A DNA stretch of 64,000 bases from NCBI GenBank assembly GCA_045606425.1, contig JAZURV010000004.1, forward strand, positions 120,987 through 184,986. The letters are read 5' to 3'. A program made the translations under genes and the position numbers. The notes under the pieces are model-generated. The model was given only the letters and a program-made list of their open reading frames with translations, made no database searches and had not been told where the DNA came from. The stretch comes from Candidatus Enterousia sp. GTDB taxonomy: Bacteria > Pseudomonadota > Alphaproteobacteria > Rs-D84. Below are positions 1-64,000 of the stretch, piece by piece (positions within the stretch are counted from its first letter, which is position 1; the number at the start of each line of letters is the position of its first letter).

Positions 1-667
1 TAAAATCAAGATATGACAAACCACGCGTATCATCAAAAACCCATGTAGATTTTACCGTTCCTGCCAAAGACACACCTGTATATTGACGACCGAAACGCAA
101 TCCGGCGTAATATGACGAATCCGCATATTCTGGCGTTCTGACATGTGATGACCCCCAAACCTTTAACCCGAACAAAGCATCAGAAATAATATGATTCGCA
201 TTCATACCATGACTCATACGATATGTTCCACCAAATTCAGTACTGGAAAAACCGTTTTCATGTTTGCCTGACAAATCCCACTGATAAAGCATGTTTGCGT
301 GAATAACAAAATTGTTATTTATGCCATACCCAACATATTGCCCAAAACGCAATTTTTTATCAAAACTGTAAATATACGAATCCGTTAAAAAAGTATTATC
401 TGGAATCAAAAACAACGGGTCAGAAGAATCATTGAACAAAGTGCTTTTTGTTGCCGGTTTTACCTGTTGTCCGATATAAGAATCAGATTGGGTTGTTTGC
501 ACAGAATTTGTTGTCGATTTTTCAACCGGCGCATCAAATGGTTCTTCGTCAGTTGCGACAACACCGGCATCGTCATCTGCGACATAGGTATCAGACAAAA
601 CAACGCCTTCGCCATGCGCCCCCCCGACCATAAACAAGGCAACAAACAACAACAAATATTTTTTCAT
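1..667 (-). CDS. Outer-membrane beta-barrel (porin-like) protein, partial; the gene continues beyond the window start
   Basis: Reverse-strand reading frame from the ATG at 665-667 translates as MKKYLLLFVALFMVGGAHG..., a signal peptide, and runs off the window start with no stop. It is not in the ORF track because it is truncated by the window edge. It ends ...GLSYLDF, an OMP-like aromatic C-terminal region. Confidence 0.45.
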   Translation of the reverse strand, partial: MKKYLLLFVALFMVGGAHGEGVVLSDTYVADDDAGVVATDEEPFDAPVEKSTTNSVQTTQSDSYIGQQVKPATKSTLFNDSSDPLFLIPDNTFLTDSYIYSFDKKLRFGQYVGYGINNNFVIHANMLYQWDLSGKHENGFSSTEFGGTYRMSHGMNANHIISDALFGLKVWGSSHVRTPEYADSSYYAGLRFGRQYTGVSLAGTVKSTWVFDDTRGLSYLDF

Positions 668-698
668 CTTTCTAACACCGAACTATACATTAAAAACC

Positions 699-1973
699 TT
701 AGAAATGCAGGATTGCCTGAACCCCAATTTTCCATTCATTATAATCTTTGATTTTATAATTCCCGTATGTATACGCCAGTTTAGAATCCTGTGATGCTGC
801 TGGAAAATCAGTGGTGACAGGATTTACATCATAATTATAGAAATTTCTAATTTTGCTTTTTGCAGAATCATAAATTGCAGTCGATGCATACAAATTCAAT
901 GCAAACATATCTGCCGGTTGCCATCCGATTGCACCCTTGATATTCAATTGGTTGTGCCAATCATAATGTCCGAATGTCGCTTCGCCATTTAATGTGAAAT
1001 ATTTATTCAAAACTGCGAACGCACCCAGGCCAGCCTCTGCTTGAAAGATATTTTTCGAATTTGAATTATAAGACAACATCAACCAATCGCCATCTGTTCC
1101 TTCTGAATAGACGCCGTATATATCGTTTTTTGTTAAATTTGTATATGCGATACGACCAATACCATAAATTGTTGTACGGTAAACTTTATATCCAGCCTTT
1201 ACAGTACCAATCAGAGTATTTGCTGTATCTTTCTGGTGTTGAAAGAATGCTTCACCCATAACAATCCATTCGTCAGAATCAACGAAACGATTCTGCAAAC
1301 CAACACCAAATAAATTCAGACCCGAATCCGAATATGTCATATCCGATTCTGGGATAGACCATTCAGAAAACTTGATTTTTGTTTTATCATATTGCGCCAT
1401 CAAAACCAGCGACAAAGAATCGGTTAAACCATAACTCAAATCTTCCTTAACTGTGAATTGTGTTGTTGTCGCTTTACCACTTATCCCTGCGTCGCCATAT
1501 CCAACAAACAACGGAGGATTTTTATCTATATCTAATATTGTACCTTCCATTATATCAAAATTGAATTTATTTTGTGCGTACCCCAAATCAGTCACAGAAC
1601 CGACATGCCCCTTTAATGGTTGAAAGAACGGATTTGCCAAAAAGAATTTTCTTTCCTGGGTCGCATAGGATTTTTTCACAGTTCTGGTTTGTTTTTTGCC
1701 CGACTGTTTCGCAGTATAATAATTTCCCCCACTATATGCACGCGCGTTTGATTCATACGACCGCGGTTGTGCCACAGAAGCATTTTGCGCATTCCCAGTA
1801 TAATAAAAATTATTTGTCACAGACGCACCGGTTTTCCGACTGGTGCTGACCTTTTTATATGTATTGGAATTTGTTTTTGCACTTGGTCTGTAATAAGATT
1901 CATATCCATACGCCGTCACAGAAATCATCGGCAACAAAGTCAACAAAGCCAAAGCACTTATATATTTTTTCAT
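699..1973 (-). CDS. Outer-membrane beta-barrel protein (putative porin/surface antigen), tandem with the upstream partial OMP
   Basis: 424-aa ORF with N-terminal signal peptide MKKYISALALLTLLPMISVTAYG. It is Tyr/Gly/Asn-rich with alternating amphipathic beta-strand-like segments and a C-terminal ...AILHF, the terminal Phe typical of OMP beta-barrels. Confidence 0.5.
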   Translation of the reverse strand: MKKYISALALLTLLPMISVTAYGYESYYRPSAKTNSNTYKKVSTSRKTGASVTNNFYYTGNAQNASVAQPRSYESNARAYSGGNYYTAKQSGKKQTRTVKKSYATQERKFFLANPFFQPLKGHVGSVTDLGYAQNKFNFDIMEGTILDIDKNPPLFVGYGDAGISGKATTTQFTVKEDLSYGLTDSLSLVLMAQYDKTKIKFSEWSIPESDMTYSDSGLNLFGVGLQNRFVDSDEWIVMGEAFFQHQKDTANTLIGTVKAGYKVYRTTIYGIGRIAYTNLTKNDIYGVYSEGTDGDWLMLSYNSNSKNIFQAEAGLGAFAVLNKYFTLNGEATFGHYDWHNQLNIKGAIGWQPADMFALNLYASTAIYDSAKSKIRNFYNYDVNPVTTDFPAASQDSKLAYTYGNYKIKDYNEWKIGVQAILHF

Positions 1974-2053
1974 AAAAAAACTCCTTTCATTTTGAAGATA
2001 TTATATCACAAAAAAGCCCTACAAAAAAGACAAAAATAACAAACCACGAAATT

Positions 2054-4327
2054 TTACAAAATATGCCGTTTGCCACCCGCATCTGGGGCACTGACCAGGC
2101 CTTCATTTTCCATGCGTTCGATAATTGTTGCGGCCTTGTTATAACCAATCGCCAATCTGCGTTGAATATAGGAAATGGTCGGCTTTTTATCACGCAAAAC
2201 GATTTCTTTTGCCTGTTCATAAAGGTCATTTGACTGTGCGGCCTTTGACCCTGCGGCGCCGCCCCCTGTATCAACGGCTGCGCCACCGGAATCTTCGCCT
2301 TCCGTGACACCTTCGGCATATTCTGGTTCGCCCTGTTCGCGCAAGAAATCGCCAACCGCAGACAATTCTTCGTCTGCGATAAAGGCGCCATGTATACGCA
2401 CAGGCACACGTCCAGCCTCACTAAACAACATATCACCACATGCCAACAGGTTTTCTGCACCCTTTTCGCCCAATGTGGTTATAGAATCGATTGCGCTGCG
2501 GGCCTGGAAAGAAATACGGGTCGGGAAATTCGCCTTGATAACGCCAGTAATTGTTGTTGCGTCTGGACGCTGGGTCGCCATAACCAGGTGAATTCCGGCA
2601 GCGCGCGCTTTCTGGGCAATTCTTTGAACACAGGCTTCTACTTCCTTGCGTGCCAACGCCATCAGGTCTGCAACCTCGTCAATAATAATGACAATGTATG
2701 GCATATCAGACATATCTACTTCTTGGGTTTCAAATTCCAGCGCACCTGTTTCAGGGTCTGTTCCAACCGCAACCTGGCGCGTCAATTGTTCGCCAGCATC
2801 GCGTTTTGCCGCCATTATTTCATTATAACTTTCGATATTGCGGGCATTTACAACCTGTAATTGTTTATAACGTTCTTCCATTTCACGCACAGCCCACTTT
2901 AACGCATTGACCGCCGCCGCAGGGTCCAATTTAACAATCGGGGTTATCAGATGCGGGATATCGTCCCAGAATCCAAAATCAACACCCTTTGGGTCGATAA
3001 TAATCAGTTTGCATTTATCCGGTGTAAAATGATAAACAATCGAAGTTATAATAGATTGCACAAACACAGATTTACCAGAACCTGTGCGTCCCGCAATCAA
3101 CATGTGTGGCATCTTTGCCAAATCAAAATACATTGGATTACCACCAATATCCACACCCAATGCCAACGGAATTTTATATTTAGAATTCATGAACAGATTA
3201 TTGTCAATCAAACCCTGATAACGCACAGTCTGACGCTTCAGATTTACCATTTCGACACCAATCAGTTGTGTTGACGGAATGTGCGCAATACGAATATTTT
3301 CCGTGGCCATGGCGCGCGTCATATCTTTGACAGTCTTGCTGACATCAACCATACGGGTTCCGCTGTCTGGCATAAATTCGTAAAGCGTCACAATCGGTCC
3401 AGGGTGAATACCGACAACCTTTCCATTTACGCCGTATTCAGCAAAATGAATTTCCATTGCTTCGGCATTTCTTTTTAATTCAGGTGTAATAACATTTTTC
3501 CCAAACACAGATTTTTCCAATAATTCAGGCGGTGGCAATTCATATTCATGTGCTTCTGCTGCCCCAGACGCAACTGCGACAACGCGTTTACGTGACGCCT
3601 TGCGCCGTTTTGGTTTTTCCTGTTCTGTTTCTTCTTCCTCTTCTTCGTCTTCAACCTCTTCTTCGTCTTCTTCATATTCTTCTTCATCTGGCGCATCGAC
3701 AGGCTTTATAATATGGAACACAGACAACAACCATTTAATTGCATTGTATGTATATATAAATGCCGCTTTGACATGTGCCCATTTTATATGCAACAGAATA
3801 CCAGACATAATTAAAAACAACACAAACAGAACTATCCCAATTGGCAAAGACACCGCCCCCAGCATTGGCGCAATATCAGCACCAACAATGGCACCAAACA
3901 CACCGCCAAAACTTTTAGACGGAAACATCAACCCCAACGCAGACGCCCCGATACATAATGTCACGAAACCACGCAAGAAATTATATTCTGGCGCCCTTTC
4001 TTCGTCCCAGCCAACAAACAGACTTAGCCCGAAACGCCCCAGACACATAAACAAAAACAACGCAGGTATAAAACCAATAACATAACGCGTAAAAACAACA
4101 ATATTACCAATTATACCCTGGTTGCCAAATGTTCCATGTGCAGCAAATCCGGACAAATACGGGTTATAGAAAAACAATGCGGCCACCAACCAGACAGAAA
4201 CCAGGCAAAACAAAACCCCCAGCGCACGCACTGACAAATTACGCAACATTATCGCGATACTTTCCGGCAAGAATTTAGACTTATTATTCATTACTGGCAT
4301 TTTATCACAATTTAAGACAAAGTGCAA
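2054..4327 (-). CDS. ftsK: DNA translocase FtsK
   Basis: 757 aa with N-terminal TM helices, an acidic Glu/Asp-rich linker, and a C-terminal FtsK motor carrying Walker A (AGRTGSGKS). It ends with the winged-helix gamma domain. The true start may be the internal Met at MPVMNNKSK. Confidence 0.9.
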   Translation of the reverse strand: MHFVLNCDKMPVMNNKSKFLPESIAIMLRNLSVRALGVLFCLVSVWLVAALFFYNPYLSGFAAHGTFGNQGIIGNIVVFTRYVIGFIPALFLFMCLGRFGLSLFVGWDEERAPEYNFLRGFVTLCIGASALGLMFPSKSFGGVFGAIVGADIAPMLGAVSLPIGIVLFVLFLIMSGILLHIKWAHVKAAFIYTYNAIKWLLSVFHIIKPVDAPDEEEYEEDEEEVEDEEEEEETEQEKPKRRKASRKRVVAVASGAAEAHEYELPPPELLEKSVFGKNVITPELKRNAEAMEIHFAEYGVNGKVVGIHPGPIVTLYEFMPDSGTRMVDVSKTVKDMTRAMATENIRIAHIPSTQLIGVEMVNLKRQTVRYQGLIDNNLFMNSKYKIPLALGVDIGGNPMYFDLAKMPHMLIAGRTGSGKSVFVQSIITSIVYHFTPDKCKLIIIDPKGVDFGFWDDIPHLITPIVKLDPAAAVNALKWAVREMEERYKQLQVVNARNIESYNEIMAAKRDAGEQLTRQVAVGTDPETGALEFETQEVDMSDMPYIVIIIDEVADLMALARKEVEACVQRIAQKARAAGIHLVMATQRPDATTITGVIKANFPTRISFQARSAIDSITTLGEKGAENLLACGDMLFSEAGRVPVRIHGAFIADEELSAVGDFLREQGEPEYAEGVTEGEDSGGAAVDTGGGAAGSKAAQSNDLYEQAKEIVLRDKKPTISYIQRRLAIGYNKAATIIERMENEGLVSAPDAGGKRHIL

Positions 4328-4331
4328 AAGC

Positions 4332-5009
4332 CTATTTTGAATTTATCTTTTTCAATATTGCCTTTGCGAAATCAGCGCATATCATACCGATAAACGCACC
4401 AAAGATAACATCTGTCGGCCAATGCGCCCCAACATACACACGCGACAACGCGATTATAATGGCCAACGACCATGTCAACCACTTTATCCGCGGAAACAAC
4501 ATTCCCAACATAACCAACCCAGCAAAACTGACCGCCGTATGTCCTGACGGCATAGAATTAAATTCATTTGAACACGAAAACATATTAAACAAATCTGGTT
4601 CTGCAAATATTGGACGCGCACGACCGATAATAAACTTTGCAATTGCCACAACACCACACGCCAGAACCAATGACATCAATACATAAAAGAAATAACTGTT
4701 TTTAATTTTCACAAATGCAAATCTGAAATCGTATTCATTTGTGACGGCCTTGTACACAAAAAATGCAGCAACAGCAAACACAGAAAACGCCAACCAAACC
4801 TTCCATGAAAATATTTTTCCAAACACCAACGCCACCAGACACATATTGTTCGACACATCTGGCAAATCAGTATTGCACGCAGGATTATTTATTAAACCAA
4901 ACAACGGTTCGTCCAATGCAAACACCCCCAACAAAACCAACGCCAATGTCACCAGGGCGCCAAATCCAATCCATTTCCATTTCAAAGTATTATCTTTTCG
5001 TATAAACAT
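4332..5009 (-). CDS. PAP2-family phosphatase (PgpB / undecaprenyl-PP phosphatase-like)
   Basis: Multi-TM protein with PAP2 signature motifs KxxxxxxRP (IIGRARP), PSGH (MPSGHTAV) and SRxxxxxHxxxD (SRVYVGAHWPTD). Confidence 0.8.
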   Translation of the reverse strand: MFIRKDNTLKWKWIGFGALVTLALVLLGVFALDEPLFGLINNPACNTDLPDVSNNMCLVALVFGKIFSWKVWLAFSVFAVAAFFVYKAVTNEYDFRFAFVKIKNSYFFYVLMSLVLACGVVAIAKFIIGRARPIFAEPDLFNMFSCSNEFNSMPSGHTAVSFAGLVMLGMLFPRIKWLTWSLAIIIALSRVYVGAHWPTDVIFGAFIGMICADFAKAILKKINSK

Positions 5010-5010
5010 T

Positions 5011-6519
5011 TTATAAATCCATTAAATTAGAATACAGTTTTTTATCGGTTAAAATTTTCATACTGACCGCAGTGGCCATATTATCTTCGTCTTCACCATT
5101 TGTGATATTGGGACACGCCTTGCGCAGTCCTTTGATATCGACATTTTTATCATTGTTATAATCATGGGCATTAAATTCACCATTTATTATATTCAGGAAA
5201 AAGGCTTCGCGTTGTTGTGAATTTCTGATATTAGACAAACAAACCAACGGGAAAACACCACGACCATCTATCATATTTCCCCGACCCGTCTTTACAGATT
5301 TATTCAACAATTCCAAAACACCACCATTTTTCAAATCCAGAAAGGTTGCAATTCTGCTGCGTCCTGCGGTTGGTGTACCAATCAAAACACCGCGTCTGTT
5401 TTCATAGAATGCCGCAGCAATTGCCTCTGCTGTGCCTTCGGTTGTATCAGAAATCAACACAACCACAGGTGCCTTGGTTATCGCATCACCACCCGGAACA
5501 ATTTCTAATTCGTCCACAGCAGTTTCGTTTATCCGCATCACGGGGACCGCGCCCATAAACAGCCCTGCCATTTTTGCCGCAGCCTTTTCATCGTCGCCCT
5601 TGGCTGTTCTTAAATCCAAAACAATACCACCAATATCAGAATATTTATTCAGTGCTTCGTTCACAATATCAACCGCAGAATCAGATATTTTATGCACAAC
5701 AATTTCCAAAACGCCGTCCATCGTCTGATTTTTCCCACGATGAATAACATCTGCATCTGCCAGTATCACTGTTGCGCGACGCAGTGTCACATTTCGATTA
5801 CCAAACGGCGTCAATAATTTAATTTTTGCTGTTCCTGAATTATAACCAGACAATATTGCCCCCATATCTGCATCAGACATTTCAGACACGCGTTTTCCGT
5901 TTACTTCGGAAATAATGTCGCCTTCGTGAATGCCGGCGATATCCGCGGGCGAATCTTTATAAACACCGGTTATTCTGAAATTAGAACGAAAATCGCGTCC
6001 ACCGTCAAAACCGATACTGGTCAGGATTCGTTTGTCTGCATCATTTATCGCATCACGCGATAAAACATATGTTCCATTTTGGTCAACACTGGACAACAAA
6101 GCATTCACAACGACCTGGTACAAACTGTCCTGGGGCAGCGCGCGCAATTGTTCGTCTTTTTCGCGCATCTTTAATATCAGCGCGGTTGTTATTTCGCCAT
6201 ATGCGTTCCAATCTTTGCTTTCTGGATACGGGTAATTCGCAATCAGTTCGTCGCCCCAAACCAAAACAGCCCGTTCACCAGTCGCAGCGATATGGGCATT
6301 TGGATTTATTTTTTCCAAACCTTCAATTGCAATATCAACACTTTTACCGGCCCAATTTACACCGTCCAGTTTTTCATAAATATCTGCGAACACGCCAGAT
6401 GCCTGGCGCACATTTATTCCGTCCTGGATTGTTATATCATCATGAAATAATTCAGACGCCAAAACCTCCAGGGGCGCAAAGATAAAATTTATTGCTAAAA
6501 TCAGTTTTAATATTTTCAT
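5011..6519 (-). CDS. ctpA: S41 C-terminal processing peptidase (CtpA/Prc-like) with PDZ domain
   Basis: Signal peptide, a PDZ-like segment (GDIISEVNGKRV), and an S41 peptidase core (IVLDLRTAKGD ... VVVLISDTTEGTAEAIAAAF). Confidence 0.75.
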   Translation of the reverse strand: MKILKLILAINFIFAPLEVLASELFHDDITIQDGINVRQASGVFADIYEKLDGVNWAGKSVDIAIEGLEKINPNAHIAATGERAVLVWGDELIANYPYPESKDWNAYGEITTALILKMREKDEQLRALPQDSLYQVVVNALLSSVDQNGTYVLSRDAINDADKRILTSIGFDGGRDFRSNFRITGVYKDSPADIAGIHEGDIISEVNGKRVSEMSDADMGAILSGYNSGTAKIKLLTPFGNRNVTLRRATVILADADVIHRGKNQTMDGVLEIVVHKISDSAVDIVNEALNKYSDIGGIVLDLRTAKGDDEKAAAKMAGLFMGAVPVMRINETAVDELEIVPGGDAITKAPVVVLISDTTEGTAEAIAAAFYENRRGVLIGTPTAGRSRIATFLDLKNGGVLELLNKSVKTGRGNMIDGRGVFPLVCLSNIRNSQQREAFFLNIINGEFNAHDYNNDKNVDIKGLRKACPNITNGEDEDNMATAVSMKILTDKKLYSNLMDL

Positions 6520-6548
6520 CCTTTCCTCTCTTCCCTGGGGGTTTTGTT

Positions 6549-7415
6549 TTAGTATTGTGTTTCCCTTAAATTAAAGTGATACAAAATAACATTAGAAATA
6601 TAGATACTGGTCAATGTCCCACTGACGATAGAAAATGTCATCGCAACTGCAAATTCGCGCAACATCTGACCGCCAAAGATGTAAATACCAACCATCGCCA
6701 ATATGGTCGATACAGATGTCATTATTGTACGATATAACATTTCATTCACAGACAAATCAATTATATCAGAAATTGGCATCTTGTGATACTTTTTAATATT
6801 TTCATCGATTCTGTCATAATTCACAACTTTATCGTTCACCGAATAACCTACCCCCATCAGGATAACCGCAATCGCAGTCTGATTGAATTCCAGCCCTGCA
6901 ATTGAAAAGAATCCAAACATCAAAATCAAATCGAATACCAACGATACGAATGACCCAACTGCATATCCCCCACGATATCTTATCCAGATATATACAGCCA
7001 TCATAACAAATGATACCAATATCGCCAAAATACCGCCACGAATCAATTCGCCACCGATTTTTGGTCCAACAACTTGGATTTGCGAATAAGTTACCCGGTC
7101 ACCCAAAATGTTTTTAATTTCTGCGACACGAACATTTTGTTCTTCATCGGTCGAACCCTTTGGCAAACCAACACGAATCAGGACAGAATTCCCATCAACC
7201 GCCTGTAATTCGGGCTTAAACGCCGCCAAATCATGGCGCATTTTATCCACAGTGTAATCGGCAACGACTGGTTGTACCTCCATCGAAATACCACCGGAAA
7301 AGTCGATACCATAATTAAAGCCCTTGAACACGATTGACAATATGGACAGCACAACACAGATTGCAGAAATCCAATATGACAATTTACGATATTTCATAAA
7401 ATGCAGTTTCATCAT
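6549..7415 (-). CDS. secF: Protein translocase subunit SecF
   Basis: 288 aa with six TM segments; SecF family similarity (GIDFSGG ... FSIAGLEFNQTAIAVIL ...). It sits immediately downstream of secD. Confidence 0.9.
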   Translation of the reverse strand: MMKLHFMKYRKLSYWISAICVVLSILSIVFKGFNYGIDFSGGISMEVQPVVADYTVDKMRHDLAAFKPELQAVDGNSVLIRVGLPKGSTDEEQNVRVAEIKNILGDRVTYSQIQVVGPKIGGELIRGGILAILVSFVMMAVYIWIRYRGGYAVGSFVSLVFDLILMFGFFSIAGLEFNQTAIAVILMGVGYSVNDKVVNYDRIDENIKKYHKMPISDIIDLSVNEMLYRTIMTSVSTILAMVGIYIFGGQMLREFAVAMTFSIVSGTLTSIYISNVILYHFNLRETQY

Positions 7416-7445
7416 TTTCCCCTATGTTATAATTGCACTTTCTTT

Positions 7446-9008
7446 TTATTTATTTTTGATATAGCCGATTTTCTTGCTTTTCCCATTCATGTACCAATCA
7501 ACAAATACACGGGTCAACAACAGGCATGTAAACAAAGTTGTTGCCACACCAATCGACAGTGTCACTGCAAATCCACGAATTGGACCCGCGCCAAATTGGA
7601 ACAAAATCAATGCACAGATTAAATTGGTCAATTCACCGTCCAATACAGTTTTTGTCGAACGCGTAAACCCATAATCGACCGCACGAAGTGTTGGAACACC
7701 GGCGCGCACTTCATCACGAATTCTTTCAAACGGCAAAATGTTTGCATCCACCGCCATACCCAGTGTCAACACGATACCCGCGATACCTGGCAAAGTCAGT
7801 GTTGCACCAAACAATGCAGACACACCGATAATCATCAGCAAATTCACAATCAAAACGATATCTGCGAACAAACCGAATATTCCATACAGCACGAACATGA
7901 ATATCAAAACGAACAGCACGCCAACCACAGAACCTATTTTACCGCTTGCAATTGTATCGGCGCCCAGGCCCGCACCAACTGTTCTTTCTTCGATAACTTC
8001 CAATGGTGCAGGCAAAGCACCACTGCGCAACAGCACCGCCAAATCTTTCGCGCTTTGCAGTGTGAAATTACCAGAAATTTGACCGCGTCCACCCGGAATT
8101 GGTTCACGAATTGTTGGCGCAGACAAAACCTTGTCATCTAAAACAATTGCAAATCTTTCATTTACATGTTCGGTTGTCAATTTTGCAAAACGGCGCGCCC
8201 CAGACGCATCGAATTCAGTTGTCACAACTGGCATATTATTTTGATCGAATGACGCCTCTGAATTTTTCAAACTATCCCCCGACACCTCTACACGGGAATA
8301 AACAGGTATTTTTTGACCTGGGCTTTCCATGTATTCCAGGAACATTGTACCACTGGGCGCATGGCCTGACGCCAACTGTTCGCTGGTAATATTTTCATTT
8401 ACCAAATGGAAAGTCATCTTTGCGGTTTTTCCAATCAGTTCTTTGATATGTTCAGGATTATCGACGCCCGGCAATTGTACCAATATATATTTTCCGCCCT
8501 GTGACTGAATAGACGGTTCTTTTGTTCCCAACGCGTCGATACGACGGCGAACAATTTCGATACTGCGCGACATAGCATCCGATACCATTTCTTCGCGTGC
8601 CTTTGATGTATATGTCAGGGTTAAATTTTTACCATTCGACGCAACATCCACAGCATTACCCAACACGCTGCGCAGACGACCCTTTGCCTTAGACACATCA
8701 TCGTTTTCGCGCACGACCAATGTCACGGCATTACCAGTATTACGCAAATCAGAAAAACGAATTACGCCTTTGTTTCTGTCAATAAGCGCGCCACGCGTTT
8801 CATCGTATAATTGCGCATATTTTTCCTTTATCATAACATCAGTGTCAACTTCCAACAAAAGTTGCGCCCCACCCTTTAAATCCAGACCCAATGGAATTGG
8901 TTTAATCCATGACGGGAAATACGGCGCCAATTTCGGCGATAATGTTGGAACTGCTAACAAAATACCAAACAAAGAAATAAATATAATTGCTAATTTTTTA
9001 AACATCAT
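7446..9008 (-). CDS. secD: Protein translocase subunit SecD
   Basis: 520 aa, LGLDLKGG motif, large periplasmic domain and C-terminal TM bundle. yajC-secD-secF gene order. Confidence 0.9.
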   Translation of the reverse strand: MMFKKLAIIFISLFGILLAVPTLSPKLAPYFPSWIKPIPLGLDLKGGAQLLLEVDTDVMIKEKYAQLYDETRGALIDRNKGVIRFSDLRNTGNAVTLVVRENDDVSKAKGRLRSVLGNAVDVASNGKNLTLTYTSKAREEMVSDAMSRSIEIVRRRIDALGTKEPSIQSQGGKYILVQLPGVDNPEHIKELIGKTAKMTFHLVNENITSEQLASGHAPSGTMFLEYMESPGQKIPVYSRVEVSGDSLKNSEASFDQNNMPVVTTEFDASGARRFAKLTTEHVNERFAIVLDDKVLSAPTIREPIPGGRGQISGNFTLQSAKDLAVLLRSGALPAPLEVIEERTVGAGLGADTIASGKIGSVVGVLFVLIFMFVLYGIFGLFADIVLIVNLLMIIGVSALFGATLTLPGIAGIVLTLGMAVDANILPFERIRDEVRAGVPTLRAVDYGFTRSTKTVLDGELTNLICALILFQFGAGPIRGFAVTLSIGVATTLFTCLLLTRVFVDWYMNGKSKKIGYIKNK

Positions 9009-9019
9009 GATACCCCAGA

Positions 9020-9334
9020 CTATTCAATATTTGCGATTGCGTTTTTATTGACTTCGACAACGACGCCTTTGGCGATTTCCATTTCAATGGTTTTTTCATT
9101 TACTTTTTTCACAGTACCATAAATACCGGCAGCCAACACACGATTGCCAACCTTTATACTGTCTAACATTTTTTGATATTCAGCCATACGCTTTTTATTT
9201 GGTCGTATCATAAAGAAATACAATATTGCCATAATAATAACACAATATAAAATCATACCCCACATGCCGCCCTGTTGCTGTGCGATTGGTGCAGATTGTG
9301 TTGCCTGATTTACAACTTCAACTGTTTCATTCAT
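9020..9334 (-). CDS. yajC: Preprotein translocase subunit YajC
   Basis: 104 aa with a single TM helix and the YajC C-terminal motif (GNRVLAAGIYGTVKKVNEKTIEMEIAKGV). Located upstream of secDF. Confidence 0.85.
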   Translation of the reverse strand: MNETVEVVNQATQSAPIAQQQGGMWGMILYCVIIMAILYFFMIRPNKKRMAEYQKMLDSIKVGNRVLAAGIYGTVKKVNEKTIEMEIAKGVVVEVNKNAIANIE

Positions 9335-9495
9335 GAAAAATCTCCTTTTTTATAGGGGAATATTAGTAAAAAAAAGAGAATAAGTAAAGCACCAATTTCC
9401 ATTCACACGAATATAAATACATATTATTTATTTTTATTCTTTTATTAAACTGAACGGCAGGCCATATTGTATGTTTTTAATTTGCATTATGTACA

Positions 9496-9527
9496 AAAAC
9501 ACCCCTGAAACAGGGGTGTTTTTTTCC
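9496..9527. terminator. Rho-independent terminator (bidirectional hairpin)
   Basis: aaaaacacccctgaaacaggggtgttttttt: a GC-rich 8-bp stem flanked by A-run and T-run, immediately downstream of the 9545..10966 gene on the minus strand. Confidence 0.7.
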
Positions 9528-9544
9528 CAAAGGAAGGGAACTCT

Positions 9545-10966
9545 TTAATTGCCACTTGGTTTGACAAATCTCCAGCCTTTAAACGTTTTACCTGCATCGT
9601 TTGGCAATGGCGCAGAAGGCGTCACAATATTATCACCTATATCAACATATGAATATGTCGCATTATTTTCAATCGGTTCAAAATCGTAACCTTCTGGAAT
9701 ACTCAACACACCCAGCCAATTGATTGTAATGGCACGTTTGGTCCAATGCGCGTACAAAACCGGCGATTCAACGGTTTTATCCCACGTTTTACCGGCTATT
9801 GGCGAACCGGTACCCGAATAATATTGATTTCCACCAGTAGCCGCATCCCAATATCCAACAAATCTGTATCCTCTACGAGTAGGCATCGAACCCATCGCTG
9901 GCAAAGCGCTGCCAAATTCCATCCTGTCTGTGTATGTTGTGATACCTTGCCATGTACCACCGTTACCATCAAATGTCACATCATAATATCTTGCCTTACA
10001 ATACCGGGGCGAAGAACGATATTGAAACAACAAAGAACGATCGTCTGATACCCCCCCAGCCATAAGAGTCTTACATGCAGCAAGACATTCCGACAATATT
10101 GTCGAAGAACTGGTAGTTCCTATATTAACCCACGCAGAAGTCATCGCCAAATTTTGATATGTATGTGCACTATCCTCAGTTTGGGTTGGTACATCAATAT
10201 ATCCCGTTATATTACAGAAACAATTTTGATTTGACCCCGTCGTAAAGGTTGCGTCTGGCGCCAACAATTTTTCGGAATTCGTACCAACTGCTGCACCACC
10301 GTAAAGAATACCGCTGTCACCAAAATCAACCGCCCAATACTCTTTGTGGTCGCTAGCCATAGCCGAATGTAATGTCGCACCATTTGCAGAAGGTGTCCCA
10401 GAAGAACTGGTCCACGACGAAGAAACGGCACCATGGTTATATATCGCCTCTTGTATATCTGTTGTCAACGCATAGCCCGCTGCACAACCAGATGTCCAAC
10501 ACATATTTACACCATTATAATAGCGCCCCCCAGACACAAATCCAGTACCGTGCGTCGCAATGTCAGAATCAGTACAATCGCGATAACAATAGAAAGAAGA
10601 CACAGACCCTTCATCAGATTTCGTATACGGACTTGGACAGTCTGTCCTAATTTGATCTGTTAAACCATACCCTGCAGCAGCCGTCCCAGGACAATAAGAT
10701 CCAGATGGACACACAGCTGTCTCATAACTTCTTTTTTTCAAATAATATCCTGGCAAAACCTCATAATACGCAGACGCAGTGACATTTCCACTGCTTGTCC
10801 CTATATGATCTTCTGTCGCCGCACCAATATAATTCGTGGATTTACCATTAGTAGGTTTCATATACCCACTGCCAGGGAAGGTATTCGTATCTACAACTTC
10901 ATCAGCCGCAAAGGCACCACCTATGCCCGCAATTGCCATTACTGATATCAACAATATTTTTTTCAT
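9545..10966 (-). CDS. Secreted Cys-rich surface protein with C-terminal Listeria-Bacteroides (Flg_new) repeat
   Basis: Signal peptide MKKILLISVMAIAGIGGAFA. It has multiple CxxGxYC Cys-rich modules and a C-terminal YDVTFDGNGG...GYRFVGYW...VLYAHW motif typical of the Listeria-Bacteroides repeat. Confidence 0.6.
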   Translation of the reverse strand: MKKILLISVMAIAGIGGAFAADEVVDTNTFPGSGYMKPTNGKSTNYIGAATEDHIGTSSGNVTASAYYEVLPGYYLKKRSYETAVCPSGSYCPGTAAAGYGLTDQIRTDCPSPYTKSDEGSVSSFYCYRDCTDSDIATHGTGFVSGGRYYNGVNMCWTSGCAAGYALTTDIQEAIYNHGAVSSSWTSSSGTPSANGATLHSAMASDHKEYWAVDFGDSGILYGGAAVGTNSEKLLAPDATFTTGSNQNCFCNITGYIDVPTQTEDSAHTYQNLAMTSAWVNIGTTSSSTILSECLAACKTLMAGGVSDDRSLLFQYRSSPRYCKARYYDVTFDGNGGTWQGITTYTDRMEFGSALPAMGSMPTRRGYRFVGYWDAATGGNQYYSGTGSPIAGKTWDKTVESPVLYAHWTKRAITINWLGVLSIPEGYDFEPIENNATYSYVDIGDNIVTPSAPLPNDAGKTFKGWRFVKPSGN

Positions 10967-11067
10967 GCTGCCCCTTCCTTTTTTATGTTGTTAAAAATTC
11001 CTATGGTTAAAGTGTATCAAAAACCTAGGTTTATGGACCACCCTGTTTGATGAAAAATGAAAAATAA

Positions 11068-11100
11068 AAAATCCCAGAAATCTGGGAAAAAATTTTTTGA
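11068..11100 (-). terminator. Rho-independent terminator downstream of mutL (minus strand)
   Basis: Hairpin tcccag-aaat-ctggga followed on the minus strand by ttttttattttt. Confidence 0.55.
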
Positions 11101-11179
11101 AATTTTTGAAAAATAATGGTTGCAATAAACCTAGGTTTTTGGGTACAGGTCAACACCCCGAATTTCTGGGAAATTTCGA

Positions 11180-12937
11180 TTAAATCCTTTCAAACATTGC
11201 GTCCAGTTCTGATATTGGAATAACCTTGTAAACTGGGCGACCATGATTACATTCACCGCCCCGTTCCGTGCGTTCAATATCACGAAGCAGCGCGTCCATT
11301 TCCGCCATGTTTAATTTGCGACCCGCGCGCACAGAATGATGACATGCATAATTTGCCAATTTTAAATGTAATTTTTCCTGTATACGTGAAGAATGACCGT
11401 ATGCACGCACTTCGTCTGCGATTTCATGGAAACATTTTTCCCAGTTCAAATCCCAATCAGATGGCTTTTCAAATATTGCTATTGCATCATCACCAAATGA
11501 ATCTATCACCAACCCACATTGTTTCAAATCGTCCCTGATAACCAACACAGATATGGCATCTTCACTTTTTAATTTAACAACTATCGGTGCCAAAAGCGGC
11601 TGTGTTTTTATTTCGTGCTTTCTTAATTTTTCATATGTAATGCGTTCGTGCGCAGCATGTTGGTCAATTATAACAAAACCCGCCCTGTTTTCCGCCAATA
11701 TATATTTGTTATTTAATTGTCCAATAACGCGTCCAAGTGGTAAATCAAATGCGTCTGGTTCAAATACCGTTTCGATTTTGTCCGGGGCGGTGTCCGGTTT
11801 TTGATTATTAAATGTTGGTGATGCAACAAAATTACGCGCAAAAGAATTATCTGAATGTGACGGCATAACCGGCGCAGAATAAAAACTGGTCTGGGTTGGT
11901 GCCAATCTGAATTCCGTATCGTCACCATCATTGTTTTGCACAACCGCGTCCGTGGCAACATTCTGATTCAGTGTTTTCGCCAACACATCACGCAAAGTCT
12001 TTATTATAAACGCGCGCACATGCGTCGGTTCCAGAAAATGCACCTCAGTCTTGGCGGGCGAAACATTCACATCAACATATTGTGGCGGCAATTCCAGATA
12101 CAGCGCACACAGCGGAAATTCCCGCGCATGCATTACATCCATATACGCCGCGCGCAGGGCGGCAACCAAAACTTTATCCTTTACCGGGCGATTGTTCACA
12201 AACAAATATTGGTCAACACTGGACGCACGACGCAATGTTGGGTGGGAAATAAATCCATGAATTCGCATCTGGCCCGATGAAGAGGTCGCATCAACTGGCA
12301 ACATTAAATCACGCACATCTTCGCCCATAACAGAAATTATGCGTTCCAACAAATCCTGATTCTTTGGGAAACGCCATTTGTCATTTAAAACGAACCCGAC
12401 ATCTGTACGCGCCATCGCCAATCTTTTCACAATGTCCAATATCGCCAACATTTCTGATTTATCAGAATGTAAAAACTTTAACCGCGCTGGTGTTTTTGCA
12501 AATAAATTAGCGACACGAATTCGCGTACCACTTTCCCAGGCTGACGGTTTAATTTCGCCAGTATTTGCATTCAACATCAAACCGTTTTCTGCGCCATCTT
12601 GGGCGGTGTCAATATTCATATCAGACACAGATGCGATTGACGGTAATGCTTCACCACGGAAACCCATAAAATTTATATTCAACAAATCATCATCTGGCAA
12701 TTTAGATGTTGCGTGTCGCAAAATACAATTTGCCAAATCGTCCGCGTTCATGCCGTGACCATTGTCAATTACAGAAATCAGTGTTCGTCCACCATCAACA
12801 ACATCAACAATAATTTGGTCAGCCCCCGCGTCCAGCGCATTTTCCACCAATTCTTTAACCACACTGGCGGGCCTTTCGACCACTTCGCCCGCAGCGATTT
12901 GGTTGATTAAAAAATCTGGCAACACGCGAACAGGCAT
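11180..12937 (-). CDS. mutL: DNA mismatch repair protein MutL
   Basis: 585 aa with an N-terminal GHKL ATPase (ELVENALDAGA, DNGHGM) and a C-terminal dimerization domain. Confidence 0.92.
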   Translation of the reverse strand: MPVRVLPDFLINQIAAGEVVERPASVVKELVENALDAGADQIIVDVVDGGRTLISVIDNGHGMNADDLANCILRHATSKLPDDDLLNINFMGFRGEALPSIASVSDMNIDTAQDGAENGLMLNANTGEIKPSAWESGTRIRVANLFAKTPARLKFLHSDKSEMLAILDIVKRLAMARTDVGFVLNDKWRFPKNQDLLERIISVMGEDVRDLMLPVDATSSSGQMRIHGFISHPTLRRASSVDQYLFVNNRPVKDKVLVAALRAAYMDVMHAREFPLCALYLELPPQYVDVNVSPAKTEVHFLEPTHVRAFIIKTLRDVLAKTLNQNVATDAVVQNNDGDDTEFRLAPTQTSFYSAPVMPSHSDNSFARNFVASPTFNNQKPDTAPDKIETVFEPDAFDLPLGRVIGQLNNKYILAENRAGFVIIDQHAAHERITYEKLRKHEIKTQPLLAPIVVKLKSEDAISVLVIRDDLKQCGLVIDSFGDDAIAIFEKPSDWDLNWEKCFHEIADEVRAYGHSSRIQEKLHLKLANYACHHSVRAGRKLNMAEMDALLRDIERTERGGECNHGRPVYKVIPISELDAMFERI

Positions 12938-12938
12938 C

Positions 12939-13409
12939 TTAGTCCTTGAATTTCACATCTATAATTTCGAATTCTTTTTCCCCACTGGGCAATCTGACCA
13001 TACAGGTGTCACCAACACAGTGCCCAATCAGCGCGCGCCCAACCGGTGATGTACAAGAAATAACCAAACGACCATCAGATTCTATATCCGACAAAATACG
13101 GCATTCCATTTTATTACCGTCTTCGTCTTCGGTTAAAACCTTGGCCCCAAAGACGACACGATTTCCAGACAAACTGTCTATATCTATGACCTGGGCATTT
13201 TCAATGGTATTTTCAATAAATTGAATGCGTTTGTCGATTTGACGCTGTTTTTCTTTGGCGGCACTGTAATCTGCGTTTTCAGACAAATCCCCCAGGGAAC
13301 GCGCCCATTGAACCACCTTTAAAATTTCAGGTCTTTGGTTTTCTTTCAAATCTTTTAATTCTGCCAGCAAACTTTCAAATCCCTGGCGCGATATTGGTTT
13401 CTTTTCCAT
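12939..13409 (-). CDS. greA: Transcription elongation factor GreA
   Basis: 156 aa with an N-terminal coiled-coil and a C-terminal FKBP-like domain; GreA family similarity. It overlaps the mutL start by 1 nt. Confidence 0.9.
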   Translation of the reverse strand: MEKKPISRQGFESLLAELKDLKENQRPEILKVVQWARSLGDLSENADYSAAKEKQRQIDKRIQFIENTIENAQVIDIDSLSGNRVVFGAKVLTEDEDGNKMECRILSDIESDGRLVISCTSPVGRALIGHCVGDTCMVRLPSGEKEFEIIDVKFKD

Positions 13410-13495
13410 AATTTAATCCTTAAATTTGGATATAAAGATATAACATAAATTTTAATTTTGCAATTCAATTCAATCTATTATAGTATATATATATT

Positions 13496-14566
13496 ATGTA
13501 TAGATTCAAACCAAATGTTTTGACTTTATTCCTGATGCGGCGTTTTTTCGTCAGTTTTTTGTTAGTTATGCTGACGACATGTGGAATTATATACGCTGTC
13601 ACATTCGTGGAAAGATTGTCATCTAACCCAGATGCATTGGCAACACTGATGGATGCATGGGTTCGTTTATTGGAATATGTACCTATGTTTTTACCATTGG
13701 CGGTATTTATGGGCACATTGGTTGCTTTTTACAATCTGACCAAATCCAGCGAGATGATTATTATATCTGGCGCGGGTTTATCACCGTTTCAGATTGCGCG
13801 TCCGTTTTTAATTGGGGCATTTTTAACCGGTGTTTTTGCAGCAACAATTGTAAATCCTTATTCGGTCGATTTGACAACACGCAAATTGACGAACCACCAA
13901 TTAAAACTGATTGACGACGCAATATGGTTGCGCGAATCATCAGACAACGGCTATCTGACCGCGCGTGCGACTGGATTAAATATGGCAAAAAACAATAACA
14001 TCATATTTGATGACATAACAATTTTATTACAGGACGACCAGTTTAAATTAAAAGAACGCATATCTGCAAAACACGCCACATTGTCTGAAAACGGTTTTGA
14101 TATCGATAACGCCAGCATTATCGGCGCAGACGGCGTCACACATGGCGATAACGCCCGTCATGTTGATACTAAATTGACCCCTAAAACAGTCCTGGAAAGA
14201 TATTTACAACCAGACCAGATTTCTTTCTGGAAATTACCGGCATTTATACAAAAAATGAATGCGATTGGTGTTTCAACGCGTGGTCATTTGGTTCAGTTTT
14301 GGACCCTGTTGTTTTTGCCATTGACAATGATGGCGATGACCGTTCTGGGGATTGCATTTTCACAAACCAAACAGCGCAGAAATTACAGTTTTGGTATAAA
14401 ATTCAGTCTGGGGATAGTCACATGTTTTGGTTTGTATTTTATTGTCAATGTGTTTAACGCATTGGGAAACACAGGTGCCCTGCCCCCGATTATCGCAATC
14501 GTTGCACCACAAATAATAATTATTGCAGGCGCATGCACTTTCATAACCAGTTTTGACACGATATAA
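13496..14566 (+). CDS. lptF: LPS export permease, LptF/LptG (YjgP/YjgQ) family
   Basis: 356 aa with six TM segments and a central periplasmic domain; YjgP/YjgQ family similarity. Deciding between LptF and LptG needs a search. Confidence 0.7.
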   Translation: MYRFKPNVLTLFLMRRFFVSFLLVMLTTCGIIYAVTFVERLSSNPDALATLMDAWVRLLEYVPMFLPLAVFMGTLVAFYNLTKSSEMIIISGAGLSPFQIARPFLIGAFLTGVFAATIVNPYSVDLTTRKLTNHQLKLIDDAIWLRESSDNGYLTARATGLNMAKNNNIIFDDITILLQDDQFKLKERISAKHATLSENGFDIDNASIIGADGVTHGDNARHVDTKLTPKTVLERYLQPDQISFWKLPAFIQKMNAIGVSTRGHLVQFWTLLFLPLTMMAMTVLGIAFSQTKQRRNYSFGIKFSLGIVTCFGLYFIVNVFNALGNTGALPPIIAIVAPQIIIIAGACTFITSFDTI

Positions 14567-14580
14567 AGGAATCAAAAACT

Positions 14581-14715
14581 ATGCCAATTCACAGACACAG
14601 AAAAAATAACACAAAAAAATATATAATTTTTGCAATAATAATTTTGCTGGTTATTGGCATGTGTTTTTCATTTGCGAACAACCCTGTATTTACTGAAACG
14701 GTTCTTTATCCATGA
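14581..14715 (+). CDS. Candidate small membrane protein (44 aa), below the ORF-track size cutoff
   Basis: ATG at 14581 preceded by aagga; sequence MPIHRHRKNNTKKYIIFAIIILLVIGMCFSFANNPVFTETVLYP with a single TM helix. Its stop TGA overlaps the xerD ATG (ATGA). Confidence 0.3.
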   Translation: MPIHRHRKNNTKKYIIFAIIILLVIGMCFSFANNPVFTETVLYP

Positions 14716-15575
14716 ATTACATAGACATTTTTCTTGAAGCCATGTCCGCCGAAAAAGGCCGCAGTCAAAAAACACTGATTGCGTATTCATCAGATTTGAA
14801 CCAGGCGACCGAAAAAATTGGTGATTTGTTAAATGCCAGCGCAGACGACATACAAAACTATTTATCGAACCTGGACGAAAAGCCTTCGTCCATCGCACGC
14901 AAGGCCAGCGCTCTGCGCAGTTTTTACAAATTTTTAATGTTGGAAAAAATCATAACAAAAAATCCAACCAGCAATCTGGAATTGCCAAAGCGTGGACACA
15001 GCCTGCCAAAATATTTATCACCAGACGAAATAGAATTACTGATATCGTCGGCGGGCGACATAAAAACATCTGTTCGGTTGCGCTGTATGCTGGAATTGCT
15101 TTACGCGTCCGGCCTGCGGGTCAGCGAATTATGCGAATTACCCATGTCTGCAAATCTGGGTGACAGATTGCTGATACACGGCAAAGGCGCCAAAGAAAGA
15201 CTGGTCCCCATGCACGAAGCCGCCCAGGACGCACTGCACAAATGGTTGCACGCACGCGGCGATGTTGATTCAAAATATGTATTTCCATCAAATGGTGCAT
15301 CGGGTCATATAACACGCGACGGTTTTTTCAAGATTTTGAAAAAATGCGCTGTATTGGCGGGGATAGACCCACACAGGGTTTCGCCCCATGTTCTGCGCCA
15401 TTCGTTCGCGTCACACCTGTTGGCAAACGGGGCGAATTTGCGCGTAATACAAACTATGTTGGGGCACGAAGATATTTCAACGACACAAATTTATACACAT
15501 GTATTGCCGGAAAAATTGCGCGACACAGTTGAAAATGCACACCCACTGGCACATAATGAAATCAAGGATATATAA
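14712..15575 (+). CDS. xerD: Tyrosine recombinase XerD (XerC/XerD family)
   Basis: 287 aa; conserved R..H..R..Y catalytic region (RHSFASHLL...GHEDISTTQIYTHV); the N-terminal SAM-like domain resembles XerD. Confidence 0.85.
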   Translation: MNYIDIFLEAMSAEKGRSQKTLIAYSSDLNQATEKIGDLLNASADDIQNYLSNLDEKPSSIARKASALRSFYKFLMLEKIITKNPTSNLELPKRGHSLPKYLSPDEIELLISSAGDIKTSVRLRCMLELLYASGLRVSELCELPMSANLGDRLLIHGKGAKERLVPMHEAAQDALHKWLHARGDVDSKYVFPSNGASGHITRDGFFKILKKCAVLAGIDPHRVSPHVLRHSFASHLLANGANLRVIQTMLGHEDISTTQIYTHVLPEKLRDTVENAHPLAHNEIKDI

Positions 15576-15578
15576 ACA

Positions 15579-16076
15579 ATGATAACAAAATGCGATCATC
15601 CGGGCTGCACCAAAGCAGGCACATGCCGCGCACCAAAAACGCGCGATTTGAAAGAATATTGGATGTTTTGTAAAGAACACGCCGCCGAATACAATAAAAA
15701 TTGGAATTATTACGCGAACATGACGCCAGATGAAATCGACGCAGAATGGGAACGCGAAACATTTGGTATTGCAGACAAAGACCGCGACAAAGCCAACAAA
15801 GATGAAGCAGATTATGTAAACTTTATCAACGATTTCTTGTCCGGGCGCAATACATTTGACAAAATGCCGGCCAAGAAAACCGTATCTTCGCAAATTACAT
15901 CTGCATTTGCAGTTTTTGGGTTACCTATAACTGCATCTTGGCGCGAAGTTGGAACCAAGTATCGTGCACTTGCCAAAAAATATCACCCTGATACAGCGGG
16001 CAACAAATCCTCTACGACTGAATTTACCCGTATCAACACTGCATACGAAACGCTGCGCAAATATTTCAAGAAATAA
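15579..16076 (+). CDS. J-domain (DnaJ-like) protein with N-terminal Cys-cluster
   Basis: C-terminal J domain with HPD (KKYHPDTAGN); N-terminal CDHPGC...C...FCKEH Cys cluster. Confidence 0.7.
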   Translation: MITKCDHPGCTKAGTCRAPKTRDLKEYWMFCKEHAAEYNKNWNYYANMTPDEIDAEWERETFGIADKDRDKANKDEADYVNFINDFLSGRNTFDKMPAKKTVSSQITSAFAVFGLPITASWREVGTKYRALAKKYHPDTAGNKSSTTEFTRINTAYETLRKYFKK

Positions 16077-16153
16077 ATACAGACACATATTTTTTATATT
16101 TGCACGATTGGCTTTTTATGCTATGATTTCGCAAAGCGAGTAAGGAAAAAAAT

Positions 16154-17050
16154 ATGTATGATGTTATTATTTTAGGTTCTGGTCCTGCCGGATTGACTGC
16201 TGCAATTTATACAGGCCGTGCAAACAAAACAACACTTGTTTTGGCGGGGGCGTCGCTGGGCGGACAAACAGGCGAAATTGCGAAACTGGAAAATTATCCG
16301 GGCTGGGCTGGTTCTGGAATGGAACTGATTCAGTTTATGGTTAAACAGGCAAAATCTTTTGGCACAAAAATTGAATTCGCGTCTGCCAGTGATATTAAAT
16401 TTAATGATGATGGCACATATACAATTACCTGTGACAACGGCAAAAAATTTGATGCAAAAACTGTGATTTTGGCAACCGGTGCAACCGCACGACGACTGGA
16501 AATTGCGGGCGCACGCGAATTCTTTGGTCGCGGCGTTTCATATTGTGCAACATGCGATGGATTCTTTTACAGCGGGCGCGATGTATTGGTAATTGGCGGG
16601 GGCAACGCCGCATTGAACGATGCGCTGTATTTATCAGATGTTGCAAAAAATGTCACCATTGTTTATCGCAAATCTGAATTTTTCCGCGCAGAAAGTATTT
16701 TGCGCGACCGCGTATCTGAAAAACAAAACATAAAATGTATGTTTAATACAGAATTAAAATCCATAGCGCAAAAAGACGGTTCTGAAAAACTGATTGCGAC
16801 AACAACTGACGGCGAACAAATTGAATGTGACGGAATCTTTGTTGCCATTGGACACGAAGCGAACACAGATTATTTATCTGAAACGATTAAACGCGACGAA
16901 ATGGGCCGTATAGCACCCGAATCTTTGCCCAACGGTATGTTTGTCGCAGGCGATGTGCACAGCAACATTCAAATGCAAATCGCAACTGCGGTTGGAACTG
17001 GGTGCAGCGCAGGAATGCTTGCCATCGCGTATTTGAATTCAAAAGAATAA
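16154..17050 (+). CDS. trxB: Thioredoxin reductase
   Basis: GSGPAG FAD motif; redox-active CATCDG; NAD(P)H GGGNAA motif. Confidence 0.92.
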   Translation: MYDVIILGSGPAGLTAAIYTGRANKTTLVLAGASLGGQTGEIAKLENYPGWAGSGMELIQFMVKQAKSFGTKIEFASASDIKFNDDGTYTITCDNGKKFDAKTVILATGATARRLEIAGAREFFGRGVSYCATCDGFFYSGRDVLVIGGGNAALNDALYLSDVAKNVTIVYRKSEFFRAESILRDRVSEKQNIKCMFNTELKSIAQKDGSEKLIATTTDGEQIECDGIFVAIGHEANTDYLSETIKRDEMGRIAPESLPNGMFVAGDVHSNIQMQIATAVGTGCSAGMLAIAYLNSKE

Positions 17051-17066
17051 ATAAAAAGGTAAAAAC

Positions 17067-18347
17067 ATGTTAGATTTAAAATTTATTCGTGAAAATAAAG
17101 ATATAGTAAAAAACGCATGCGCGGTCAAAAATTTTCCAGATGTCGTTGATGATATTTTGGCACTGGATGTCCGCGTTCGCGAATTAAAAACAATTACACA
17201 AACCAAGACGGCTGAAAAAAACAAAATTTCACGCGAAATACCAACCGCCACTGATAAAGCGCCACTGATTGCTAAATCAAAACAAATCAGCGAAGAAATC
17301 GCGAACGAAATGGCGGAATTGGCTGAAAAAGAGGCAATTTTGAATGACCTGTTGCATCGGGTTCCTCAAATCCCAGACGCATCTGCCCCAATTGGCGCTG
17401 ATGAATCTTCGAACATAGAAATTAAACGCGTTGGCGAACCCCGTAAATTCGATTTTACGCCACGACCACAATGGGAATTGCTGGAAATGAATGGCTGGTG
17501 GATGCCGGAAAAAATCGCAGGAATTTGTGGCACACGCGTTTATGCGCTTTGTGGTGAATTGGCAGAATTGGCATTGGCTGTTCAGACCTATGTTGTGCAA
17601 AACCTGATATCAAAGGGATTCAAATACATTGAATGTCCGTCCATAACAAAACCACAAACAATCTTTAATGCTGGACATTTTATGGGGTCTGATTTATCGG
17701 TTATGAATAATGATGTATTTATGCTGGCGGACACAGACAGATGTTTGGCAGGTACCGCAGAAATAATTATAAATTCCCTGCATGCTGACGAAATTTTGAA
17801 TGAAAATGAATTACCATTGAAATATGCTGGTTATTCCCCATGTTTCAGAAAAGAAGCCGGCGCCGCAGGTCGTGACACCCGCGGAATCGTCCGTGTACAC
17901 CAATTTAACAAGGTTGAACAATATGTATTCTGCACACCGGAACAAAGTGACAAAATGCACGAACACATATTAAATAACCTGTGCGAATTTATGGAGGCCT
18001 TTGAATTGCCGTACCGCGTGATTGCCAATTCTACTGGCGATATGGGATTTAACAAAACAAAAATGAACGATGTAGAGGCATGGTTCCCATCTGAAAACAC
18101 CTATCGTGAATTGGGTTCTTGTTCGTCCATTGGTCAATTCCAGGCACGCAGAACAAACACCAGATACCGCGAAAACGCAACCGGCGAAGTCAAATATGTT
18201 GCAACATTAAATAATACTGCAATCGCCCTGCCACGCGCTTTGGTTCCAATTATTGAAAACCATCAAAACCCTGATGGGTCTGTAAATATACCGCGGGCCT
18301 TGCAACCATATATGGGCGGACGAACAAAAATCGGTGGCAAACATTAA
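17067..18347 (+). CDS. serS: Serine--tRNA ligase
   Basis: 426 aa with an N-terminal coiled-coil arm and class II aaRS core motifs. Confidence 0.92.
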   Translation: MLDLKFIRENKDIVKNACAVKNFPDVVDDILALDVRVRELKTITQTKTAEKNKISREIPTATDKAPLIAKSKQISEEIANEMAELAEKEAILNDLLHRVPQIPDASAPIGADESSNIEIKRVGEPRKFDFTPRPQWELLEMNGWWMPEKIAGICGTRVYALCGELAELALAVQTYVVQNLISKGFKYIECPSITKPQTIFNAGHFMGSDLSVMNNDVFMLADTDRCLAGTAEIIINSLHADEILNENELPLKYAGYSPCFRKEAGAAGRDTRGIVRVHQFNKVEQYVFCTPEQSDKMHEHILNNLCEFMEAFELPYRVIANSTGDMGFNKTKMNDVEAWFPSENTYRELGSCSSIGQFQARRTNTRYRENATGEVKYVATLNNTAIALPRALVPIIENHQNPDGSVNIPRALQPYMGGRTKIGGKH

Positions 18348-18373
18348 AAAACGCCCAAGCGGGCGTTTTTTTT
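18348..18373. terminator. Bidirectional rho-independent terminator
   Basis: aaaacgcccaagcgggcgtttttttt between convergent serS and the 18372..18914 gene. Confidence 0.75.
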
Positions 18374-18914
18374 ATCTTTGGCTTTCCGCAAAATGATATG
18401 CCGGAATCATGGCTTTGAATGGCGCAATCAGGCCATTTGTATTCCATAATTCCACACTGCGATTCATTTTTAATATGGCTTCTGCTTCTAAATCACCCGC
18501 GAAAGTATCATTGCCATAATAAACCCAATCTTTATTGGTATCTTTTTGAACACGGTTCACATGCTTTGCGATTTCTTCACTTAAACGCAGCAATAAAAAT
18601 TTATTACTTGGGTCAAAGTGATGTCCCATTATTGGCAACAAATTATCATATAATCTTGTCCCATCTGGCAAAAGCGTATAAATAAGGTTTCTGCCAGAAT
18701 ACAGATATTTTTTTGGATTATCCGCAATATCCAGCAACAAAACAAACGCTTTTTTCGCGCCTTCATGCAATTCTTCGTCTATTCTGTTATAAGATTTGTT
18801 TAAAAATCTGCATTTTCTAAAAAAACTTTCATCTTTGTCCAAAATAAAACCACAATGCTGGGCATAGCCATGCAATAATTTTTGTATTGTTTTATCTATA
18901 TTTTTAGGCGTCAT
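18372..18914 (-). CDS. Hypothetical protein (180 aa), no recognisable domain
   Basis: Uninterrupted ORF with codon usage like its neighbours, sitting between terminators. Confidence 0.4.
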   Translation of the reverse strand: MTPKNIDKTIQKLLHGYAQHCGFILDKDESFFRKCRFLNKSYNRIDEELHEGAKKAFVLLLDIADNPKKYLYSGRNLIYTLLPDGTRLYDNLLPIMGHHFDPSNKFLLLRLSEEIAKHVNRVQKDTNKDWVYYGNDTFAGDLEAEAILKMNRSVELWNTNGLIAPFKAMIPAYHFAESQR

Positions 18915-18958
18915 AATTATCCTCTTGTTATTTTTAGCAAATTTATTATAGACAAAAC

Positions 18959-19017
18959 TTGCAAAATGTCAATAGTCTTTATATAATTTGTTGAAATCTT
19001 AAAAATATGGTATAATC
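18959..19017 (+). promoter_or_regulatory. Candidate sigma70 promoters upstream of typA
   Basis: TTGCAA (18959-18964), 17 nt, TATAAT (18982-18987); plus an extended -10 TGGTATAAT (19008-19016). Confidence 0.45.
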
Positions 19018-19047
19018 TATGGATTTGCAAAAAACAAGAGATAACAC

Positions 19048-20892
19048 ATGAAAATAAGAAACATTGCTATTATTGCACACGTTGACCATGGGAAAACAAC
19101 CCTGGTTGATAATATGTTAAAACAAGCCGGAACTTTCCGTGAAAATGAACATGTCGAAGACCGCGTCATGGACAGTGGTGATATCGAACGCGAACGCGGG
19201 ATTACAATTTCTGCAAAACCCACATCTATTCAATGGGGCGAATACAAAATCAACATCGTTGATACGCCTGGACACGCAGACTTTGGCGGCGAAGTGGAAC
19301 GCATTTTATCTATGGTTGACGGGGTTGTGTTATTGGTGGACAGTGCCGAAGGCCCCCTGCCCCAAACTAAATTCGTGTTATCAAAGGCATTGAAATTAAA
19401 CCTGCGCCCGATTGTTTGCATCAACAAAATTGACCGTGGTGACGCACGCCCAGACGAAGTTTTAACAGAAACTTTTGATTTGTTTGATAAACTTGGCGCA
19501 ACAGATTCACAACTTGATTTCCCATATTTGTATGCTTGTGGAAGGGATGGTTGGGCAATCCGTGATTTGAAAGACATCGATAATCCTAACAAAGATTTAA
19601 CACCATTATTCCAACTGATTGTTGACCATGTTCCTGCCCCAGATTGCAACGGAACAAGATGCCAATTGGACGCACCTTTTAAAATGTTGGCAACTACATT
19701 AGAGGCAGACCCGTATGTCGGACGAATCCTGACTGGTAAAATTGAATCAGGCACTGTAAAGGTCGGTCAAAGTGTTAAAGCAATCAACATGGCGGGCGAA
19801 TTTATCGAAAATGCAAAAATCACAAAAATCATCGAACATCAAGGCGTTAACAAGGTTTCGCGCGAATCTGCTTCAGCTGGCGACATTGTCGTTATCGCCG
19901 GATTCACCAAGGCAACCGTGGCGGATACTTTATGCGACCCAAGTGTCAACGAACCAATCCCTGCGATGCCTATTGACCCACCAACCCTGACGATGACATT
20001 CTTTGTAAACACTTCACCATTGGCGGGTAAAAGCGGTAAAAAATTGACATCGCGTATGATTGGCGAAAGATTGTTCCGCGAAGCCGAAACCAACATCGCC
20101 CTGCGCGTCAGCCAAAGCGCAAACAACGAAGCATTCGAAGTTTCTGGTCGTGGCGAATTACAATTGGGTATTTTGATTGAAACAATGCGCCGCGAAGGTT
20201 TTGAATTGAGTGTATCCCGCCCACGCGTTGTTATGCAAACTTCCGAATCTGGCGAAAAATTAGAACCAATCGAAGAAGTTGTTATCGATGTGGACGATGA
20301 ATTCAGTGGTGTTGTTATTGAAAAAATGACTAAACGCAAGGCCACCATTACCGAAATGAAACCATCGGGCGTTGGCAAAACGCGTATCGTGTTTTCTGCA
20401 CCATCGCGTGGTTTGATTGGTTATTTGTCTGAATTCAGAACCGACACCCGTGGCACAGGTATTATGAACCGCGTATTCGATAAATATGATTTATATCGTG
20501 GTCCAATTACTCAATACCGCCCTGGCGTTTTGGTATCTATGGAAGCAGGCAGCACAACAACATACGCCCTGCACAATCTGGAACCACGCGGTGTTTTGTT
20601 TGTTGGCCCACAAACCGAAGTTTATTCCGGCATGATTGTTGGCGAACACAGCAAAGAAAACGATATAGAGGTCAACCCTGTGCGTGGCAAACAATTGACC
20701 AATGTCCGCAGTGTGACCGCAGATGAAAAATTGTTCCTGGCCCCACCACGCAAGATGTCATTGGAAGAAGCGCTGTCTTATATCCAAGATGATGAATTGG
20801 TAGAGGTCACGCCCGCAACAATTCGCCTGCGCAAAAAAGAATTGGACAGCGGTAAACGCAAAAAAGCATATCGCTTTGCCGAAACAGACTAA
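19048..20892 (+). CDS. typA: Translational GTPase TypA/BipA
   Basis: 614 aa with G1-G4 motifs (AHVDHGKTT, DTPGH, NKID) and a BipA-specific C-terminal domain. Confidence 0.93.
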   Translation: MKIRNIAIIAHVDHGKTTLVDNMLKQAGTFRENEHVEDRVMDSGDIERERGITISAKPTSIQWGEYKINIVDTPGHADFGGEVERILSMVDGVVLLVDSAEGPLPQTKFVLSKALKLNLRPIVCINKIDRGDARPDEVLTETFDLFDKLGATDSQLDFPYLYACGRDGWAIRDLKDIDNPNKDLTPLFQLIVDHVPAPDCNGTRCQLDAPFKMLATTLEADPYVGRILTGKIESGTVKVGQSVKAINMAGEFIENAKITKIIEHQGVNKVSRESASAGDIVVIAGFTKATVADTLCDPSVNEPIPAMPIDPPTLTMTFFVNTSPLAGKSGKKLTSRMIGERLFREAETNIALRVSQSANNEAFEVSGRGELQLGILIETMRREGFELSVSRPRVVMQTSESGEKLEPIEEVVIDVDDEFSGVVIEKMTKRKATITEMKPSGVGKTRIVFSAPSRGLIGYLSEFRTDTRGTGIMNRVFDKYDLYRGPITQYRPGVLVSMEAGSTTTYALHNLEPRGVLFVGPQTEVYSGMIVGEHSKENDIEVNPVRGKQLTNVRSVTADEKLFLAPPRKMSLEEALSYIQDDELVEVTPATIRLRKKELDSGKRKKAYRFAETD

Positions 20893-20894
20893 AT

Positions 20895-20923
20895 TAAAAA
20901 CCGCCAAAATGGCGGTTTTTTTA
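20895..20923. terminator. Bidirectional rho-independent terminator
   Basis: aaaaaccgccaaaatggcggttttttt between convergent typA and the first glycosyltransferase gene. Confidence 0.75.
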
Positions 20924-22144
20924 ATATTCGTATTTCAATACTTTCTTTAACCATTGCCGGAAATGATTTCTGCGTATACGCCCAGGCACAAAACACGAAA
21001 TATATTTAATGATATATTTTTTTACTGACTTTGTTGCATATTGTTGCGTATCACATTTAGACAACGCGATTTCGTAATCGGCAAATTCTTTATCCCAACC
21101 CATCAAATCTTTATCTGTATATTTAAAGCCATTTTCGTCAAAGAATTTTTTCATATACTCTGTCAAACCGATAATTTGTGGCGTCAAAGACCAATGGTCT
21201 GTTGGCACAGATTCCATTGACCCGACAATAAATATCGAATCTAATCCCTTTGCCATGTCTATAACATATTGCGTATCTGCATTATCTTGCAGTGGTGTAT
21301 TGCGTTTAATTTGAATAACCGTTCCACCCGGTTTCATAAACAAAGCAAGATGCAACGCGGTCCCCGCGCACCCCGCCAAAACCCGACAATTTTTAACCAG
21401 CGCAATTTGTTCCACCAATGGCAAGGTTTCAGGATAAATTATTTTAAATCCATTTTTTTCGAATATTTTTTGAATTGTCTTTTCACCATAGGTCAATCGG
21501 TCCAACGGCATTTTTGCACGCGACAGGTATATTTTTTCATATATTTCGCCATCATCCACACTGACCGCCATTTTATCATACATATCGCGATAGGCATTTG
21601 TGTAATACGCACTTAAATCAAATCCAGGCGTTGGAATAAAGACATTTTTAAACCGTGTTGTTTTATCTAATAAAATAATATTTTCTTTCTTTACCCCCAG
21701 CAAGCCCAGCAACACATAAATATAGTCATTTATTTTTTTGGATTTGGTTTCGTCGATAATAACCACTTTTGCATTTTTATATTTCTTGTCAATCAAACAC
21801 CAACCGCGATTTATGTGTTCTAATAAAAAATGCCCAAAAGAATTTTTTCCCAAATGGCATAAATAAATAACTTCTTCATCAACATACGGTATATTTTTAT
21901 GGTTAAAGGTTGGAACAAATTGACCCTTGTGCCCCTTGTGATTTTGCATGGACGATTTTACAAATTTGAAATTATCATCAAAAACACCGAAACCGTTTTC
22001 GTGTTCGTTGGCAATAATACCATTTTTGATAACTTCAACCACAGGTTCTGATTCTTTATAATAATGTTTTAATTTTTTTGTTAAATATTTGGTATATTTG
22101 CTATCAGCATATATTTTCATAAACCCACCTTTTTTATGATACAA
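20921..22144 (-). CDS. Glycosyltransferase, GT61/DUF563 family
   Basis: 407 aa; the GHFLLE motif and overall layout resemble DUF563/GT61, a family that is mostly eukaryotic. Confidence 0.6.
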   Translation of the reverse strand: MYHKKGGFMKIYADSKYTKYLTKKLKHYYKESEPVVEVIKNGIIANEHENGFGVFDDNFKFVKSSMQNHKGHKGQFVPTFNHKNIPYVDEEVIYLCHLGKNSFGHFLLEHINRGWCLIDKKYKNAKVVIIDETKSKKINDYIYVLLGLLGVKKENIILLDKTTRFKNVFIPTPGFDLSAYYTNAYRDMYDKMAVSVDDGEIYEKIYLSRAKMPLDRLTYGEKTIQKIFEKNGFKIIYPETLPLVEQIALVKNCRVLAGCAGTALHLALFMKPGGTVIQIKRNTPLQDNADTQYVIDMAKGLDSIFIVGSMESVPTDHWSLTPQIIGLTEYMKKFFDENGFKYTDKDLMGWDKEFADYEIALSKCDTQQYATKSVKKYIIKYISCFVPGRIRRNHFRQWLKKVLKYEY

Positions 22145-22202
22145 ATCATATTATAAATTTGTTATAATGTAAATAATATAAATAAAAAAGGACTATACAA
22201 AA

Positions 22203-23075
22203 ATGAAAACACCATTGATATCAGTTGTAATCCCAATGTATAACGCAGAAAAATTTATTCGAAAACCATTGGAACATTTGATTCATCAAACATATAAAAA
22301 CCTGGAAATCATCATTGTGGACGATGGCAGCACCGATAACTGTGCCGACATTGTTAAACAATATGCAAAACACGACAAACGCATTAAATTGATTCAGCAA
22401 AAAAATGCAGGCGTATCGGTCGCATCTAACACTGGGATAAAGGCAGCAACCGGGGAATATATTCATATTCACGACCACGATGATTTTGTGAATTTGGAAT
22501 ATTTTGAAAAAATGGCAAATGCTGCAATTTTGACCAATGCCGATGTTTTATGTGGCGAAGTAAACCAGCCAGAATATAATTTCCCAAAATTTGATTCAAT
22601 TGAAATTTGTGTATCGTTGGCCGACAAAATAGAAAAAACACGCGCAAACAGATTTAACCCTGCATGGCGCTATGTTTATAAAACAGCCTTTATCCGTAAA
22701 TCAAAATTATTGTTTGAACCATCTGTTTTAGGTGCCCAGGATATATTGTTTTCAAAACCCGCGATTATTTTAGCAGATACTGTCGCGACGGTTCCAGGTG
22801 CAATTTACAATGTTGTAAACACACCAACCGCATTGGGCAAAAACAAAAAGAAATTAAAACAAAGTATCAGCGAAGAAACCAAACGCGCATGGAAAAAATA
22901 CGATGAATTTATAACGGAGCACCATGCCAAAGAATTACTGGAATCACCAGAAAGACCATTTGCCCAGGAAAAATTCAAAATATTCAACAAAACTGTTTTC
23001 CGTCGCGATATATATACCCGTAAAATAAAATCTTATTTATTCGGTATAAATATCGGAACAAAACATATAATTTAA
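22203..23075 (+). CDS. Glycosyltransferase family 2
   Basis: N-terminal GT-A signature VVIPMYNAEKFI ... DDGSTD ... HDHDD (DxD). Confidence 0.8.
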   Translation: MKTPLISVVIPMYNAEKFIRKPLEHLIHQTYKNLEIIIVDDGSTDNCADIVKQYAKHDKRIKLIQQKNAGVSVASNTGIKAATGEYIHIHDHDDFVNLEYFEKMANAAILTNADVLCGEVNQPEYNFPKFDSIEICVSLADKIEKTRANRFNPAWRYVYKTAFIRKSKLLFEPSVLGAQDILFSKPAIILADTVATVPGAIYNVVNTPTALGKNKKKLKQSISEETKRAWKKYDEFITEHHAKELLESPERPFAQEKFKIFNKTVFRRDIYTRKIKSYLFGINIGTKHII

Positions 23076-24025
23076 TCTCGTTTTAATTTTTCAATGAATT
23101 TATCCATAACCGTATCATAAACTTCATTACGGTTGTGGATATTGAATCGGTTTAATGCTTTTGCTTTTGGTGAATCGGCCATATTTTCATAACAGGCATC
23201 ACCTTTATTACAACGCGTCATAAATTCATCAAATGATTTTGTCACATAATGATTACATCTTATTATATCGCAAGACGGCGGATTATTTGTTTGATCTATA
23301 AATCCCAATCTTTTTCCATTTTCATCGATGGTAAAGCCTGCGACTTCGCTGGTGTGTGGATTATTCATATCCAGTATCATTCGCGGATTAAATATAGATT
23401 TTACCCCCCATGTTTTATCCGCATGCATTTTGAAACGTTCGATAACCAAACCTGGCTTTTTTTCTTTTTGATTTGACGAACCATAAATCATCCAACCAAC
23501 AACCAAAGCACTAAACTGTGGCAAAGTCTTTAAATAATCCACTAAATTATCATATTTCAATGAAAATACAAATTCATCTAAATCTATAAAAGCCATCCAA
23601 CGCGTTTTATCAGAATATTTATTTACCGCATCTTTATATGCCACCATTTGCTGTGCAAGACCTGGCCAATAAATATGTTCAACAATACCTTTTTTTACAT
23701 AAGGTTTCAACACAGCCGCCGTATCATCAGTTGATTCATTATCATAAAGGTAAAATTTTTGCACCCCATTCAAAATATGAAAATCAAGCCATTCTTTTAA
23801 ATAAGGTCCTTCATTTTTCATAATCGCAACGACAGATAATTCATTTTCAAATTTTTTAATTTTATCTGTACGAACTGTGTCTTTATACCGTTTGACCCCA
23901 ATCAGCAAGATTCCACGCAGGGCCTTTCTGTATTTTTTTACCGGAATCCAAAAAGTACACAAAGTCGCTAAAAATTTCCGTTGTTTTGATATTTTTGGTA
24001 AAGCCATTTTTATTCCCTGTTGCAT
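23072..24025 (-). CDS. Glycosyltransferase family 92 (Glyco_transf_92/DUF23-like)
   Basis: LSVVAIMKNEGPYLKEWLDFHILNGVQKFYLYDNESTDDT matches the GT92 N-terminal signature. Confidence 0.6.
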   Translation of the reverse strand: MQQGIKMALPKISKQRKFLATLCTFWIPVKKYRKALRGILLIGVKRYKDTVRTDKIKKFENELSVVAIMKNEGPYLKEWLDFHILNGVQKFYLYDNESTDDTAAVLKPYVKKGIVEHIYWPGLAQQMVAYKDAVNKYSDKTRWMAFIDLDEFVFSLKYDNLVDYLKTLPQFSALVVGWMIYGSSNQKEKKPGLVIERFKMHADKTWGVKSIFNPRMILDMNNPHTSEVAGFTIDENGKRLGFIDQTNNPPSCDIIRCNHYVTKSFDEFMTRCNKGDACYENMADSPKAKALNRFNIHNRNEVYDTVMDKFIEKLKRD

Positions 24026-24100
24026 TTAATAATATTATAGAGCCTAAACCCTTGAAAAGCAAATATAAACAATGTATAGTTATATCAAAGTGATAGCATT

Positions 24101-24937
24101 ATGCCGGATCGATTATTTTTATTTGCAGGTTTCGACAAAGATTGCATTATTGACGATGCGCTGATTTATTATGTAAAAACACTTTCCAAATATGGCGATA
24201 TTATTGTGTGTATGGATTCCAATTGCCCAAAATCTGAAATCGACAAAATCAAAAGATATACTCTGCATACCATAGCCACGCGACATGGCGAATATGATTT
24301 TGGTTCATACAAACGCGCCTATCAGTATGCCCGCGACAAAAAAATACTAAAAAATTATGATTATTTATATCTGGTCAACGATTCAGTATTTGGTCCCACA
24401 ATAAATATGAAAAATATTTTGAAAAGCATTGAATCGAAAAATGATGATGCGGTTGGTATGGTTATATCAAAACACAAAACACATTCTTTTATGGAATCTT
24501 GGTTCGTAAGATTGAACAGGAAAATTTTCTTGTCATATTGGTTTGATGAATTTATGTCGTCTGTATGCGCCGAACCTGACAAATCTGCAATCACTATAAA
24601 ATACGAACACGGACTGACTAATTTAATACAAAAACACAATTGCACATGGGGCGGAATATTTACTGTACATGGTCGCGGAACATACAACAAACCAAAAAAA
24701 TTATTTCAATCTGGCATGCCATTTATTAAAAAAATGTCATTCACACGACACAACGGGGCATTGGGAAATCAAATTAAATACATATTGAACAATTGCAACA
24801 GTGCGGCAAAAAACGCTATATTAAAATCGGCACACAGATTATATGGCGCGGAATATATGGAACAATTTTTAACTTCAAATGCTATAAAGATATTTATGCG
24901 AAACATAACCTATATAACCCGAAAAATATGGAAATAA
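24101..24937 (+). CDS. Putative polysaccharide biosynthesis glycosyltransferase, rhamnan-synthesis-F (RgpF)-like
   Basis: 278 aa; FAGFDKDCIIDDALIYYVKTL and RHGEYDFGSYKRAY resemble Rhamnan_synth_F proteins; recalled from memory, not verified. Confidence 0.4.
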   Translation: MPDRLFLFAGFDKDCIIDDALIYYVKTLSKYGDIIVCMDSNCPKSEIDKIKRYTLHTIATRHGEYDFGSYKRAYQYARDKKILKNYDYLYLVNDSVFGPTINMKNILKSIESKNDDAVGMVISKHKTHSFMESWFVRLNRKIFLSYWFDEFMSSVCAEPDKSAITIKYEHGLTNLIQKHNCTWGGIFTVHGRGTYNKPKKLFQSGMPFIKKMSFTRHNGALGNQIKYILNNCNSAAKNAILKSAHRLYGAEYMEQFLTSNAIKIFMRNITYITRKIWK

Positions 24938-24941
24938 AGAA

Positions 24942-25781
24942 ATGGTAAAAAAATTAAAAAAAATCGCAGCAATAACGATGGCACGCAACGACGAATTTTT
25001 CTTGTCCCGTTGGATTGCGTATTATGGAAAACAATTCGGAACTGAAAATTTATACATTATATTGGATGGCACGGACCAAATTGTTCCAGAAAACGCAGGC
25101 AACGCACACATAACAAAATTACCACACACAAACATGTCGCGCGCGGCGGGTGATAAATATCGCATAAATCAGATTTCACAAATGGCACAAAAACTGTTGC
25201 AAAACTATGATATAGTCCTGGGCTGTGACAGCGATGAATTTTTAATTGTTGACCCACGCACAAATCAAAACCTGCACCAATATTTATCCAATCGAAAAAT
25301 CCACACCAGCCTTTCTGGACTTGGACTGGATGTTGGTCAACACCTGTATTGCGAAGCGATATTGGACCCCGACGCGCCGTTCCTGGAACAACGCGAATAC
25401 GCCCTGCTTTCCACGCGTTATACGAAACCGGTTGTTATAAACAAACCGGTACAATGGGGCAGCGGTTTTCACAGCGTAAAGAACCATAATTTTCACATAG
25501 ATAAAAATTTATACCTTTTGCATTTTGGTTCGGTTGATATGGACATGTTGGAACAAAAGGCTAAAAACCGTGGCGCAGATTGGGTAAACCACCTGAAACG
25601 GCGCGGGAACGGAACCATCAACGCCGTCACAAAATCAAAACCAAAATCCGAAAAATGGTTGCGCATAGCACGCACTATTCAAACATATTGTCGTCCGATT
25701 TATGCCCTGCGTAAACCGGCGATGTTTGGATTAAAAATTGTTGTAAAAATACCCGCACGGTTTAAGAAATCTGGGATATAA
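24942..25781 (+). CDS. Putative GT-A fold glycosyltransferase (GT92/GT2-like)
   Basis: IAAITMARNDEFFLSRWIAYYGKQFGTENLYIILDGTDQ has GT-A/GT92-like N-terminal layout. Confidence 0.45.
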   Translation: MVKKLKKIAAITMARNDEFFLSRWIAYYGKQFGTENLYIILDGTDQIVPENAGNAHITKLPHTNMSRAAGDKYRINQISQMAQKLLQNYDIVLGCDSDEFLIVDPRTNQNLHQYLSNRKIHTSLSGLGLDVGQHLYCEAILDPDAPFLEQREYALLSTRYTKPVVINKPVQWGSGFHSVKNHNFHIDKNLYLLHFGSVDMDMLEQKAKNRGADWVNHLKRRGNGTINAVTKSKPKSEKWLRIARTIQTYCRPIYALRKPAMFGLKIVVKIPARFKKSGI

Positions 25782-26739
25782 GTTTTTCAATTCTGCGTCT
25801 ATACCGCCATGCGTGAAAATCAGGCACATTGTCAAACACGCCCAATTTTTTCAAATCCAATAATCCAGATTTAATTTTGCGTAATTCGTCTTTATCGTCT
25901 ATTTGTTTAGCATAAACATAAACCCGTGACAAAATATCCCACATAAAACGCGATTTCCATCTGCGCCTATTCAACCAAGACATATTTGTCGACACCATAT
26001 ATTGGTAAGACAACCCAACAGCGGCGATTAAATTTTTAACAGATTTAATATAATCCGCCGTATGCAAAATAGACCCAGGATTCGCCGTATAACTATACAA
26101 AGGCAATTTTATTATACAAACAGTCGGGGTTTTAAACAAAACACGCGACCAAAAAACAAAATCTTCCAGCACACAAATATTTTCAGGACATTTTATATTT
26201 TTGATTAAATCTGTTTTATATAAATTACGCCAAACCACACACTGTTGAACATACCAAGAATCCATACCTTTGTCCCGGTTAGTAGCCCAATATAACAAAT
26301 GATTGGTAGTTTTTGTTTTAATATTTTTTACATCATATCTTTTATCAAACCAACCTGGGATATCAGCCGATGCATCACCACGCAAATACCGGAAAGAAAC
26401 AATATCAGTATTTTTTTCTTTTGCCAAATTATACACTATTTCAAAAGCCTGTGGATGGATACAATCATCACTGTCTAAAAACATAACATACGGTGTTTTA
26501 ACTTTTTTCATTGCTTCATTACGTGCCGCAGACAAACCACCGTTTTCTTTGTGAATAACGACAAATCTTTTGTCTTTTTTTGCGTATTCGTCCAAAATTT
26601 TTCCACAATTATCCGAACTGCCGTCATCAACACAAATTGCTGTCCAATCATGAAATGTCTGATTTAACAAACAATCCAAACATCTGTGCAGATATTTTTC
26701 AACATTATAAACCGGTATAATTACAGATATTTCAGCCAT
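25762..26739 (-). CDS. Glycosyltransferase family 2
   Basis: ISVIIPVYNVEKYL...DDGSSDNCGKILDEYAKKDKRFVVIHKENGGLSAARNEAMK...DSDD. Confidence 0.85.
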   Translation of the reverse strand: MAEISVIIPVYNVEKYLHRCLDCLLNQTFHDWTAICVDDGSSDNCGKILDEYAKKDKRFVVIHKENGGLSAARNEAMKKVKTPYVMFLDSDDCIHPQAFEIVYNLAKEKNTDIVSFRYLRGDASADIPGWFDKRYDVKNIKTKTTNHLLYWATNRDKGMDSWYVQQCVVWRNLYKTDLIKNIKCPENICVLEDFVFWSRVLFKTPTVCIIKLPLYSYTANPGSILHTADYIKSVKNLIAAVGLSYQYMVSTNMSWLNRRRWKSRFMWDILSRVYVYAKQIDDKDELRKIKSGLLDLKKLGVFDNVPDFHAWRYRRRIEKLISQIS

Positions 26740-27762
26740 TTAGTTTTCTTCCCCAATAAATTCATAAATTTTTTCCCGCAAATCATACCATTCGTTTGGC
26801 ACATCATCGAACACGCCAATTTTGTTCATTTCAGAAAATTCAGCACGCGCCACATCGAATTCAGCATCAGATTTCAAATACTTTAATTTTCTAAACGCCC
26901 AATTCACAAACAACCACATAAATTGTTCCTGCCATTTTTTCATTTGGTCATTATCTGCCTTTTCTTTATACAATTGAAAAGATGTTTTTATCCCGATGCA
27001 TAAACTTTGCATAATTTTTAACTGTTTTGCAGACAACACAATCCCACCAAAATTCGGGATATAAAAATACAGTGGCAACGGCACAACGGTCACACGCGGT
27101 TTCTTTAACATAATCGCAGACCACCACGGAAAATCTTCGAACAAAATACCCTTGATAAACGGTGTATCTGCAATCAAAGATTTTTTATAAAGGTTTTTCC
27201 AAACCTGACAATGTTTAATCAGCCATTTACGATTTGGATTCAATTTATTATGCGTGCGTTCTGTGGCAAATTCGAAAACATCATCTGTTGTCCGCATTGG
27301 AATTTTATTCAAATCATATTTTTTCTTGATACCGAACGGAACGACATTATCAGTGTCCAAACGCAGAACATGTCGCACCATCAGTTGCGGCCGATAAAAC
27401 CGGTCATAGGTAAAAGACACTATATCAGATTTATTTTTAACCAATGCATTATACGCAATTTCCATAGTCTGGGGATGAATAAAATCATCACTGTCCAGGA
27501 ACATTATATATTCCCCAGTCGCATATTTCATACCGAAATTACGCGCATCAGACAAACCACCGTTTTCTTTGTGCACAACAACAAACCGTTTATCGCGGGC
27601 GGCATAAGATTCTGCGATGCTACCCGATTTATCTGGGCTGCCATCATCAACACAAATCGCCTGCCAATCTTGAAAAGTCTGATTTAATACACTGTCCAAA
27701 CAACGGGGCAGATATTTTTCCACACCCCACATTGGAATAATTATGGATATTTTTGGTTTCAT
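26740..27762 (-). CDS. Glycosyltransferase family 2 (tandem paralog of 25762..26739)
   Basis: ISIIIPMWGVEKYL...DDGSPDKSGSIAESYAARDKRFVVVHKENGGLSDARNFGMK...DSDD; the two tandem copies share much of their N-terminal GT2 region by eye. Confidence 0.85.
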   Translation of the reverse strand: MKPKISIIIPMWGVEKYLPRCLDSVLNQTFQDWQAICVDDGSPDKSGSIAESYAARDKRFVVVHKENGGLSDARNFGMKYATGEYIMFLDSDDFIHPQTMEIAYNALVKNKSDIVSFTYDRFYRPQLMVRHVLRLDTDNVVPFGIKKKYDLNKIPMRTTDDVFEFATERTHNKLNPNRKWLIKHCQVWKNLYKKSLIADTPFIKGILFEDFPWWSAIMLKKPRVTVVPLPLYFYIPNFGGIVLSAKQLKIMQSLCIGIKTSFQLYKEKADNDQMKKWQEQFMWLFVNWAFRKLKYLKSDAEFDVARAEFSEMNKIGVFDDVPNEWYDLREKIYEFIGEEN

Positions 27763-27773
27763 AAATTATACCT

Positions 27774-28661
27774 TTACATCTTTGAAATTGCCTCTGCAAA
27801 GGTGCCTGGTAACGGCGCATCTGCATAGGCGCATTTTTGAAAGAATGAATCTTTGGTTAATTTCTTGAACAGTTTTGCATCATATGGTTTATGTTTATAT
27901 TCATGCCACAATGCGTGTGTTGGGTCTTGGTCAATATGTGGCATTTCTGCAAAGTATTTTATTGCCCGCGGATCATTTTCAACCAAAGTTCTGAATAACA
28001 ATTGGTGCATAAAATAATCAAAACTGTGATTTTCGTGCATCCAATAATCCAAAATCATCGCACGCCACGCCGCCAATAAATACGCCCCCTTGCGCGCACG
28101 GATAAAGCAATTTTGCATATAAGAATATTTTTGCCCGACATTACCAACCATAAAAACAAAGAAATCCAAATCGATAATCCAATCTGGAATTGGTTCTGTC
28201 ACAAATGCAGTAGAATCCAACCAAATCCCCCCATGTTCATAAAGCAATTCAACACGGACAATATCTGCAAAATGTGCGCGTCTGATTTTCCCAGCACGAT
28301 ATTTTTCAACAATTTCGCGTGGCAAATTTACATATTGTTCGAAATTATTATCGTCCAGAACAACCAATTCTTGCTTGCAGTGTTTACGCACGCTGCGAAA
28401 GCACGCCTTTACCAAATCAGGGGCTTTTTCTTCGCCCTGTTGCCACATTGTCCAAATTTTTTCATTTTCATCATCTTTGACAATCGGCATTTCTTTGACC
28501 GCGGCGGCGGCTGGCAAATATCGCTTGAAATAACGCACTGCGATTTTTGCGAACACATCACATCGCACGGCACTGCGCACCGCGCGCGGACGCCACACCC
28601 AATTTAAAATATGTGCCCGAACCACAATCTGTGTCAATGCCCATGCGCGCGATATATTCAT
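27774..28661 (-). CDS. Glycosyltransferase with DXD sugar-binding region (GT32/Caps_synth-like)
   Basis: HFADIVRVELLYEHGGIWLDSTAFV matches the Gly_transf_sug (GT32, Och1-like) motif. Confidence 0.6.
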   Translation of the reverse strand: MNISRAWALTQIVVRAHILNWVWRPRAVRSAVRCDVFAKIAVRYFKRYLPAAAAVKEMPIVKDDENEKIWTMWQQGEEKAPDLVKACFRSVRKHCKQELVVLDDNNFEQYVNLPREIVEKYRAGKIRRAHFADIVRVELLYEHGGIWLDSTAFVTEPIPDWIIDLDFFVFMVGNVGQKYSYMQNCFIRARKGAYLLAAWRAMILDYWMHENHSFDYFMHQLLFRTLVENDPRAIKYFAEMPHIDQDPTHALWHEYKHKPYDAKLFKKLTKDSFFQKCAYADAPLPGTFAEAISKM

Positions 28662-28681
28662 ATTAAACCCCTTTGGTTTTA

Positions 28682-29755
28682 TTATTCTGCATCAACGCCT
28701 TCGTCTTCATCGTCCATTGGACCAGTTGTCATTTCTTCGGCGATACCGTTTGCGCGTGCCATAATTTTATCCAGCAATTCTTTCTGGGCATCTTCATGGT
28801 CTTTCAACCAAGCACGTGCATTGGCTTCGCCCTGACCTATTCTTTCATTATTATAAGAATAGAACGAACCAGCCTTTTCAATCAGGTTATATTTCACACC
28901 CATATCCAAAATTTCACTTATTCTGGAAATACCTTCGCCATACATAATCTTGAAATCGACAGTACGGAACGGTGGCGCAACTTTATTTTTTACAACCTTG
29001 ACTCTGGTTTCATTACCGATAACATTTTCTTTATCTTTGATTGCACCTGTACGGCGGATATCCAGGCGTACCGACGCATAGAACTTTAACGCATTACCAC
29101 CCGATGTTGTTTCAGGTGACCCGAACATAACACCGATTTTCATACGAATCTGGTTGATGAAAATCAGCAAAGTATTACTGCGCGACACACTGCCCGCCAA
29201 CTTTTTCAAAGATTGTGACATCAAACGCGCAGTTGTTCCCATATATGTGTCACCAATGTTTCCTTCCAATTCAGCCTTTGGCACCAATGCCGCCACAGAA
29301 TCGACGACCACAACATCAACCGCACCTGATTTGATAAGAGTATCAGCAATTTCCAGTGCCTGTTCACCAGAATCAGGTTGTGATATAATCAGATTAGAAA
29401 CATCGACGCCCAATTTTTTAGCATACGATGGGTCCAGTGCATTTTCTGCATCGATATATGCGCAAGTGCCACCCTTCTTTTGTGATTCAGCAACCGCATG
29501 TAATGCCAATGTTGTTTTACCAGAAGATTCTGGACCATAAATTTCAACAATACGACCCTTTGGATAACCGCCAATTCCCAACGCGATATCAAGCCCAAGC
29601 GACCCAGTTGAAATCGCCTCTATATTTTGTTGGGAACCATCACTCATTTTCATGATGGCTTCTTTGCCAAATTGTTTTTGGATTTGCGCCAACGCCGATT
29701 CCAGTGCTGGATTTTTGGCAGGCGCGTTTTCTTTAACTACTTCTTTTTTTGCCAT
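28682..29755 (-). CDS. recA: Recombinase RecA
   Basis: 357 aa, Walker [11 protein letters not shown], RecA signature [14 protein letters not shown]. Confidence 0.95.
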
Positions 29756-29817
29756 AAAATACCCCTTTCGTTTTATACCGAAATCTTACTAAGAAAAAAC
29801 ACTTAACGCAAGGGCTA

Positions 29818-31032
29818 TTATTTACGGCCCGACCACAAAATTATTGTGGACAAAACACCCATAATTGCGGTGATTATCCAGACCGCAGATGTTGTTCCAA
29901 ACAATGTAATTGCCAAAGTTCCCATAATTGGAATCAACACACTGGGGAAATTTACAGATGTTCTGAACACCCCATAATATTTTGCCTGTTCGCGTCGTGG
30001 TATATCGTTAAAGAACAACAAATCATGCGACGATTCCATAAACGCACCAGATATCTGCCACAGAACAAACACAGCCAACAACGCATATCCAGACAACATC
30101 ATCGCCATAACAGACAATCCTGCAAACGATAAAAATCCGATTGTCATCCAAATTCTGACACCATATTTTTGTATCAGTTTACCAATGAACAAATTCATTA
30201 CTATATACGGAATAATTCCAATCGACAAAACTATACCCAATGTTTCGTTTGAAAAACCATTTTCAATAACAACGATTGGCACATACAGTAATCGCATCGC
30301 ACGAAGTGCGAAAAATCCAAAATTCACCATATACGCCCGCAACATACCCGGCATTTTAAAGAAAGATTTTGCAGTTATACGCAACGCACGAATTGTTCTG
30401 TGCAAATTCACAGGCTTTATAATTTTGTCTTCCTGGACAATACCAAAATGTTTAAAGAACAACAAACCAAAGAAATAAATCATGCCCGCCGCCAAAAATG
30501 GCATTCTGTAATTTCCACCAAAATACCCAACAACCCACATCGCGAACATTGGTGCAACAAACGCCCCTACATTTTCCCACAACAACCGACGCGCATTTAC
30601 ACGCGCCATACCAATACCGCGCGAAAATTCAGACATAAACAACGGCAACAAAATTCCAAACATAGTCGATGCAAAACAAACCACATAATCCAGCATAATA
30701 AATGTCGATGGTTTAACAGAAAAACTCATCATCGAATAGCACGCACCCATCGCCGCCATGGATATATATAACAACCTGGTTTTTGTGAACCAATGTAAAA
30801 TTTGCGCAGAAAAAATTCCAACAACCACAGCAAATGTCGCGTATAACGCAGCATACACACCAACCGCAGCGGATGCCATTTCTTCATTAAAAAATTCTTT
30901 AAATATTCCCAACAAAACCAGGGAATACACAGCATGCACGACACCCGAACCAAACCCAGTAAACAACCCCAGATTTGCAAACGAATATCCAGTGACATTA
31001 TTATTTATAGAAAGATATTTTTCTTTTCTCAC
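29818..31032 (-). CDS. MFS transporter
   Basis: 404 aa with about 12 predicted TM helices. Confidence 0.65.
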   Translation of the reverse strand: MRKEKYLSINNNVTGYSFANLGLFTGFGSGVVHAVYSLVLLGIFKEFFNEEMASAAVGVYAALYATFAVVVGIFSAQILHWFTKTRLLYISMAAMGACYSMMSFSVKPSTFIMLDYVVCFASTMFGILLPLFMSEFSRGIGMARVNARRLLWENVGAFVAPMFAMWVVGYFGGNYRMPFLAAGMIYFFGLLFFKHFGIVQEDKIIKPVNLHRTIRALRITAKSFFKMPGMLRAYMVNFGFFALRAMRLLYVPIVVIENGFSNETLGIVLSIGIIPYIVMNLFIGKLIQKYGVRIWMTIGFLSFAGLSVMAMMLSGYALLAVFVLWQISGAFMESSHDLLFFNDIPRREQAKYYGVFRTSVNFPSVLIPIMGTLAITLFGTTSAVWIITAIMGVLSTIILWSGRK

Positions 31033-31086
31033 TTTTTCCCCTGCATAATAAATGTATCATAAATAAATTATTTTAAAACATATTTT

Positions 31087-31566
31087 TTAAATATCGAATC
31101 TGGAAGTATTCGCATGCGTCAGCGCAATCGCAATTGCGTCACTTTCATCTGGTGTTTTTGGATGCGCGGTCGGCAATAAAATTGACAACATTTTATATAT
31201 TTGGTCTTTGTCAGCATGTCCAACCCCGGTCAACGCTTTCTTTACTTTGTTTGGTTCGTATTCAAAAACCGGGATATTATTCACAGCAACCGCAGTTATC
31301 GCCGCCGCACGCGCGTGTCCCAACAACAAAGTAGTCTTGCCATTTTTATTTACAAAGATAACTTCGATACTGCATTCTGTCGGATTAAATTCGCGGCACA
31401 ATTCCTGGATACCATTAAATATGAATGCCAACCTTTCTGGTAACGGCGATTTTACCGGGGGCAAAATAACACCGCTGGCAATATATTTACGATTTGAACC
31501 TGCGACATCTATAATCGCCCAACCAGTATGCAAAAGTCCAGGGTCAATCCCAATAATTCGTTTCAT
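31087..31566 (-). CDS. ruvC: Holliday junction resolvase RuvC
   Basis: 159 aa; IIGIDPGL N-terminal catalytic Asp; RuvC-family acidic residues. Confidence 0.9.
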   Translation of the reverse strand: MKRIIGIDPGLLHTGWAIIDVAGSNRKYIASGVILPPVKSPLPERLAFIFNGIQELCREFNPTECSIEVIFVNKNGKTTLLLGHARAAAITAVAVNNIPVFEYEPNKVKKALTGVGHADKDQIYKMLSILLPTAHPKTPDESDAIAIALTHANTSRFDI

Positions 31567-31571
31567 ATTTT

Positions 31572-31907
31572 TTATTTCCGTATTGTTATTTTATTGACCG
31601 CATCACGCCCATAATAATTATCTATTTTATTTTTTATTTCGTCCAACTTGTACGACAATTCCAGCGCAAACGCAGGCGATATTGGTCGCAAAGCGATATT
31701 AAATTTTTTATCACGCGATAATTTTATTGCAACAACATTTGATATTTTTGCGACATCGTCACCGACTATTTTTTTCCAGTTGTTTATCAAATCGGCGTCA
31801 CCCACGCGTCCACCAAACATTTCAATCAGACAACCGAACGCGGCTGCCAGCGTCTGTGGGCGCGATTTGCGTATATCCATTTTTGTTTTTTTATCTTGGT
31901 TTAACAT
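31572..31907 (-). CDS. DUF721 (DciA-like) family protein
   Basis: 111 aa; the C-terminal segment resembles DUF721 proteins. It overlaps the mltA 3' end by 17 nt. Confidence 0.45.
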   Translation of the reverse strand: MLNQDKKTKMDIRKSRPQTLAAAFGCLIEMFGGRVGDADLINNWKKIVGDDVAKISNVVAIKLSRDKKFNIALRPISPAFALELSYKLDEIKNKIDNYYGRDAVNKITIRK

Positions 31908-32985
31908 AACTGTATTCTTTTGGCATCAGTATAAACATTTGACCCTGGGAATGTTGTCCGTGCGCGACACGGTACGCATCGTCCCCAGAACCGAAAAAGA
32001 TATCTGCGCGTATCCAACCCTTTATCGCACCACCTGTATCCTGGGCAATCATCAAACGATTAAACGCGCGTCCATCAGACAGTGTTGTATTTATATACAC
32101 AGGTAAACCCAATGTGTATAAACTATCGTCCATCGCGACACTGCGAATTTTGGACAGTGGTGTTCCCAATTTTCCAATAACACTTTTTTGTTCTGTTTCA
32201 TAGAAATAGACATAGCGTGGATTGTTATAAATAACCTCTTTCGCCAATTTTGGATTTTTCTTCAAATGCGTCCACACTGCATCGGCACTATATCCACCAT
32301 CTGGTTTAATACCGCGGTCCTGTAATTGTTTTCCAATGGATTTAAACGGCATATCATTCACTGCGGCAAAATTTAATTTGACCATTGTGCCGTCTTCCAG
32401 TTTTAACATACCACTGCCCTGAATTTGCAAATTTTGTACATCAACAATATTTGCCCAATATAAAACACGCCCTATTTTTTTATTCACGATATCTTTTTTT
32501 GATACACCCTTATATGAACGACCGTCTATTGGCACCCCCATAATTGGTTCATTACAGGTTGCGGTTCTGGTCTTGCAACCTGGAATCACAGGTGAATAAT
32601 ATCCGGTATAGGTTCCCGTTTTTCCGCCGTTTTCATTATAAACCTGGTACGGTTGAAAATTAGATTCAAACCATGCACGCACAGTTTTCACATCAGCCGA
32701 AGCACTTGGCAACATATTGCATTTTTCCCGCAATAATTCTGGGTCTGGGATAACAGAACCCTTGTATTGAATTTTCGCATTACAAGTATTCCGGAATGCC
32801 TGCAAGGCATAGCGCACATCGTCATCACGCCAGCCTGGCAATGCCGAATACGACACAGCAGTAAAATTAGACGGTATTTTGGAATTATCACCCTGGTGCG
32901 TCGGGGCAGACAAATCACAGCCAGAAACCAGCGCAACAAAACCCACAATAAAACTAAAACGAACAAAATTATTAAATATTGACAT
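31891..32985 (-). CDS. mltA: Membrane-bound lytic murein transglycosylase A (MltA family lipoprotein)
   Basis: 364 aa; lipoprotein signal with lipobox LVSGC; MltA-family 3D-domain region (RSVAMDDSLYTLGLPVYI). Confidence 0.75.
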   Translation of the reverse strand: MSIFNNFVRFSFIVGFVALVSGCDLSAPTHQGDNSKIPSNFTAVSYSALPGWRDDDVRYALQAFRNTCNAKIQYKGSVIPDPELLREKCNMLPSASADVKTVRAWFESNFQPYQVYNENGGKTGTYTGYYSPVIPGCKTRTATCNEPIMGVPIDGRSYKGVSKKDIVNKKIGRVLYWANIVDVQNLQIQGSGMLKLEDGTMVKLNFAAVNDMPFKSIGKQLQDRGIKPDGGYSADAVWTHLKKNPKLAKEVIYNNPRYVYFYETEQKSVIGKLGTPLSKIRSVAMDDSLYTLGLPVYINTTLSDGRAFNRLMIAQDTGGAIKGWIRADIFFGSGDDAYRVAHGQHSQGQMFILMPKEYSYVKPR

Positions 32986-33067
32986 TTTAATTATCCCCCC
33001 ACTTGTAAAAACTATTTCTTAGTGCTATATTATCATAAAACGATGGATAAAAAAAGGAGCAAATATA

Positions 33068-33517
33068 ATGCCAAAGTTTAATATTATATCTCAATTCTTG
33101 AAAGACATCTCTTTCGAAAGCCCAAATGTACCTGAATTATTCTTTAAACAGGACGCCGGCCCGGCAAAAATGGAAATCAACATAGATATAAATATCAAAG
33201 GTGCCGAAAACAATTTATTTATGGTTGATTTGATAACGCGCGTTCATTCTAAATTGGAAAAAGAAGACAAATCAGTATTTATGATTGAATCCACCTATAC
33301 AGGAATGGTCCAATACGAAGAAAAAGACGAAGAAACCAAGAAAAAGACATTATTGATTGATGTTCCAACATTGTTGTTCCCTTATGTTCGCGCATTGGTA
33401 ACCAGATTGACCGCTGAATCAGGTTTTCCACCACTTTCCATGCCATTGGTTGATTTTGCAGACCTGTACGAACAAAGACAAAAACAATCGGCAGCGCAAC
33501 AACCTGCAAATCAGTAA
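33068..33517 (+). CDS. secB: Protein-export chaperone SecB
   Basis: 149 aa; SecB family similarity with an acidic C-terminus. Confidence 0.85.
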   Translation: MPKFNIISQFLKDISFESPNVPELFFKQDAGPAKMEINIDINIKGAENNLFMVDLITRVHSKLEKEDKSVFMIESTYTGMVQYEEKDEETKKKTLLIDVPTLLFPYVRALVTRLTAESGFPPLSMPLVDFADLYEQRQKQSAAQQPANQ

Positions 33518-33530
33518 AAATAAAATGATA

Positions 33531-33560
33531 AAAAACGCCGCTCAACCGAGCGGTGTTTTT
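33531..33560. terminator. Bidirectional rho-independent terminator
   Basis: aaaaacgccgctcaaccgagcggtgttttt between convergent secB and paralog-A ORF. Confidence 0.7.
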
Positions 33561-33933
33561 ATTCGCAATATTTATTTTTATAAACTTCTATTGCTGTATC
33601 AAACCAAAAATATGGTTGATTTCGTGCACATAATTCCCGAACAAAAGAATCATAAATATCTGGTCTAAAAACCAAAAAATCACAAAAATACGCATTTACC
33701 AAATTCCATTCTGACGCAAACAGAAAAAGTTCGTCTGTGAATCCGTCCGCATAATCTTCCCTGTCCATAAAAAAGGTATCGCCATCTGTAAAGAAATAAA
33801 TCGTACCGCGCCTGTCCAGTGCACCAGATTGTGATATCATAAAAAACAACATTTTTGATGAAATGTCTTTTCTTACCGCACCTGGTGTTGTTCTTTGGAA
33901 ATTGACGCGCTTTATACAAATTGAATTTTCCAT
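33559..33933 (-). CDS. Hypothetical 124-aa protein, paralog A (about 80% identical to the 37197..37571 product)
   Basis: The probable start is the internal Met (MENSICIK) with an aggga SD. The frame is conserved between the two diverged copies. No recognised domain. Confidence 0.6.
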   Translation of the reverse strand: MENSICIKRVNFQRTTPGAVRKDISSKMLFFMISQSGALDRRGTIYFFTDGDTFFMDREDYADGFTDELFLFASEWNLVNAYFCDFLVFRPDIYDSFVRELCARNQPYFWFDTAIEVYKNKYCE

Positions 33934-34150
33934 ATTATCCCTGTCTTTTGTAAAAAACAAAGACCACTAAAAAATAAGTCGTCGGGGGTTAGAACAGCAT
34001 AGTAGTGAATGCTCCACCAAAGTGGCACCCCGCCCATAAGTCAGGGATATGGCACAAAAGCACCATAAACAGATTACGATGCTTATTGCACCGCACTACT
34101 ACGGGATGTTCTAAATCCCTAACCCAATTCCCATTGGATTCATGTATTAT
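33934..34150 (-). promoter_or_regulatory. Structured RNA leader/attenuator element, copy A
   Basis: About 200 nt upstream of paralog A. The 5' end carries the dyad CCAATTCCCATTGG (34124-34137). A multi-stem core includes P1 (GUAGUAGUG/CACUACUAU) and a CCAC-UUUG-GUGG hairpin. A weak terminator-like hairpin with U-run lies immediately before the start codon. It is homologous to copy B (36960..37196) with compensatory P1 changes. Confidence 0.6.
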
Positions 34151-34154
34151 TATA

Positions 34155-34205
34155 ATTGTGATTATTCAAAAAAGCAACTAAAAACGGCGCATCTGCGCCG
34201 TTCAA
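34155..34205 (-). terminator. Rho-independent terminator downstream of yebC
   Basis: Minus-strand hairpin aacggcgcagatgcgccgtt followed by tttagttgctttttt. Confidence 0.55.
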
Positions 34206-34309
34206 AAAACAAATTAGAATGATAAAGATGCGAAACCGTTGGTAAGCGTAGTGTAGTAGACCTACATGAGCGCACCAACGGCAAGCAGATTTATTATTAT
34301 AATTTGTTT

Positions 34310-35026
34310 TTACGCTGCGGCAGTGAATACTTTCTGAACATCATCATTCGCATCCAGCGCGTCAACCAATCTTTCAATTTTGGCATACGCTTCATCGTCT
34401 AAATCCATCGGCATATTTGGAACCCATGTGATTTCTGCGTTTTCTGGTTCACCCAATTTATCAGCCAATGCCTTTTGAATATTCATGAAATTATCTGGTT
34501 TTGTTGTGATTATGAAACCTTCTTCTGACGATTCCAGGTTATCTGCGTCAACTTCCATAACCAATTCCATCATTTCGTCTTCGCTTTTACCAATGGACGC
34601 CGGATACATAATCTGACCAACATGTGAAAACATGAAAACAACAGAACCTTCTTCGCCCATATTGCCACCGTTTTTGGCAAAAATATTACGAATTTCTGGC
34701 ACTGTACGGCGTGGATTATCGGTCAAGGCTTCTACAATAACAGGAACCGCGTTTGGGCCATAACCTTCATAACGCACTGCAACAAAGTTATCAGTATTTG
34801 CACCCGACGCCTTTTCAATTGCGCGTTTAATGTTATCGTTCGGCATAGACGCCTTGCGTGCCTGCAAAATTGCCAAACGCAATCTTGGGTTATTATCAGG
34901 ATTTTTATCACCCAATTTTGCCGCCATAGTTATTTCACGCGCCAGTTTAGTAAACAAACCACTGCGTGCCGCATCAACCAATCCTTTTTTGTGTTGGATG
35001 TTGTGCCATTTACTGTGTCCACTCAT
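34310..35026 (-). CDS. yebC: YebC/PmpR family DNA-binding transcriptional regulator
   Basis: 238 aa; MSGHSKWHNIQHKKG N-terminal signature. Confidence 0.9.
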   Translation of the reverse strand: MSGHSKWHNIQHKKGLVDAARSGLFTKLAREITMAAKLGDKNPDNNPRLRLAILQARKASMPNDNIKRAIEKASGANTDNFVAVRYEGYGPNAVPVIVEALTDNPRRTVPEIRNIFAKNGGNMGEEGSVVFMFSHVGQIMYPASIGKSEDEMMELVMEVDADNLESSEEGFIITTKPDNFMNIQKALADKLGEPENAEITWVPNMPMDLDDEAYAKIERLVDALDANDDVQKVFTAAA

Positions 35027-35076
35027 ATTTGACCTTTTGATTTAATTATATTAAAATTACACCAAAAGGATAACAA

Positions 35077-35646
35077 ATGATTGGAAAATTGCAAGGCGTA
35101 ATTGACTATATCGGTTCTGATTTCGTTATTTTGATGGCTGGACCCGTTGGGTACAAGGTCTATACGCCGGAAATCTTGACATTAAAGTCAACTGTCGCGC
35201 TTTGGATTGAAACGATTGTGCGCGAAGATTCTATAAGGTTATTTGGGTTTTCAACCATTGCCGGACAAAACCTGTTTAATCAACTGACCACCGTGTCTGG
35301 CGTTGGGCCAAAGGTTGCCATGGCGATTATGGGAACAATAAAAACAGATACACTTATGTCGGCGATTGCAACCGGCGACGCAAAAACAATCGCAACTGCC
35401 CCGGGGGTCGGGAAAAAAGTTGCTGAAAAAATCATAGTTGAATTAAAGAATAAAATGGGTGGTGCTGCGTTTGATTTTGGCACCGACAACAGCGGCGCCC
35501 TGCCCGATTTATTGGCGGCACTGGAATCCCTTGGTTATCGCCGTATGGATATTATCGACATGGCACAAAAATTGGTATCCAATAATCCAGACGCAAATGT
35601 TGCAAAACTGGTACCATTGGCATTAAAAGAAATAAGCGGTAAATAA
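35077..35646 (+). CDS. ruvA: Holliday junction DNA helicase RuvA
   Basis: 189 aa; MIGKLQG start and HhH motifs. Confidence 0.9.
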   Translation: MIGKLQGVIDYIGSDFVILMAGPVGYKVYTPEILTLKSTVALWIETIVREDSIRLFGFSTIAGQNLFNQLTTVSGVGPKVAMAIMGTIKTDTLMSAIATGDAKTIATAPGVGKKVAEKIIVELKNKMGGAAFDFGTDNSGALPDLLAALESLGYRRMDIIDMAQKLVSNNPDANVAKLVPLALKEISGK

Positions 35647-35649
35647 AAT

Positions 35650-36942
35650 ATGAATAACGATACAATATTTGCTTTATCAAGCGCACATGGAAAATCTGGT
35701 GTTGCAGTTATACGCATCAGCGGAAATGATTTGTCTGGTTTATTTAAACGCATTATAAACAAACCAGAATTTGAATCGCGTCACGCCTATTTCACAAATT
35801 TTCGCGATGATAACGGCAATTTAATCGACCAATGTATTGCTATATTTTTTGCCGCGCCAAATTCTTTTACTGGCGAAGATATTATTGAAATTCATTCACA
35901 TGGCGCACCGGCTGTTATAGATAAAATATTTGATTTTTTGCGCGGGCTTGGCGCACGAATTGCACAGCGCGGTGAATTTTCACGACGCGCATTTTATAAC
36001 AACAAAATGGATTTAACAGATGTCGATGGTTTAATCGCCCTGCTTGATGCACAAACAGATAAACAACGCGAATCCGCCCTTAAATCTTTAACAGGTGGCG
36101 ATTCAATCATGTATAAAAATTGGCGCGATAAAATGATTGAAATATCTGCCTATGCGGCGGCAATCCTGGATTATGACGCAGATGATTTACCAAAAGATAT
36201 CGATAAAAAAATATTACTGGAAACACAAAATTTATTAAAAGAAATCACAGAATCGACATCTAATTATCGCGCGTCGCGTGCAATTCAAAATGGGTTTAAT
36301 ATCGTTCTGGTTGGTGAAACAAATGTTGGAAAATCGTCCATCTTTAATAAATTGGTTGGTTCAAATCGTGCGATAGTTTCCGATATTGCCGGAACCACAC
36401 GTGATGTAGTGTCCCAACAAATAGATATTGACGGATATCTGGTAAACCTGTCCGATACGGCGGGAATCCGCGAAGCAACAGATGCTGTTGAAAAAATTGG
36501 CATTGAACGCACTCATGAAGAAACAAGAAATGCAGATTTAATTATCCATGTTTATAACGAATTGCCAAAAACAATAAACGAAAATGAAATCATCGTTATA
36601 AACAAAAGCGATTTATTAAAAAACAAATCAAACAAAAATGTAATTTATACATCGGCGAAAAATGGCGCGGGTTTTGATGAATTATTAAACGCAATTAAAA
36701 CAAAAATGCATGAATTGATGGGCGGGGCTGAATCTAAAATCACAATCAACGAACGCACATACGAATTATTAAATGAAACCATTTCCGAACTAAGAAATGC
36801 AATAAATAAATACGACGGCAATTATGATATCTTTGCAGAACATGTCCGTCGTGCAGGTGATGCAATTGGAAAGATTTTGGGGGTAATAACAACGAATGAA
36901 ATCGCCGATGCTACATTTTCAAGATTGTGTCTGGGGAAATAA
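35650..36942 (+). CDS. mnmE: tRNA modification GTPase MnmE (TrmE)
   Basis: 430 aa; G domain GETNVGKSS and C-terminal CLGK. Confidence 0.92.
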   Translation: MNNDTIFALSSAHGKSGVAVIRISGNDLSGLFKRIINKPEFESRHAYFTNFRDDNGNLIDQCIAIFFAAPNSFTGEDIIEIHSHGAPAVIDKIFDFLRGLGARIAQRGEFSRRAFYNNKMDLTDVDGLIALLDAQTDKQRESALKSLTGGDSIMYKNWRDKMIEISAYAAAILDYDADDLPKDIDKKILLETQNLLKEITESTSNYRASRAIQNGFNIVLVGETNVGKSSIFNKLVGSNRAIVSDIAGTTRDVVSQQIDIDGYLVNLSDTAGIREATDAVEKIGIERTHEETRNADLIIHVYNELPKTINENEIIVINKSDLLKNKSNKNVIYTSAKNGAGFDELLNAIKTKMHELMGGAESKITINERTYELLNETISELRNAINKYDGNYDIFAEHVRRAGDAIGKILGVITTNEIADATFSRLCLGK

Positions 36943-36959
36943 ATACATTTGCTTTTCTA

Positions 36960-37196
36960 AATAATCCAATTTATAATAATATATGAATCCAATGGGAATT
37001 GGGTTTGGGATTTAGAACATCTCTCTATCTAGGCGGTGCATAAAGCATCGTAATCCGCTTATGGTGCTTTTGTGCCATATTCCCTGACTTATGGTCGGGG
37101 TGCCACTTCGGTGGAGCATGCCTAGATATGCTGTTCTAACCCCCGACCGCTTGTTTTTTTCAGCGGTCTTTGTTTTTTACAAAAGACAGGGATAAT
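36960..37196 (+). promoter_or_regulatory. Structured RNA leader/attenuator element, copy B
   Basis: Dyad CCAATGGGAATTGG (36989-37002). P1 is AUCUAGGC (37027-37034) pairing with GCCUAGAU (37120-37127), enclosing sub-hairpins including CCAC-UUCG-GUGG. A terminator hairpin gaccgc..gcggtc (37145-37168) plus T-run ends 16 nt before the ATG at 37197. Confidence 0.65.
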
Positions 37197-37571
37197 ATGG
37201 AAAATTCAATTTGTATAAAGGGCGTCAATTTCCAAAGAACAACACCAGGTGCGGTAAGAAACGATATTTCATCAAAAATGTTGTTTTTTATGATATCACA
37301 ATCTGGTGCACTGGACAGGCGCGGTACGATTTATTTCTTTACGCCAACCGGCGCTTACTTTATGGAACTGGAAGATTATACAGCCGAATTCAAAGATGAA
37401 CTTTTTATATTCACATCAGAATGGAATTTGGTAAATGCATATTTTTGTGATTTTTTGATTATAAGACCAGATGTTTATGATTCTTTTATTCACGAATTAT
37501 GTGCAAAAAACATTCGTGATTTTTGGTTTGATACGGCAATAGAAATTTATCGAAATAAATATTGCGAATAA
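37197..37571 (+). CDS. Hypothetical 124-aa protein, paralog B
   Basis: MENSICIKGVNFQRTTPG...; about 80% identical to paralog A. It is oriented away from the central yebC-ruvA-mnmE segment, mirroring copy A. Confidence 0.6.
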   Translation: MENSICIKGVNFQRTTPGAVRNDISSKMLFFMISQSGALDRRGTIYFFTPTGAYFMELEDYTAEFKDELFIFTSEWNLVNAYFCDFLIIRPDVYDSFIHELCAKNIRDFWFDTAIEIYRNKYCE

Positions 37572-37600
37572 AAAAACGCCCAAACGGGCGTTTCTTTATT
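37571..37600. terminator. Bidirectional rho-independent terminator
   Basis: aaaaaacgcccaaacgggcgtttctttatt between paralog B and the convergent fadD-like gene 1. Confidence 0.7.
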
Positions 37601-39176
37601 CTTTTCTGTCTGGATATTTACCATTTATCAAATTCTTGCGCACTTCGTGGTGTTTAATCTTTTGAGTGCTGGTCATCGGCAAATCTTCCGTTGTCATCGC
37701 AAAATGGGTCACCCATTTATAGGATGCAACTTTTTTATTTTGTTCTGCGATTTCTTTGGAAAGTTTATCCATTGTCATATCTTTGTCGACACTGAAAACC
37801 CCATATGAAACAGTCTTGTCCCCAACCTTGTGTTCAAAGACAGCAACATTTTTAACGCCTTCGATTTCCAGATAAAGTGCTTCCAATTCATCAGGATAAA
37901 CATTTTTACCGCTGTCCAAAACAATTACTTGTTTTTTACGGCCGGCAAAGTGCAATTCGCCATTTTTATCCATGTACATCATGTCCCCAGTATTAAACCA
38001 ACCGTCTTGGTCAAATACAGTCGCATTGACTTCATCATTATTCAGATATCCATTAAACACCTGATGTCCACGCAACCATAAAACACCAACGCCATTTTCA
38101 TCTTTGTCGCGAATTTCGCATTCATTATTAGATGTTGGCGCCCCAACTGAATAAGCCAATCTTTTATTTGTTGGTTTGGAAATACAGATTGGTCCAACAG
38201 TTTCAGTCAAACCGTATCCCTGAATAAATGCCAGACCAAGCGATTCATAGAAATTTTCAACCTCTGGCTTGGTCGCGGCACCACCTGCAATCAGCAACTT
38301 TGCGCGTCCACCAAAAACATTTAACAAAGGTTCCTGAACTTTACGGACAAAGAAATCCAATCCCATATCTTTCAATGTTTTTTGGTTTCTTAAAATAAAT
38401 GATGCGACACGCCATTTATTTTGTTCTTTCATTGTTGTTATAATCTTGTTACGGAACAATTCCCAAACACGTGGAACGGCAGGTATAACATGCGGTTGGA
38501 ATTTCTTGAAATCGTCCAAGATATATTTTGGATTTATTGTTGGCTGCAAAACGAGTGACGCACCATAATGAATTGTTGCCAAAATACCGATTGCAAAACC
38601 GAATATATGATACAGTGGCAAAAATCCATACATAACATCACCAGAATGGAAATATTCAGACATATCTTCCAATGAATTTGCGCATTCTGTTAAATTAAAG
38701 TGTGTCAGTGGCACAACCTTTGGTGTTCCGGTTGACCCAGATGTAAACGACAGCGTCGCAACATCTGTGGATTCAGACGGATATGGGCGCAAATCATAAT
38801 CTATGTCGCCATCTTTTTTTGTTATGTCATAGAATTTAAATTTGTCTGTTTTATAAAAGAACGATGGTTCTGCGCACACAAATTTGCACCCCACGATTTC
38901 ACACATTTTATCATATTCGATTGGTGTTAAATTTGTATCCAGCATCAAAACCGTTCCACCCAAATACCATACCGCAAACAAAGTCAATGGGAACTGGGGC
39001 AAATTATGCGATAAAACACCAACAATATCGCCATGTTTGATACCCATTTTATTTAATGTTGCTGCACGGGCGCGAACCTGGTCTATAAATTGTGCATAGG
39101 TCACATTTTCACGAACCAGAAACAAATTTTCCGGCCATTGGTTCACTGCGTTTTCTAATTTTTGATACATATTCAT
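37596..39176 (-). CDS. AMP-dependent synthetase/ligase (long-chain acyl-CoA/acyl-ACP synthetase, FadD-like), copy 1
   Basis: AMP-binding motifs TSGSTGTPKVV, YGLTE, GWFNTGD, GRKKQVIVLDSGKNVYPDELE and C-terminal LPMTSTQK. The probable start is MNMYQKL at 39176; the ORF-track N-terminus extends 12 aa further to 39212. Confidence 0.8.
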   Translation of the reverse strand: MNMYQKLENAVNQWPENLFLVRENVTYAQFIDQVRARAATLNKMGIKHGDIVGVLSHNLPQFPLTLFAVWYLGGTVLMLDTNLTPIEYDKMCEIVGCKFVCAEPSFFYKTDKFKFYDITKKDGDIDYDLRPYPSESTDVATLSFTSGSTGTPKVVPLTHFNLTECANSLEDMSEYFHSGDVMYGFLPLYHIFGFAIGILATIHYGASLVLQPTINPKYILDDFKKFQPHVIPAVPRVWELFRNKIITTMKEQNKWRVASFILRNQKTLKDMGLDFFVRKVQEPLLNVFGGRAKLLIAGGAATKPEVENFYESLGLAFIQGYGLTETVGPICISKPTNKRLAYSVGAPTSNNECEIRDKDENGVGVLWLRGHQVFNGYLNNDEVNATVFDQDGWFNTGDMMYMDKNGELHFAGRKKQVIVLDSGKNVYPDELEALYLEIEGVKNVAVFEHKVGDKTVSYGVFSVDKDMTMDKLSKEIAEQNKKVASYKWVTHFAMTTEDLPMTSTQKIKHHEVRKNLINGKYPDRKE

Positions 39177-39330
39177 TTTAATATCCTTTTTGTTTACTTT
39201 TTCGCTCGACACACAATAAAAAAAATCAAAAAAATCTTGTGAACTTCAATTTTTTAAGCTTTTTTTAATTGTGTGTTCTCGTATTCGCTCGCTTGGCACA
39301 ATTTGTGCCGGCTGCGCGGATAACGCAACG

Positions 39331-39362
39331 ATTGCGGAAGCAGTATTCACTGCTTCCGCAAT
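39331..39362. repeat. Perfect 13-bp-stem palindrome between fadD-like copies 2 and 1
   Basis: attgcggaagcag-tattca-ctgcttccgcaat lies 7 nt after the fadD-like-2 stop. There is no downstream U-run on the minus strand. Nearby palindromes are ggcacaatttgtgcc (39293-39308) and acacacaatt/aattgtgtgt (39199-39208 / 39268-39277). Confidence 0.5.
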
Positions 39363-39368
39363 CTGCTT

Positions 39369-40949
39369 TTATTCATGTCTGTTTGTATATTTACCGTCTA
39401 TCAACCATTGACGAACAACATGATGTTTAATTTTTTGAGTACTGGTCACCGGTAAATCGTCGGTTGTCATCGCAAAATGTGTCACCCATTTATAGGACGC
39501 AACTTTTTTATTTTTTTCTGCGACTGCGGCGGCCAATTTATCCATTGTCATACCTTCTTCGACACTGAATACGCCGTATGCGACGGTTTTGTCATTTACT
39601 TCATGTTCAAAAACCGCAACACTTTTTACACCATCGATTTCGATAAACAAGGCTTCCAATTCATCAGGATAAACATTTTTACCACTGTCCAAAACAATTA
39701 CTTGTTTTTTACGACCAGCAAAATGCAATTCGCCGTTTTTATCCTGCCATACTAAATCACCAGTACAGAACCAGCCATCTTTGTCAAACGATTCTTTATT
39801 CGCAGCATCATTATTTGCGTACCCGCCAAAGATTTGATTGCCACGAACCCACAGCATACCAATACCATCTTCGTCTTGGTTGCGAATTTGGATTTCAGTA
39901 TCACCCATCGGCGCACCAAATGCGTATGGCACACGTTTTTTCAGCGGGCGCGAACAACAGATTGGCCCCACAGTTTCGGTCATACCATAACCCTGAACGA
40001 ATGCCATTCCCAGTTGAGTATAGAATTTTTCAACCTCTGGTTTGGTCGCGGCACCACCTGCAACCAACAGACGCGCGCGTCCACCAAAAATTGCGCGAAT
40101 TTGATTCAAAACTTTATCAACCAGTTTTGACATACCCATTGCACGCAACAATTTTTGATTATTCATTACAAACGATACCAATCCCCATTTCTTTTTTGCC
40201 TTGATACCATCGATAATTTTCTTGCGGAAAATTTCCCACAACTTTGGCACCGCAGGAATAACCTGGGGTTTATATTGTGCAAAATCCGCCATAATTGCAT
40301 TTGGATTTATTGTTGATTGCAACAAAATTCCCATACCAAAATGCAACGGTGCCAAAAATCCAACTGCGAATCCAAACACATGGTACAATGGTAAAAAAGC
40401 ATAGAACATTTCACCAGGGCGCAACCACTGATTCAAATATTCCAAATTATCAGAACAAGAAACCAGATTAAAGTGTGTCAACGGCACAACCTTTGGCGTT
40501 CCAGTTGACCCCGATGTAAACGACAATGTTGCAATATCGCTGTCTTTCAATGGGTATGGCTTTAAAGATTCATCGTTTTTTTCGTCTTTCGTTTCAATAT
40601 CAAAAAACTTAAAGCCCTTTGCATCATAAAAGAAAGATTTTTCTGCACATACAATTTTACAACCTGTTATTTCGGTCATATTATCATATTCTGCAGAGGT
40701 TAAATTCGTATCCAACAACAAAACCGTTCCGCCCAGGTACCATATAGCGAACAAAGTTATTGGAAACTGTGGCAAATTATGCGCCAACAAACCAACAACA
40801 TCGCCCGGTTTTACACCCGCATCACGCAAAGTTGTCGCACGTGCCTGAACCAATTTCACTAATTCTTTAAATGTGACATTTTCACGAACCAAAAACACAG
40901 TTTCTGGGTTTCTTTCCACATTTTTTTCTAATAACTGATACATATTCAT
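39369..40949 (-). CDS. AMP-dependent synthetase/ligase (FadD-like), copy 2
   Basis: 526 aa with the same motif set (TSGSTGTPKVV, YGMTE, GWFCTGD, LPVTSTQK). Its ATG overlaps the TAA of copy 3 by 1 nt (TAATG). Confidence 0.8.
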   Translation of the reverse strand: MNMYQLLEKNVERNPETVFLVRENVTFKELVKLVQARATTLRDAGVKPGDVVGLLAHNLPQFPITLFAIWYLGGTVLLLDTNLTSAEYDNMTEITGCKIVCAEKSFFYDAKGFKFFDIETKDEKNDESLKPYPLKDSDIATLSFTSGSTGTPKVVPLTHFNLVSCSDNLEYLNQWLRPGEMFYAFLPLYHVFGFAVGFLAPLHFGMGILLQSTINPNAIMADFAQYKPQVIPAVPKLWEIFRKKIIDGIKAKKKWGLVSFVMNNQKLLRAMGMSKLVDKVLNQIRAIFGGRARLLVAGGAATKPEVEKFYTQLGMAFVQGYGMTETVGPICCSRPLKKRVPYAFGAPMGDTEIQIRNQDEDGIGMLWVRGNQIFGGYANNDAANKESFDKDGWFCTGDLVWQDKNGELHFAGRKKQVIVLDSGKNVYPDELEALFIEIDGVKSVAVFEHEVNDKTVAYGVFSVEEGMTMDKLAAAVAEKNKKVASYKWVTHFAMTTDDLPVTSTQKIKHHVVRQWLIDGKYTNRHE

Positions 40950-42547
40950 TATAAACGCTCCCGTAATTTACTGGTATTTTCTGGATATTTGCCATCGATA
41001 AGATTCTGGCGCACTTCATGATGTTTAACCTTTTGTGTACTGGTCATTGGCAAATCATCAGTAGTCATCGCAAAATGGGTCACCCATTTATACGGCGCAA
41101 CCTTACGATTAGCCAGCGCAACTTGCGCCGCCAGTTTCAAAAAACTCATCCCCTTGTTCACCTGGAATACAGCATATGTGACGGTTTTATTTTTTTCTTT
41201 GTGTTCAAAAACTGCGACATTTTTTACGCCATCTATTTCCATGAACAATGCTTCCAATTCATCCGGATAAACATTTTTACCACTGTCCAGAACGATAACT
41301 TGTTTTTTGCGTCCTGCAAAATGATACTGTTTATTTTTATCCAGATAGACTAAATCACCGGTATTAAACCAACCGTCTTTGTCGAATGATTCAGAATTTG
41401 CCTCTGCATTATTCAAATATCCATTAAAGACATTTGGTCCGCGCACCCACAGTGTTCCAATACCTTTTTCATTGGCATCACGAATTGTGCATTCTGAACA
41501 ACCAATTGGTGTTCCAAACGCGAACGGCACACGATGTTTCGACGGACGCGAACAACAGAATGGCCCAACCGTTTCAGTCATACCATATCCCTGAACAAAG
41601 GTGATTCCCAATGATTCATAGAATTTTTCAACCTCTGGTTTTGTCGCGGCGCCGCCCGCAATCATCAAATTCACACGCCCACCAAAGATGTCACGCAACG
41701 GTTTTTGTACCTTTTTAACCAGTTTACCCAACCCAATTGCACGCAAAAACTTTTGCCGACGCAATACGAAAGACACAAACCACCACATATGTTTTTCTTT
41801 GACCCCGCTGATGATTTTATTACGGAACACTTCGTAAAGGCGCGGCACCGCCGGAATACAGTGTGGTTTATAAACCCTAAAATCTTCCAATATATTTTTT
41901 GGATTTACGGTTGGCTGTAATAAAATTCCCATGTGGAAATACATAGGTGCCAAAATACCACCTGCAAAACCGAATATATGATACAGCGGCAAAAAACCAT
42001 ACATTATTTCGTTTTTATGAATCCATTGTCCCATATCTGCGTAATAATCAGACGAACTTTTCAGATTTCCATGCGTCAGTGGCACAACCTTTGGATTGCC
42101 AGTCGAACCTGATGTAAAGGACAGCGTTGCAATATCATCAGATTTCAAATCTGCAGGTTTCACATTGGCATCGGCTGCATCATCAGTGCTTTGTATATCA
42201 AAGAACTTAAATCCCCTGGCCTTGTAAAAGAATGATTTTTCGGCGCACACGAATTTGCACCCCACCCTTTTGGTCATATTATCATATTCGAACGGTGTTA
42301 AATTTGTATCCAACAACAAAACCGTACCACCCAAATACCATATCGCGAAAAGTGTCAATGGAAATTCTGGAATATTATGCGCCAACAAACCAACGACATC
42401 GCCCTGCTTTACCCCGGCGTTATGCAAAGTCGTCGCGCGTGCATGAATCAAATCCAGCGCCATTTTAAATGTGATTTTTTCGCGTACCAAAAACAAAGCA
42501 TCTGGCGATTCTTTCGCCACTTGCTTGAACACTTGATACATATTCAT
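40949..42547 (-). CDS. AMP-dependent synthetase/ligase (FadD-like), copy 3
   Basis: 532 aa with the same conserved motifs (TSGSTGNPKVV, YGMTE, GWFNTGD, LPMTSTQK). Confidence 0.8.
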   Translation of the reverse strand: MNMYQVFKQVAKESPDALFLVREKITFKMALDLIHARATTLHNAGVKQGDVVGLLAHNIPEFPLTLFAIWYLGGTVLLLDTNLTPFEYDNMTKRVGCKFVCAEKSFFYKARGFKFFDIQSTDDAADANVKPADLKSDDIATLSFTSGSTGNPKVVPLTHGNLKSSSDYYADMGQWIHKNEIMYGFLPLYHIFGFAGGILAPMYFHMGILLQPTVNPKNILEDFRVYKPHCIPAVPRLYEVFRNKIISGVKEKHMWWFVSFVLRRQKFLRAIGLGKLVKKVQKPLRDIFGGRVNLMIAGGAATKPEVEKFYESLGITFVQGYGMTETVGPFCCSRPSKHRVPFAFGTPIGCSECTIRDANEKGIGTLWVRGPNVFNGYLNNAEANSESFDKDGWFNTGDLVYLDKNKQYHFAGRKKQVIVLDSGKNVYPDELEALFMEIDGVKNVAVFEHKEKNKTVTYAVFQVNKGMSFLKLAAQVALANRKVAPYKWVTHFAMTTDDLPMTSTQKVKHHEVRQNLIDGKYPENTSKLRERL

Positions 42548-42617
42548 AACATAAAATCCTTGTTGTTTTTATATTGGACATCGTGTATTATAGTACCAGA
42601 AAACAAAGATTGCAATT

Positions 42618-43391
42618 ATGAAAATACTTACATTAAATATAAACTCTATCCGCGCACACATCGAAAGTTTTATGGATATTTTGGCGCACGGCGAATACGA
42701 TACTGTCTTGGTTCAGGAATTAAAGGTTGAAAATGCTAATTTCCCACACAATTTATTGGACGAATACGGGTATAATGTAAAGGTTTTTGGTCAAAAATCT
42801 TGGAACGGCGTTGCAACTTTTTCTAAACAATCTATCGAAGATGTCACAATGGGAATTCCGACATATCCAGATATAAATTCGCGTTTTCTGGAATCTGTGA
42901 TTGACGGACGCGTTCGTTTAATAAATGTATATATGCCAAATGGCGATTGTATAGAATCACCAAAGTTTCAATATAAACTGGAATGGATGCGCGCATTTAC
43001 ACAATATATATCACAATATTTAAACAGCGAAGAACCAGTTATCATCGCCGGTGATTTTAATGTAGCGATTACCGATAAAGATATCTGGAACCCTAAAAAT
43101 TATATTGGTTCATCTATATCTGCCCCGGCGGCACGCGACATTATGCAACAATGGCTGGATGCGGGTTGGATTGACGCATGGCGCGAAACACACCCAAATG
43201 ATATAGATTACACATGGTATGGATACCGTGGTCGTGATACGGTCGGCAACAACCAGGGATTACGCCTGGATTATTTCCTTTGTAATAAGACTGCAATCAA
43301 AATGGTAAAAAACTGCGAAATAGATAAAGAACCACGCTTAGCAGACAAACCAACCGACCATTGTGGTTTAATGTTGGAAATCAAAGATTAA
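42618..43391 (+). CDS. xthA: Exodeoxyribonuclease III
   Basis: 257 aa; EEP fold MKILTLNINSIRAH, C-terminal catalytic DHCGL. Confidence 0.9.
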   Translation: MKILTLNINSIRAHIESFMDILAHGEYDTVLVQELKVENANFPHNLLDEYGYNVKVFGQKSWNGVATFSKQSIEDVTMGIPTYPDINSRFLESVIDGRVRLINVYMPNGDCIESPKFQYKLEWMRAFTQYISQYLNSEEPVIIAGDFNVAITDKDIWNPKNYIGSSISAPAARDIMQQWLDAGWIDAWRETHPNDIDYTWYGYRGRDTVGNNQGLRLDYFLCNKTAIKMVKNCEIDKEPRLADKPTDHCGLMLEIKD

Positions 43392-43392
43392 T

Positions 43393-44085
43393 TTATTCTG
43401 GTGCGTTAAAGGTCCAACCGGTAAAGATTTTTCCATTAATATGTTGGGCCTTTAGCGGTGTATGTATATCCCCGCCATAGGTGACGTTGCCGGCGTTGTT
43501 TGCGGTTATGTCCGCCGCATCAGCATGATCCCAAGTGATTGAAATAGTATTCGCAGTGCAAACCGACGAACCCGCAGGCGCAGAATACCCCGTCGCACAG
43601 GCACTTATACCCTGGTCGATGTTTTCGTTAAAACTATACGTTCCACCAACAGAATAACTATTCGCGGGGCATTGTGTGCACGCATCCACGTCGGCAGGCA
43701 AGTAATACCCGACTGAACAAGTATGTGTATTTGGGACAAATTCTGCCACCAGATTACCATTATAAAGTAAATCCCTGGAACAACCCTTTTCTACATTTTC
43801 GACAATAGGTAAAGTATAAACAATTCCTTGGTCAATATTTTGGTTAAATCTAAAATTTCCACCACTGCAAGTGTGTCCAGATAAACAAGATGTACACCCG
43901 TCAATATTTGCGGGCAAATAATAACCGGACGAACAATTATACAGCGTCGGTTCGAACAGAGCGGTCAGTGTTGCTGGGTTATAATCAAAAGAGCAACCGT
44001 TCGCGGTATTTTCTGAAAATATTTCAGCGTATGCAAAGTTTGCATATGATATAAAAACGCCCAAGATAAAAACTAATTTTTTCAT
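43393..44085 (-). CDS. Secreted Cys-rich protein with two ephrin-receptor-like (GCC2_GCC3-type) repeats
   Basis: Signal peptide; an internal duplication of a roughly 75-aa module, CSSGYYLPANIDGCTSCLSGHTCSGGNFRFNQNIDQGI and CSVGYYLPADVDACTQCPANSYSVGGTYSFNENIDQGI; C-terminal GKIFTGWTF. Confidence 0.55.
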   Translation of the reverse strand: MKKLVFILGVFISYANFAYAEIFSENTANGCSFDYNPATLTALFEPTLYNCSSGYYLPANIDGCTSCLSGHTCSGGNFRFNQNIDQGIVYTLPIVENVEKGCSRDLLYNGNLVAEFVPNTHTCSVGYYLPADVDACTQCPANSYSVGGTYSFNENIDQGISACATGYSAPAGSSVCTANTISITWDHADAADITANNAGNVTYGGDIHTPLKAQHINGKIFTGWTFNAPE

Positions 44086-44091
44086 CTTTTT

Positions 44092-44802
44092 TTATTCGGA
44101 CAAAGACCAACTTTCTTCCACCGGTTCCGCCAACGGGTAATAACAAGTGACTGGTTGACCGGCGGCATATCTTTCCGCCAACCACGTATTAAATTCTGTT
44201 TGATTTGCAAATCTGCTATCTGTGACATTAAATTGAATTGTATTATTTTCACTTGCACCTAAATAGAATGTGTTATTTTTGACCAGTCCCCATTTCTGAT
44301 AATTCGAATAATAATTGCAAATAGGGACATCTTGTTTTATTGAACGTTGAACATTGCTTGTTAAGGTCCCTGAGATACAATAAAAACTATCTGGGCCAAA
44401 CCAGTTTTCTCTCCAGCTTTCGTTTCCTTTTAGTATTAATACTCCGACACGACGTGTAATTTTTTCACTGGAAGGATTATATTCGTCAGCTACGAAATCT
44501 TCCCCACTGCCCAATGCGCGCAAAACAGTATCGCCCAGTTGATAAAATACTGGTTCTATGGGATTTGTCGGGGTTGGCGTCCCAGATTGTGACCAAGTGC
44601 CGGTTATAACACCATAATTCCATCCGACAAATGTATAACCGTATTTTGTTGGCGACGTTTGCGGAATTATCAGATTGCCACCTGATTCACAGGTGCTGGT
44701 TGAATATGTTGTGTCTCCTACTTTCCAATTTACATTTATTGTTTCGGCAAATACGATATTGCATATTAAAACCACACCAAAAAACACGAAAAACTTCTTC
44801 AT
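44092..44802 (-). CDS. Secreted protein with Listeria-Bacteroides-repeat-like motif
   Basis: The probable start is MKKFFVFFGVVLICNIVFA (ATG at 44800-44802; the ORF-track extension uses TTG). It contains YGYTFVGWNY. Confidence 0.55.
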   Translation of the reverse strand: MKKFFVFFGVVLICNIVFAETINVNWKVGDTTYSTSTCESGGNLIIPQTSPTKYGYTFVGWNYGVITGTWSQSGTPTPTNPIEPVFYQLGDTVLRALGSGEDFVADEYNPSSEKITRRVGVLILKGNESWRENWFGPDSFYCISGTLTSNVQRSIKQDVPICNYYSNYQKWGLVKNNTFYLGASENNTIQFNVTDSRFANQTEFNTWLAERYAAGQPVTCYYPLAEPVEESWSLSE

Positions 44803-44814
44803 CCTTGTCCCCCG

Positions 44815-45045
44815 TTTTTGCAAACAAAAAACCGCCAAAGGAATTTTAGGCGGTCGGGGAGTTGGTAAATCACATTGTTATAGATTTCCGCGCCTTACGG
44901 TAAGCGGCTCCCCAACCTTGTTAGTTAGGGATGATAACGGTGCAAAAAACACCAAAAATATCAAATTAACGATGCATTTGCACCGAACAATGTGGGCTAC
45001 CACAGCCCCGAACCCAATCCCTTGGATTCATTTGTATCATATCAT
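44815..45045 (-). promoter_or_regulatory. Structured RNA leader / sRNA-like element, copy C
   Basis: The 5' end AUGAAUCCAAGGGAUUGGGUUCGGGG (dyad CCAATCCCTTGG 45014-45025) and the 3' end CCCCGACCGCC-loop-GGCGGU + UUUUUGUUUG terminator (44831-44856) match elements A and B; the middle differs. It ends about 12 nt upstream of the 44092..44802 gene. Confidence 0.5.
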
Positions 45046-45066
45046 AAAAAAACTGTTTATACAAGA

Positions 45067-47517
45067 CTAATCACCGACACGCGCCAAATCATCAAATTCA
45101 TGATATTTTGCGCCAACACTTTCGCGGTATTCGTATGCCGCAACTTTGTCTGTGCTGTATTGACCAAATAATTCACGCACCTTTTGCACACTGTTATCTA
45201 TCATTTCTTGTGCGATTTCATCACTATATTCTATCAATTCAGGATTGCCGTTTTTCAGTTGCAAAAACTGTATTATTGGCGTTATTGAAACATCTTTCAT
45301 TTTTAATGGAAAACCATTATTTTGCATCATGAATGCTTCCAATGGCAACTGTGGCATAGTGCCCTCCATCAACTGTTTTTTTGTTGGTGGGTTGCCGGTT
45401 TTTATATCCATTACAACACCGTCCCATACAATATCAGCGCGCGCCCGAACATTGCGCCCCATAATATTTACAGACCCCAATATTTCTTTGTATTCAATCG
45501 ATTTGTTTTGAAAGAATTCTTCAACAAATGGCGCAATTTCACAAAACCGTTTATGCCAAAAATAAAACAATATTGAATCAGACGGCAAAACCTGTTTTGC
45601 CCGTATATCCATTTCATCTATCAGTTTTTGTGCATTGAAATCACGCGCGTTTTCAATCACATCATGTACCAAAATCCCAAAATTACGCGCATCTGGCAAA
45701 ACCCAATAATCGTCCAGTTTTTTCAATCGCAAAATATGTTTTACATAAAACGCATACGGGTTATGAATCAGCAATTCTAAATCTGTCACAAAAACATCAC
45801 TTTTATCGATTGGTGGTGTTGGCGGCGAATAATCCAGTGGTTTGTACGGTACATCATCTATCGCCCGTACAGATTTCAACATTTCGTTATCAACGAATAT
45901 ATCACCAACCGCGACGCGAACACGGGAAATGAATCGTGATTCAGTGGTCAGTGTTCCGCCTGATTGTTTTGAACGCAACCAATATACTTCATTTCCACAC
46001 GACAAATTCATAAAATCCAGTGCCATCAAAGATACCTTGCGATTTGGTGACGGCAGTCCTATTTTCGCGGCAACATCACGCGGCAACCATGCGTTTTCAT
46101 ACCCCAGCGACGGAAACATTCCTTCGTTCAATCCAGTCAGTATTATTACATCTGCGCCCTGCATACGCGATTCTATTGTACCCAAAACACAAACATCACA
46201 ATCTTCGTTTTTAACCGGACGAATTGAAACACCACCAATTGCATCGGCAATAAATGCGCGTGCATCATAAACATTTAACACAATATCGTTTGCACATAAA
46301 ATATCTGCGGTTTCTTTTATCGCATTCCAAATTGGAATATCACTGTCATTTTCAATTGTAAATGTTGGCTGAAAAACAGTTTCACCATGTTCATCAACAA
46401 ACGCAACCAACATATTAAACAAATTGTAATTATGTTGTGCATATAATTTTTCAAATTCTTTTTGATTATTTTCAATCCAATCATCAAACAAATTCAATAT
46501 CGCGCGCCCCAAATCTGTCATTGTCCCAGATATACCAGACGAAAAATCTGCATCTATACCCGCACGCGTCATTTCTGATTTTATTCGCTGATTCGCGGCG
46601 GCATCAGGCGTAATTATCAACACAGATTTATTTTCATAAACCGCGCGCTGTGCAATCTGTGTCGCGGTCAGTGCCTCTTCACTTTCACGGACGCATTCTA
46701 TAATTTTACAGTTATTCAATTTTTTATCAGCATGCGCCCCAGTATTTCCAAACGCGATATTCATTGTATCGATTTGGCTTTCGCCGACATCTATGGTCTG
46801 CACATCGTCCGCATTTAACCCCAAACGATTCAGAAACAAATATTCGCTGTGATACGGGTTAGTGTCCAATTCAAAATCTTCTATTTCGCCCGATATTTTT
46901 CCAGACAAAATAATTTTTCCATTTGATAATTTTGCGACGCATTCCATTAAATCAGCCGTTGCCGGAACAGACGCGGTTGACCCACACACAATCACGCAAT
47001 CATATTTATTCAGGTGATTTTTCCATGCACGAATGTCAGCATTTCTTTTCTGGGTTGTCGTCAATCGGTCATTTGGTAATTGCTTTAAAATATCCAGTAT
47101 GCGCGCTTTATTTTGAAAATGCGTTGCATATTTATCGTCTATCAGTGACAACCAATCTATGTCGGCAATCTGAATACCTTCGTTTTCCAGATAATCCTGC
47201 ATACGAACGAAATCACGGGCAATCGGCAATGCAGTCGCAATATTTCCAACATTCGCGTCCATCGACAAAAGCCGCGCCAAAATAATAATTCTTTCACGAT
47301 TTGATATTGTACCGGGATATGTTTCATCTGTTTCTTCGTCGTCCACCCCATCACCCAGCGGAACAAGATTTGGCAAAATAATCGCATGCCCTGTTTTTTC
47401 AACAATAAATCTTTCCATGCTTCTGATTGCGCGACGCGACGGCAAAAAAATCAAGACGCGCGAAAAATCATTTTTATATTCCGCAATCATATCCCACAAC
47501 GCGTCCAAAATACGCAT
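45067..47517 (-). CDS. addB: Double-strand break repair protein AddB
   Basis: AddB-like N-terminus (MRILDALWDMI...VLIFLPSRRA) and C-terminal PD-(D/E)xK nuclease (DIKTG). The ORF track extends to 47724, but that would overlap engB; the start is probably near 47517. No addA partner is in the window. Confidence 0.7.
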   Translation of the reverse strand: MRILDALWDMIAEYKNDFSRVLIFLPSRRAIRSMERFIVEKTGHAIILPNLVPLGDGVDDEETDETYPGTISNRERIIILARLLSMDANVGNIATALPIARDFVRMQDYLENEGIQIADIDWLSLIDDKYATHFQNKARILDILKQLPNDRLTTTQKRNADIRAWKNHLNKYDCVIVCGSTASVPATADLMECVAKLSNGKIILSGKISGEIEDFELDTNPYHSEYLFLNRLGLNADDVQTIDVGESQIDTMNIAFGNTGAHADKKLNNCKIIECVRESEEALTATQIAQRAVYENKSVLIITPDAAANQRIKSEMTRAGIDADFSSGISGTMTDLGRAILNLFDDWIENNQKEFEKLYAQHNYNLFNMLVAFVDEHGETVFQPTFTIENDSDIPIWNAIKETADILCANDIVLNVYDARAFIADAIGGVSIRPVKNEDCDVCVLGTIESRMQGADVIILTGLNEGMFPSLGYENAWLPRDVAAKIGLPSPNRKVSLMALDFMNLSCGNEVYWLRSKQSGGTLTTESRFISRVRVAVGDIFVDNEMLKSVRAIDDVPYKPLDYSPPTPPIDKSDVFVTDLELLIHNPYAFYVKHILRLKKLDDYWVLPDARNFGILVHDVIENARDFNAQKLIDEMDIRAKQVLPSDSILFYFWHKRFCEIAPFVEEFFQNKSIEYKEILGSVNIMGRNVRARADIVWDGVVMDIKTGNPPTKKQLMEGTMPQLPLEAFMMQNNGFPLKMKDVSITPIIQFLQLKNGNPELIEYSDEIAQEMIDNSVQKVRELFGQYSTDKVAAYEYRESVGAKYHEFDDLARVGD

Positions 47518-47542
47518 TGGATTTGAAACATTAAAGATATTG

Positions 47543-48097
47543 TTATTTGACACCGATAATATCCCGTAATTCGTCCAGACCAAATTTCTTTTCTGCAGAT
47601 GTTTCCAATATTTTTTCCACCATCGCAGGATGGTTTTCATGACTGATTTGCGATTGTTCTTTTTCACGAATTTTTTTATCTTTCTTTGTGTAAACAATTT
47701 GATAGCAAATTCCGTTTTTATCACAAAAATCCATCAGTTCAATATCAGATTCTTTTGGTCCAACACGCGAATCTATTAAAACAAACAGACGCCGCAATTG
47801 CGAACGATTTAATAAATATTCTTCCAACCGTTCCAGCCAACGCAGTGCTTCTACCTTGGACACGCGGGCATATCCATATCCCGGCAAATCAACAATCATG
47901 GATTTATCATTCATATTAAACAGATTCAAACTTTGCGTGCGCCCCGGCGTATTAGATGTCCGTGCAACCTTTTCCCCAACGACTGCATTTATCAACGAAG
48001 ATTTTCCAACATTACTGCGCCCGACAAAGGCATATTCTGCGAATTGAGTATTCGGCAAAGATTTAACTGTTTCAAAAGAGCCAACAAATTTAATCAT
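47543..48097 (-). CDS. engB: Ribosome biogenesis GTP-binding protein EngB (YihA/YsxC)
   Basis: 184 aa; G1 GRSNVGKSSLIN, G3 DLPGYG, NKxD-like TKKDK. Confidence 0.88.
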   Translation of the reverse strand: MIKFVGSFETVKSLPNTQFAEYAFVGRSNVGKSSLINAVVGEKVARTSNTPGRTQSLNLFNMNDKSMIVDLPGYGYARVSKVEALRWLERLEEYLLNRSQLRRLFVLIDSRVGPKESDIELMDFCDKNGICYQIVYTKKDKKIREKEQSQISHENHPAMVEKILETSAEKKFGLDELRDIIGVK

Positions 48098-48882
48098 TAT
48101 TTATTCACCAATTTTTTATATGCTTCTTTTTTTGATATACCCGCGCGCGCCGCCAATTCTGCCGCCGCGGATTTAGTTGAATTCGACACAATATCATTCA
48201 CGATTTCACTGATTTCGTCATCACTCATTTTTTTATCCGGCGCAGGCGCAACGACAATAACAATTTCGCCACGCGGGGGTTCTATATTTATTAAATCAGC
48301 GGGATAACCAATAATAGTTTCTTCATGAATTTTTGTGATTTCACGAACAATGGCAATTTTGCGTTCAGGCATAACATTTGCCAGGGTTTTTATTGTGTCC
48401 ATTATGCGATTCGGGCTTTCATAATAAATAATAGTGTGGCGAATTTTATTATCTTCGCGCACTTTCTTTTCATCAAAGAACCCACAGAAAGTAAATCTGT
48501 CTGTTGGAAAACCCGACAACACCAGCGCAGATATCGCCGCCGTTGGCCCCGGAACCACGAACACCGGAACATTTGCAGCGCGCGCTGCGCGTATCAGACG
48601 AAACCCAGGGTCACTGATACCCGGCATACCTGCATCAGATACTGTCGCAATTGCTGCACCATTTAGCATTTTTTCAACCAAAGAATCAACAACTTCGCGT
48701 TCATTATGTTCGTGACACGAAACAGATTTGGTTTTTATATCAAAATGATGCGCCAATTTAGAAAATACGCGTGTGTCTTCGGCTGCGACCAAATCGACAG
48801 ATTGCAAAACTTCGATTGCGCGTGGCGACATATCTGACAAATTTCCAATTGGCGTACCAACAATGTAAAGCCCTGATTGCAT
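48097..48882 (-). CDS. rsmI: 16S rRNA (cytidine1402-2'-O)-methyltransferase RsmI
   Basis: Tetrapyrrole-methylase fold; probable start MQSGLYIVGTPIGNLSD. Confidence 0.88.
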   Translation of the reverse strand: MQSGLYIVGTPIGNLSDMSPRAIEVLQSVDLVAAEDTRVFSKLAHHFDIKTKSVSCHEHNEREVVDSLVEKMLNGAAIATVSDAGMPGISDPGFRLIRAARAANVPVFVVPGPTAAISALVLSGFPTDRFTFCGFFDEKKVREDNKIRHTIIYYESPNRIMDTIKTLANVMPERKIAIVREITKIHEETIIGYPADLINIEPPRGEIVIVVAPAPDKKMSDDEISEIVNDIVSNSTKSAAAELAARAGISKKEAYKKLVNK

Positions 48883-48931
48883 TTTGAATCCTTTTATAGT
48901 AAAATGATACATATAAAAAGTAGGATTTTCA

Positions 48932-57785: not shown

Positions 57786-59566
57786 AACTGTCTAATTCGT
57801 CTTTTTTATGCCTGGATATCGGAACATATGGTGTCCGTGGTCTGGCGCACATGGTCAGGGACGCGCGCATTGTTCAATCTGCGATGCATTTTGTAAAAAA
57901 TCCAAACACATTTTTTGCATTAAAAAGCGTTATCGACGAATTGGAAAACCAATTAAAAACGCGATTTGATTCTGCGTTTATCACTGGTAATTTTGGCGTT
58001 GCAGATTTCAAAACTATATCCGATACAATTTCATGGAATGACGAACACAAAATAACTGAATTGGATTTGAAACATCAGATTGCAAAAATATCAGTCCCAG
58101 ATGATTTCTATGCGATGCATATCATACCTTTATTTTATGGTACACCAAACATAAAAAACATCAGCAACAGCCCCATTGGTCACATCGACACACAATTGAA
58201 ATCTATATTCAGTGTAATTTCATACGAAACAGAAACAACGGCATATATATCAGATATTCTGCGCCGTTCACATTTACAGTGCAGCGGATTCCTGGACCCC
58301 AGTTTTTTACAGAACGCCGTCTATCGTCGCACAAATGAACGCGTTATGTTTGTTGATTTGGGCAATGAATTCACAACTGTTTCTATATGGACAATGCGCG
58401 GGCCGTTGTATTTCAACAAAATAAAATTTGGCGGGCGCGATATAACAAATGCTATTTCACACGGATTGAATATAAAACCAAATGATGCAGACACACTTAA
58501 AATATCGGTTGGTTCTGCAATTCCAAATGAAATGGACAGATTTACCCCGGCGGACGCATCTGAAAAATTTGCATCTTTTTCCCGTGCAGATATAAATGAC
58601 ATTTTTATACCAACCCTGAAAGAACTGATTAAAAATATTTATGAACAATCTGGGAAATACATAAATCAGTATAAACCGGAAAAAATTATCCTGACTGGCG
58701 GTGGGGCTACTATAAATAATATAAACACAGTTTTTGAGGGCGTGTTTGATTTACCGGTTGAAAACCTGGGCGACAGCGCCAGTGTAAATGCGTTGTCTGA
58801 ATATATCTGGAATACATACCTGCCGGAACGAAACGATTATATTCAAAACCAGGAAAGAATTAAAAACATAATTGGAAAAATCACTGCTTTTTGCAAACCG
58901 AAAAAAAAGACAAAAAAACAAAAATTCGTACCAATCATGCCCAGTTCGCTGTGTTTCAACATGAATGACATGACAACATATACCATGTTTGCCAGCGCAG
59001 GTATTTCAACAATTCATGTTGATATCATGGACGGTTTTTATGTCGATAAAATGGCAGGCAGTATTTCTGAATTGGCAAACATCAGAACAAAAACAAAATC
59101 ACACCTGCATGTACATTTAATGACAGAAAGCCCGTCTGTCTGGGCAACCGATGCAATAAACGCAGGCGCCGATACAATCATACTTTCAACAAACACATCG
59201 GGTGTAAAGAACGCCATTAAAATCGTTCATGATGCTGGCAAACGCGTTGGTATCGCATTAAACCCAGATTCAAATGTTGAAATTTTAATACCAATTTTAA
59301 AAGAAATTGACGAAGTTATGGTTATGGGTGTCAAACCTGGGGCTGCCGGCCAGAAATTTAATGATGATGTTTTGCAAAAAATCAAAACATTGGATTACAC
59401 ACGAAAAAAACACTGTTTGAAATATTTAATCAGTGTTGATGGCGGAATAAATCCAGACACCGCAAAGTTGTGCTGGAACGCTGGTGCCGATTTGTTGGTC
59501 AGTGGTTCTTACCTGGCACACGCCAACGATTTCCCATTGGCAGTGCAAAGTTTATTGAATCACTAG
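57782..59566 (+). CDS. ftsA: FtsA-like cell-division ATPase fused in-frame to ribulose-phosphate 3-epimerase (Rpe)
   Basis: The N-terminal ~370 aa is actin-like FtsA (CLDIGTYGVRGL; MFVDLGNEFTTVSIW...GGRDITNAISHG; KIILTGGGATINNINTV). A Lys-rich linker is encoded by the A8/A7/A5 tracts at 58901-58924. The C-terminal ~215 aa is a complete Rpe (PSSLC..HVDIMDGFYV, HLHVHLM, MGVKPGAAGQKF, SVDGGI, GADLLVSGS). Confidence 0.75.
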   Translation: MKLSNSSFLCLDIGTYGVRGLAHMVRDARIVQSAMHFVKNPNTFFALKSVIDELENQLKTRFDSAFITGNFGVADFKTISDTISWNDEHKITELDLKHQIAKISVPDDFYAMHIIPLFYGTPNIKNISNSPIGHIDTQLKSIFSVISYETETTAYISDILRRSHLQCSGFLDPSFLQNAVYRRTNERVMFVDLGNEFTTVSIWTMRGPLYFNKIKFGGRDITNAISHGLNIKPNDADTLKISVGSAIPNEMDRFTPADASEKFASFSRADINDIFIPTLKELIKNIYEQSGKYINQYKPEKIILTGGGATINNINTVFEGVFDLPVENLGDSASVNALSEYIWNTYLPERNDYIQNQERIKNIIGKITAFCKPKKKTKKQKFVPIMPSSLCFNMNDMTTYTMFASAGISTIHVDIMDGFYVDKMAGSISELANIRTKTKSHLHVHLMTESPSVWATDAINAGADTIILSTNTSGVKNAIKIVHDAGKRVGIALNPDSNVEILIPILKEIDEVMVMGVKPGAAGQKFNDDVLQKIKTLDYTRKKHCLKYLISVDGGINPDTAKLCWNAGADLLVSGSYLAHANDFPLAVQSLLNH

Positions 59567-59950
59567 TTTTCGTCCTTGCCCGTTTTGGGTTATATAAATA
59601 TGAATTGTGTTTTTCGGCAAAAAATCTTTTGCGATATCCGGCCATTCAATCAGGGTGATATCATTGTCGATTGCATACGGCAAACCGATTTCTTCCAATT
59701 CAGACGCGTCACCTATTCTGTATAAATCGAAATGTGAAATTCCGTCATAATTTTGAACAAGTGTAAAAGTCGGACTGGGCACCACAGTATCTGCCCCGCG
59801 CAGGGTTTTAATTATTTCGCGCGCAATTTCACTTTTTCCCATTCCCAAATCACCATGCAACGCGACAGCCACCGGCGCAGACAAAGTTTTTGCAAATTCG
59901 CGCGCCCACGCACGCGTTTCATCAACATTATTTAATATATATTCTTTCAT
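59552..59950 (-). CDS. tsaE: tRNA threonylcarbamoyladenosine biosynthesis protein TsaE
   Basis: P-loop LHGDLGMGKSE; TsaE/YjeE size; probable start MKEYILNN. Confidence 0.85.
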   Translation of the reverse strand: MKEYILNNVDETRAWAREFAKTLSAPVAVALHGDLGMGKSEIAREIIKTLRGADTVVPSPTFTLVQNYDGISHFDLYRIGDASELEEIGLPYAIDNDITLIEWPDIAKDFLPKNTIHIYITQNGQGRKLVIQ

Positions 59951-59951
59951 T

Positions 59952-61961
59952 TTATTCCACCAATAATAAATCGTCTTCCAGTGCATGAATCAAATCGCGA
60001 ATTTGTGCAGCCTGTTCAAACTCCAGATTTTCAGCGTGCTTTTGCATTTCTTTGGTAAGTTTTTTAATTTCCTTGCGCAAAGATTCTGCGTCCATCACAC
60101 CGCCATTTTTATTATACACAAATTTTCGTGATTTGTCTGTTTTTTCTTCTTTGGCTTTCACTTCATCGAACACAGACTTCGAAATTGTTTTTGGCGTTAT
60201 ACCATGTTCTTTGTTATACGCCATTTGTTTTTCGCGACGCCGCGCAGTTTCGTCCAGTGCCGCCCGCATAGATTCTGTTATCGTATCCCCATACAAAATC
60301 ACCCGACCGTTTGCATTTCGTGCTGCACGACCAATTGTCTGAATCAGCGAACGCGTCGAACGCAAAAATCCCTCTTTATCTGCGTCCATAATCGCAACCA
60401 ATTCGCATTCTGGTACATCTAATCCTTCGCGTAAAAGATTTATTCCAACCAAAACATCATATTTGCCCAACCTTAAATCACGCAACAAATCTATGCGTTC
60501 CAATGTTTCAATATCAGAATGCAAATACCGCGCACGAACATTGTTTTCCACAAAATAATCGGTCAATTGTTCTGCCATTTTTTTGGTCAATGTTGTGACA
60601 ATAACACGCCCTTTTGTTTTTTTAACTTCGTACAATAAATCATCAACCTGATGTTCGGTTGGACGCACTTCGCATATTGGGTCTAATAATCCTGTTGGAC
60701 GAATAACCTGTTCAGAAACGATTCCGTTTGATTGTTCCAATTCCCACTGTGCTGGTGTTGCAGACACAAATATGGTCTGGGGGCGCAACGCGTCCCATTC
60801 ATCAAAAGTAAGTGGACGATTATCCACACATGACGGCAAACGAAACCCATATTGCGCCAATGTTTCTTTGCGCGCCCTGTCGCCGCGCGACATCGCACCA
60901 ATTTGTGGCACGGTCACATGGCTTTCGTCCAAAAACAACAACGCATCTTTTGGTAAATATTCAAACAAAGTTGGTGGTGGTTGCCCCGGCAGGCGTCCGG
61001 TTAAATACCTGGAATAATTTTCAATACCACGACAAGTCCCTGTTGATTCCATCATTTCGATATCAAAATTCACGCGTTCGCGCAATCTTTGTTCTTCGAC
61101 AAATTTCATATTGTCATGGAAATATTTTAATCTTTCTTCTAAATCTTGTCGTATGTTTCCAATCGCCTGTAATACAGACGGCATAGGCGTTGCATAGTGA
61201 GTATTTGGATAAACAACTATGCGGTCCAGTTTGTGTAATTTTCCACCGGTCAGGGTATCTATTTCCCAAATTTCATCTATTTCATCACCAAAGAAAGATA
61301 ATTTCCATGCCCTGTCTTGGGAATGCGATGGAAAGATATCCAATGTATCGCCACGCGCACGAAAATCACCGCGCGCAAAACCCATTTCATTTCTTTTATA
61401 TTGGATATCGACCAGGGCGCGCATAACATCTTTTTCTGATATTTTATCGCCAACATTTAACACCAATTTCATTTCAGAATACTGTTCAGGCGAACCAATA
61501 CCATAAATAGACGACACAGACGAAACAACAATAACATCGCGTTCTTCCAACATGGCACGCGTTGCAGAATGGCGCATACGGTCCAGTTGTTCGTTTATGG
61601 CTGCATCTTTATCGATATATGTATCGGTTGTTGGAACATAGGCTTCTGGTTGATAATAATCATAGAAAGAAACAAAATATTCCACATGATTATGCGGGAA
61701 AAAAGCCTTCATTTCAGTGTATAACTGTGCTGCCAGAATTTTGTTTGGTGCCATAATCATCGTTGGGCGCCCCAATTCTTTTATCACATTTGCCATGGTA
61801 AAAGTCTTACCAGAACCAGTCACCCCCAACAAAACCTGGGATTTGCGGCCCTCTTGTACACCCGCAACCAATTCAGATATCGCCGTTGGTTGGTCCCCCA
61901 TCGGCGCAAAATCAGATTCCAGTGAAAAAATACTTTTAACATCTTTCATTTTTTTATTCAC
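59952..61961 (-). CDS. uvrB: Excinuclease ABC subunit B
   Basis: 669 aa; Walker A GVTGSGKT, helicase motifs, C-terminal UvrB/UvrC interaction domain. Confidence 0.95.
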
Positions 61962-62007
61962 ATACCCTAATATAATTCATTATAATGAAAATACAAGGGA
62001 AAGAGAA

Positions 62008-64000
62008 TATGACCAGCAAACAAAAACACGCTAACAAAATTTTAATATTTTTATTGGGCTTTATCGCGGTTTTGATATTGGCCATTATCACCATTCCGAC
62101 CAAGATAACCCTGAACAGCCTTAAACCAAAAATTGAAGAGGCTATTTTGTCCCAAACCGGTATCGACGCAAAAATTCATGGAAATGTAAATTTCAGTCTG
62201 ATGGGTCATGCTGCCATTGTGGCACATAATATATCTGTGCCAAACGGGGTTATATCTTCGATTGAATTTGGCATACCATTGTTAGATATGTTTGATATAA
62301 AAAACGCTAATATTTCTGGTGACATTCGTGTAAATGGCGCGTCGCTTTATATTGAAAAAATTGTACCATTTAAAATAAACAATAAAATCATTGTGAAAAA
62401 TTCGTCTGTAAAATTCCTGAACAAAGAATATCAAATTATTCATGCAGACATGTCCAAAGACAGCACAGAAGCATTCGTTCGTACCGACCAACACAAATAC
62501 GAAATAAAAACAAATGGCAACAAATTTCACATCAAAAATAAAAATAACGATTTGAATTTAACCGGCGAATTATTTGATGACGGAACAGCACGGGGTCACA
62601 TAGACATAATTGCGCAAAACATAAACAGGTGGTTTGAATTCGAAACCCCGCGTATTACTGGACAGTTTCCAATCCAGGCCGATGTTTTCTGGAACGGCGG
62701 ATACGGAATAAAATTCGATAATTTATCTGCGAACGGCGTCACCGGCAGCATTGAATTCCAAGACGACGGATATAAAATCATAAAACTAAAATCGGACGAT
62801 GCCAATTTTGACATGTCGTTCTTTGTTGACACACCAGAAATATTAAAAACAGCTCTACTTGATTTAGATTTTCACGGCGATATGAAATTCTTGAATCAAC
62901 GATTCAATAACTTAAAAATTATGACACATGGTTCTGACAACGAAATCAAAATCGACACCATTATTGCAGACAATGTCAAAATAACCGGCGGAACAGTTGA
63001 CAAAGATGGTGCACACGATGTCTTTATCGCAGGTCCACTGTCTGGTCTGCACACGACATGTCTTTTTAATGGCACGCCGACGGATTGGTATTGCAAAGAA
63101 TATTCACACGGGAACAATATTACTTCTGTTTTTTCAGTCAAAGACGATGTGATAAACGCAGATGTTTATTCCACTGCAATATATGCAGATATGAAACCGT
63201 TTGTTGTCACAATACGAAAATTGGCGTCCAGTGGCGAAGTCAGATTTTATTACCCAGATATGGTTGGAACATTACATCTGGGCAAAGACAGTTATACTGT
63301 TGATTACACGCGTTTGGACAACTGGTCGTTAAACCAGGCAAAAGTCAGTTTAAAATTTTTGCCAGATTTTATGAAAGACGAACCAGGTGATTTCGTACGC
63401 GTCAGTGGGGTTATGATTTTTACACCAAAATCGAAACAATGGCAATTATCCAAAAGCACAGATTTCTTTATCCTGCGCGGTGAAAATTTCAAACGCCTGA
63501 CACAAAAGGCTGATTTGCAGGCCTTTAATGATTTGCCATATGTTTTATCTGGCATCTATAAAAACGGAAACATATCTGATTTTACTGTTGAAATCGCAGG
63601 TCATAAATTTGTGGGCAATTTGAACGGAAAATCTATCAAGGCCAACACAGATATTTTAAACGCGGACGCTTTTGCCAATAAAGAATTCATAAATAAATTC
63701 GAAGATTTATCTTTCTTTACAAAACACCCCATATTATTACCTTTTGATGTAAATTTGAATGTCGCATTATCGGCAGACAAACTGATTTATGGCGGAACAG
63801 AATATAAAAACTTTGTGTATTCACTGCACAACAACACACAAACTGTTTCAATATCAGATTCAAATCGTGGCAATTTATTGGCGTCTATCATCAAAGATAA
63901 CATAAAATACGCGATAAACATTCAATTAAATAAATTTTTGTTTGATAAAAAACTTTTACCTGAATCCATGCCTTTAAATATTTCCAACACAGCAATCACT
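62008..64000 (+). CDS. AsmA-family protein, N-terminal part (continues beyond window end)
   Basis: The ATG at 62008 follows aaggga/aagaga; MTSKQKHANKILIFLLGFIAVLILAIITIPTKITLNSLKPKIEEAI... has an N-terminal TM anchor and the frame stays open to the window end. It is absent from the ORF track because it is truncated. Confidence 0.6.

What the first reader, a model, noticed from the sequence alone, without database searches (positions are those of the whole stretch)
37596..42547. Three tandem FadD-like acyl-CoA/acyl-ACP synthetase paralogs with translational coupling
Three consecutive minus-strand genes of about 530 aa carry full AMP-binding motif sets and a conserved N-terminus (MNMYQ..E...E.P...FLVREN). 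Copies 3 and 2 overlap by 1 nt (TAATG). Copy 1 is separated by a 156-bp spacer containing a perfect 13-bp-stem palindrome with no U-run and two further palindromes.

Possible roles are a ligase set with distinct substrates (for example host-lipid scavenging via acyl-ACP synthetase activity) or activation of a non-lipid acid. This is speculative.
Basis: partly seen in the sequence, partly recalled or inferred. Interest (0 to 1): 0.6.

Follow-up and report, generated by a model that had tools for sequence, protein, structure and literature searches.

The report
Tandem fatty-acid ligase trio, Enterousia
A tiny-genome rumen bacterium that reportedly cannot make its own lipids carries three old, intact, diverged copies of a fatty-acid-activating enzyme in a row, most likely to load different scavenged fatty acids into its membrane; this is a sensible but fairly ordinary gene-family expansion.

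Summary
Three co-directional minus-strand genes (37596-39176, 39369-40949, 40949-42547) encode 526-532 aa AMP-binding (ANL) ligases. They are 63-68% identical and carry all core motifs. Copies 3 and 2 overlap by 1 nt. A 192-bp spacer (not 156) with a perfect 15-bp hairpin (not 13) precedes copy 1.

The window comes from Candidatus Enterousia (order Rs-D84), a gut/rumen alphaproteobacterium with a <1 Mb genome reported to lack lipid biosynthesis.

In 80 species-level genomes the slot Xth-[ligase]-MnmE holds one gene in most (human, chicken, hindgut). It grew in place to two or three genes, mainly in rumen lineages. The three gene lineages are old (dS about 1), intact, and under strong purifying selection (dN/dS 0.03-0.12).

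Divergence sits in the acyl-binding N-terminal domain; the C-terminal domain is almost unchanged. No curated family reaches its cutoff. In an exhaustive search of 1.84 billion proteins, their sister clade is the ligase module of ligase-ACP-PlsC acyltransferase fusions.

Best reading: these are fatty-acid-activating enzymes with different acyl preferences. They feed scavenged fatty acids to membrane-lipid acyltransferases. The acceptor (ACP or CoA) is unresolved. This is a new member of a known kind, of moderate interest.

The parts
42587..42615 (-). Promoter-like site upstream of copy 3 (TTGCAA-17-TATAAT, 10 of 12 matches). It lies in the 70-bp divergent gap to the Xth gene.
   Evidence: consensus match only; sequence. 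Function is inferred.
40949..42547 (-). Copy 3 (c3), a 532-aa ANL ligase and the first gene of the array.
   Evidence: Its gene lineage has 60/60 bootstrap support. dN/dS versus orthologs is 0.03-0.11.
40947..40962 (-). The c3/c2 junction: GGGAG Shine-Dalgarno (40962-40958), then TAATG, where the c3 stop and c2 start share base 40949.
   Evidence: The same 1-nt overlap occurs in 8 of 24 three-copy relatives.
39369..40949 (-). Copy 2 (c2), a 526-aa ANL ligase.
   Evidence: Its gene lineage has 60/60 bootstrap support when the c2-like genes of L025/26 and L034/35 are included. dN/dS is 0.04-0.12. AF2 model has pLDDT 81.6.
39177..39368 (-). The 192-bp c2-c1 spacer, the longest among 32 arrays (13-113 nt elsewhere). 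It contains three inverted repeats and the c1 Shine-Dalgarno AAGGA at 39188-39184.
39330..39363 (-). Perfect 15-bp stem, 4-nt loop hairpin starting 6 nt after the c2 stop, with no U tract on the coding strand. Likely an intercistronic RNA hairpin.
   Evidence: It is unique in the window, and its exact arm sequence occurs in none of the 80 related loci. A diverged homologous hairpin in L030 differs by two compensated base pairs. All 12 spacers of at least 55 nt, including this one, carry a stable hairpin at this place (z -2.5 to -8).
37596..39176 (-). Copy 1 (c1), a 526-aa ANL ligase. It is the ortholog of the single-copy gene found in most Enterousia species.
   Evidence: c1 groups with all single-copy genes at 60/60 bootstrap. 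dN/dS is 0.03-0.08.
37574..37593 (-). Canonical intrinsic terminator 2 nt after the c1 stop (AAACGCCC-GTTT-GGGCGTTT followed by a T run). It is two-sided and shared with the convergent 133-aa ORF.
   Evidence: It has the same A-run/stem/T-run design as the other long hairpins of the window.

Best explanation
The three genes form one transcription unit: promoter-like site, then c3, c2 (start overlapping the c3 stop), an intercistronic hairpin, c1, and a terminator.

Each gene encodes a two-step adenylate-forming ligase. First a free fatty acid reacts with ATP to give acyl-AMP. Then the acyl group moves to a 4'-phosphopantetheine thiol, on either holo-ACP or CoA.

Candidatus Enterousia has a <1 Mb genome reported to lack lipid biosynthesis. 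The products would therefore supply glycerolipid acyltransferases with fatty acids scavenged from the gut.

The array grew in place from the single ancestral gene (c1) by two old tandem duplications. The copies then specialised. Their acyl-binding N-terminal domains diverged, while the C-terminal domain, which performs thioester formation and meets the acceptor, stayed nearly the same. This suggests one acceptor and different fatty-acid classes.

Shown: gene integrity, age, selection, the domain pattern of divergence, in-place expansion, and kinship to ligase-ACP-acyltransferase fusions. Inferred: fatty acids as substrates, the scavenging role, substrate partitioning, co-transcription, and the hairpin's role. 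The acceptor is unresolved, with a slight lean to ACP.
For: Enzyme class: PF00501 matches at E 1e-63 to 1e-67 with all catalytic motifs. The AF2 model has pLDDT 81.6, and every Foldseek hit is an ANL ligase.

Fatty-acid leaning:
- The best NCBIfam models are long-chain-fatty-acid-CoA ligase families, all below their cutoffs.
- Residues 391-415 read DGWFCTGDLVWQDKNGELHFAGRKK, which fits the FACS signature motif as I recall it from the literature.
- Source annotations call close relatives 'long-chain acyl-CoA synthetase'.

Fusion evidence:
- The search of 1.84 billion representatives finds the nearest non-Enterousia relatives at 33-45% identity.
- Outside the gut-alphaproteobacterial group, these are 815-895 aa proteins with AMP-binding, PP-binding and PF01553 acyltransferase domains. 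25 of 28 long relatives have this architecture.
- Their extensions carry intact DSL, NHQSxLD and FPEGTR motifs.
- The Enterousia group and an 11-member clade holding 9 such fusions (plus two stand-alone ligases, P0128 and P0132) are sister clades, with joint bootstrap 100/100.

Organism: Candidatus Enterousia / Rs-D84. PMC12306168 reports <1 Mb genomes lacking lipid biosynthesis, the TCA cycle and respiratory chains.

Expansion and specialisation:
- The Xth-[1 to 3 ligases]-MnmE order is conserved in all informative loci.
- The main gene lineages have 60/60 bootstrap support.
- dN/dS is 0.03-0.12 at dS about 1, with no stops in 74 genes.
- Between paralogs the C-terminal domain is 77-79% identical, against 50-68% for N-terminal regions.
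- One of 44 discriminating sites lies in the C-terminal domain (p=4e-4), and 31 of 44 lie in residues 160-350 (p=2e-6).
- Synonymous divergence in the C-terminal domain is high (pS 0.45-0.67), so this is not recent gene conversion.
Against: - No biochemical data exist for this subfamily. No curated model reaches its cutoff, and identity to any solved structure is 25% or less.
- The top structural hit is a feruloyl-CoA synthetase, so a non-lipid acid is not excluded.
- The genes have no ACP or acyltransferase domain, and none is encoded in the 64-kb window or in 80 related 17-kb loci. A profile search with the ACP-acyltransferase module found no Enterousia partner.
- I could not survey a whole Enterousia genome for acpP, plsX/Y/C, fab or CoA genes. 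The 'no lipid synthesis' premise rests on one paper's statement.
- 'Single copy' refers to this locus only.
- Pocket mapping is by motif alignment, not by coordinates.
Confidence: 0.6

Rival explanations
1. They are ordinary acyl-CoA synthetases, not acyl-ACP synthetases. Scavenged fatty acids become acyl-CoA, which acyl-CoA-accepting acyltransferases use directly. This differs from the main reading only in the acceptor.
For: By sequence and fold they sit with CoA ligases (feruloyl-, oxalyl-, malonyl-CoA ligases, MenE, 4CL). The best NCBIfam models are CoA ligases. Enterousia-type genomes use acetyl-CoA (PMC12306168).
Against: The sister clade loads a fused carrier domain. From general knowledge, alphaproteobacteria normally use PlsX/PlsY/PlsC, which need acyl-ACP, and lipid A synthesis needs acyl-ACP. 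The window encodes LptF/G, which implies LPS.
Confidence: 0.4
2. They activate non-lipid carboxylic acids that are abundant in the rumen, such as phenylpropanoids like ferulate, or other aromatic or dicarboxylic acids. The role would be catabolism or detoxification, with each copy taking a different acid.
For: The best solved-structure matches are a feruloyl-CoA synthetase, oxalyl-CoA synthetases, MenE and 4-coumarate ligases. The three-copy arrays occur mainly in rumen MAGs.
Against: Identities to those structures are only 18-25%. Closer relatives are fused to glycerolipid-type acyltransferases. The FACS-type motif is present. The organism is reported to lack the TCA cycle and respiration, and no downstream aromatic pathway genes lie nearby.
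Confidence: 0.12
3. The copies are functionally redundant and kept for gene dosage. The sequence differences are neutral drift.
For: Tandem duplication is a common route to higher dosage. One ligase gene at this locus is what most Enterousia species have.
Against: Each gene lineage is conserved separately across about 24 species, with dN/dS 0.03-0.12. 44 sites are fixed differently per paralog and cluster in the substrate-binding half. Drift would not spare the C-terminal domain so selectively. In a <1 Mb genome, 5 kb of redundancy is unlikely to persist to dS about 1.
Confidence: 0.1
4. They are catabolic FadD enzymes that feed beta-oxidation for energy.
For: Generic similarity to long-chain acyl-CoA synthetase models.
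Against: The lineage is reported to lack the TCA cycle and any respiratory chain (PMC12306168). No fadA/B/E-type genes lie in the window. The FadD equivalog cutoff is missed by a wide margin.
Confidence: 0.03

Closest known systems
Tri-domain ligase-ACP-PlsC(AGPAT) proteins (uncharacterised). Examples: Candidatus Termititenax dinenymphae GBR77523.1, and many Spirochaetota, Margulisbacteria and other MAG proteins. PMC8460268 mentions fusions of FAAL-like domains with lysophospholipid acyltransferases.
   Same: The ligase module is the nearest relative outside the gut alphaproteobacteria: 33-38% identity over the full length. It shares the ~50-aa helical insertion before the FGGR motif and the IVLxSGKNVYPxE motif. 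It is the sister clade with 100/100 joint bootstrap.
   Different: The Enterousia genes are stand-alone ligases with no carrier or acyltransferase domain. No such gene lies nearby. The fusions are single genes, not paralog arrays.
Soluble acyl-ACP synthetases for exogenous fatty acids (Vibrio harveyi AasS and AasS-type isoenzymes; PMC12086093, PMC11271967).
   Same: The proposed job is the same: an ANL enzyme that lets a cell use outside fatty acids for lipid synthesis, bypassing FASII.
   Different: There is no special sequence kinship. No chain named as an acyl-ACP synthetase is among the best 60 PDB sequence matches or the best 50 Foldseek matches. The acceptor here is untested.
E. coli Aas (2-acyl-GPE acyltransferase / acyl-ACP synthetase). 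This comparison is from my own knowledge.
   Same: The same pairing of a fatty-acid ligase with a PlsC-type acyltransferase, as in the sister-clade fusions.
   Different: Aas has the acyltransferase at the N-terminus and no fused ACP. The window proteins have no acyltransferase domain at all.
E. coli-type FadD long-chain acyl-CoA synthetase.
   Same: ANL fold, ATP/AMP motifs, a FACS-type signature, and similar length.
   Different: They score 140-158 bits against the FadD equivalog cutoff of 884. They have an extra helical insertion at residues 240-292. The host has no apparent beta-oxidation context.
Linked fadD1-fadD2 paralogs of Pseudomonas aeruginosa (PMC2958839).
   Same: Adjacent paralogous fatty-acid ligase genes. 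That paper reports different fatty-acid preferences for them, so it is a precedent for substrate partitioning by tandem copies.
   Different: Those serve fatty-acid degradation in a large-genome aerobe. Here the host is a reduced-genome fermenter, and the copies belong to a different ANL subfamily.

Membership tests
ANL superfamily (class I adenylate-forming enzymes, PF00501) | Full-length match to the AMP-binding model, plus core motifs A3 (T/S-S-G-x-T-G-x-P-K), A5 (GYGxTE), A7 (TGD), A8 (GRxK) and the A10 catalytic Lys. | tested here: met
   213-227 bits against a cutoff of 29.9 for all three copies. The motifs are invariant in the three copies and in 45 homologs. The fold is confirmed.
E. 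coli-type FadD (NCBIfam NF006523 equivalog) | Whole-protein score at or above the curated cutoff of 884 bits. | tested here: not met
   158, 145 and 140 bits. None of more than 100 matching NCBIfam models reaches its cutoff.
Long-chain fatty acyl-CoA synthetases (FACS signature motif; motif recalled from the literature) | A 25-residue signature of the type DGWLHTGDxxxxxxxGxLxIxDRKK. | tested here: met
   c2 residues 391-415 read DGWFCTGDLVWQDKNGELHFAGRKK. D391, G392, W393, T396, G397, D398, R413, K414 and K415 are invariant in all three copies. The motif was compared by eye.
Fatty acyl-AMP ligases (FAAL) | FAAL-specific insertion and helix, a plugged CoA pocket, and loss of CoA-phosphate-binding Arg/Lys (PMC8460268). 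| tested here: inconclusive
   Classical FAAL structures (EcFAAL, FadD32/28) are not among the best 60 sequence or best 50 fold matches. Only FadD10 appears, and low in the list. The insertion seen here (240-292) lies before motif A5, not at the FAAL site. Residue-level pocket features could not be mapped without model coordinates.
AasS-type acyl-ACP synthetase | Thioesterification of fatty acids to holo-ACP. | not testable with these tools
   This is defined by biochemical activity. There is no close sequence relation to solved AasS. The only indirect support is the carrier-domain fusion in the sister clade.
Aas-type bifunctional acyltransferase/acyl-ACP synthetase | A PlsC-type acyltransferase domain in the same polypeptide. 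| tested here: not met
   Only AMP-binding domains were found in c1-c3.
Ligase-ACP-PlsC tri-domain proteins | PP-binding and PF01553 domains C-terminal to the ligase. | tested here: not met
   c1-c3 end 10-15 residues after the A10 region. No ACP or acyltransferase ORF exists in the window or in 80 related loci. The ligase module itself is the sister clade of these proteins.

The most novel reading that the evidence does not exclude
The trio would be stand-alone acyl-ACP synthetases, sister to the ligase module of ligase-ACP-acyltransferase enzymes. Together they would let a diderm bacterium without FASII build both its phospholipids and its lipid A entirely from scavenged acids. Each paralog would be dedicated to one class, for example saturated, unsaturated or branched, and 3-hydroxy fatty acids. 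The expansion from one to three copies would be an adaptation to the fatty-acid-rich rumen. The recurring intercistronic hairpin would set the expression ratio between the new copies and the ancestral one.
Probability: 0.2. Interest if true: 0.6.

Novelty: new member of a known kind. Interest (0 to 1): 0.4.

Why it matters
Enterousia and the rest of order Rs-D84 are uncultured gut and rumen bacteria with genomes under 1 Mb. How they obtain membrane lipids is unknown. These ligases use about 5 kb, roughly 0.5% of such a genome, and are under strong constraint. They are a concrete candidate for the lipid entry point.

Their kinship to ligase-ACP-acyltransferase fusions gives a testable route: fatty acid, then carrier, then glycerolipid.

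The one, two or three-copy series across hosts offers a natural experiment on substrate specialisation after duplication. Beyond that, this is a routine paralog expansion of a very large enzyme superfamily.

Tried and rejected
1. Is the palindrome a repeated (REP/MITE-like) element? No. Its arm sequence occurs only at this site in the window and, as an exact match, in none of the 80 related loci.
2. Is the spacer a known RNA? No Rfam hit at the gathering threshold. Only chance-level hits appear at E up to 1.
3. Is the palindrome a standard terminator? Rejected for the coding strand, which has no U tract. The window's other long hairpins are all A-run/stem/T-run terminators. On the opposite strand it scores as terminator-like, but the relatives' hairpins do not share that feature (my reading of the sequences).
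4. Is there an internal sigma-70 promoter for c1 in the spacer? None at 9 of 12 matches or better on the coding strand.
5. Is C-terminal similarity due to gene conversion? Rejected. pS is 0.45-0.67. Same-genome pairs (0.55) are only slightly below cross-genome pairs (0.62).
6. Is there an ACP or PlsC partner near the array? None in the window or in the 80 loci. A profile search with the fusion proteins' ACP-acyltransferase module returned other phyla only. Two apparently stand-alone ACP-acyltransferase genes were checked (P0316, P0293). P0316 lies immediately downstream of split ligase fragments (L082). For P0293 the upstream genes have no family match.
7. Can the source contig be found by exact protein look-up? 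Not on record.
9. The 2023 Enterousia paper is not held in the library.
10. The neighbours orf133, orf230 and orf248 have no family match.
Full report
**Observation.** Three minus-strand ORFs lie at 37596-39212 (true start most likely the ATG at 39176), 39369-40949 and 40949-42547. Their products are 526, 526 and 532 aa. Each matches the Pfam AMP-binding model over its whole length (E 4e-67, 3e-65, 7e-63). They are 63-68% identical to each other. They share the N-terminus MNMYQ...FLVRE and all core adenylation motifs, including the catalytic lysine.

The c3 stop and c2 start share one base (TAATG), with GGGAG 8 nt upstream. The c2-c1 spacer is 192 bp when measured to the conserved ATG. The palindrome is a perfect 15-bp stem with a 4-nt loop at 39330-39363 and has no U tract on the coding strand. 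Two further inverted repeats follow it.

**Transcription signals.** A promoter-like site (TTGCAA-17-TATAAT, 42615-42587) precedes c3. A canonical hairpin-plus-T-run terminator (37593-37574) follows c1 by 2 nt. This anatomy suggests one transcription unit, but that is inferred.

**Organism.** The closest genomes among 185,579 species representatives are MAGs named Candidatus Enterousia or 'Alphaproteobacteria bacterium', from rumen, reticulum, ileum, colon and faeces of ruminants, horses, chickens and humans. Enterousia belongs to order Rs-D84. One paper reports that this order has genomes under 1 Mb. It also reports that the order lacks pathways for amino acids, nucleotides and lipids, as well as the TCA cycle and respiratory chains (PMC12306168).

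The rest of the window is housekeeping: RecA, RuvABC, SecB, SecDF, MnmE, YebC, MutL, FtsK, LptF/G, a Lol-like ABC system, Xth, an AddB-like nuclease and two tRNAs. It contains no fatty-acid or phospholipid genes other than a PAP2 phosphatase.

**History of the array.** In all informative loci the ligase genes sit between Xth and MnmE.
- About 45 species have one gene there (72-75% identical to c1).
- About 10 have two.
- Twenty-four have the same c3-c2-c1 array. Two more (L034, L035) have three genes in a different order.

Neighbour-joining trees give three groups with 60/60 bootstrap support: c3; c2 together with the c2-like genes of some other multi-copy species (L025/L026, L034/L035); and c1 together with all single-copy genes. 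So c1 is the ancestral gene, and the array grew in place by old tandem duplications.

Against their orthologs the three genes show dN/dS of 0.03-0.12 at dS about 1. None of 74 genes has an internal stop.

Three-copy arrays come mostly from rumen or foregut MAGs. Single copies come from human, chicken and hindgut or faecal MAGs. Two-copy arrays come mainly from horse-faeces MAGs and a few unassigned gut MAGs. This pattern is confounded with phylogeny. 'Single copy' describes this locus only.

**Where the paralogs differ.** 44 alignment columns are at least 90% conserved within each paralog lineage but differ between them. 31 of these lie in residues 160-350 (Fisher p=2e-6) and only one lies in the C-terminal domain, residues 413-526 (p=4e-4).

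| Region | Identity between paralogs | Identity within a lineage |
|---|---|---|
| C-terminal domain | 77-79% | 82-89% |
| A3-A4 region | 58-63% | about 90% |
| 240-292 insertion | 50-57% | 78-86% |

Synonymous divergence in the C-terminal domain is near saturation (pS 0.45-0.67), so recent gene conversion does not explain its similarity.

Its numbering reproduces the published specificity-code letters. Residues 296 (I/V/I in c1/c2/c3) and 330 (I/I/F) align to code positions 299 and 330. Discriminating sites 295, 323 and 332 lie next to these.

In ANL enzymes the N-terminal domain holds the acyl pocket. The C-terminal domain rotates to form the thioester with the incoming pantetheine. This is established knowledge of the superfamily. 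The pattern therefore fits one acceptor and different acids. This is an inference, because I had no model coordinates with which to map the tunnel.

**Family placement.** No NCBIfam model reaches its cutoff. The best are long-chain-fatty-acid-CoA ligase models at about 200-220 bits against cutoffs of 476-766. E. coli-type FadD scores 140-158 against 884. The best solved structures are generic CoA ligases at 18-25% identity: feruloyl-CoA synthetase, oxalyl-CoA synthetase, MenE, 4CL and MatB. They align in two pieces that skip residues 240-292. The AF2 model (pLDDT 81.6) builds this segment as four helices.

An exhaustive HMMER search of 1.84 billion cluster representatives found the nearest outside relatives at 33-45% identity.
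- The nearest are a few stand-alone ligases from other gut alphaproteobacterial MAGs and from Candidatus Termititenax.
- Next comes a set of 815-895 aa proteins with AMP-binding, PP-binding and PF01553 acyltransferase domains. 25 of 28 long relatives have that architecture.
- Their extensions carry the serine attachment motif DSL and the acyltransferase motifs NHQSxLD and FPEGTR.

In a bootstrapped tree of ligase modules, three groupings hold:
- The Enterousia clade has 100/100 support, and 95-100/100 when its stand-alone gut relatives are included.
- An 11-member clade, made of nine tri-domain fusions and two stand-alone ligases, has 87/100.
- The two together have 100/100.

The fusions share the 50-aa insertion and the IVLxSGKNVYPxE motif. 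This fusion evidence ties the subfamily to loading a fatty acyl group on a carrier and passing it to a glycerolipid acyltransferase. One relative is instead fused to a BirA-like biotin ligase, which I treat as uninformative.

**Mechanism proposed.** Each enzyme adenylates a free fatty acid and transfers it to a pantetheine thiol. In a cell reported to lack lipid synthesis, the products feed membrane-lipid acyltransferases. The three copies divide the available fatty acids among them. I put 0.6 on this overall reading.

The acceptor is open.
- The CoA-ligase-like sequence affinities favour CoA.
- The carrier-domain fusions of the sister clade favour ACP.
- The usual acyl-ACP dependence of alphaproteobacterial PlsX/Y/C and of lipid A synthesis also favours ACP. 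This is general knowledge, and LptF/G in the window imply LPS.

I could not find an ACP or acyltransferase gene in the window, in 80 related loci, or by profile search. I could not survey a whole genome.

**The spacer.** The 15-bp hairpin arm sequence is unique in the window, and no exact copy occurs in the 80 relatives. It is therefore not a dispersed repeat.

The place is nevertheless special. All 11 relatives whose c2-c1 spacer is at least 55 nt also have a stable hairpin a few bases after the c2 stop. The sequences differ and most lack a clear U tract. All fold better than shuffles (z -2.5 to -6.0; -8.0 for the window). The L030 hairpin is homologous to the window's and differs by two base pairs, each changed on both sides. 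Nineteen other arrays have 13-34 nt spacers and no hairpin.

The other long hairpins in the window are all A-run/stem/T-run terminators. This one is therefore a different kind of element. I read it as an intercistronic RNA hairpin acting as a partial terminator or a 3'-end stabiliser. It would uncouple c1 from c3-c2. This is inferred only, and it is optional within the genus.

The 1-nt overlap of c3 and c2 is likewise present in only 8 of 24 three-copy relatives.

**Verdict.** The genes are best filed as a new, uncharacterised subfamily within the ANL fatty-acid ligases, expanded in tandem in rumen Enterousia. It is not a new kind of system. What makes it worth noting:
- the reduced-genome host;
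- the clean pattern of domain-specific divergence;
- the link to ligase-ACP-acyltransferase fusions, which makes the lipid-scavenging route experimentally testable.

Noticed in passing
window 33553-34177 and 36949-37577: An inverted repeat of about 625 bp (84-97% complementary) flanks the YebC-RuvA-MnmE block. Each arm holds a 133-aa ORF (33559-33960 minus strand, 37170-37571 plus strand; 80% identical) with no Pfam match (the second copy also has no NCBIfam match). In relative L010 this block is inverted compared with all other loci, which suggests inversion between the arms. The right arm abuts the c1 terminator.
   Followed up: partly
window 57782-59566 (+): One 594-aa ORF combines an FtsA-like region (residues 184-331) with a ribulose-phosphate 3-epimerase domain (398-578), directly after FtsQ. 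It could be a real fusion, or two genes merged by a missing stop.
   Followed up: no
window 20921-28661: A cluster of eight glycosyltransferase or capsule-type genes. G+C drops to 0.33-0.37 across 22-28 kb, against about 0.40 elsewhere. This looks like a surface-polysaccharide island, possibly acquired.
   Followed up: no
window 43393-44838 (-): Two ORFs (230 and 248 aa) between Xth and the AddB-like nuclease. Among 80 related loci both occur in L010, and only the 230-aa one in L012. The only family hits are weak Listeria-Bacteroides repeat and internalin-like matches. A 473-aa ORF at 9545-10966 has the same repeat.
   Followed up: partly
L001-L080 (record titles) versus copy number: Ligase copy number tracks habitat. 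Three copies occur mostly in rumen, reticulum or other ruminant MAGs. Two occur mainly in horse-faeces MAGs. One occurs in human, chicken and ruminant hindgut or faecal MAGs. This is confounded with phylogeny.
   Followed up: partly
P0122 (relative from a 3.9-kb Logan contig): A 40%-identical relative of the ligase is fused to a BirA-like biotin-protein ligase domain (GRGKGQRIW motif). It may be a real fusion or a merged gene call.
   Followed up: partly
window 45067-47724 and 47543-48097 (-): The 885-aa AddB-like ORF, as listed from its GTG start, overlaps the upstream YihA GTPase ORF by 182 nt. Its real start is probably further downstream.
   Followed up: no
window 9495-9523, 18346-18371, 20896-20920, 50890-50913: The genome's intrinsic terminators are strikingly uniform two-sided A-run/GC-stem/T-run hairpins with 10-13 bp perfect stems. 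They could serve as a template for terminator annotation in this lineage.
   Followed up: no

What the first reader, a model, noticed from the sequence alone, without database searches (positions are those of the whole stretch)
44815..45045. Third member of the RNA-element family, upstream of a secreted-protein gene
The minus-strand sequence between addB and the 44092..44802 gene starts with AUGAAUCCAAGGGAUUGGGUUCGGGG (dyad CCAATCCCTTGG) and ends with CCCCGACCGCC-loop-GGCGGU-UUUUUGUUUG. These match the 5' and 3' modules of elements A and B, but the roughly 130-nt core differs.

This suggests a modular family sharing a promoter/operator and a terminator module, or an independent sRNA about 200 nt long. 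At this locus a tmRNA was considered and rejected.
Basis: seen in the sequence. Interest (0 to 1): 0.6.

Follow-up and report, generated by a model that had tools for sequence, protein, structure and literature searches.

The report
Two-state leader RNA before accessory genes
This is one copy of a previously undescribed, highly structured leader RNA, present in many copies in small-genome gut Alphaproteobacteria, that can fold in two mutually exclusive ways (one stops transcription, the other lets it run into the downstream gene) and whose second half resembles the poorly understood sRNA-Xcc1 of integron cassettes.

Summary
The sequence is there as described (minus strand, 45031→44822), and elements A (34143→33950, −) and B (36983→37180, +) are real paralogues. 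The claim that the core differs is wrong: all three align along their whole length and share one architecture.

I collected about 150 non-identical homologues from gut and rumen Alphaproteobacteria (Ca. Enterousia, order Rs-D84, genomes under 1 Mb). Each copy has:
- a σ70-type promoter ending 4–5 nt before the RNA;
- a 190–250-nt structured RNA;
- an intrinsic terminator;
- a same-strand ORF starting within about 60 nt.

Covariation supports two incompatible folds.
- **Fold T** has a 5′ GNRA hairpin, a long rod, a four-way junction and the terminator. It is the thermodynamic and co-transcriptional default.
- **Fold A** is a three-way junction. Its 10-bp closing helix sequesters the terminator's 5′ arm.

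The fold-A module gives recurrent sub-threshold Rfam hits to sRNA-Xcc1 (RF02221; 25–42 bits against a gathering score of 53).

Downstream genes are heterogeneous: ORFans, surface and secreted proteins, DNA methyltransferases.

The best reading is a cis-acting, default-OFF transcription attenuator with an unknown effector. It is not a tmRNA, an operator or a generic repeat. I rate it a new variant of a known kind.

The parts
45036..45064 (-). Promoter of element C: -35 TTGTAT (45064-45059), 17-nt spacer, -10 TATGAT (45041-45036). The transcript is inferred to start near 45031-45029.
   Evidence: Read from the sequence. It scores 8/12 to consensus, just under the simple scanner's cut-off. Across the family, a -10 hexamer with at least 5/6 matches occurs in 128/150 copies and ends 4-5 nt before P0 in 114/150. 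TTG at -35 occurs in 83/150. The transcription start is inferred, not measured.
45010..45029 (-). P0: 5'-terminal hairpin GAAUCCAA-GGGA-UUGGGUUC with a GNRA tetraloop.
   Evidence: MFE folds. 92.9% of cells are paired, and 7 of 8 pairs show two-sided changes. The loop is GGGA in 115/136 copies.
45006..45015 (-). G1: G-rich strand GGGUUCGGGG. Its GGGG pairs with the CCCC of C2 (helix P1) in fold T.
   Evidence: MFE. The fourth base tracks C2 in some variants, GGGA:UCCC and GGGU:ACCC. Support is weaker than for the other helices.
44994..45009 (-). Pa: local hairpin GGGGCU-GUGGU-AGCCC. It competes with P1 and P2a, because its loop is the 5' strand of P2a.
   Evidence: Predicted in the nascent 5' domain of 123/135 members. 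Compensatory examples include GUGGCU/AGCCA and GGGACU/AGUCC. 78% of cells are paired on the sequence-based alignment. Support is moderate.
44986..45002 (-). 5' strands of the rod: P2a (UGGUAG, 45002-44997) and P2b (CACAUUGUU, 44994-44986).
   Evidence: MFE. These are among the strongest covariation signals of the family: top MI-APC pairs and 4-5 pair types per position.
44938..44985 (-). P3 hairpin CGGUGC-AAAU-GCAUCG (44985-44970) plus a lineage-specific insertion hairpin P3b (to 44938). In C, the MFE merges them into one long hairpin.
   Evidence: P3 is 97.5% paired, and 5 of 6 pairs show two-sided changes. P3b also covaries. Short-form members lack the insertion.
44923..44931 (-). C1: UCCCUAACU, the 5' strand of hairpin P4. 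It pairs with G2 and acts as an anti-antiterminator.
   Evidence: MFE. C1 changes in step with G2 in unconstrained metagenome copies, for example UUCCUGACC, UACCUGACU and CUCUGUCC.
44908..44917 (-). G2: GGUUGGGGAG. It pairs with C1 (P4, fold T) or with C2 (closing helix of the three-way junction, fold A).
   Evidence: RNAalifold picks G2:C2. The helix is 98-99% paired with compensatory changes at several positions.
44888..44907 (-). P5 hairpin CCGC...GCGG, present in both folds.
   Evidence: All 7 pairs show two-sided changes.
44867..44887 (-). P6 of fold A: AAAUC (44887-44883) pairs with GAUUU (44871-44867). Its loop and 3' arm overlap the 3' strands of P2b and P2a.
   Evidence: Fold of the isolated 3' module. 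P6 is 96.4% paired with UA:64, GC:8 and AU:2 at one position. It corresponds to hairpin 2 of the sRNA-Xcc1 model.
44863..44879 (-). 3' strands of the rod: P2b (AACAAUGUG, 44879-44871) and P2a (UUACCA, 44868-44863).
44852..44861 (-). C2: CUCCCCGACC. Its CCCC pairs with G1 (fold T). The whole strand pairs with G2 (fold A). Its GACC is also the start of the terminator stem.
44822..44855 (-). Intrinsic terminator: GACCGCC, a 12-nt loop, GGCGGUU, then the U-run UUUUUUGUUU.
   Evidence: MFE. The terminator forms in the full-length MFE of 115/136 members. The simple scanner misses it because the loop exceeds 8 nt.
44092..44813 (-). Downstream gene: SD-like GGGGGACAAGG (44813-44803), ATG at 44802, and a 236-aa protein with a signal-peptide-like N-terminus.
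   Evidence: There is a weak Flg_new (Listeria-Bacteroides repeat) match, E = 2.4e-4, below the Pfam cut-off.
33950..34143 (-). Paralogue A, upstream of an orphan 124-aa gene (33559-33933). Its G2, C2 and terminator are partly degenerate.
   Evidence: Model R1 does not find it at E<=0.01.
36983..37180 (+). Paralogue B, upstream of an orphan 124-aa gene (37197-37571).
   Evidence: R1 hit at 37092-37151, 36.2 bits.

Best explanation
Element C is a cis-acting 5' leader that works as a default-OFF transcription attenuator. It is transcribed from its own σ70-type promoter and can adopt two mutually exclusive folds.

**Fold T.** This fold has the 5' hairpin P0, a short helix P1 (G1:C2), a long rod (P2a and P2b), a four-way junction (P3, P4 = C1:G2, P5) and a free intrinsic terminator. 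RNA polymerase stops about 20-30 nt before the ribosome-binding site, and a roughly 200-nt RNA is released.

**Fold A.** The 3' half refolds into a three-way junction made of the closing helix G2:C2, P5 and P6. The 10-bp closing helix takes up the GACC that starts the terminator stem, so transcription runs into the downstream gene.

**What is shown.** Both folds are maintained by compensatory evolution. The promoter, the terminator and the ORF spacing are conserved. Fold T is the thermodynamic default.

**What is inferred.** The elements act in cis. Some unknown factor (small molecule, protein or RNA) shifts nascent transcripts to fold A. One possible route is blocking the 5' 'anti-junction' strands, after which C2 invades P4 using the two unpaired bases after GGGG as a toehold.

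The three-way junction is a distant relative of sRNA-Xcc1.
For: **Family and structure**
- About 150 distinct copies were found.
- Single-sequence folds have z = -6 to -7.
- Fold T: 85.6% of cells are paired against 76.5% in shuffles, with 386 two-sided-change cells against 140. No shuffle of 500 reaches these values, and slid controls fall to about 40%. An unbiased MI-APC scan ranks the rod pairs at the top.
- Fold A: RNAalifold itself selects G2:C2. The base after GGGG covaries with the base before CCCC (AU 32, UA 15, UG 2), and the search pattern did not fix that second base.
- In metagenome copies ascertained only by P0 and G1, G2:C2 shows these variants: GGUCGGGAAG:CUUCCCGACC, GGUCGGGUAU:AUACCCGACC, GGUCGGGGAU:AUCCCCGACC, GGCCGGGGCG:CGCCCCGGCC and GGACGGGG:CCCCGUCC.
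- On the model-based alignment of that set, the junction is 95.1% paired, with 159 two-sided-change cells against 32±7. No shuffle of 500 reaches this, and slid controls give 35-56%.

**Exclusivity**
- C2's GACC belongs both to the closing helix and to the terminator stem.
- P6 shares bases with the 3' strands of P2a and P2b.
- G2 pairs with C1 or with C2.

**Default state**
- The terminator forms in 115/136 full-length MFEs. Forcing G2:C2 costs +12.6±4.3 kcal/mol. For C the values are -85.2 against -70.7 kcal/mol.
- The nascent 5' domain leaves C1 free in 123/135 members.

**Cis context**
- A -10 hexamer with at least 5/6 matches occurs in 128/150 copies, ending 4-5 nt before P0 in 114/150.
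- An ORF starts within 60 nt of the U-run in 88% of copies. An SD-like motif is present in 112/142.
- The element sits upstream of orthologous genes in syntenic positions in different MAGs.

**Link to sRNA-Xcc1**
- Sub-threshold hits fall over the 3' module, on the element's strand, in 10 of 38 loci.
Against: - There is no expression data. Transcription start, termination and read-through are all inferred.
- No effector is identified.
- The downstream genes are heterogeneous, so they give no hint of a ligand, unlike classical riboswitches.
- Fold A is much less stable than fold T, even in transcripts truncated before the terminator's 3' arm, where only 4/136 choose G2:C2. A plausible kinetic route to fold A is therefore hypothetical.
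- The fold-A alignment (A7) was fitted to the model's structure, which inflates pairing somewhat.
- Phylogenetic relatedness was not corrected for; no R-scape analysis was run.
- The rod and the closing helix could conceivably coexist as a strained pseudoknot. The terminator overlap would still hold in that case.
- The terminated roughly 200-nt RNA could also have a function in trans.
Confidence: 0.62

Rival explanations
1. It is a stand-alone, trans-acting sRNA of about 200 nt, as sRNA-Xcc1 is described to be. The downstream genes are just neighbours, or are expressed by incidental read-through.
For: The element has its own strong promoter and a strong terminator, so the terminated RNA should be the main product in the default fold. 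The related sRNA-Xcc1 is detected as a discrete RNA of about 90-100 nt by Northern blot and RACE (PMC2996969). A 5'-terminal hairpin is typical of stable RNAs.
Against: - 144/152 copies are followed by a same-strand ORF. In 88% of copies with a measurable U-run-to-ORF distance (n = 142), the ORF starts within 60 nt of the U-run, with an SD-like motif and no space for a promoter.
- A conserved helix that specifically disables the terminator has no role in a pure sRNA gene.
- There are tens of diverged copies per small genome.
- sRNA-Xcc1 itself sits directly upstream of genes: symE in integron cassettes, and an ORF6N protein in APSE phage (bioRxiv 10.1101/2025.06.18.660453; 10.1101/2020.03.17.996009).
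Confidence: 0.15
2. It is a true small-molecule riboswitch. The Xcc1-like three-way junction is the aptamer, possibly for a global signal such as a nucleotide second messenger. Ligand binding stabilises fold A and switches genes on.
For: - The whole junction (P5 with its UAUACAAC/GAAAG loop, P6, junction strand) is conserved between this family and sRNA-Xcc1, not just the closing helix.
- The geometry is the classical ON-switch arrangement, with the aptamer's closing-helix 3' strand overlapping the terminator's 5' arm.
- Many copies sit upstream of surface and secreted proteins. From my own knowledge, c-di-GMP riboswitch regulons look like this.
- A diadenylate cyclase gene lies in related loci.
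Against: - No ligand is suggested by the gene context.
- A and B lack the P5 internal loop.
- Few conserved unpaired nucleotides remain once both folds are accounted for.
- Kinetically, the competing 5' strands are transcribed before the aptamer.
Confidence: 0.2
3. It is a constitutive attenuator or insulator with no signal. It is a portable promoter plus leaky terminator cassette that sets a low, fixed expression level for accessory, possibly costly, genes. The alternative fold only tunes the leakiness.
For: The downstream genes are heterogeneous and largely ORFan or mobile-type. The related sRNA-Xcc1 is found in integron cassettes, transposons, plasmids and phages (literature). The terminator fold is strongly favoured.
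Against: An elaborate 5' domain, with P0, Pa, the rod strands and C1, each covarying with partners in the 3' module, is hard to justify without switching. Multi-partner constraint on four strands is typical of regulated attenuators.
Confidence: 0.12
4. It is a DNA-level element: an operator dyad, a MITE- or REP-type intergenic repeat, or a recombination site.
For: The element occurs in multiple copies per genome. There is a dyad at the 5' end. A and B lie in inverted orientation around yebC-ruvA-mnmE.
Against: - Many conserved G-U pairs would be A-C mismatches on the other strand.
- Copies are diverged, with compensatory changes, rather than near-identical.
- The orientation always matches the downstream gene.
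- Copies sit at syntenic positions in different species.
- No terminal inverted repeats or target duplications were seen.
Confidence: 0.03

Closest known systems
sRNA-Xcc1 (Rfam RF02221; Xanthomonas campestris, integron cassettes, plasmids, phages)
   Same: - The three-way junction has a G/C-rich closing helix: GgCcGGggG/CccCCgGcC in Xcc1, GGUCGGGGAG/CUCCCCGACC here.
- The first hairpin carries an AUACAA...GGAA internal loop, which matches P5 here.
- There is a second short hairpin, which matches P6 here.
- A C-rich tail and U-run follow.
- Both occur in several copies per genome and directly upstream of accessory genes.
   Different: - All hits are below the gathering score: 25-42 bits against 53. 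C itself gives no hit at E<=10.
- Xcc1 is about 88 nt and has no 5' domain. Its closing helix is followed directly by the U-run, so there the junction would be the terminator.
- Here a roughly 110-150-nt 5' domain competes with the junction, and a separate terminator hairpin overlaps C2, so the junction is the antiterminator.
- The host clade differs: Rs-D84 Alphaproteobacteria versus mainly Xanthomonadaceae and mobile elements.
- Xcc1 is described as trans-acting. No mechanism is known.
Transcriptional ON-riboswitches with terminator/antiterminator platforms (e.g. the pbuE adenine riboswitch; from my own knowledge)
   Same: A promoter-proximal structured RNA in which the 3' strand of a junction-closing helix overlaps the 5' arm of an intrinsic terminator. 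The terminator fold is more stable, and the decision must be made co-transcriptionally.
   Different: No ligand is known and the regulon is not coherent. An extra upstream 'anti-aptamer' domain pairs with three parts of the junction. No Rfam riboswitch family matches.
Classical four-strand attenuators (trp-type leaders, T-box leaders; from my own knowledge)
   Same: Alternative pairings among consecutive strands (C1:G2, G2:C2, C2:terminator arm) decide termination. There is an anti-antiterminator logic.
   Different: There is no conserved leader peptide: the first codon varies among AUG, UUG, GUG, ACG, UCG, CAG, AAG and CCG. There is no T-box or specifier features, and no Rfam T-box hit.
Multi-copy leaders in front of surface-protein genes (c-di-GMP-I/GEMM riboswitches; from my own knowledge)
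   Same: Many copies per genome sit upstream of diverse secreted or surface proteins. A GNRA tetraloop is a conserved feature.
   Different: No sequence or structure similarity, and no Rfam hit. The ligand is unknown.

Membership tests
sRNA-Xcc1 (RF02221) | Covariance-model score at or above Rfam's gathering threshold (53 bits). | tested here: not met
   C gives no hit at E<=10. There is nothing in the window at gathering thresholds. The best family members score 42.0, 39.7, 38.5 and 37.5 bits. 10 of 38 loci have sub-threshold hits.
sRNA-Xcc1 (RF02221) | Three-way junction with a GGNCGGGG/CCCCGNCC closing helix enclosing two hairpins. | tested here: met
   Shown by the alignment to the model, the folds of isolated modules and covariation. 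C's own module scores 49.3 bits with my model R1.
sRNA-Xcc1 (RF02221) | AUACAA...GGAA internal loop in hairpin 1. | tested here: inconclusive
   It is present in many members as UAUACAAC...GAAAG. It is absent from C, which has CCGCUUACCGUAAGGCGCGG, and from A and B, which have GCCAC-UUCG-GUGG.
sRNA-Xcc1 (RF02221) | Roughly 88-nt transcript starting at the closing helix and ending at a U-run right after it. | tested here: not met
   Here the promoter lies 110-150 nt upstream of G2, and a separate terminator hairpin follows C2. One minimal variant without the 5' domain exists, L054.
Riboswitch (generic) | Conserved structured domain plus an expression platform with mutually exclusive terminator and antiterminator. 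| tested here: met
Riboswitch (generic) | Direct, specific binding of a small molecule. | not testable with these tools
   This needs in-line probing, ITC or transcription assays.
Riboswitch (generic) | Gene associations that point to one pathway or ligand. | tested here: not met
   A Pfam census of 124 downstream proteins gave mostly no hit. The hits were Flg_new 9, Chlam_PMP 5, EcoRI_methylase 4, N6_N4_Mtase 3, OMP_b-brl 2 and HTH_3 2, plus single glycosyltransferase and thymidylate kinase matches among others.
tmRNA | tRNA-like domain plus tag-peptide reading frame, detected by ARAGORN or Rfam. | tested here: not met
   ARAGORN finds only tRNA-Gly and tRNA-Tyr in the window. Rfam finds no tmRNA.
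Leader-peptide attenuator | Conserved short ORF in the leader. | tested here: not met
   The AUG at the 5' end of C is not conserved as a start codon, and the frames end at different places.
MITE/REP-type intergenic repeat | Near-identical copies, terminal inverted repeats, and insertion without regard to gene orientation. | tested here: not met
   Copies share 51-77% column identity and carry compensatory changes. Orientation is fixed relative to the downstream ORF. Copies occupy syntenic positions across MAGs.

The most novel reading that the evidence does not exclude
The family is a new signal-responsive riboregulator class. Its Xcc1-type three-way junction is the sensor for a small molecule or a dedicated factor. 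With tens of copies in genomes under 1 Mb, it forms the main regulon for surface and secreted proteins and DNA methyltransferases in Rs-D84 / Ca. Enterousia gut symbionts.

By extension, sRNA-Xcc1 in integron cassettes, plasmids and phages would be a cis-acting gate on cassette genes such as symE, rather than a trans-acting sRNA.
Probability: 0.3. Interest if true: 0.85.

Novelty: new variant of a known kind. Interest (0 to 1): 0.68.

Why it matters
- **A major control element in a little-known clade.** Rs-D84 / Ca. Enterousia are uncultured, reduced-genome members of human and livestock gut microbiota. They have few recognisable regulators and many unknown envelope proteins (PMC12306168). A single leader RNA placed before dozens of such genes would be a main control point of their surface repertoire. 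It also offers a handle for finding the signal they respond to.
- **A clean case of a two-state RNA.** Both states are visible in covariation, which is rare outside characterised riboswitches.
- **A testable re-reading of sRNA-Xcc1.** The family links to sRNA-Xcc1, whose mechanism has been unresolved since 2010-2011. The data suggest that Xcc1-type RNAs are cis-acting gates on accessory genes in integrons and phages.
- **An annotation gap.** Current annotation, including Rfam 15, misses all of these copies.

Tried and rejected
- **Rfam at gathering thresholds.** Only two tRNAs were found in the window. A permissive scan of C gave only noise.
- **tmRNA.** ARAGORN was negative.
- **Exact or near-exact search for the 26-nt block in the window.** It is unique. 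The paralogues were found only through short BLAST seeds and reading the sequence.
- **Leader peptide.** The 5' AUG opens a 21-codon frame in C, but the start is not conserved.
- **Extended P1.** I considered GGU of G1 pairing with ACC of C2 as an alternative antiterminator, at the expense of P0. The G1 position varies (G, C, A, U) without compensation in C2, so I dropped this.
- **Kissing between the P0 loop and the terminator loop.** This was suggested by C's constrained fold. Family-wide, the duplex energy is only marginally better than with permuted partners (-1.65 against -1.40 kcal/mol), so I dropped this.
- **P0 loop GGGA pairing with the UCCC of C1.** There is no covariation where the loop is GGAA.
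- **The orphan 124-aa protein as a candidate trans-factor.** The AlphaFold model is confident (pLDDT 86.5), but there is no PDB fold match (best E = 0.2), no Pfam hit and no clue to function.
- **Bridging to genuine sRNA-Xcc1 loci.** BLAST of the most Xcc1-like module against plasmids and phages found nothing. The original Chen et al. 2011 paper is not held.
- **Source record of the window.** A look-up through the identical protein found nothing on record.
- **Simple promoter and terminator scanner.** It misses C's promoter (8/12) and terminator (12-nt loop), and the A and B promoters (-35 scores 3/6). Promoter evidence therefore rests on family-wide conservation.
Full report
**1. The observation**

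It begins AUGAAUCCAAGGGAUUGGGUUCGGGG at 45031-45006. It ends CCCCGACCGCC, a 12-nt loop, GGCGGUU, then UUUUUUGUUU at 44859-44822.

The 26-nt block is unique in the window at up to 3 mismatches. Short BLAST seeds led to the two other copies:
- A on the minus strand (34143→33950);
- B on the plus strand (36983→37180).

Contrary to the finding, the three do not share only their ends. They align end to end, with 77% mean column identity. They fold into the same architecture, with MFE z-scores of -6.2 to -7.2 against dinucleotide shuffles.

Rfam 15 finds nothing here at gathering thresholds. ARAGORN finds no tmRNA.

**2. A large family**

A and B each precede a 124-aa ORF with no Pfam match. Its homologues form a tiny family of 26 clusters from uncultured Alphaproteobacteria.

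DNA around those homologues shows the same RNA upstream, with real divergence. It often sits in syntenic positions: yebC-[RNA-ORF]-secB, mnmE-[RNA-ORF], efp-[RNA-ORF].

I then ran two collection scans.
- **Species-representative genomes.** The two-block pattern GGTYGGGGWGCC...CCCCGACCGC gave 117 loci. nhmmer sorted these into 64 distinct full-length elements plus chance hits in high-GC taxa. The elements come from MAGs labelled Alphaproteobacteria bacterium, Ca. Enterousia or 'Rickettsiales bacterium'.
- **Metagenomes.** A pattern anchored only on the 5' hairpin and the start of G1 gave 120 loci, containing 88 more distinct full-length elements.

Ca. Enterousia and the order Rs-D84 are gut bacteria with genomes of about 0.75-1.0 Mb (PMC12306168). 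Three copies in 64 kb therefore implies tens of copies per genome. That figure is an extrapolation.

**3. Anatomy**

*Promoter.* A -10 hexamer with at least 5/6 matches to TATAAT is present in 128/150 copies. It ends 4-5 nt before the first base of the 5' hairpin in 114/150. TTG at -35, with a 16-18-nt spacer, occurs in 83/150. For C the promoter is TTGTAT-17-TATGAT. This falls just below the simple scanner's cut-off.

*Downstream ORF.* A same-strand ORF starts within 60 nt of the U-run in 88% of copies. An SD-like motif is present in 112/142. The ORF must therefore be transcribed through the terminator.

*No leader peptide.* The first triplet of the RNA varies among AUG, UUG, GUG, ACG, UCG, CAG, AAG and CCG.

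**4. Fold T (terminator fold)**

Single-sequence MFEs and the 57-sequence alignment A4 give these helices:
- P0, a 5'-terminal hairpin whose loop is GGGA in 115/136 copies;
- P1 (the GGGG of G1 with the CCCC of C2);
- a rod, P2a plus P2b;
- a junction with P3 (plus the insertion P3b in some lineages), P4 (C1:G2) and P5;
- the terminator.

On A4 this structure is 85.6% paired, against 76.5% in column shuffles. It has 386 two-sided-change cells against 140. No shuffle of 500 reaches these values. Sliding the partners by 1-3 columns drops pairing to 37-50%.

P0, P2a, P2b, P3, P3b and P5 each show several pair types per position. An unbiased MI-APC scan ranks the rod pairs first.

P1 could not be tested on that set, because the search pattern fixed C2.

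**5. Fold A (antiterminator fold)**

The same MI scan showed that the base after GGGG in G2 covaries with the base before CCCC in C2, although the pattern did not fix that second base. RNAalifold on A4 chose the 10-bp helix GGUYGGGGWG:CW'CCCCRACC, with AU 32, UA 15 and UG 2 at that position.

The decisive test is the metagenome set, where C1, G2 and C2 were unconstrained. There G2 and C2 change together:

| G2 | C2 |
|---|---|
| GGUCGGGAAG | CUUCCCGACC |
| GGUCGGGUAU | AUACCCGACC |
| GGUCGGGGAU | AUCCCCGACC |
| GGCCGGGGCG | CGCCCCGGCC |
| GGACGGGG | CCCCGUCC |

C1 follows G2 in the core positions. It does not follow in the last two pairs, which are specific to G2:C2.

Folding the G2...C2 segment alone gives, in nearly every member, a three-way junction: the closing helix, P5 and a short hairpin P6. 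P6 appears as AAUCA:UGAUU, AGCAU:AUGCU, GGCA:UGCC or GUUAUU:AAUGAC.

I built a covariance model of this module (R1). It found the module in all metagenome elements, in C (49.3 bits) and in B (36.2 bits). On the resulting alignment, the junction is 95.1% paired against 86.2% in shuffles. It has 159 two-sided-change cells against 32±7, and no shuffle of 500 reaches this. Slid controls give 35-56%. This alignment is fitted to the model, which favours the structure somewhat. The raw variants do not depend on it.

**6. The two folds exclude each other**

- G2 pairs with C1 or with C2.
- P6 uses bases that belong to the 3' strands of P2b and P2a.
- C2's GACC is both the end of the closing helix and the start of the terminator stem.

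Fold A therefore disables the terminator.

Fold T is the default.
- The terminator forms in 115/136 full-length MFEs.
- Enforcing G2:C2 costs +12.6±4.3 kcal/mol. For C the values are -85.2 against -70.7.
- Transcripts truncated before the terminator's 3' arm still prefer fold T.
- The nascent 5' domain is predicted to fold as P0 + Pa + P3 with C1 free in 123/135 members. P4 and then the rod can therefore form as soon as their partners emerge.

Pa (GGGCU...AGCCC) has some compensatory support, but only 78% pairing on A4.

My inference is that a factor must redirect folding. One route is occluding the 5' strands, so that P6 forms and C2 invades P4 from the two unpaired bases after GGGG. That step is hypothesis.

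**7. Relation to known RNAs**

Permissive Rfam scans of 38 member loci returned one recurring non-tRNA family, sRNA-Xcc1 (RF02221). It hit 10 loci, always on the element's strand and over the 3' module, at 25-42 bits against a gathering score of 53.

The alignment shows three correspondences:
- the Xcc1 closing helix GgCcGGggG/CccCCgGcC matches G2:C2;
- its first hairpin, with AUACAA...GGAA, matches P5;
- its second hairpin matches P6.

sRNA-Xcc1 is an 88-nt RNA seen by Northern blot and RACE in X. campestris (PMC2996969). It lies upstream of symE in the most widespread Xanthomonas integron cassette. It lies upstream of an ORF6N gene in APSE phages. It occurs in seven copies, five of them tandem, in Xylella. 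It is described as trans-acting. I found no mechanistic study.

Membership is not met on score, and C itself gives no hit. I therefore call the family a distant relative, or an extended variant, rather than a member. In Xcc1 the closing helix is followed directly by the U-run. Here a separate terminator overlaps C2 and a large 5' domain has been added. One natural minimal copy without the 5' domain exists, L054.

**8. What it controls**

Of 124 distinct downstream proteins, most have no Pfam match. The hits are:

| Pfam family | Proteins |
|---|---|
| Flg_new (Listeria-Bacteroides repeat) | 9 |
| Chlam_PMP (Chlamydia PMP repeat) | 5 |
| EcoRI_methylase | 4 |
| N6_N4_Mtase | 3 |
| OMP_b-brl (outer-membrane beta-barrel) | 2 |
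| HTH_3 | 2 |

There are also single matches to glycosyltransferase, thymidylate kinase, acyltransferase, surface-antigen and opacity-porin families.

Many N-termini look like signal peptides or lipoprotein signals. This is an accessory, envelope-rich set with no metabolic theme, so it gives no clue to a ligand.

**9. Verdict**

The full unit, with promoter, runs from 45064 to 44822.

It is a cis-acting, two-state transcription attenuator of a family not present in Rfam, related in its 3' half to sRNA-Xcc1. The effector is unknown.

Alternatives:
- a purely trans-acting sRNA;
- a constitutive insulator;
- a DNA-level repeat.

These are less well supported, for the reasons given under the rival explanations.

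I could not obtain expression data, run R-scape, or compare the models formally with the RF02221 seed. These are the decisive next steps.

Noticed in passing
window 33559-33933 (-) and 37197-37571 (+): Two paralogous copies of an orphan 124-aa protein, each behind a copy of the leader. The family has only 26 clusters in 5.8 billion proteins, all from uncultured Alphaproteobacteria. It has no Pfam hit. The AlphaFold model is confident (pLDDT 86.5) and has no PDB fold match. It is the single most frequent gene downstream of this leader.
   Followed up: partly
window 33950-37180: Elements A and B, with their orphan genes, lie in inverted orientation and flank yebC, ruvA and mnmE. In other MAGs the same gene-plus-leader unit sits next to yebC/secB, after mnmE or after efp. 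I did not test whether the inverted pair promotes inversion.
   Followed up: no
window 33950-34143 (-): Copy A looks partly degenerate. G2 is GGGCGGGG, C2 is CCCCGACGAC, the terminator stem has a central mismatch, and the 3'-module model does not detect it at E<=0.01. The downstream ORF is nevertheless intact.
   Followed up: partly
window 37596-42547 (-): Three tandem paralogous AMP-binding (acyl/aryl-CoA ligase-like) genes of 526-538 aa at 1.6-1.8-kb spacing, with 70-85% DNA identity in blocks.
   Followed up: no
window 43393-44085 (-): A second signal-peptide protein gene follows directly (6-nt gap) after the gene downstream of element C. The leader therefore probably controls a two-gene operon of secreted, Cys-rich or repeat proteins.
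   Followed up: no
L054:4120-4255 (+): A natural minimal variant. It has an AT-rich promoter-like stretch, a poor C1, then the three-way-junction module and terminator, with no P0, rod or P3 domain. It sits upstream of a signal-peptide gene. It resembles the stand-alone sRNA-Xcc1 layout.
   Followed up: partly
L195:1387-1529 (both strands): A sub-threshold Rfam match to WsnRNA46 (Wolbachia sRNA 46; 45 and 37 bits against a gathering score of 65.3) lies immediately upstream of a leader copy. It matches on both strands, which suggests a palindromic region.
   Followed up: no
Family-wide; P5 of e.g. L114:6284-6370 (-): Many copies carry a conserved asymmetric internal loop in P5, UAUACAAC on one side and GAAAG on the other, sometimes with an inner GGG/CCC hairpin. 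sRNA-Xcc1 shares it, but window copies A, B and C lack it. It could be a tertiary-contact or protein-binding motif, for example a receptor for the P0 GNRA loop.
   Followed up: no
L001:1-660 and L010:116-514: A diadenylate cyclase (DAC) domain gene lies near dnaN in related MAGs, so these bacteria probably make c-di-AMP. This is relevant only as a candidate signal to test.
   Followed up: no
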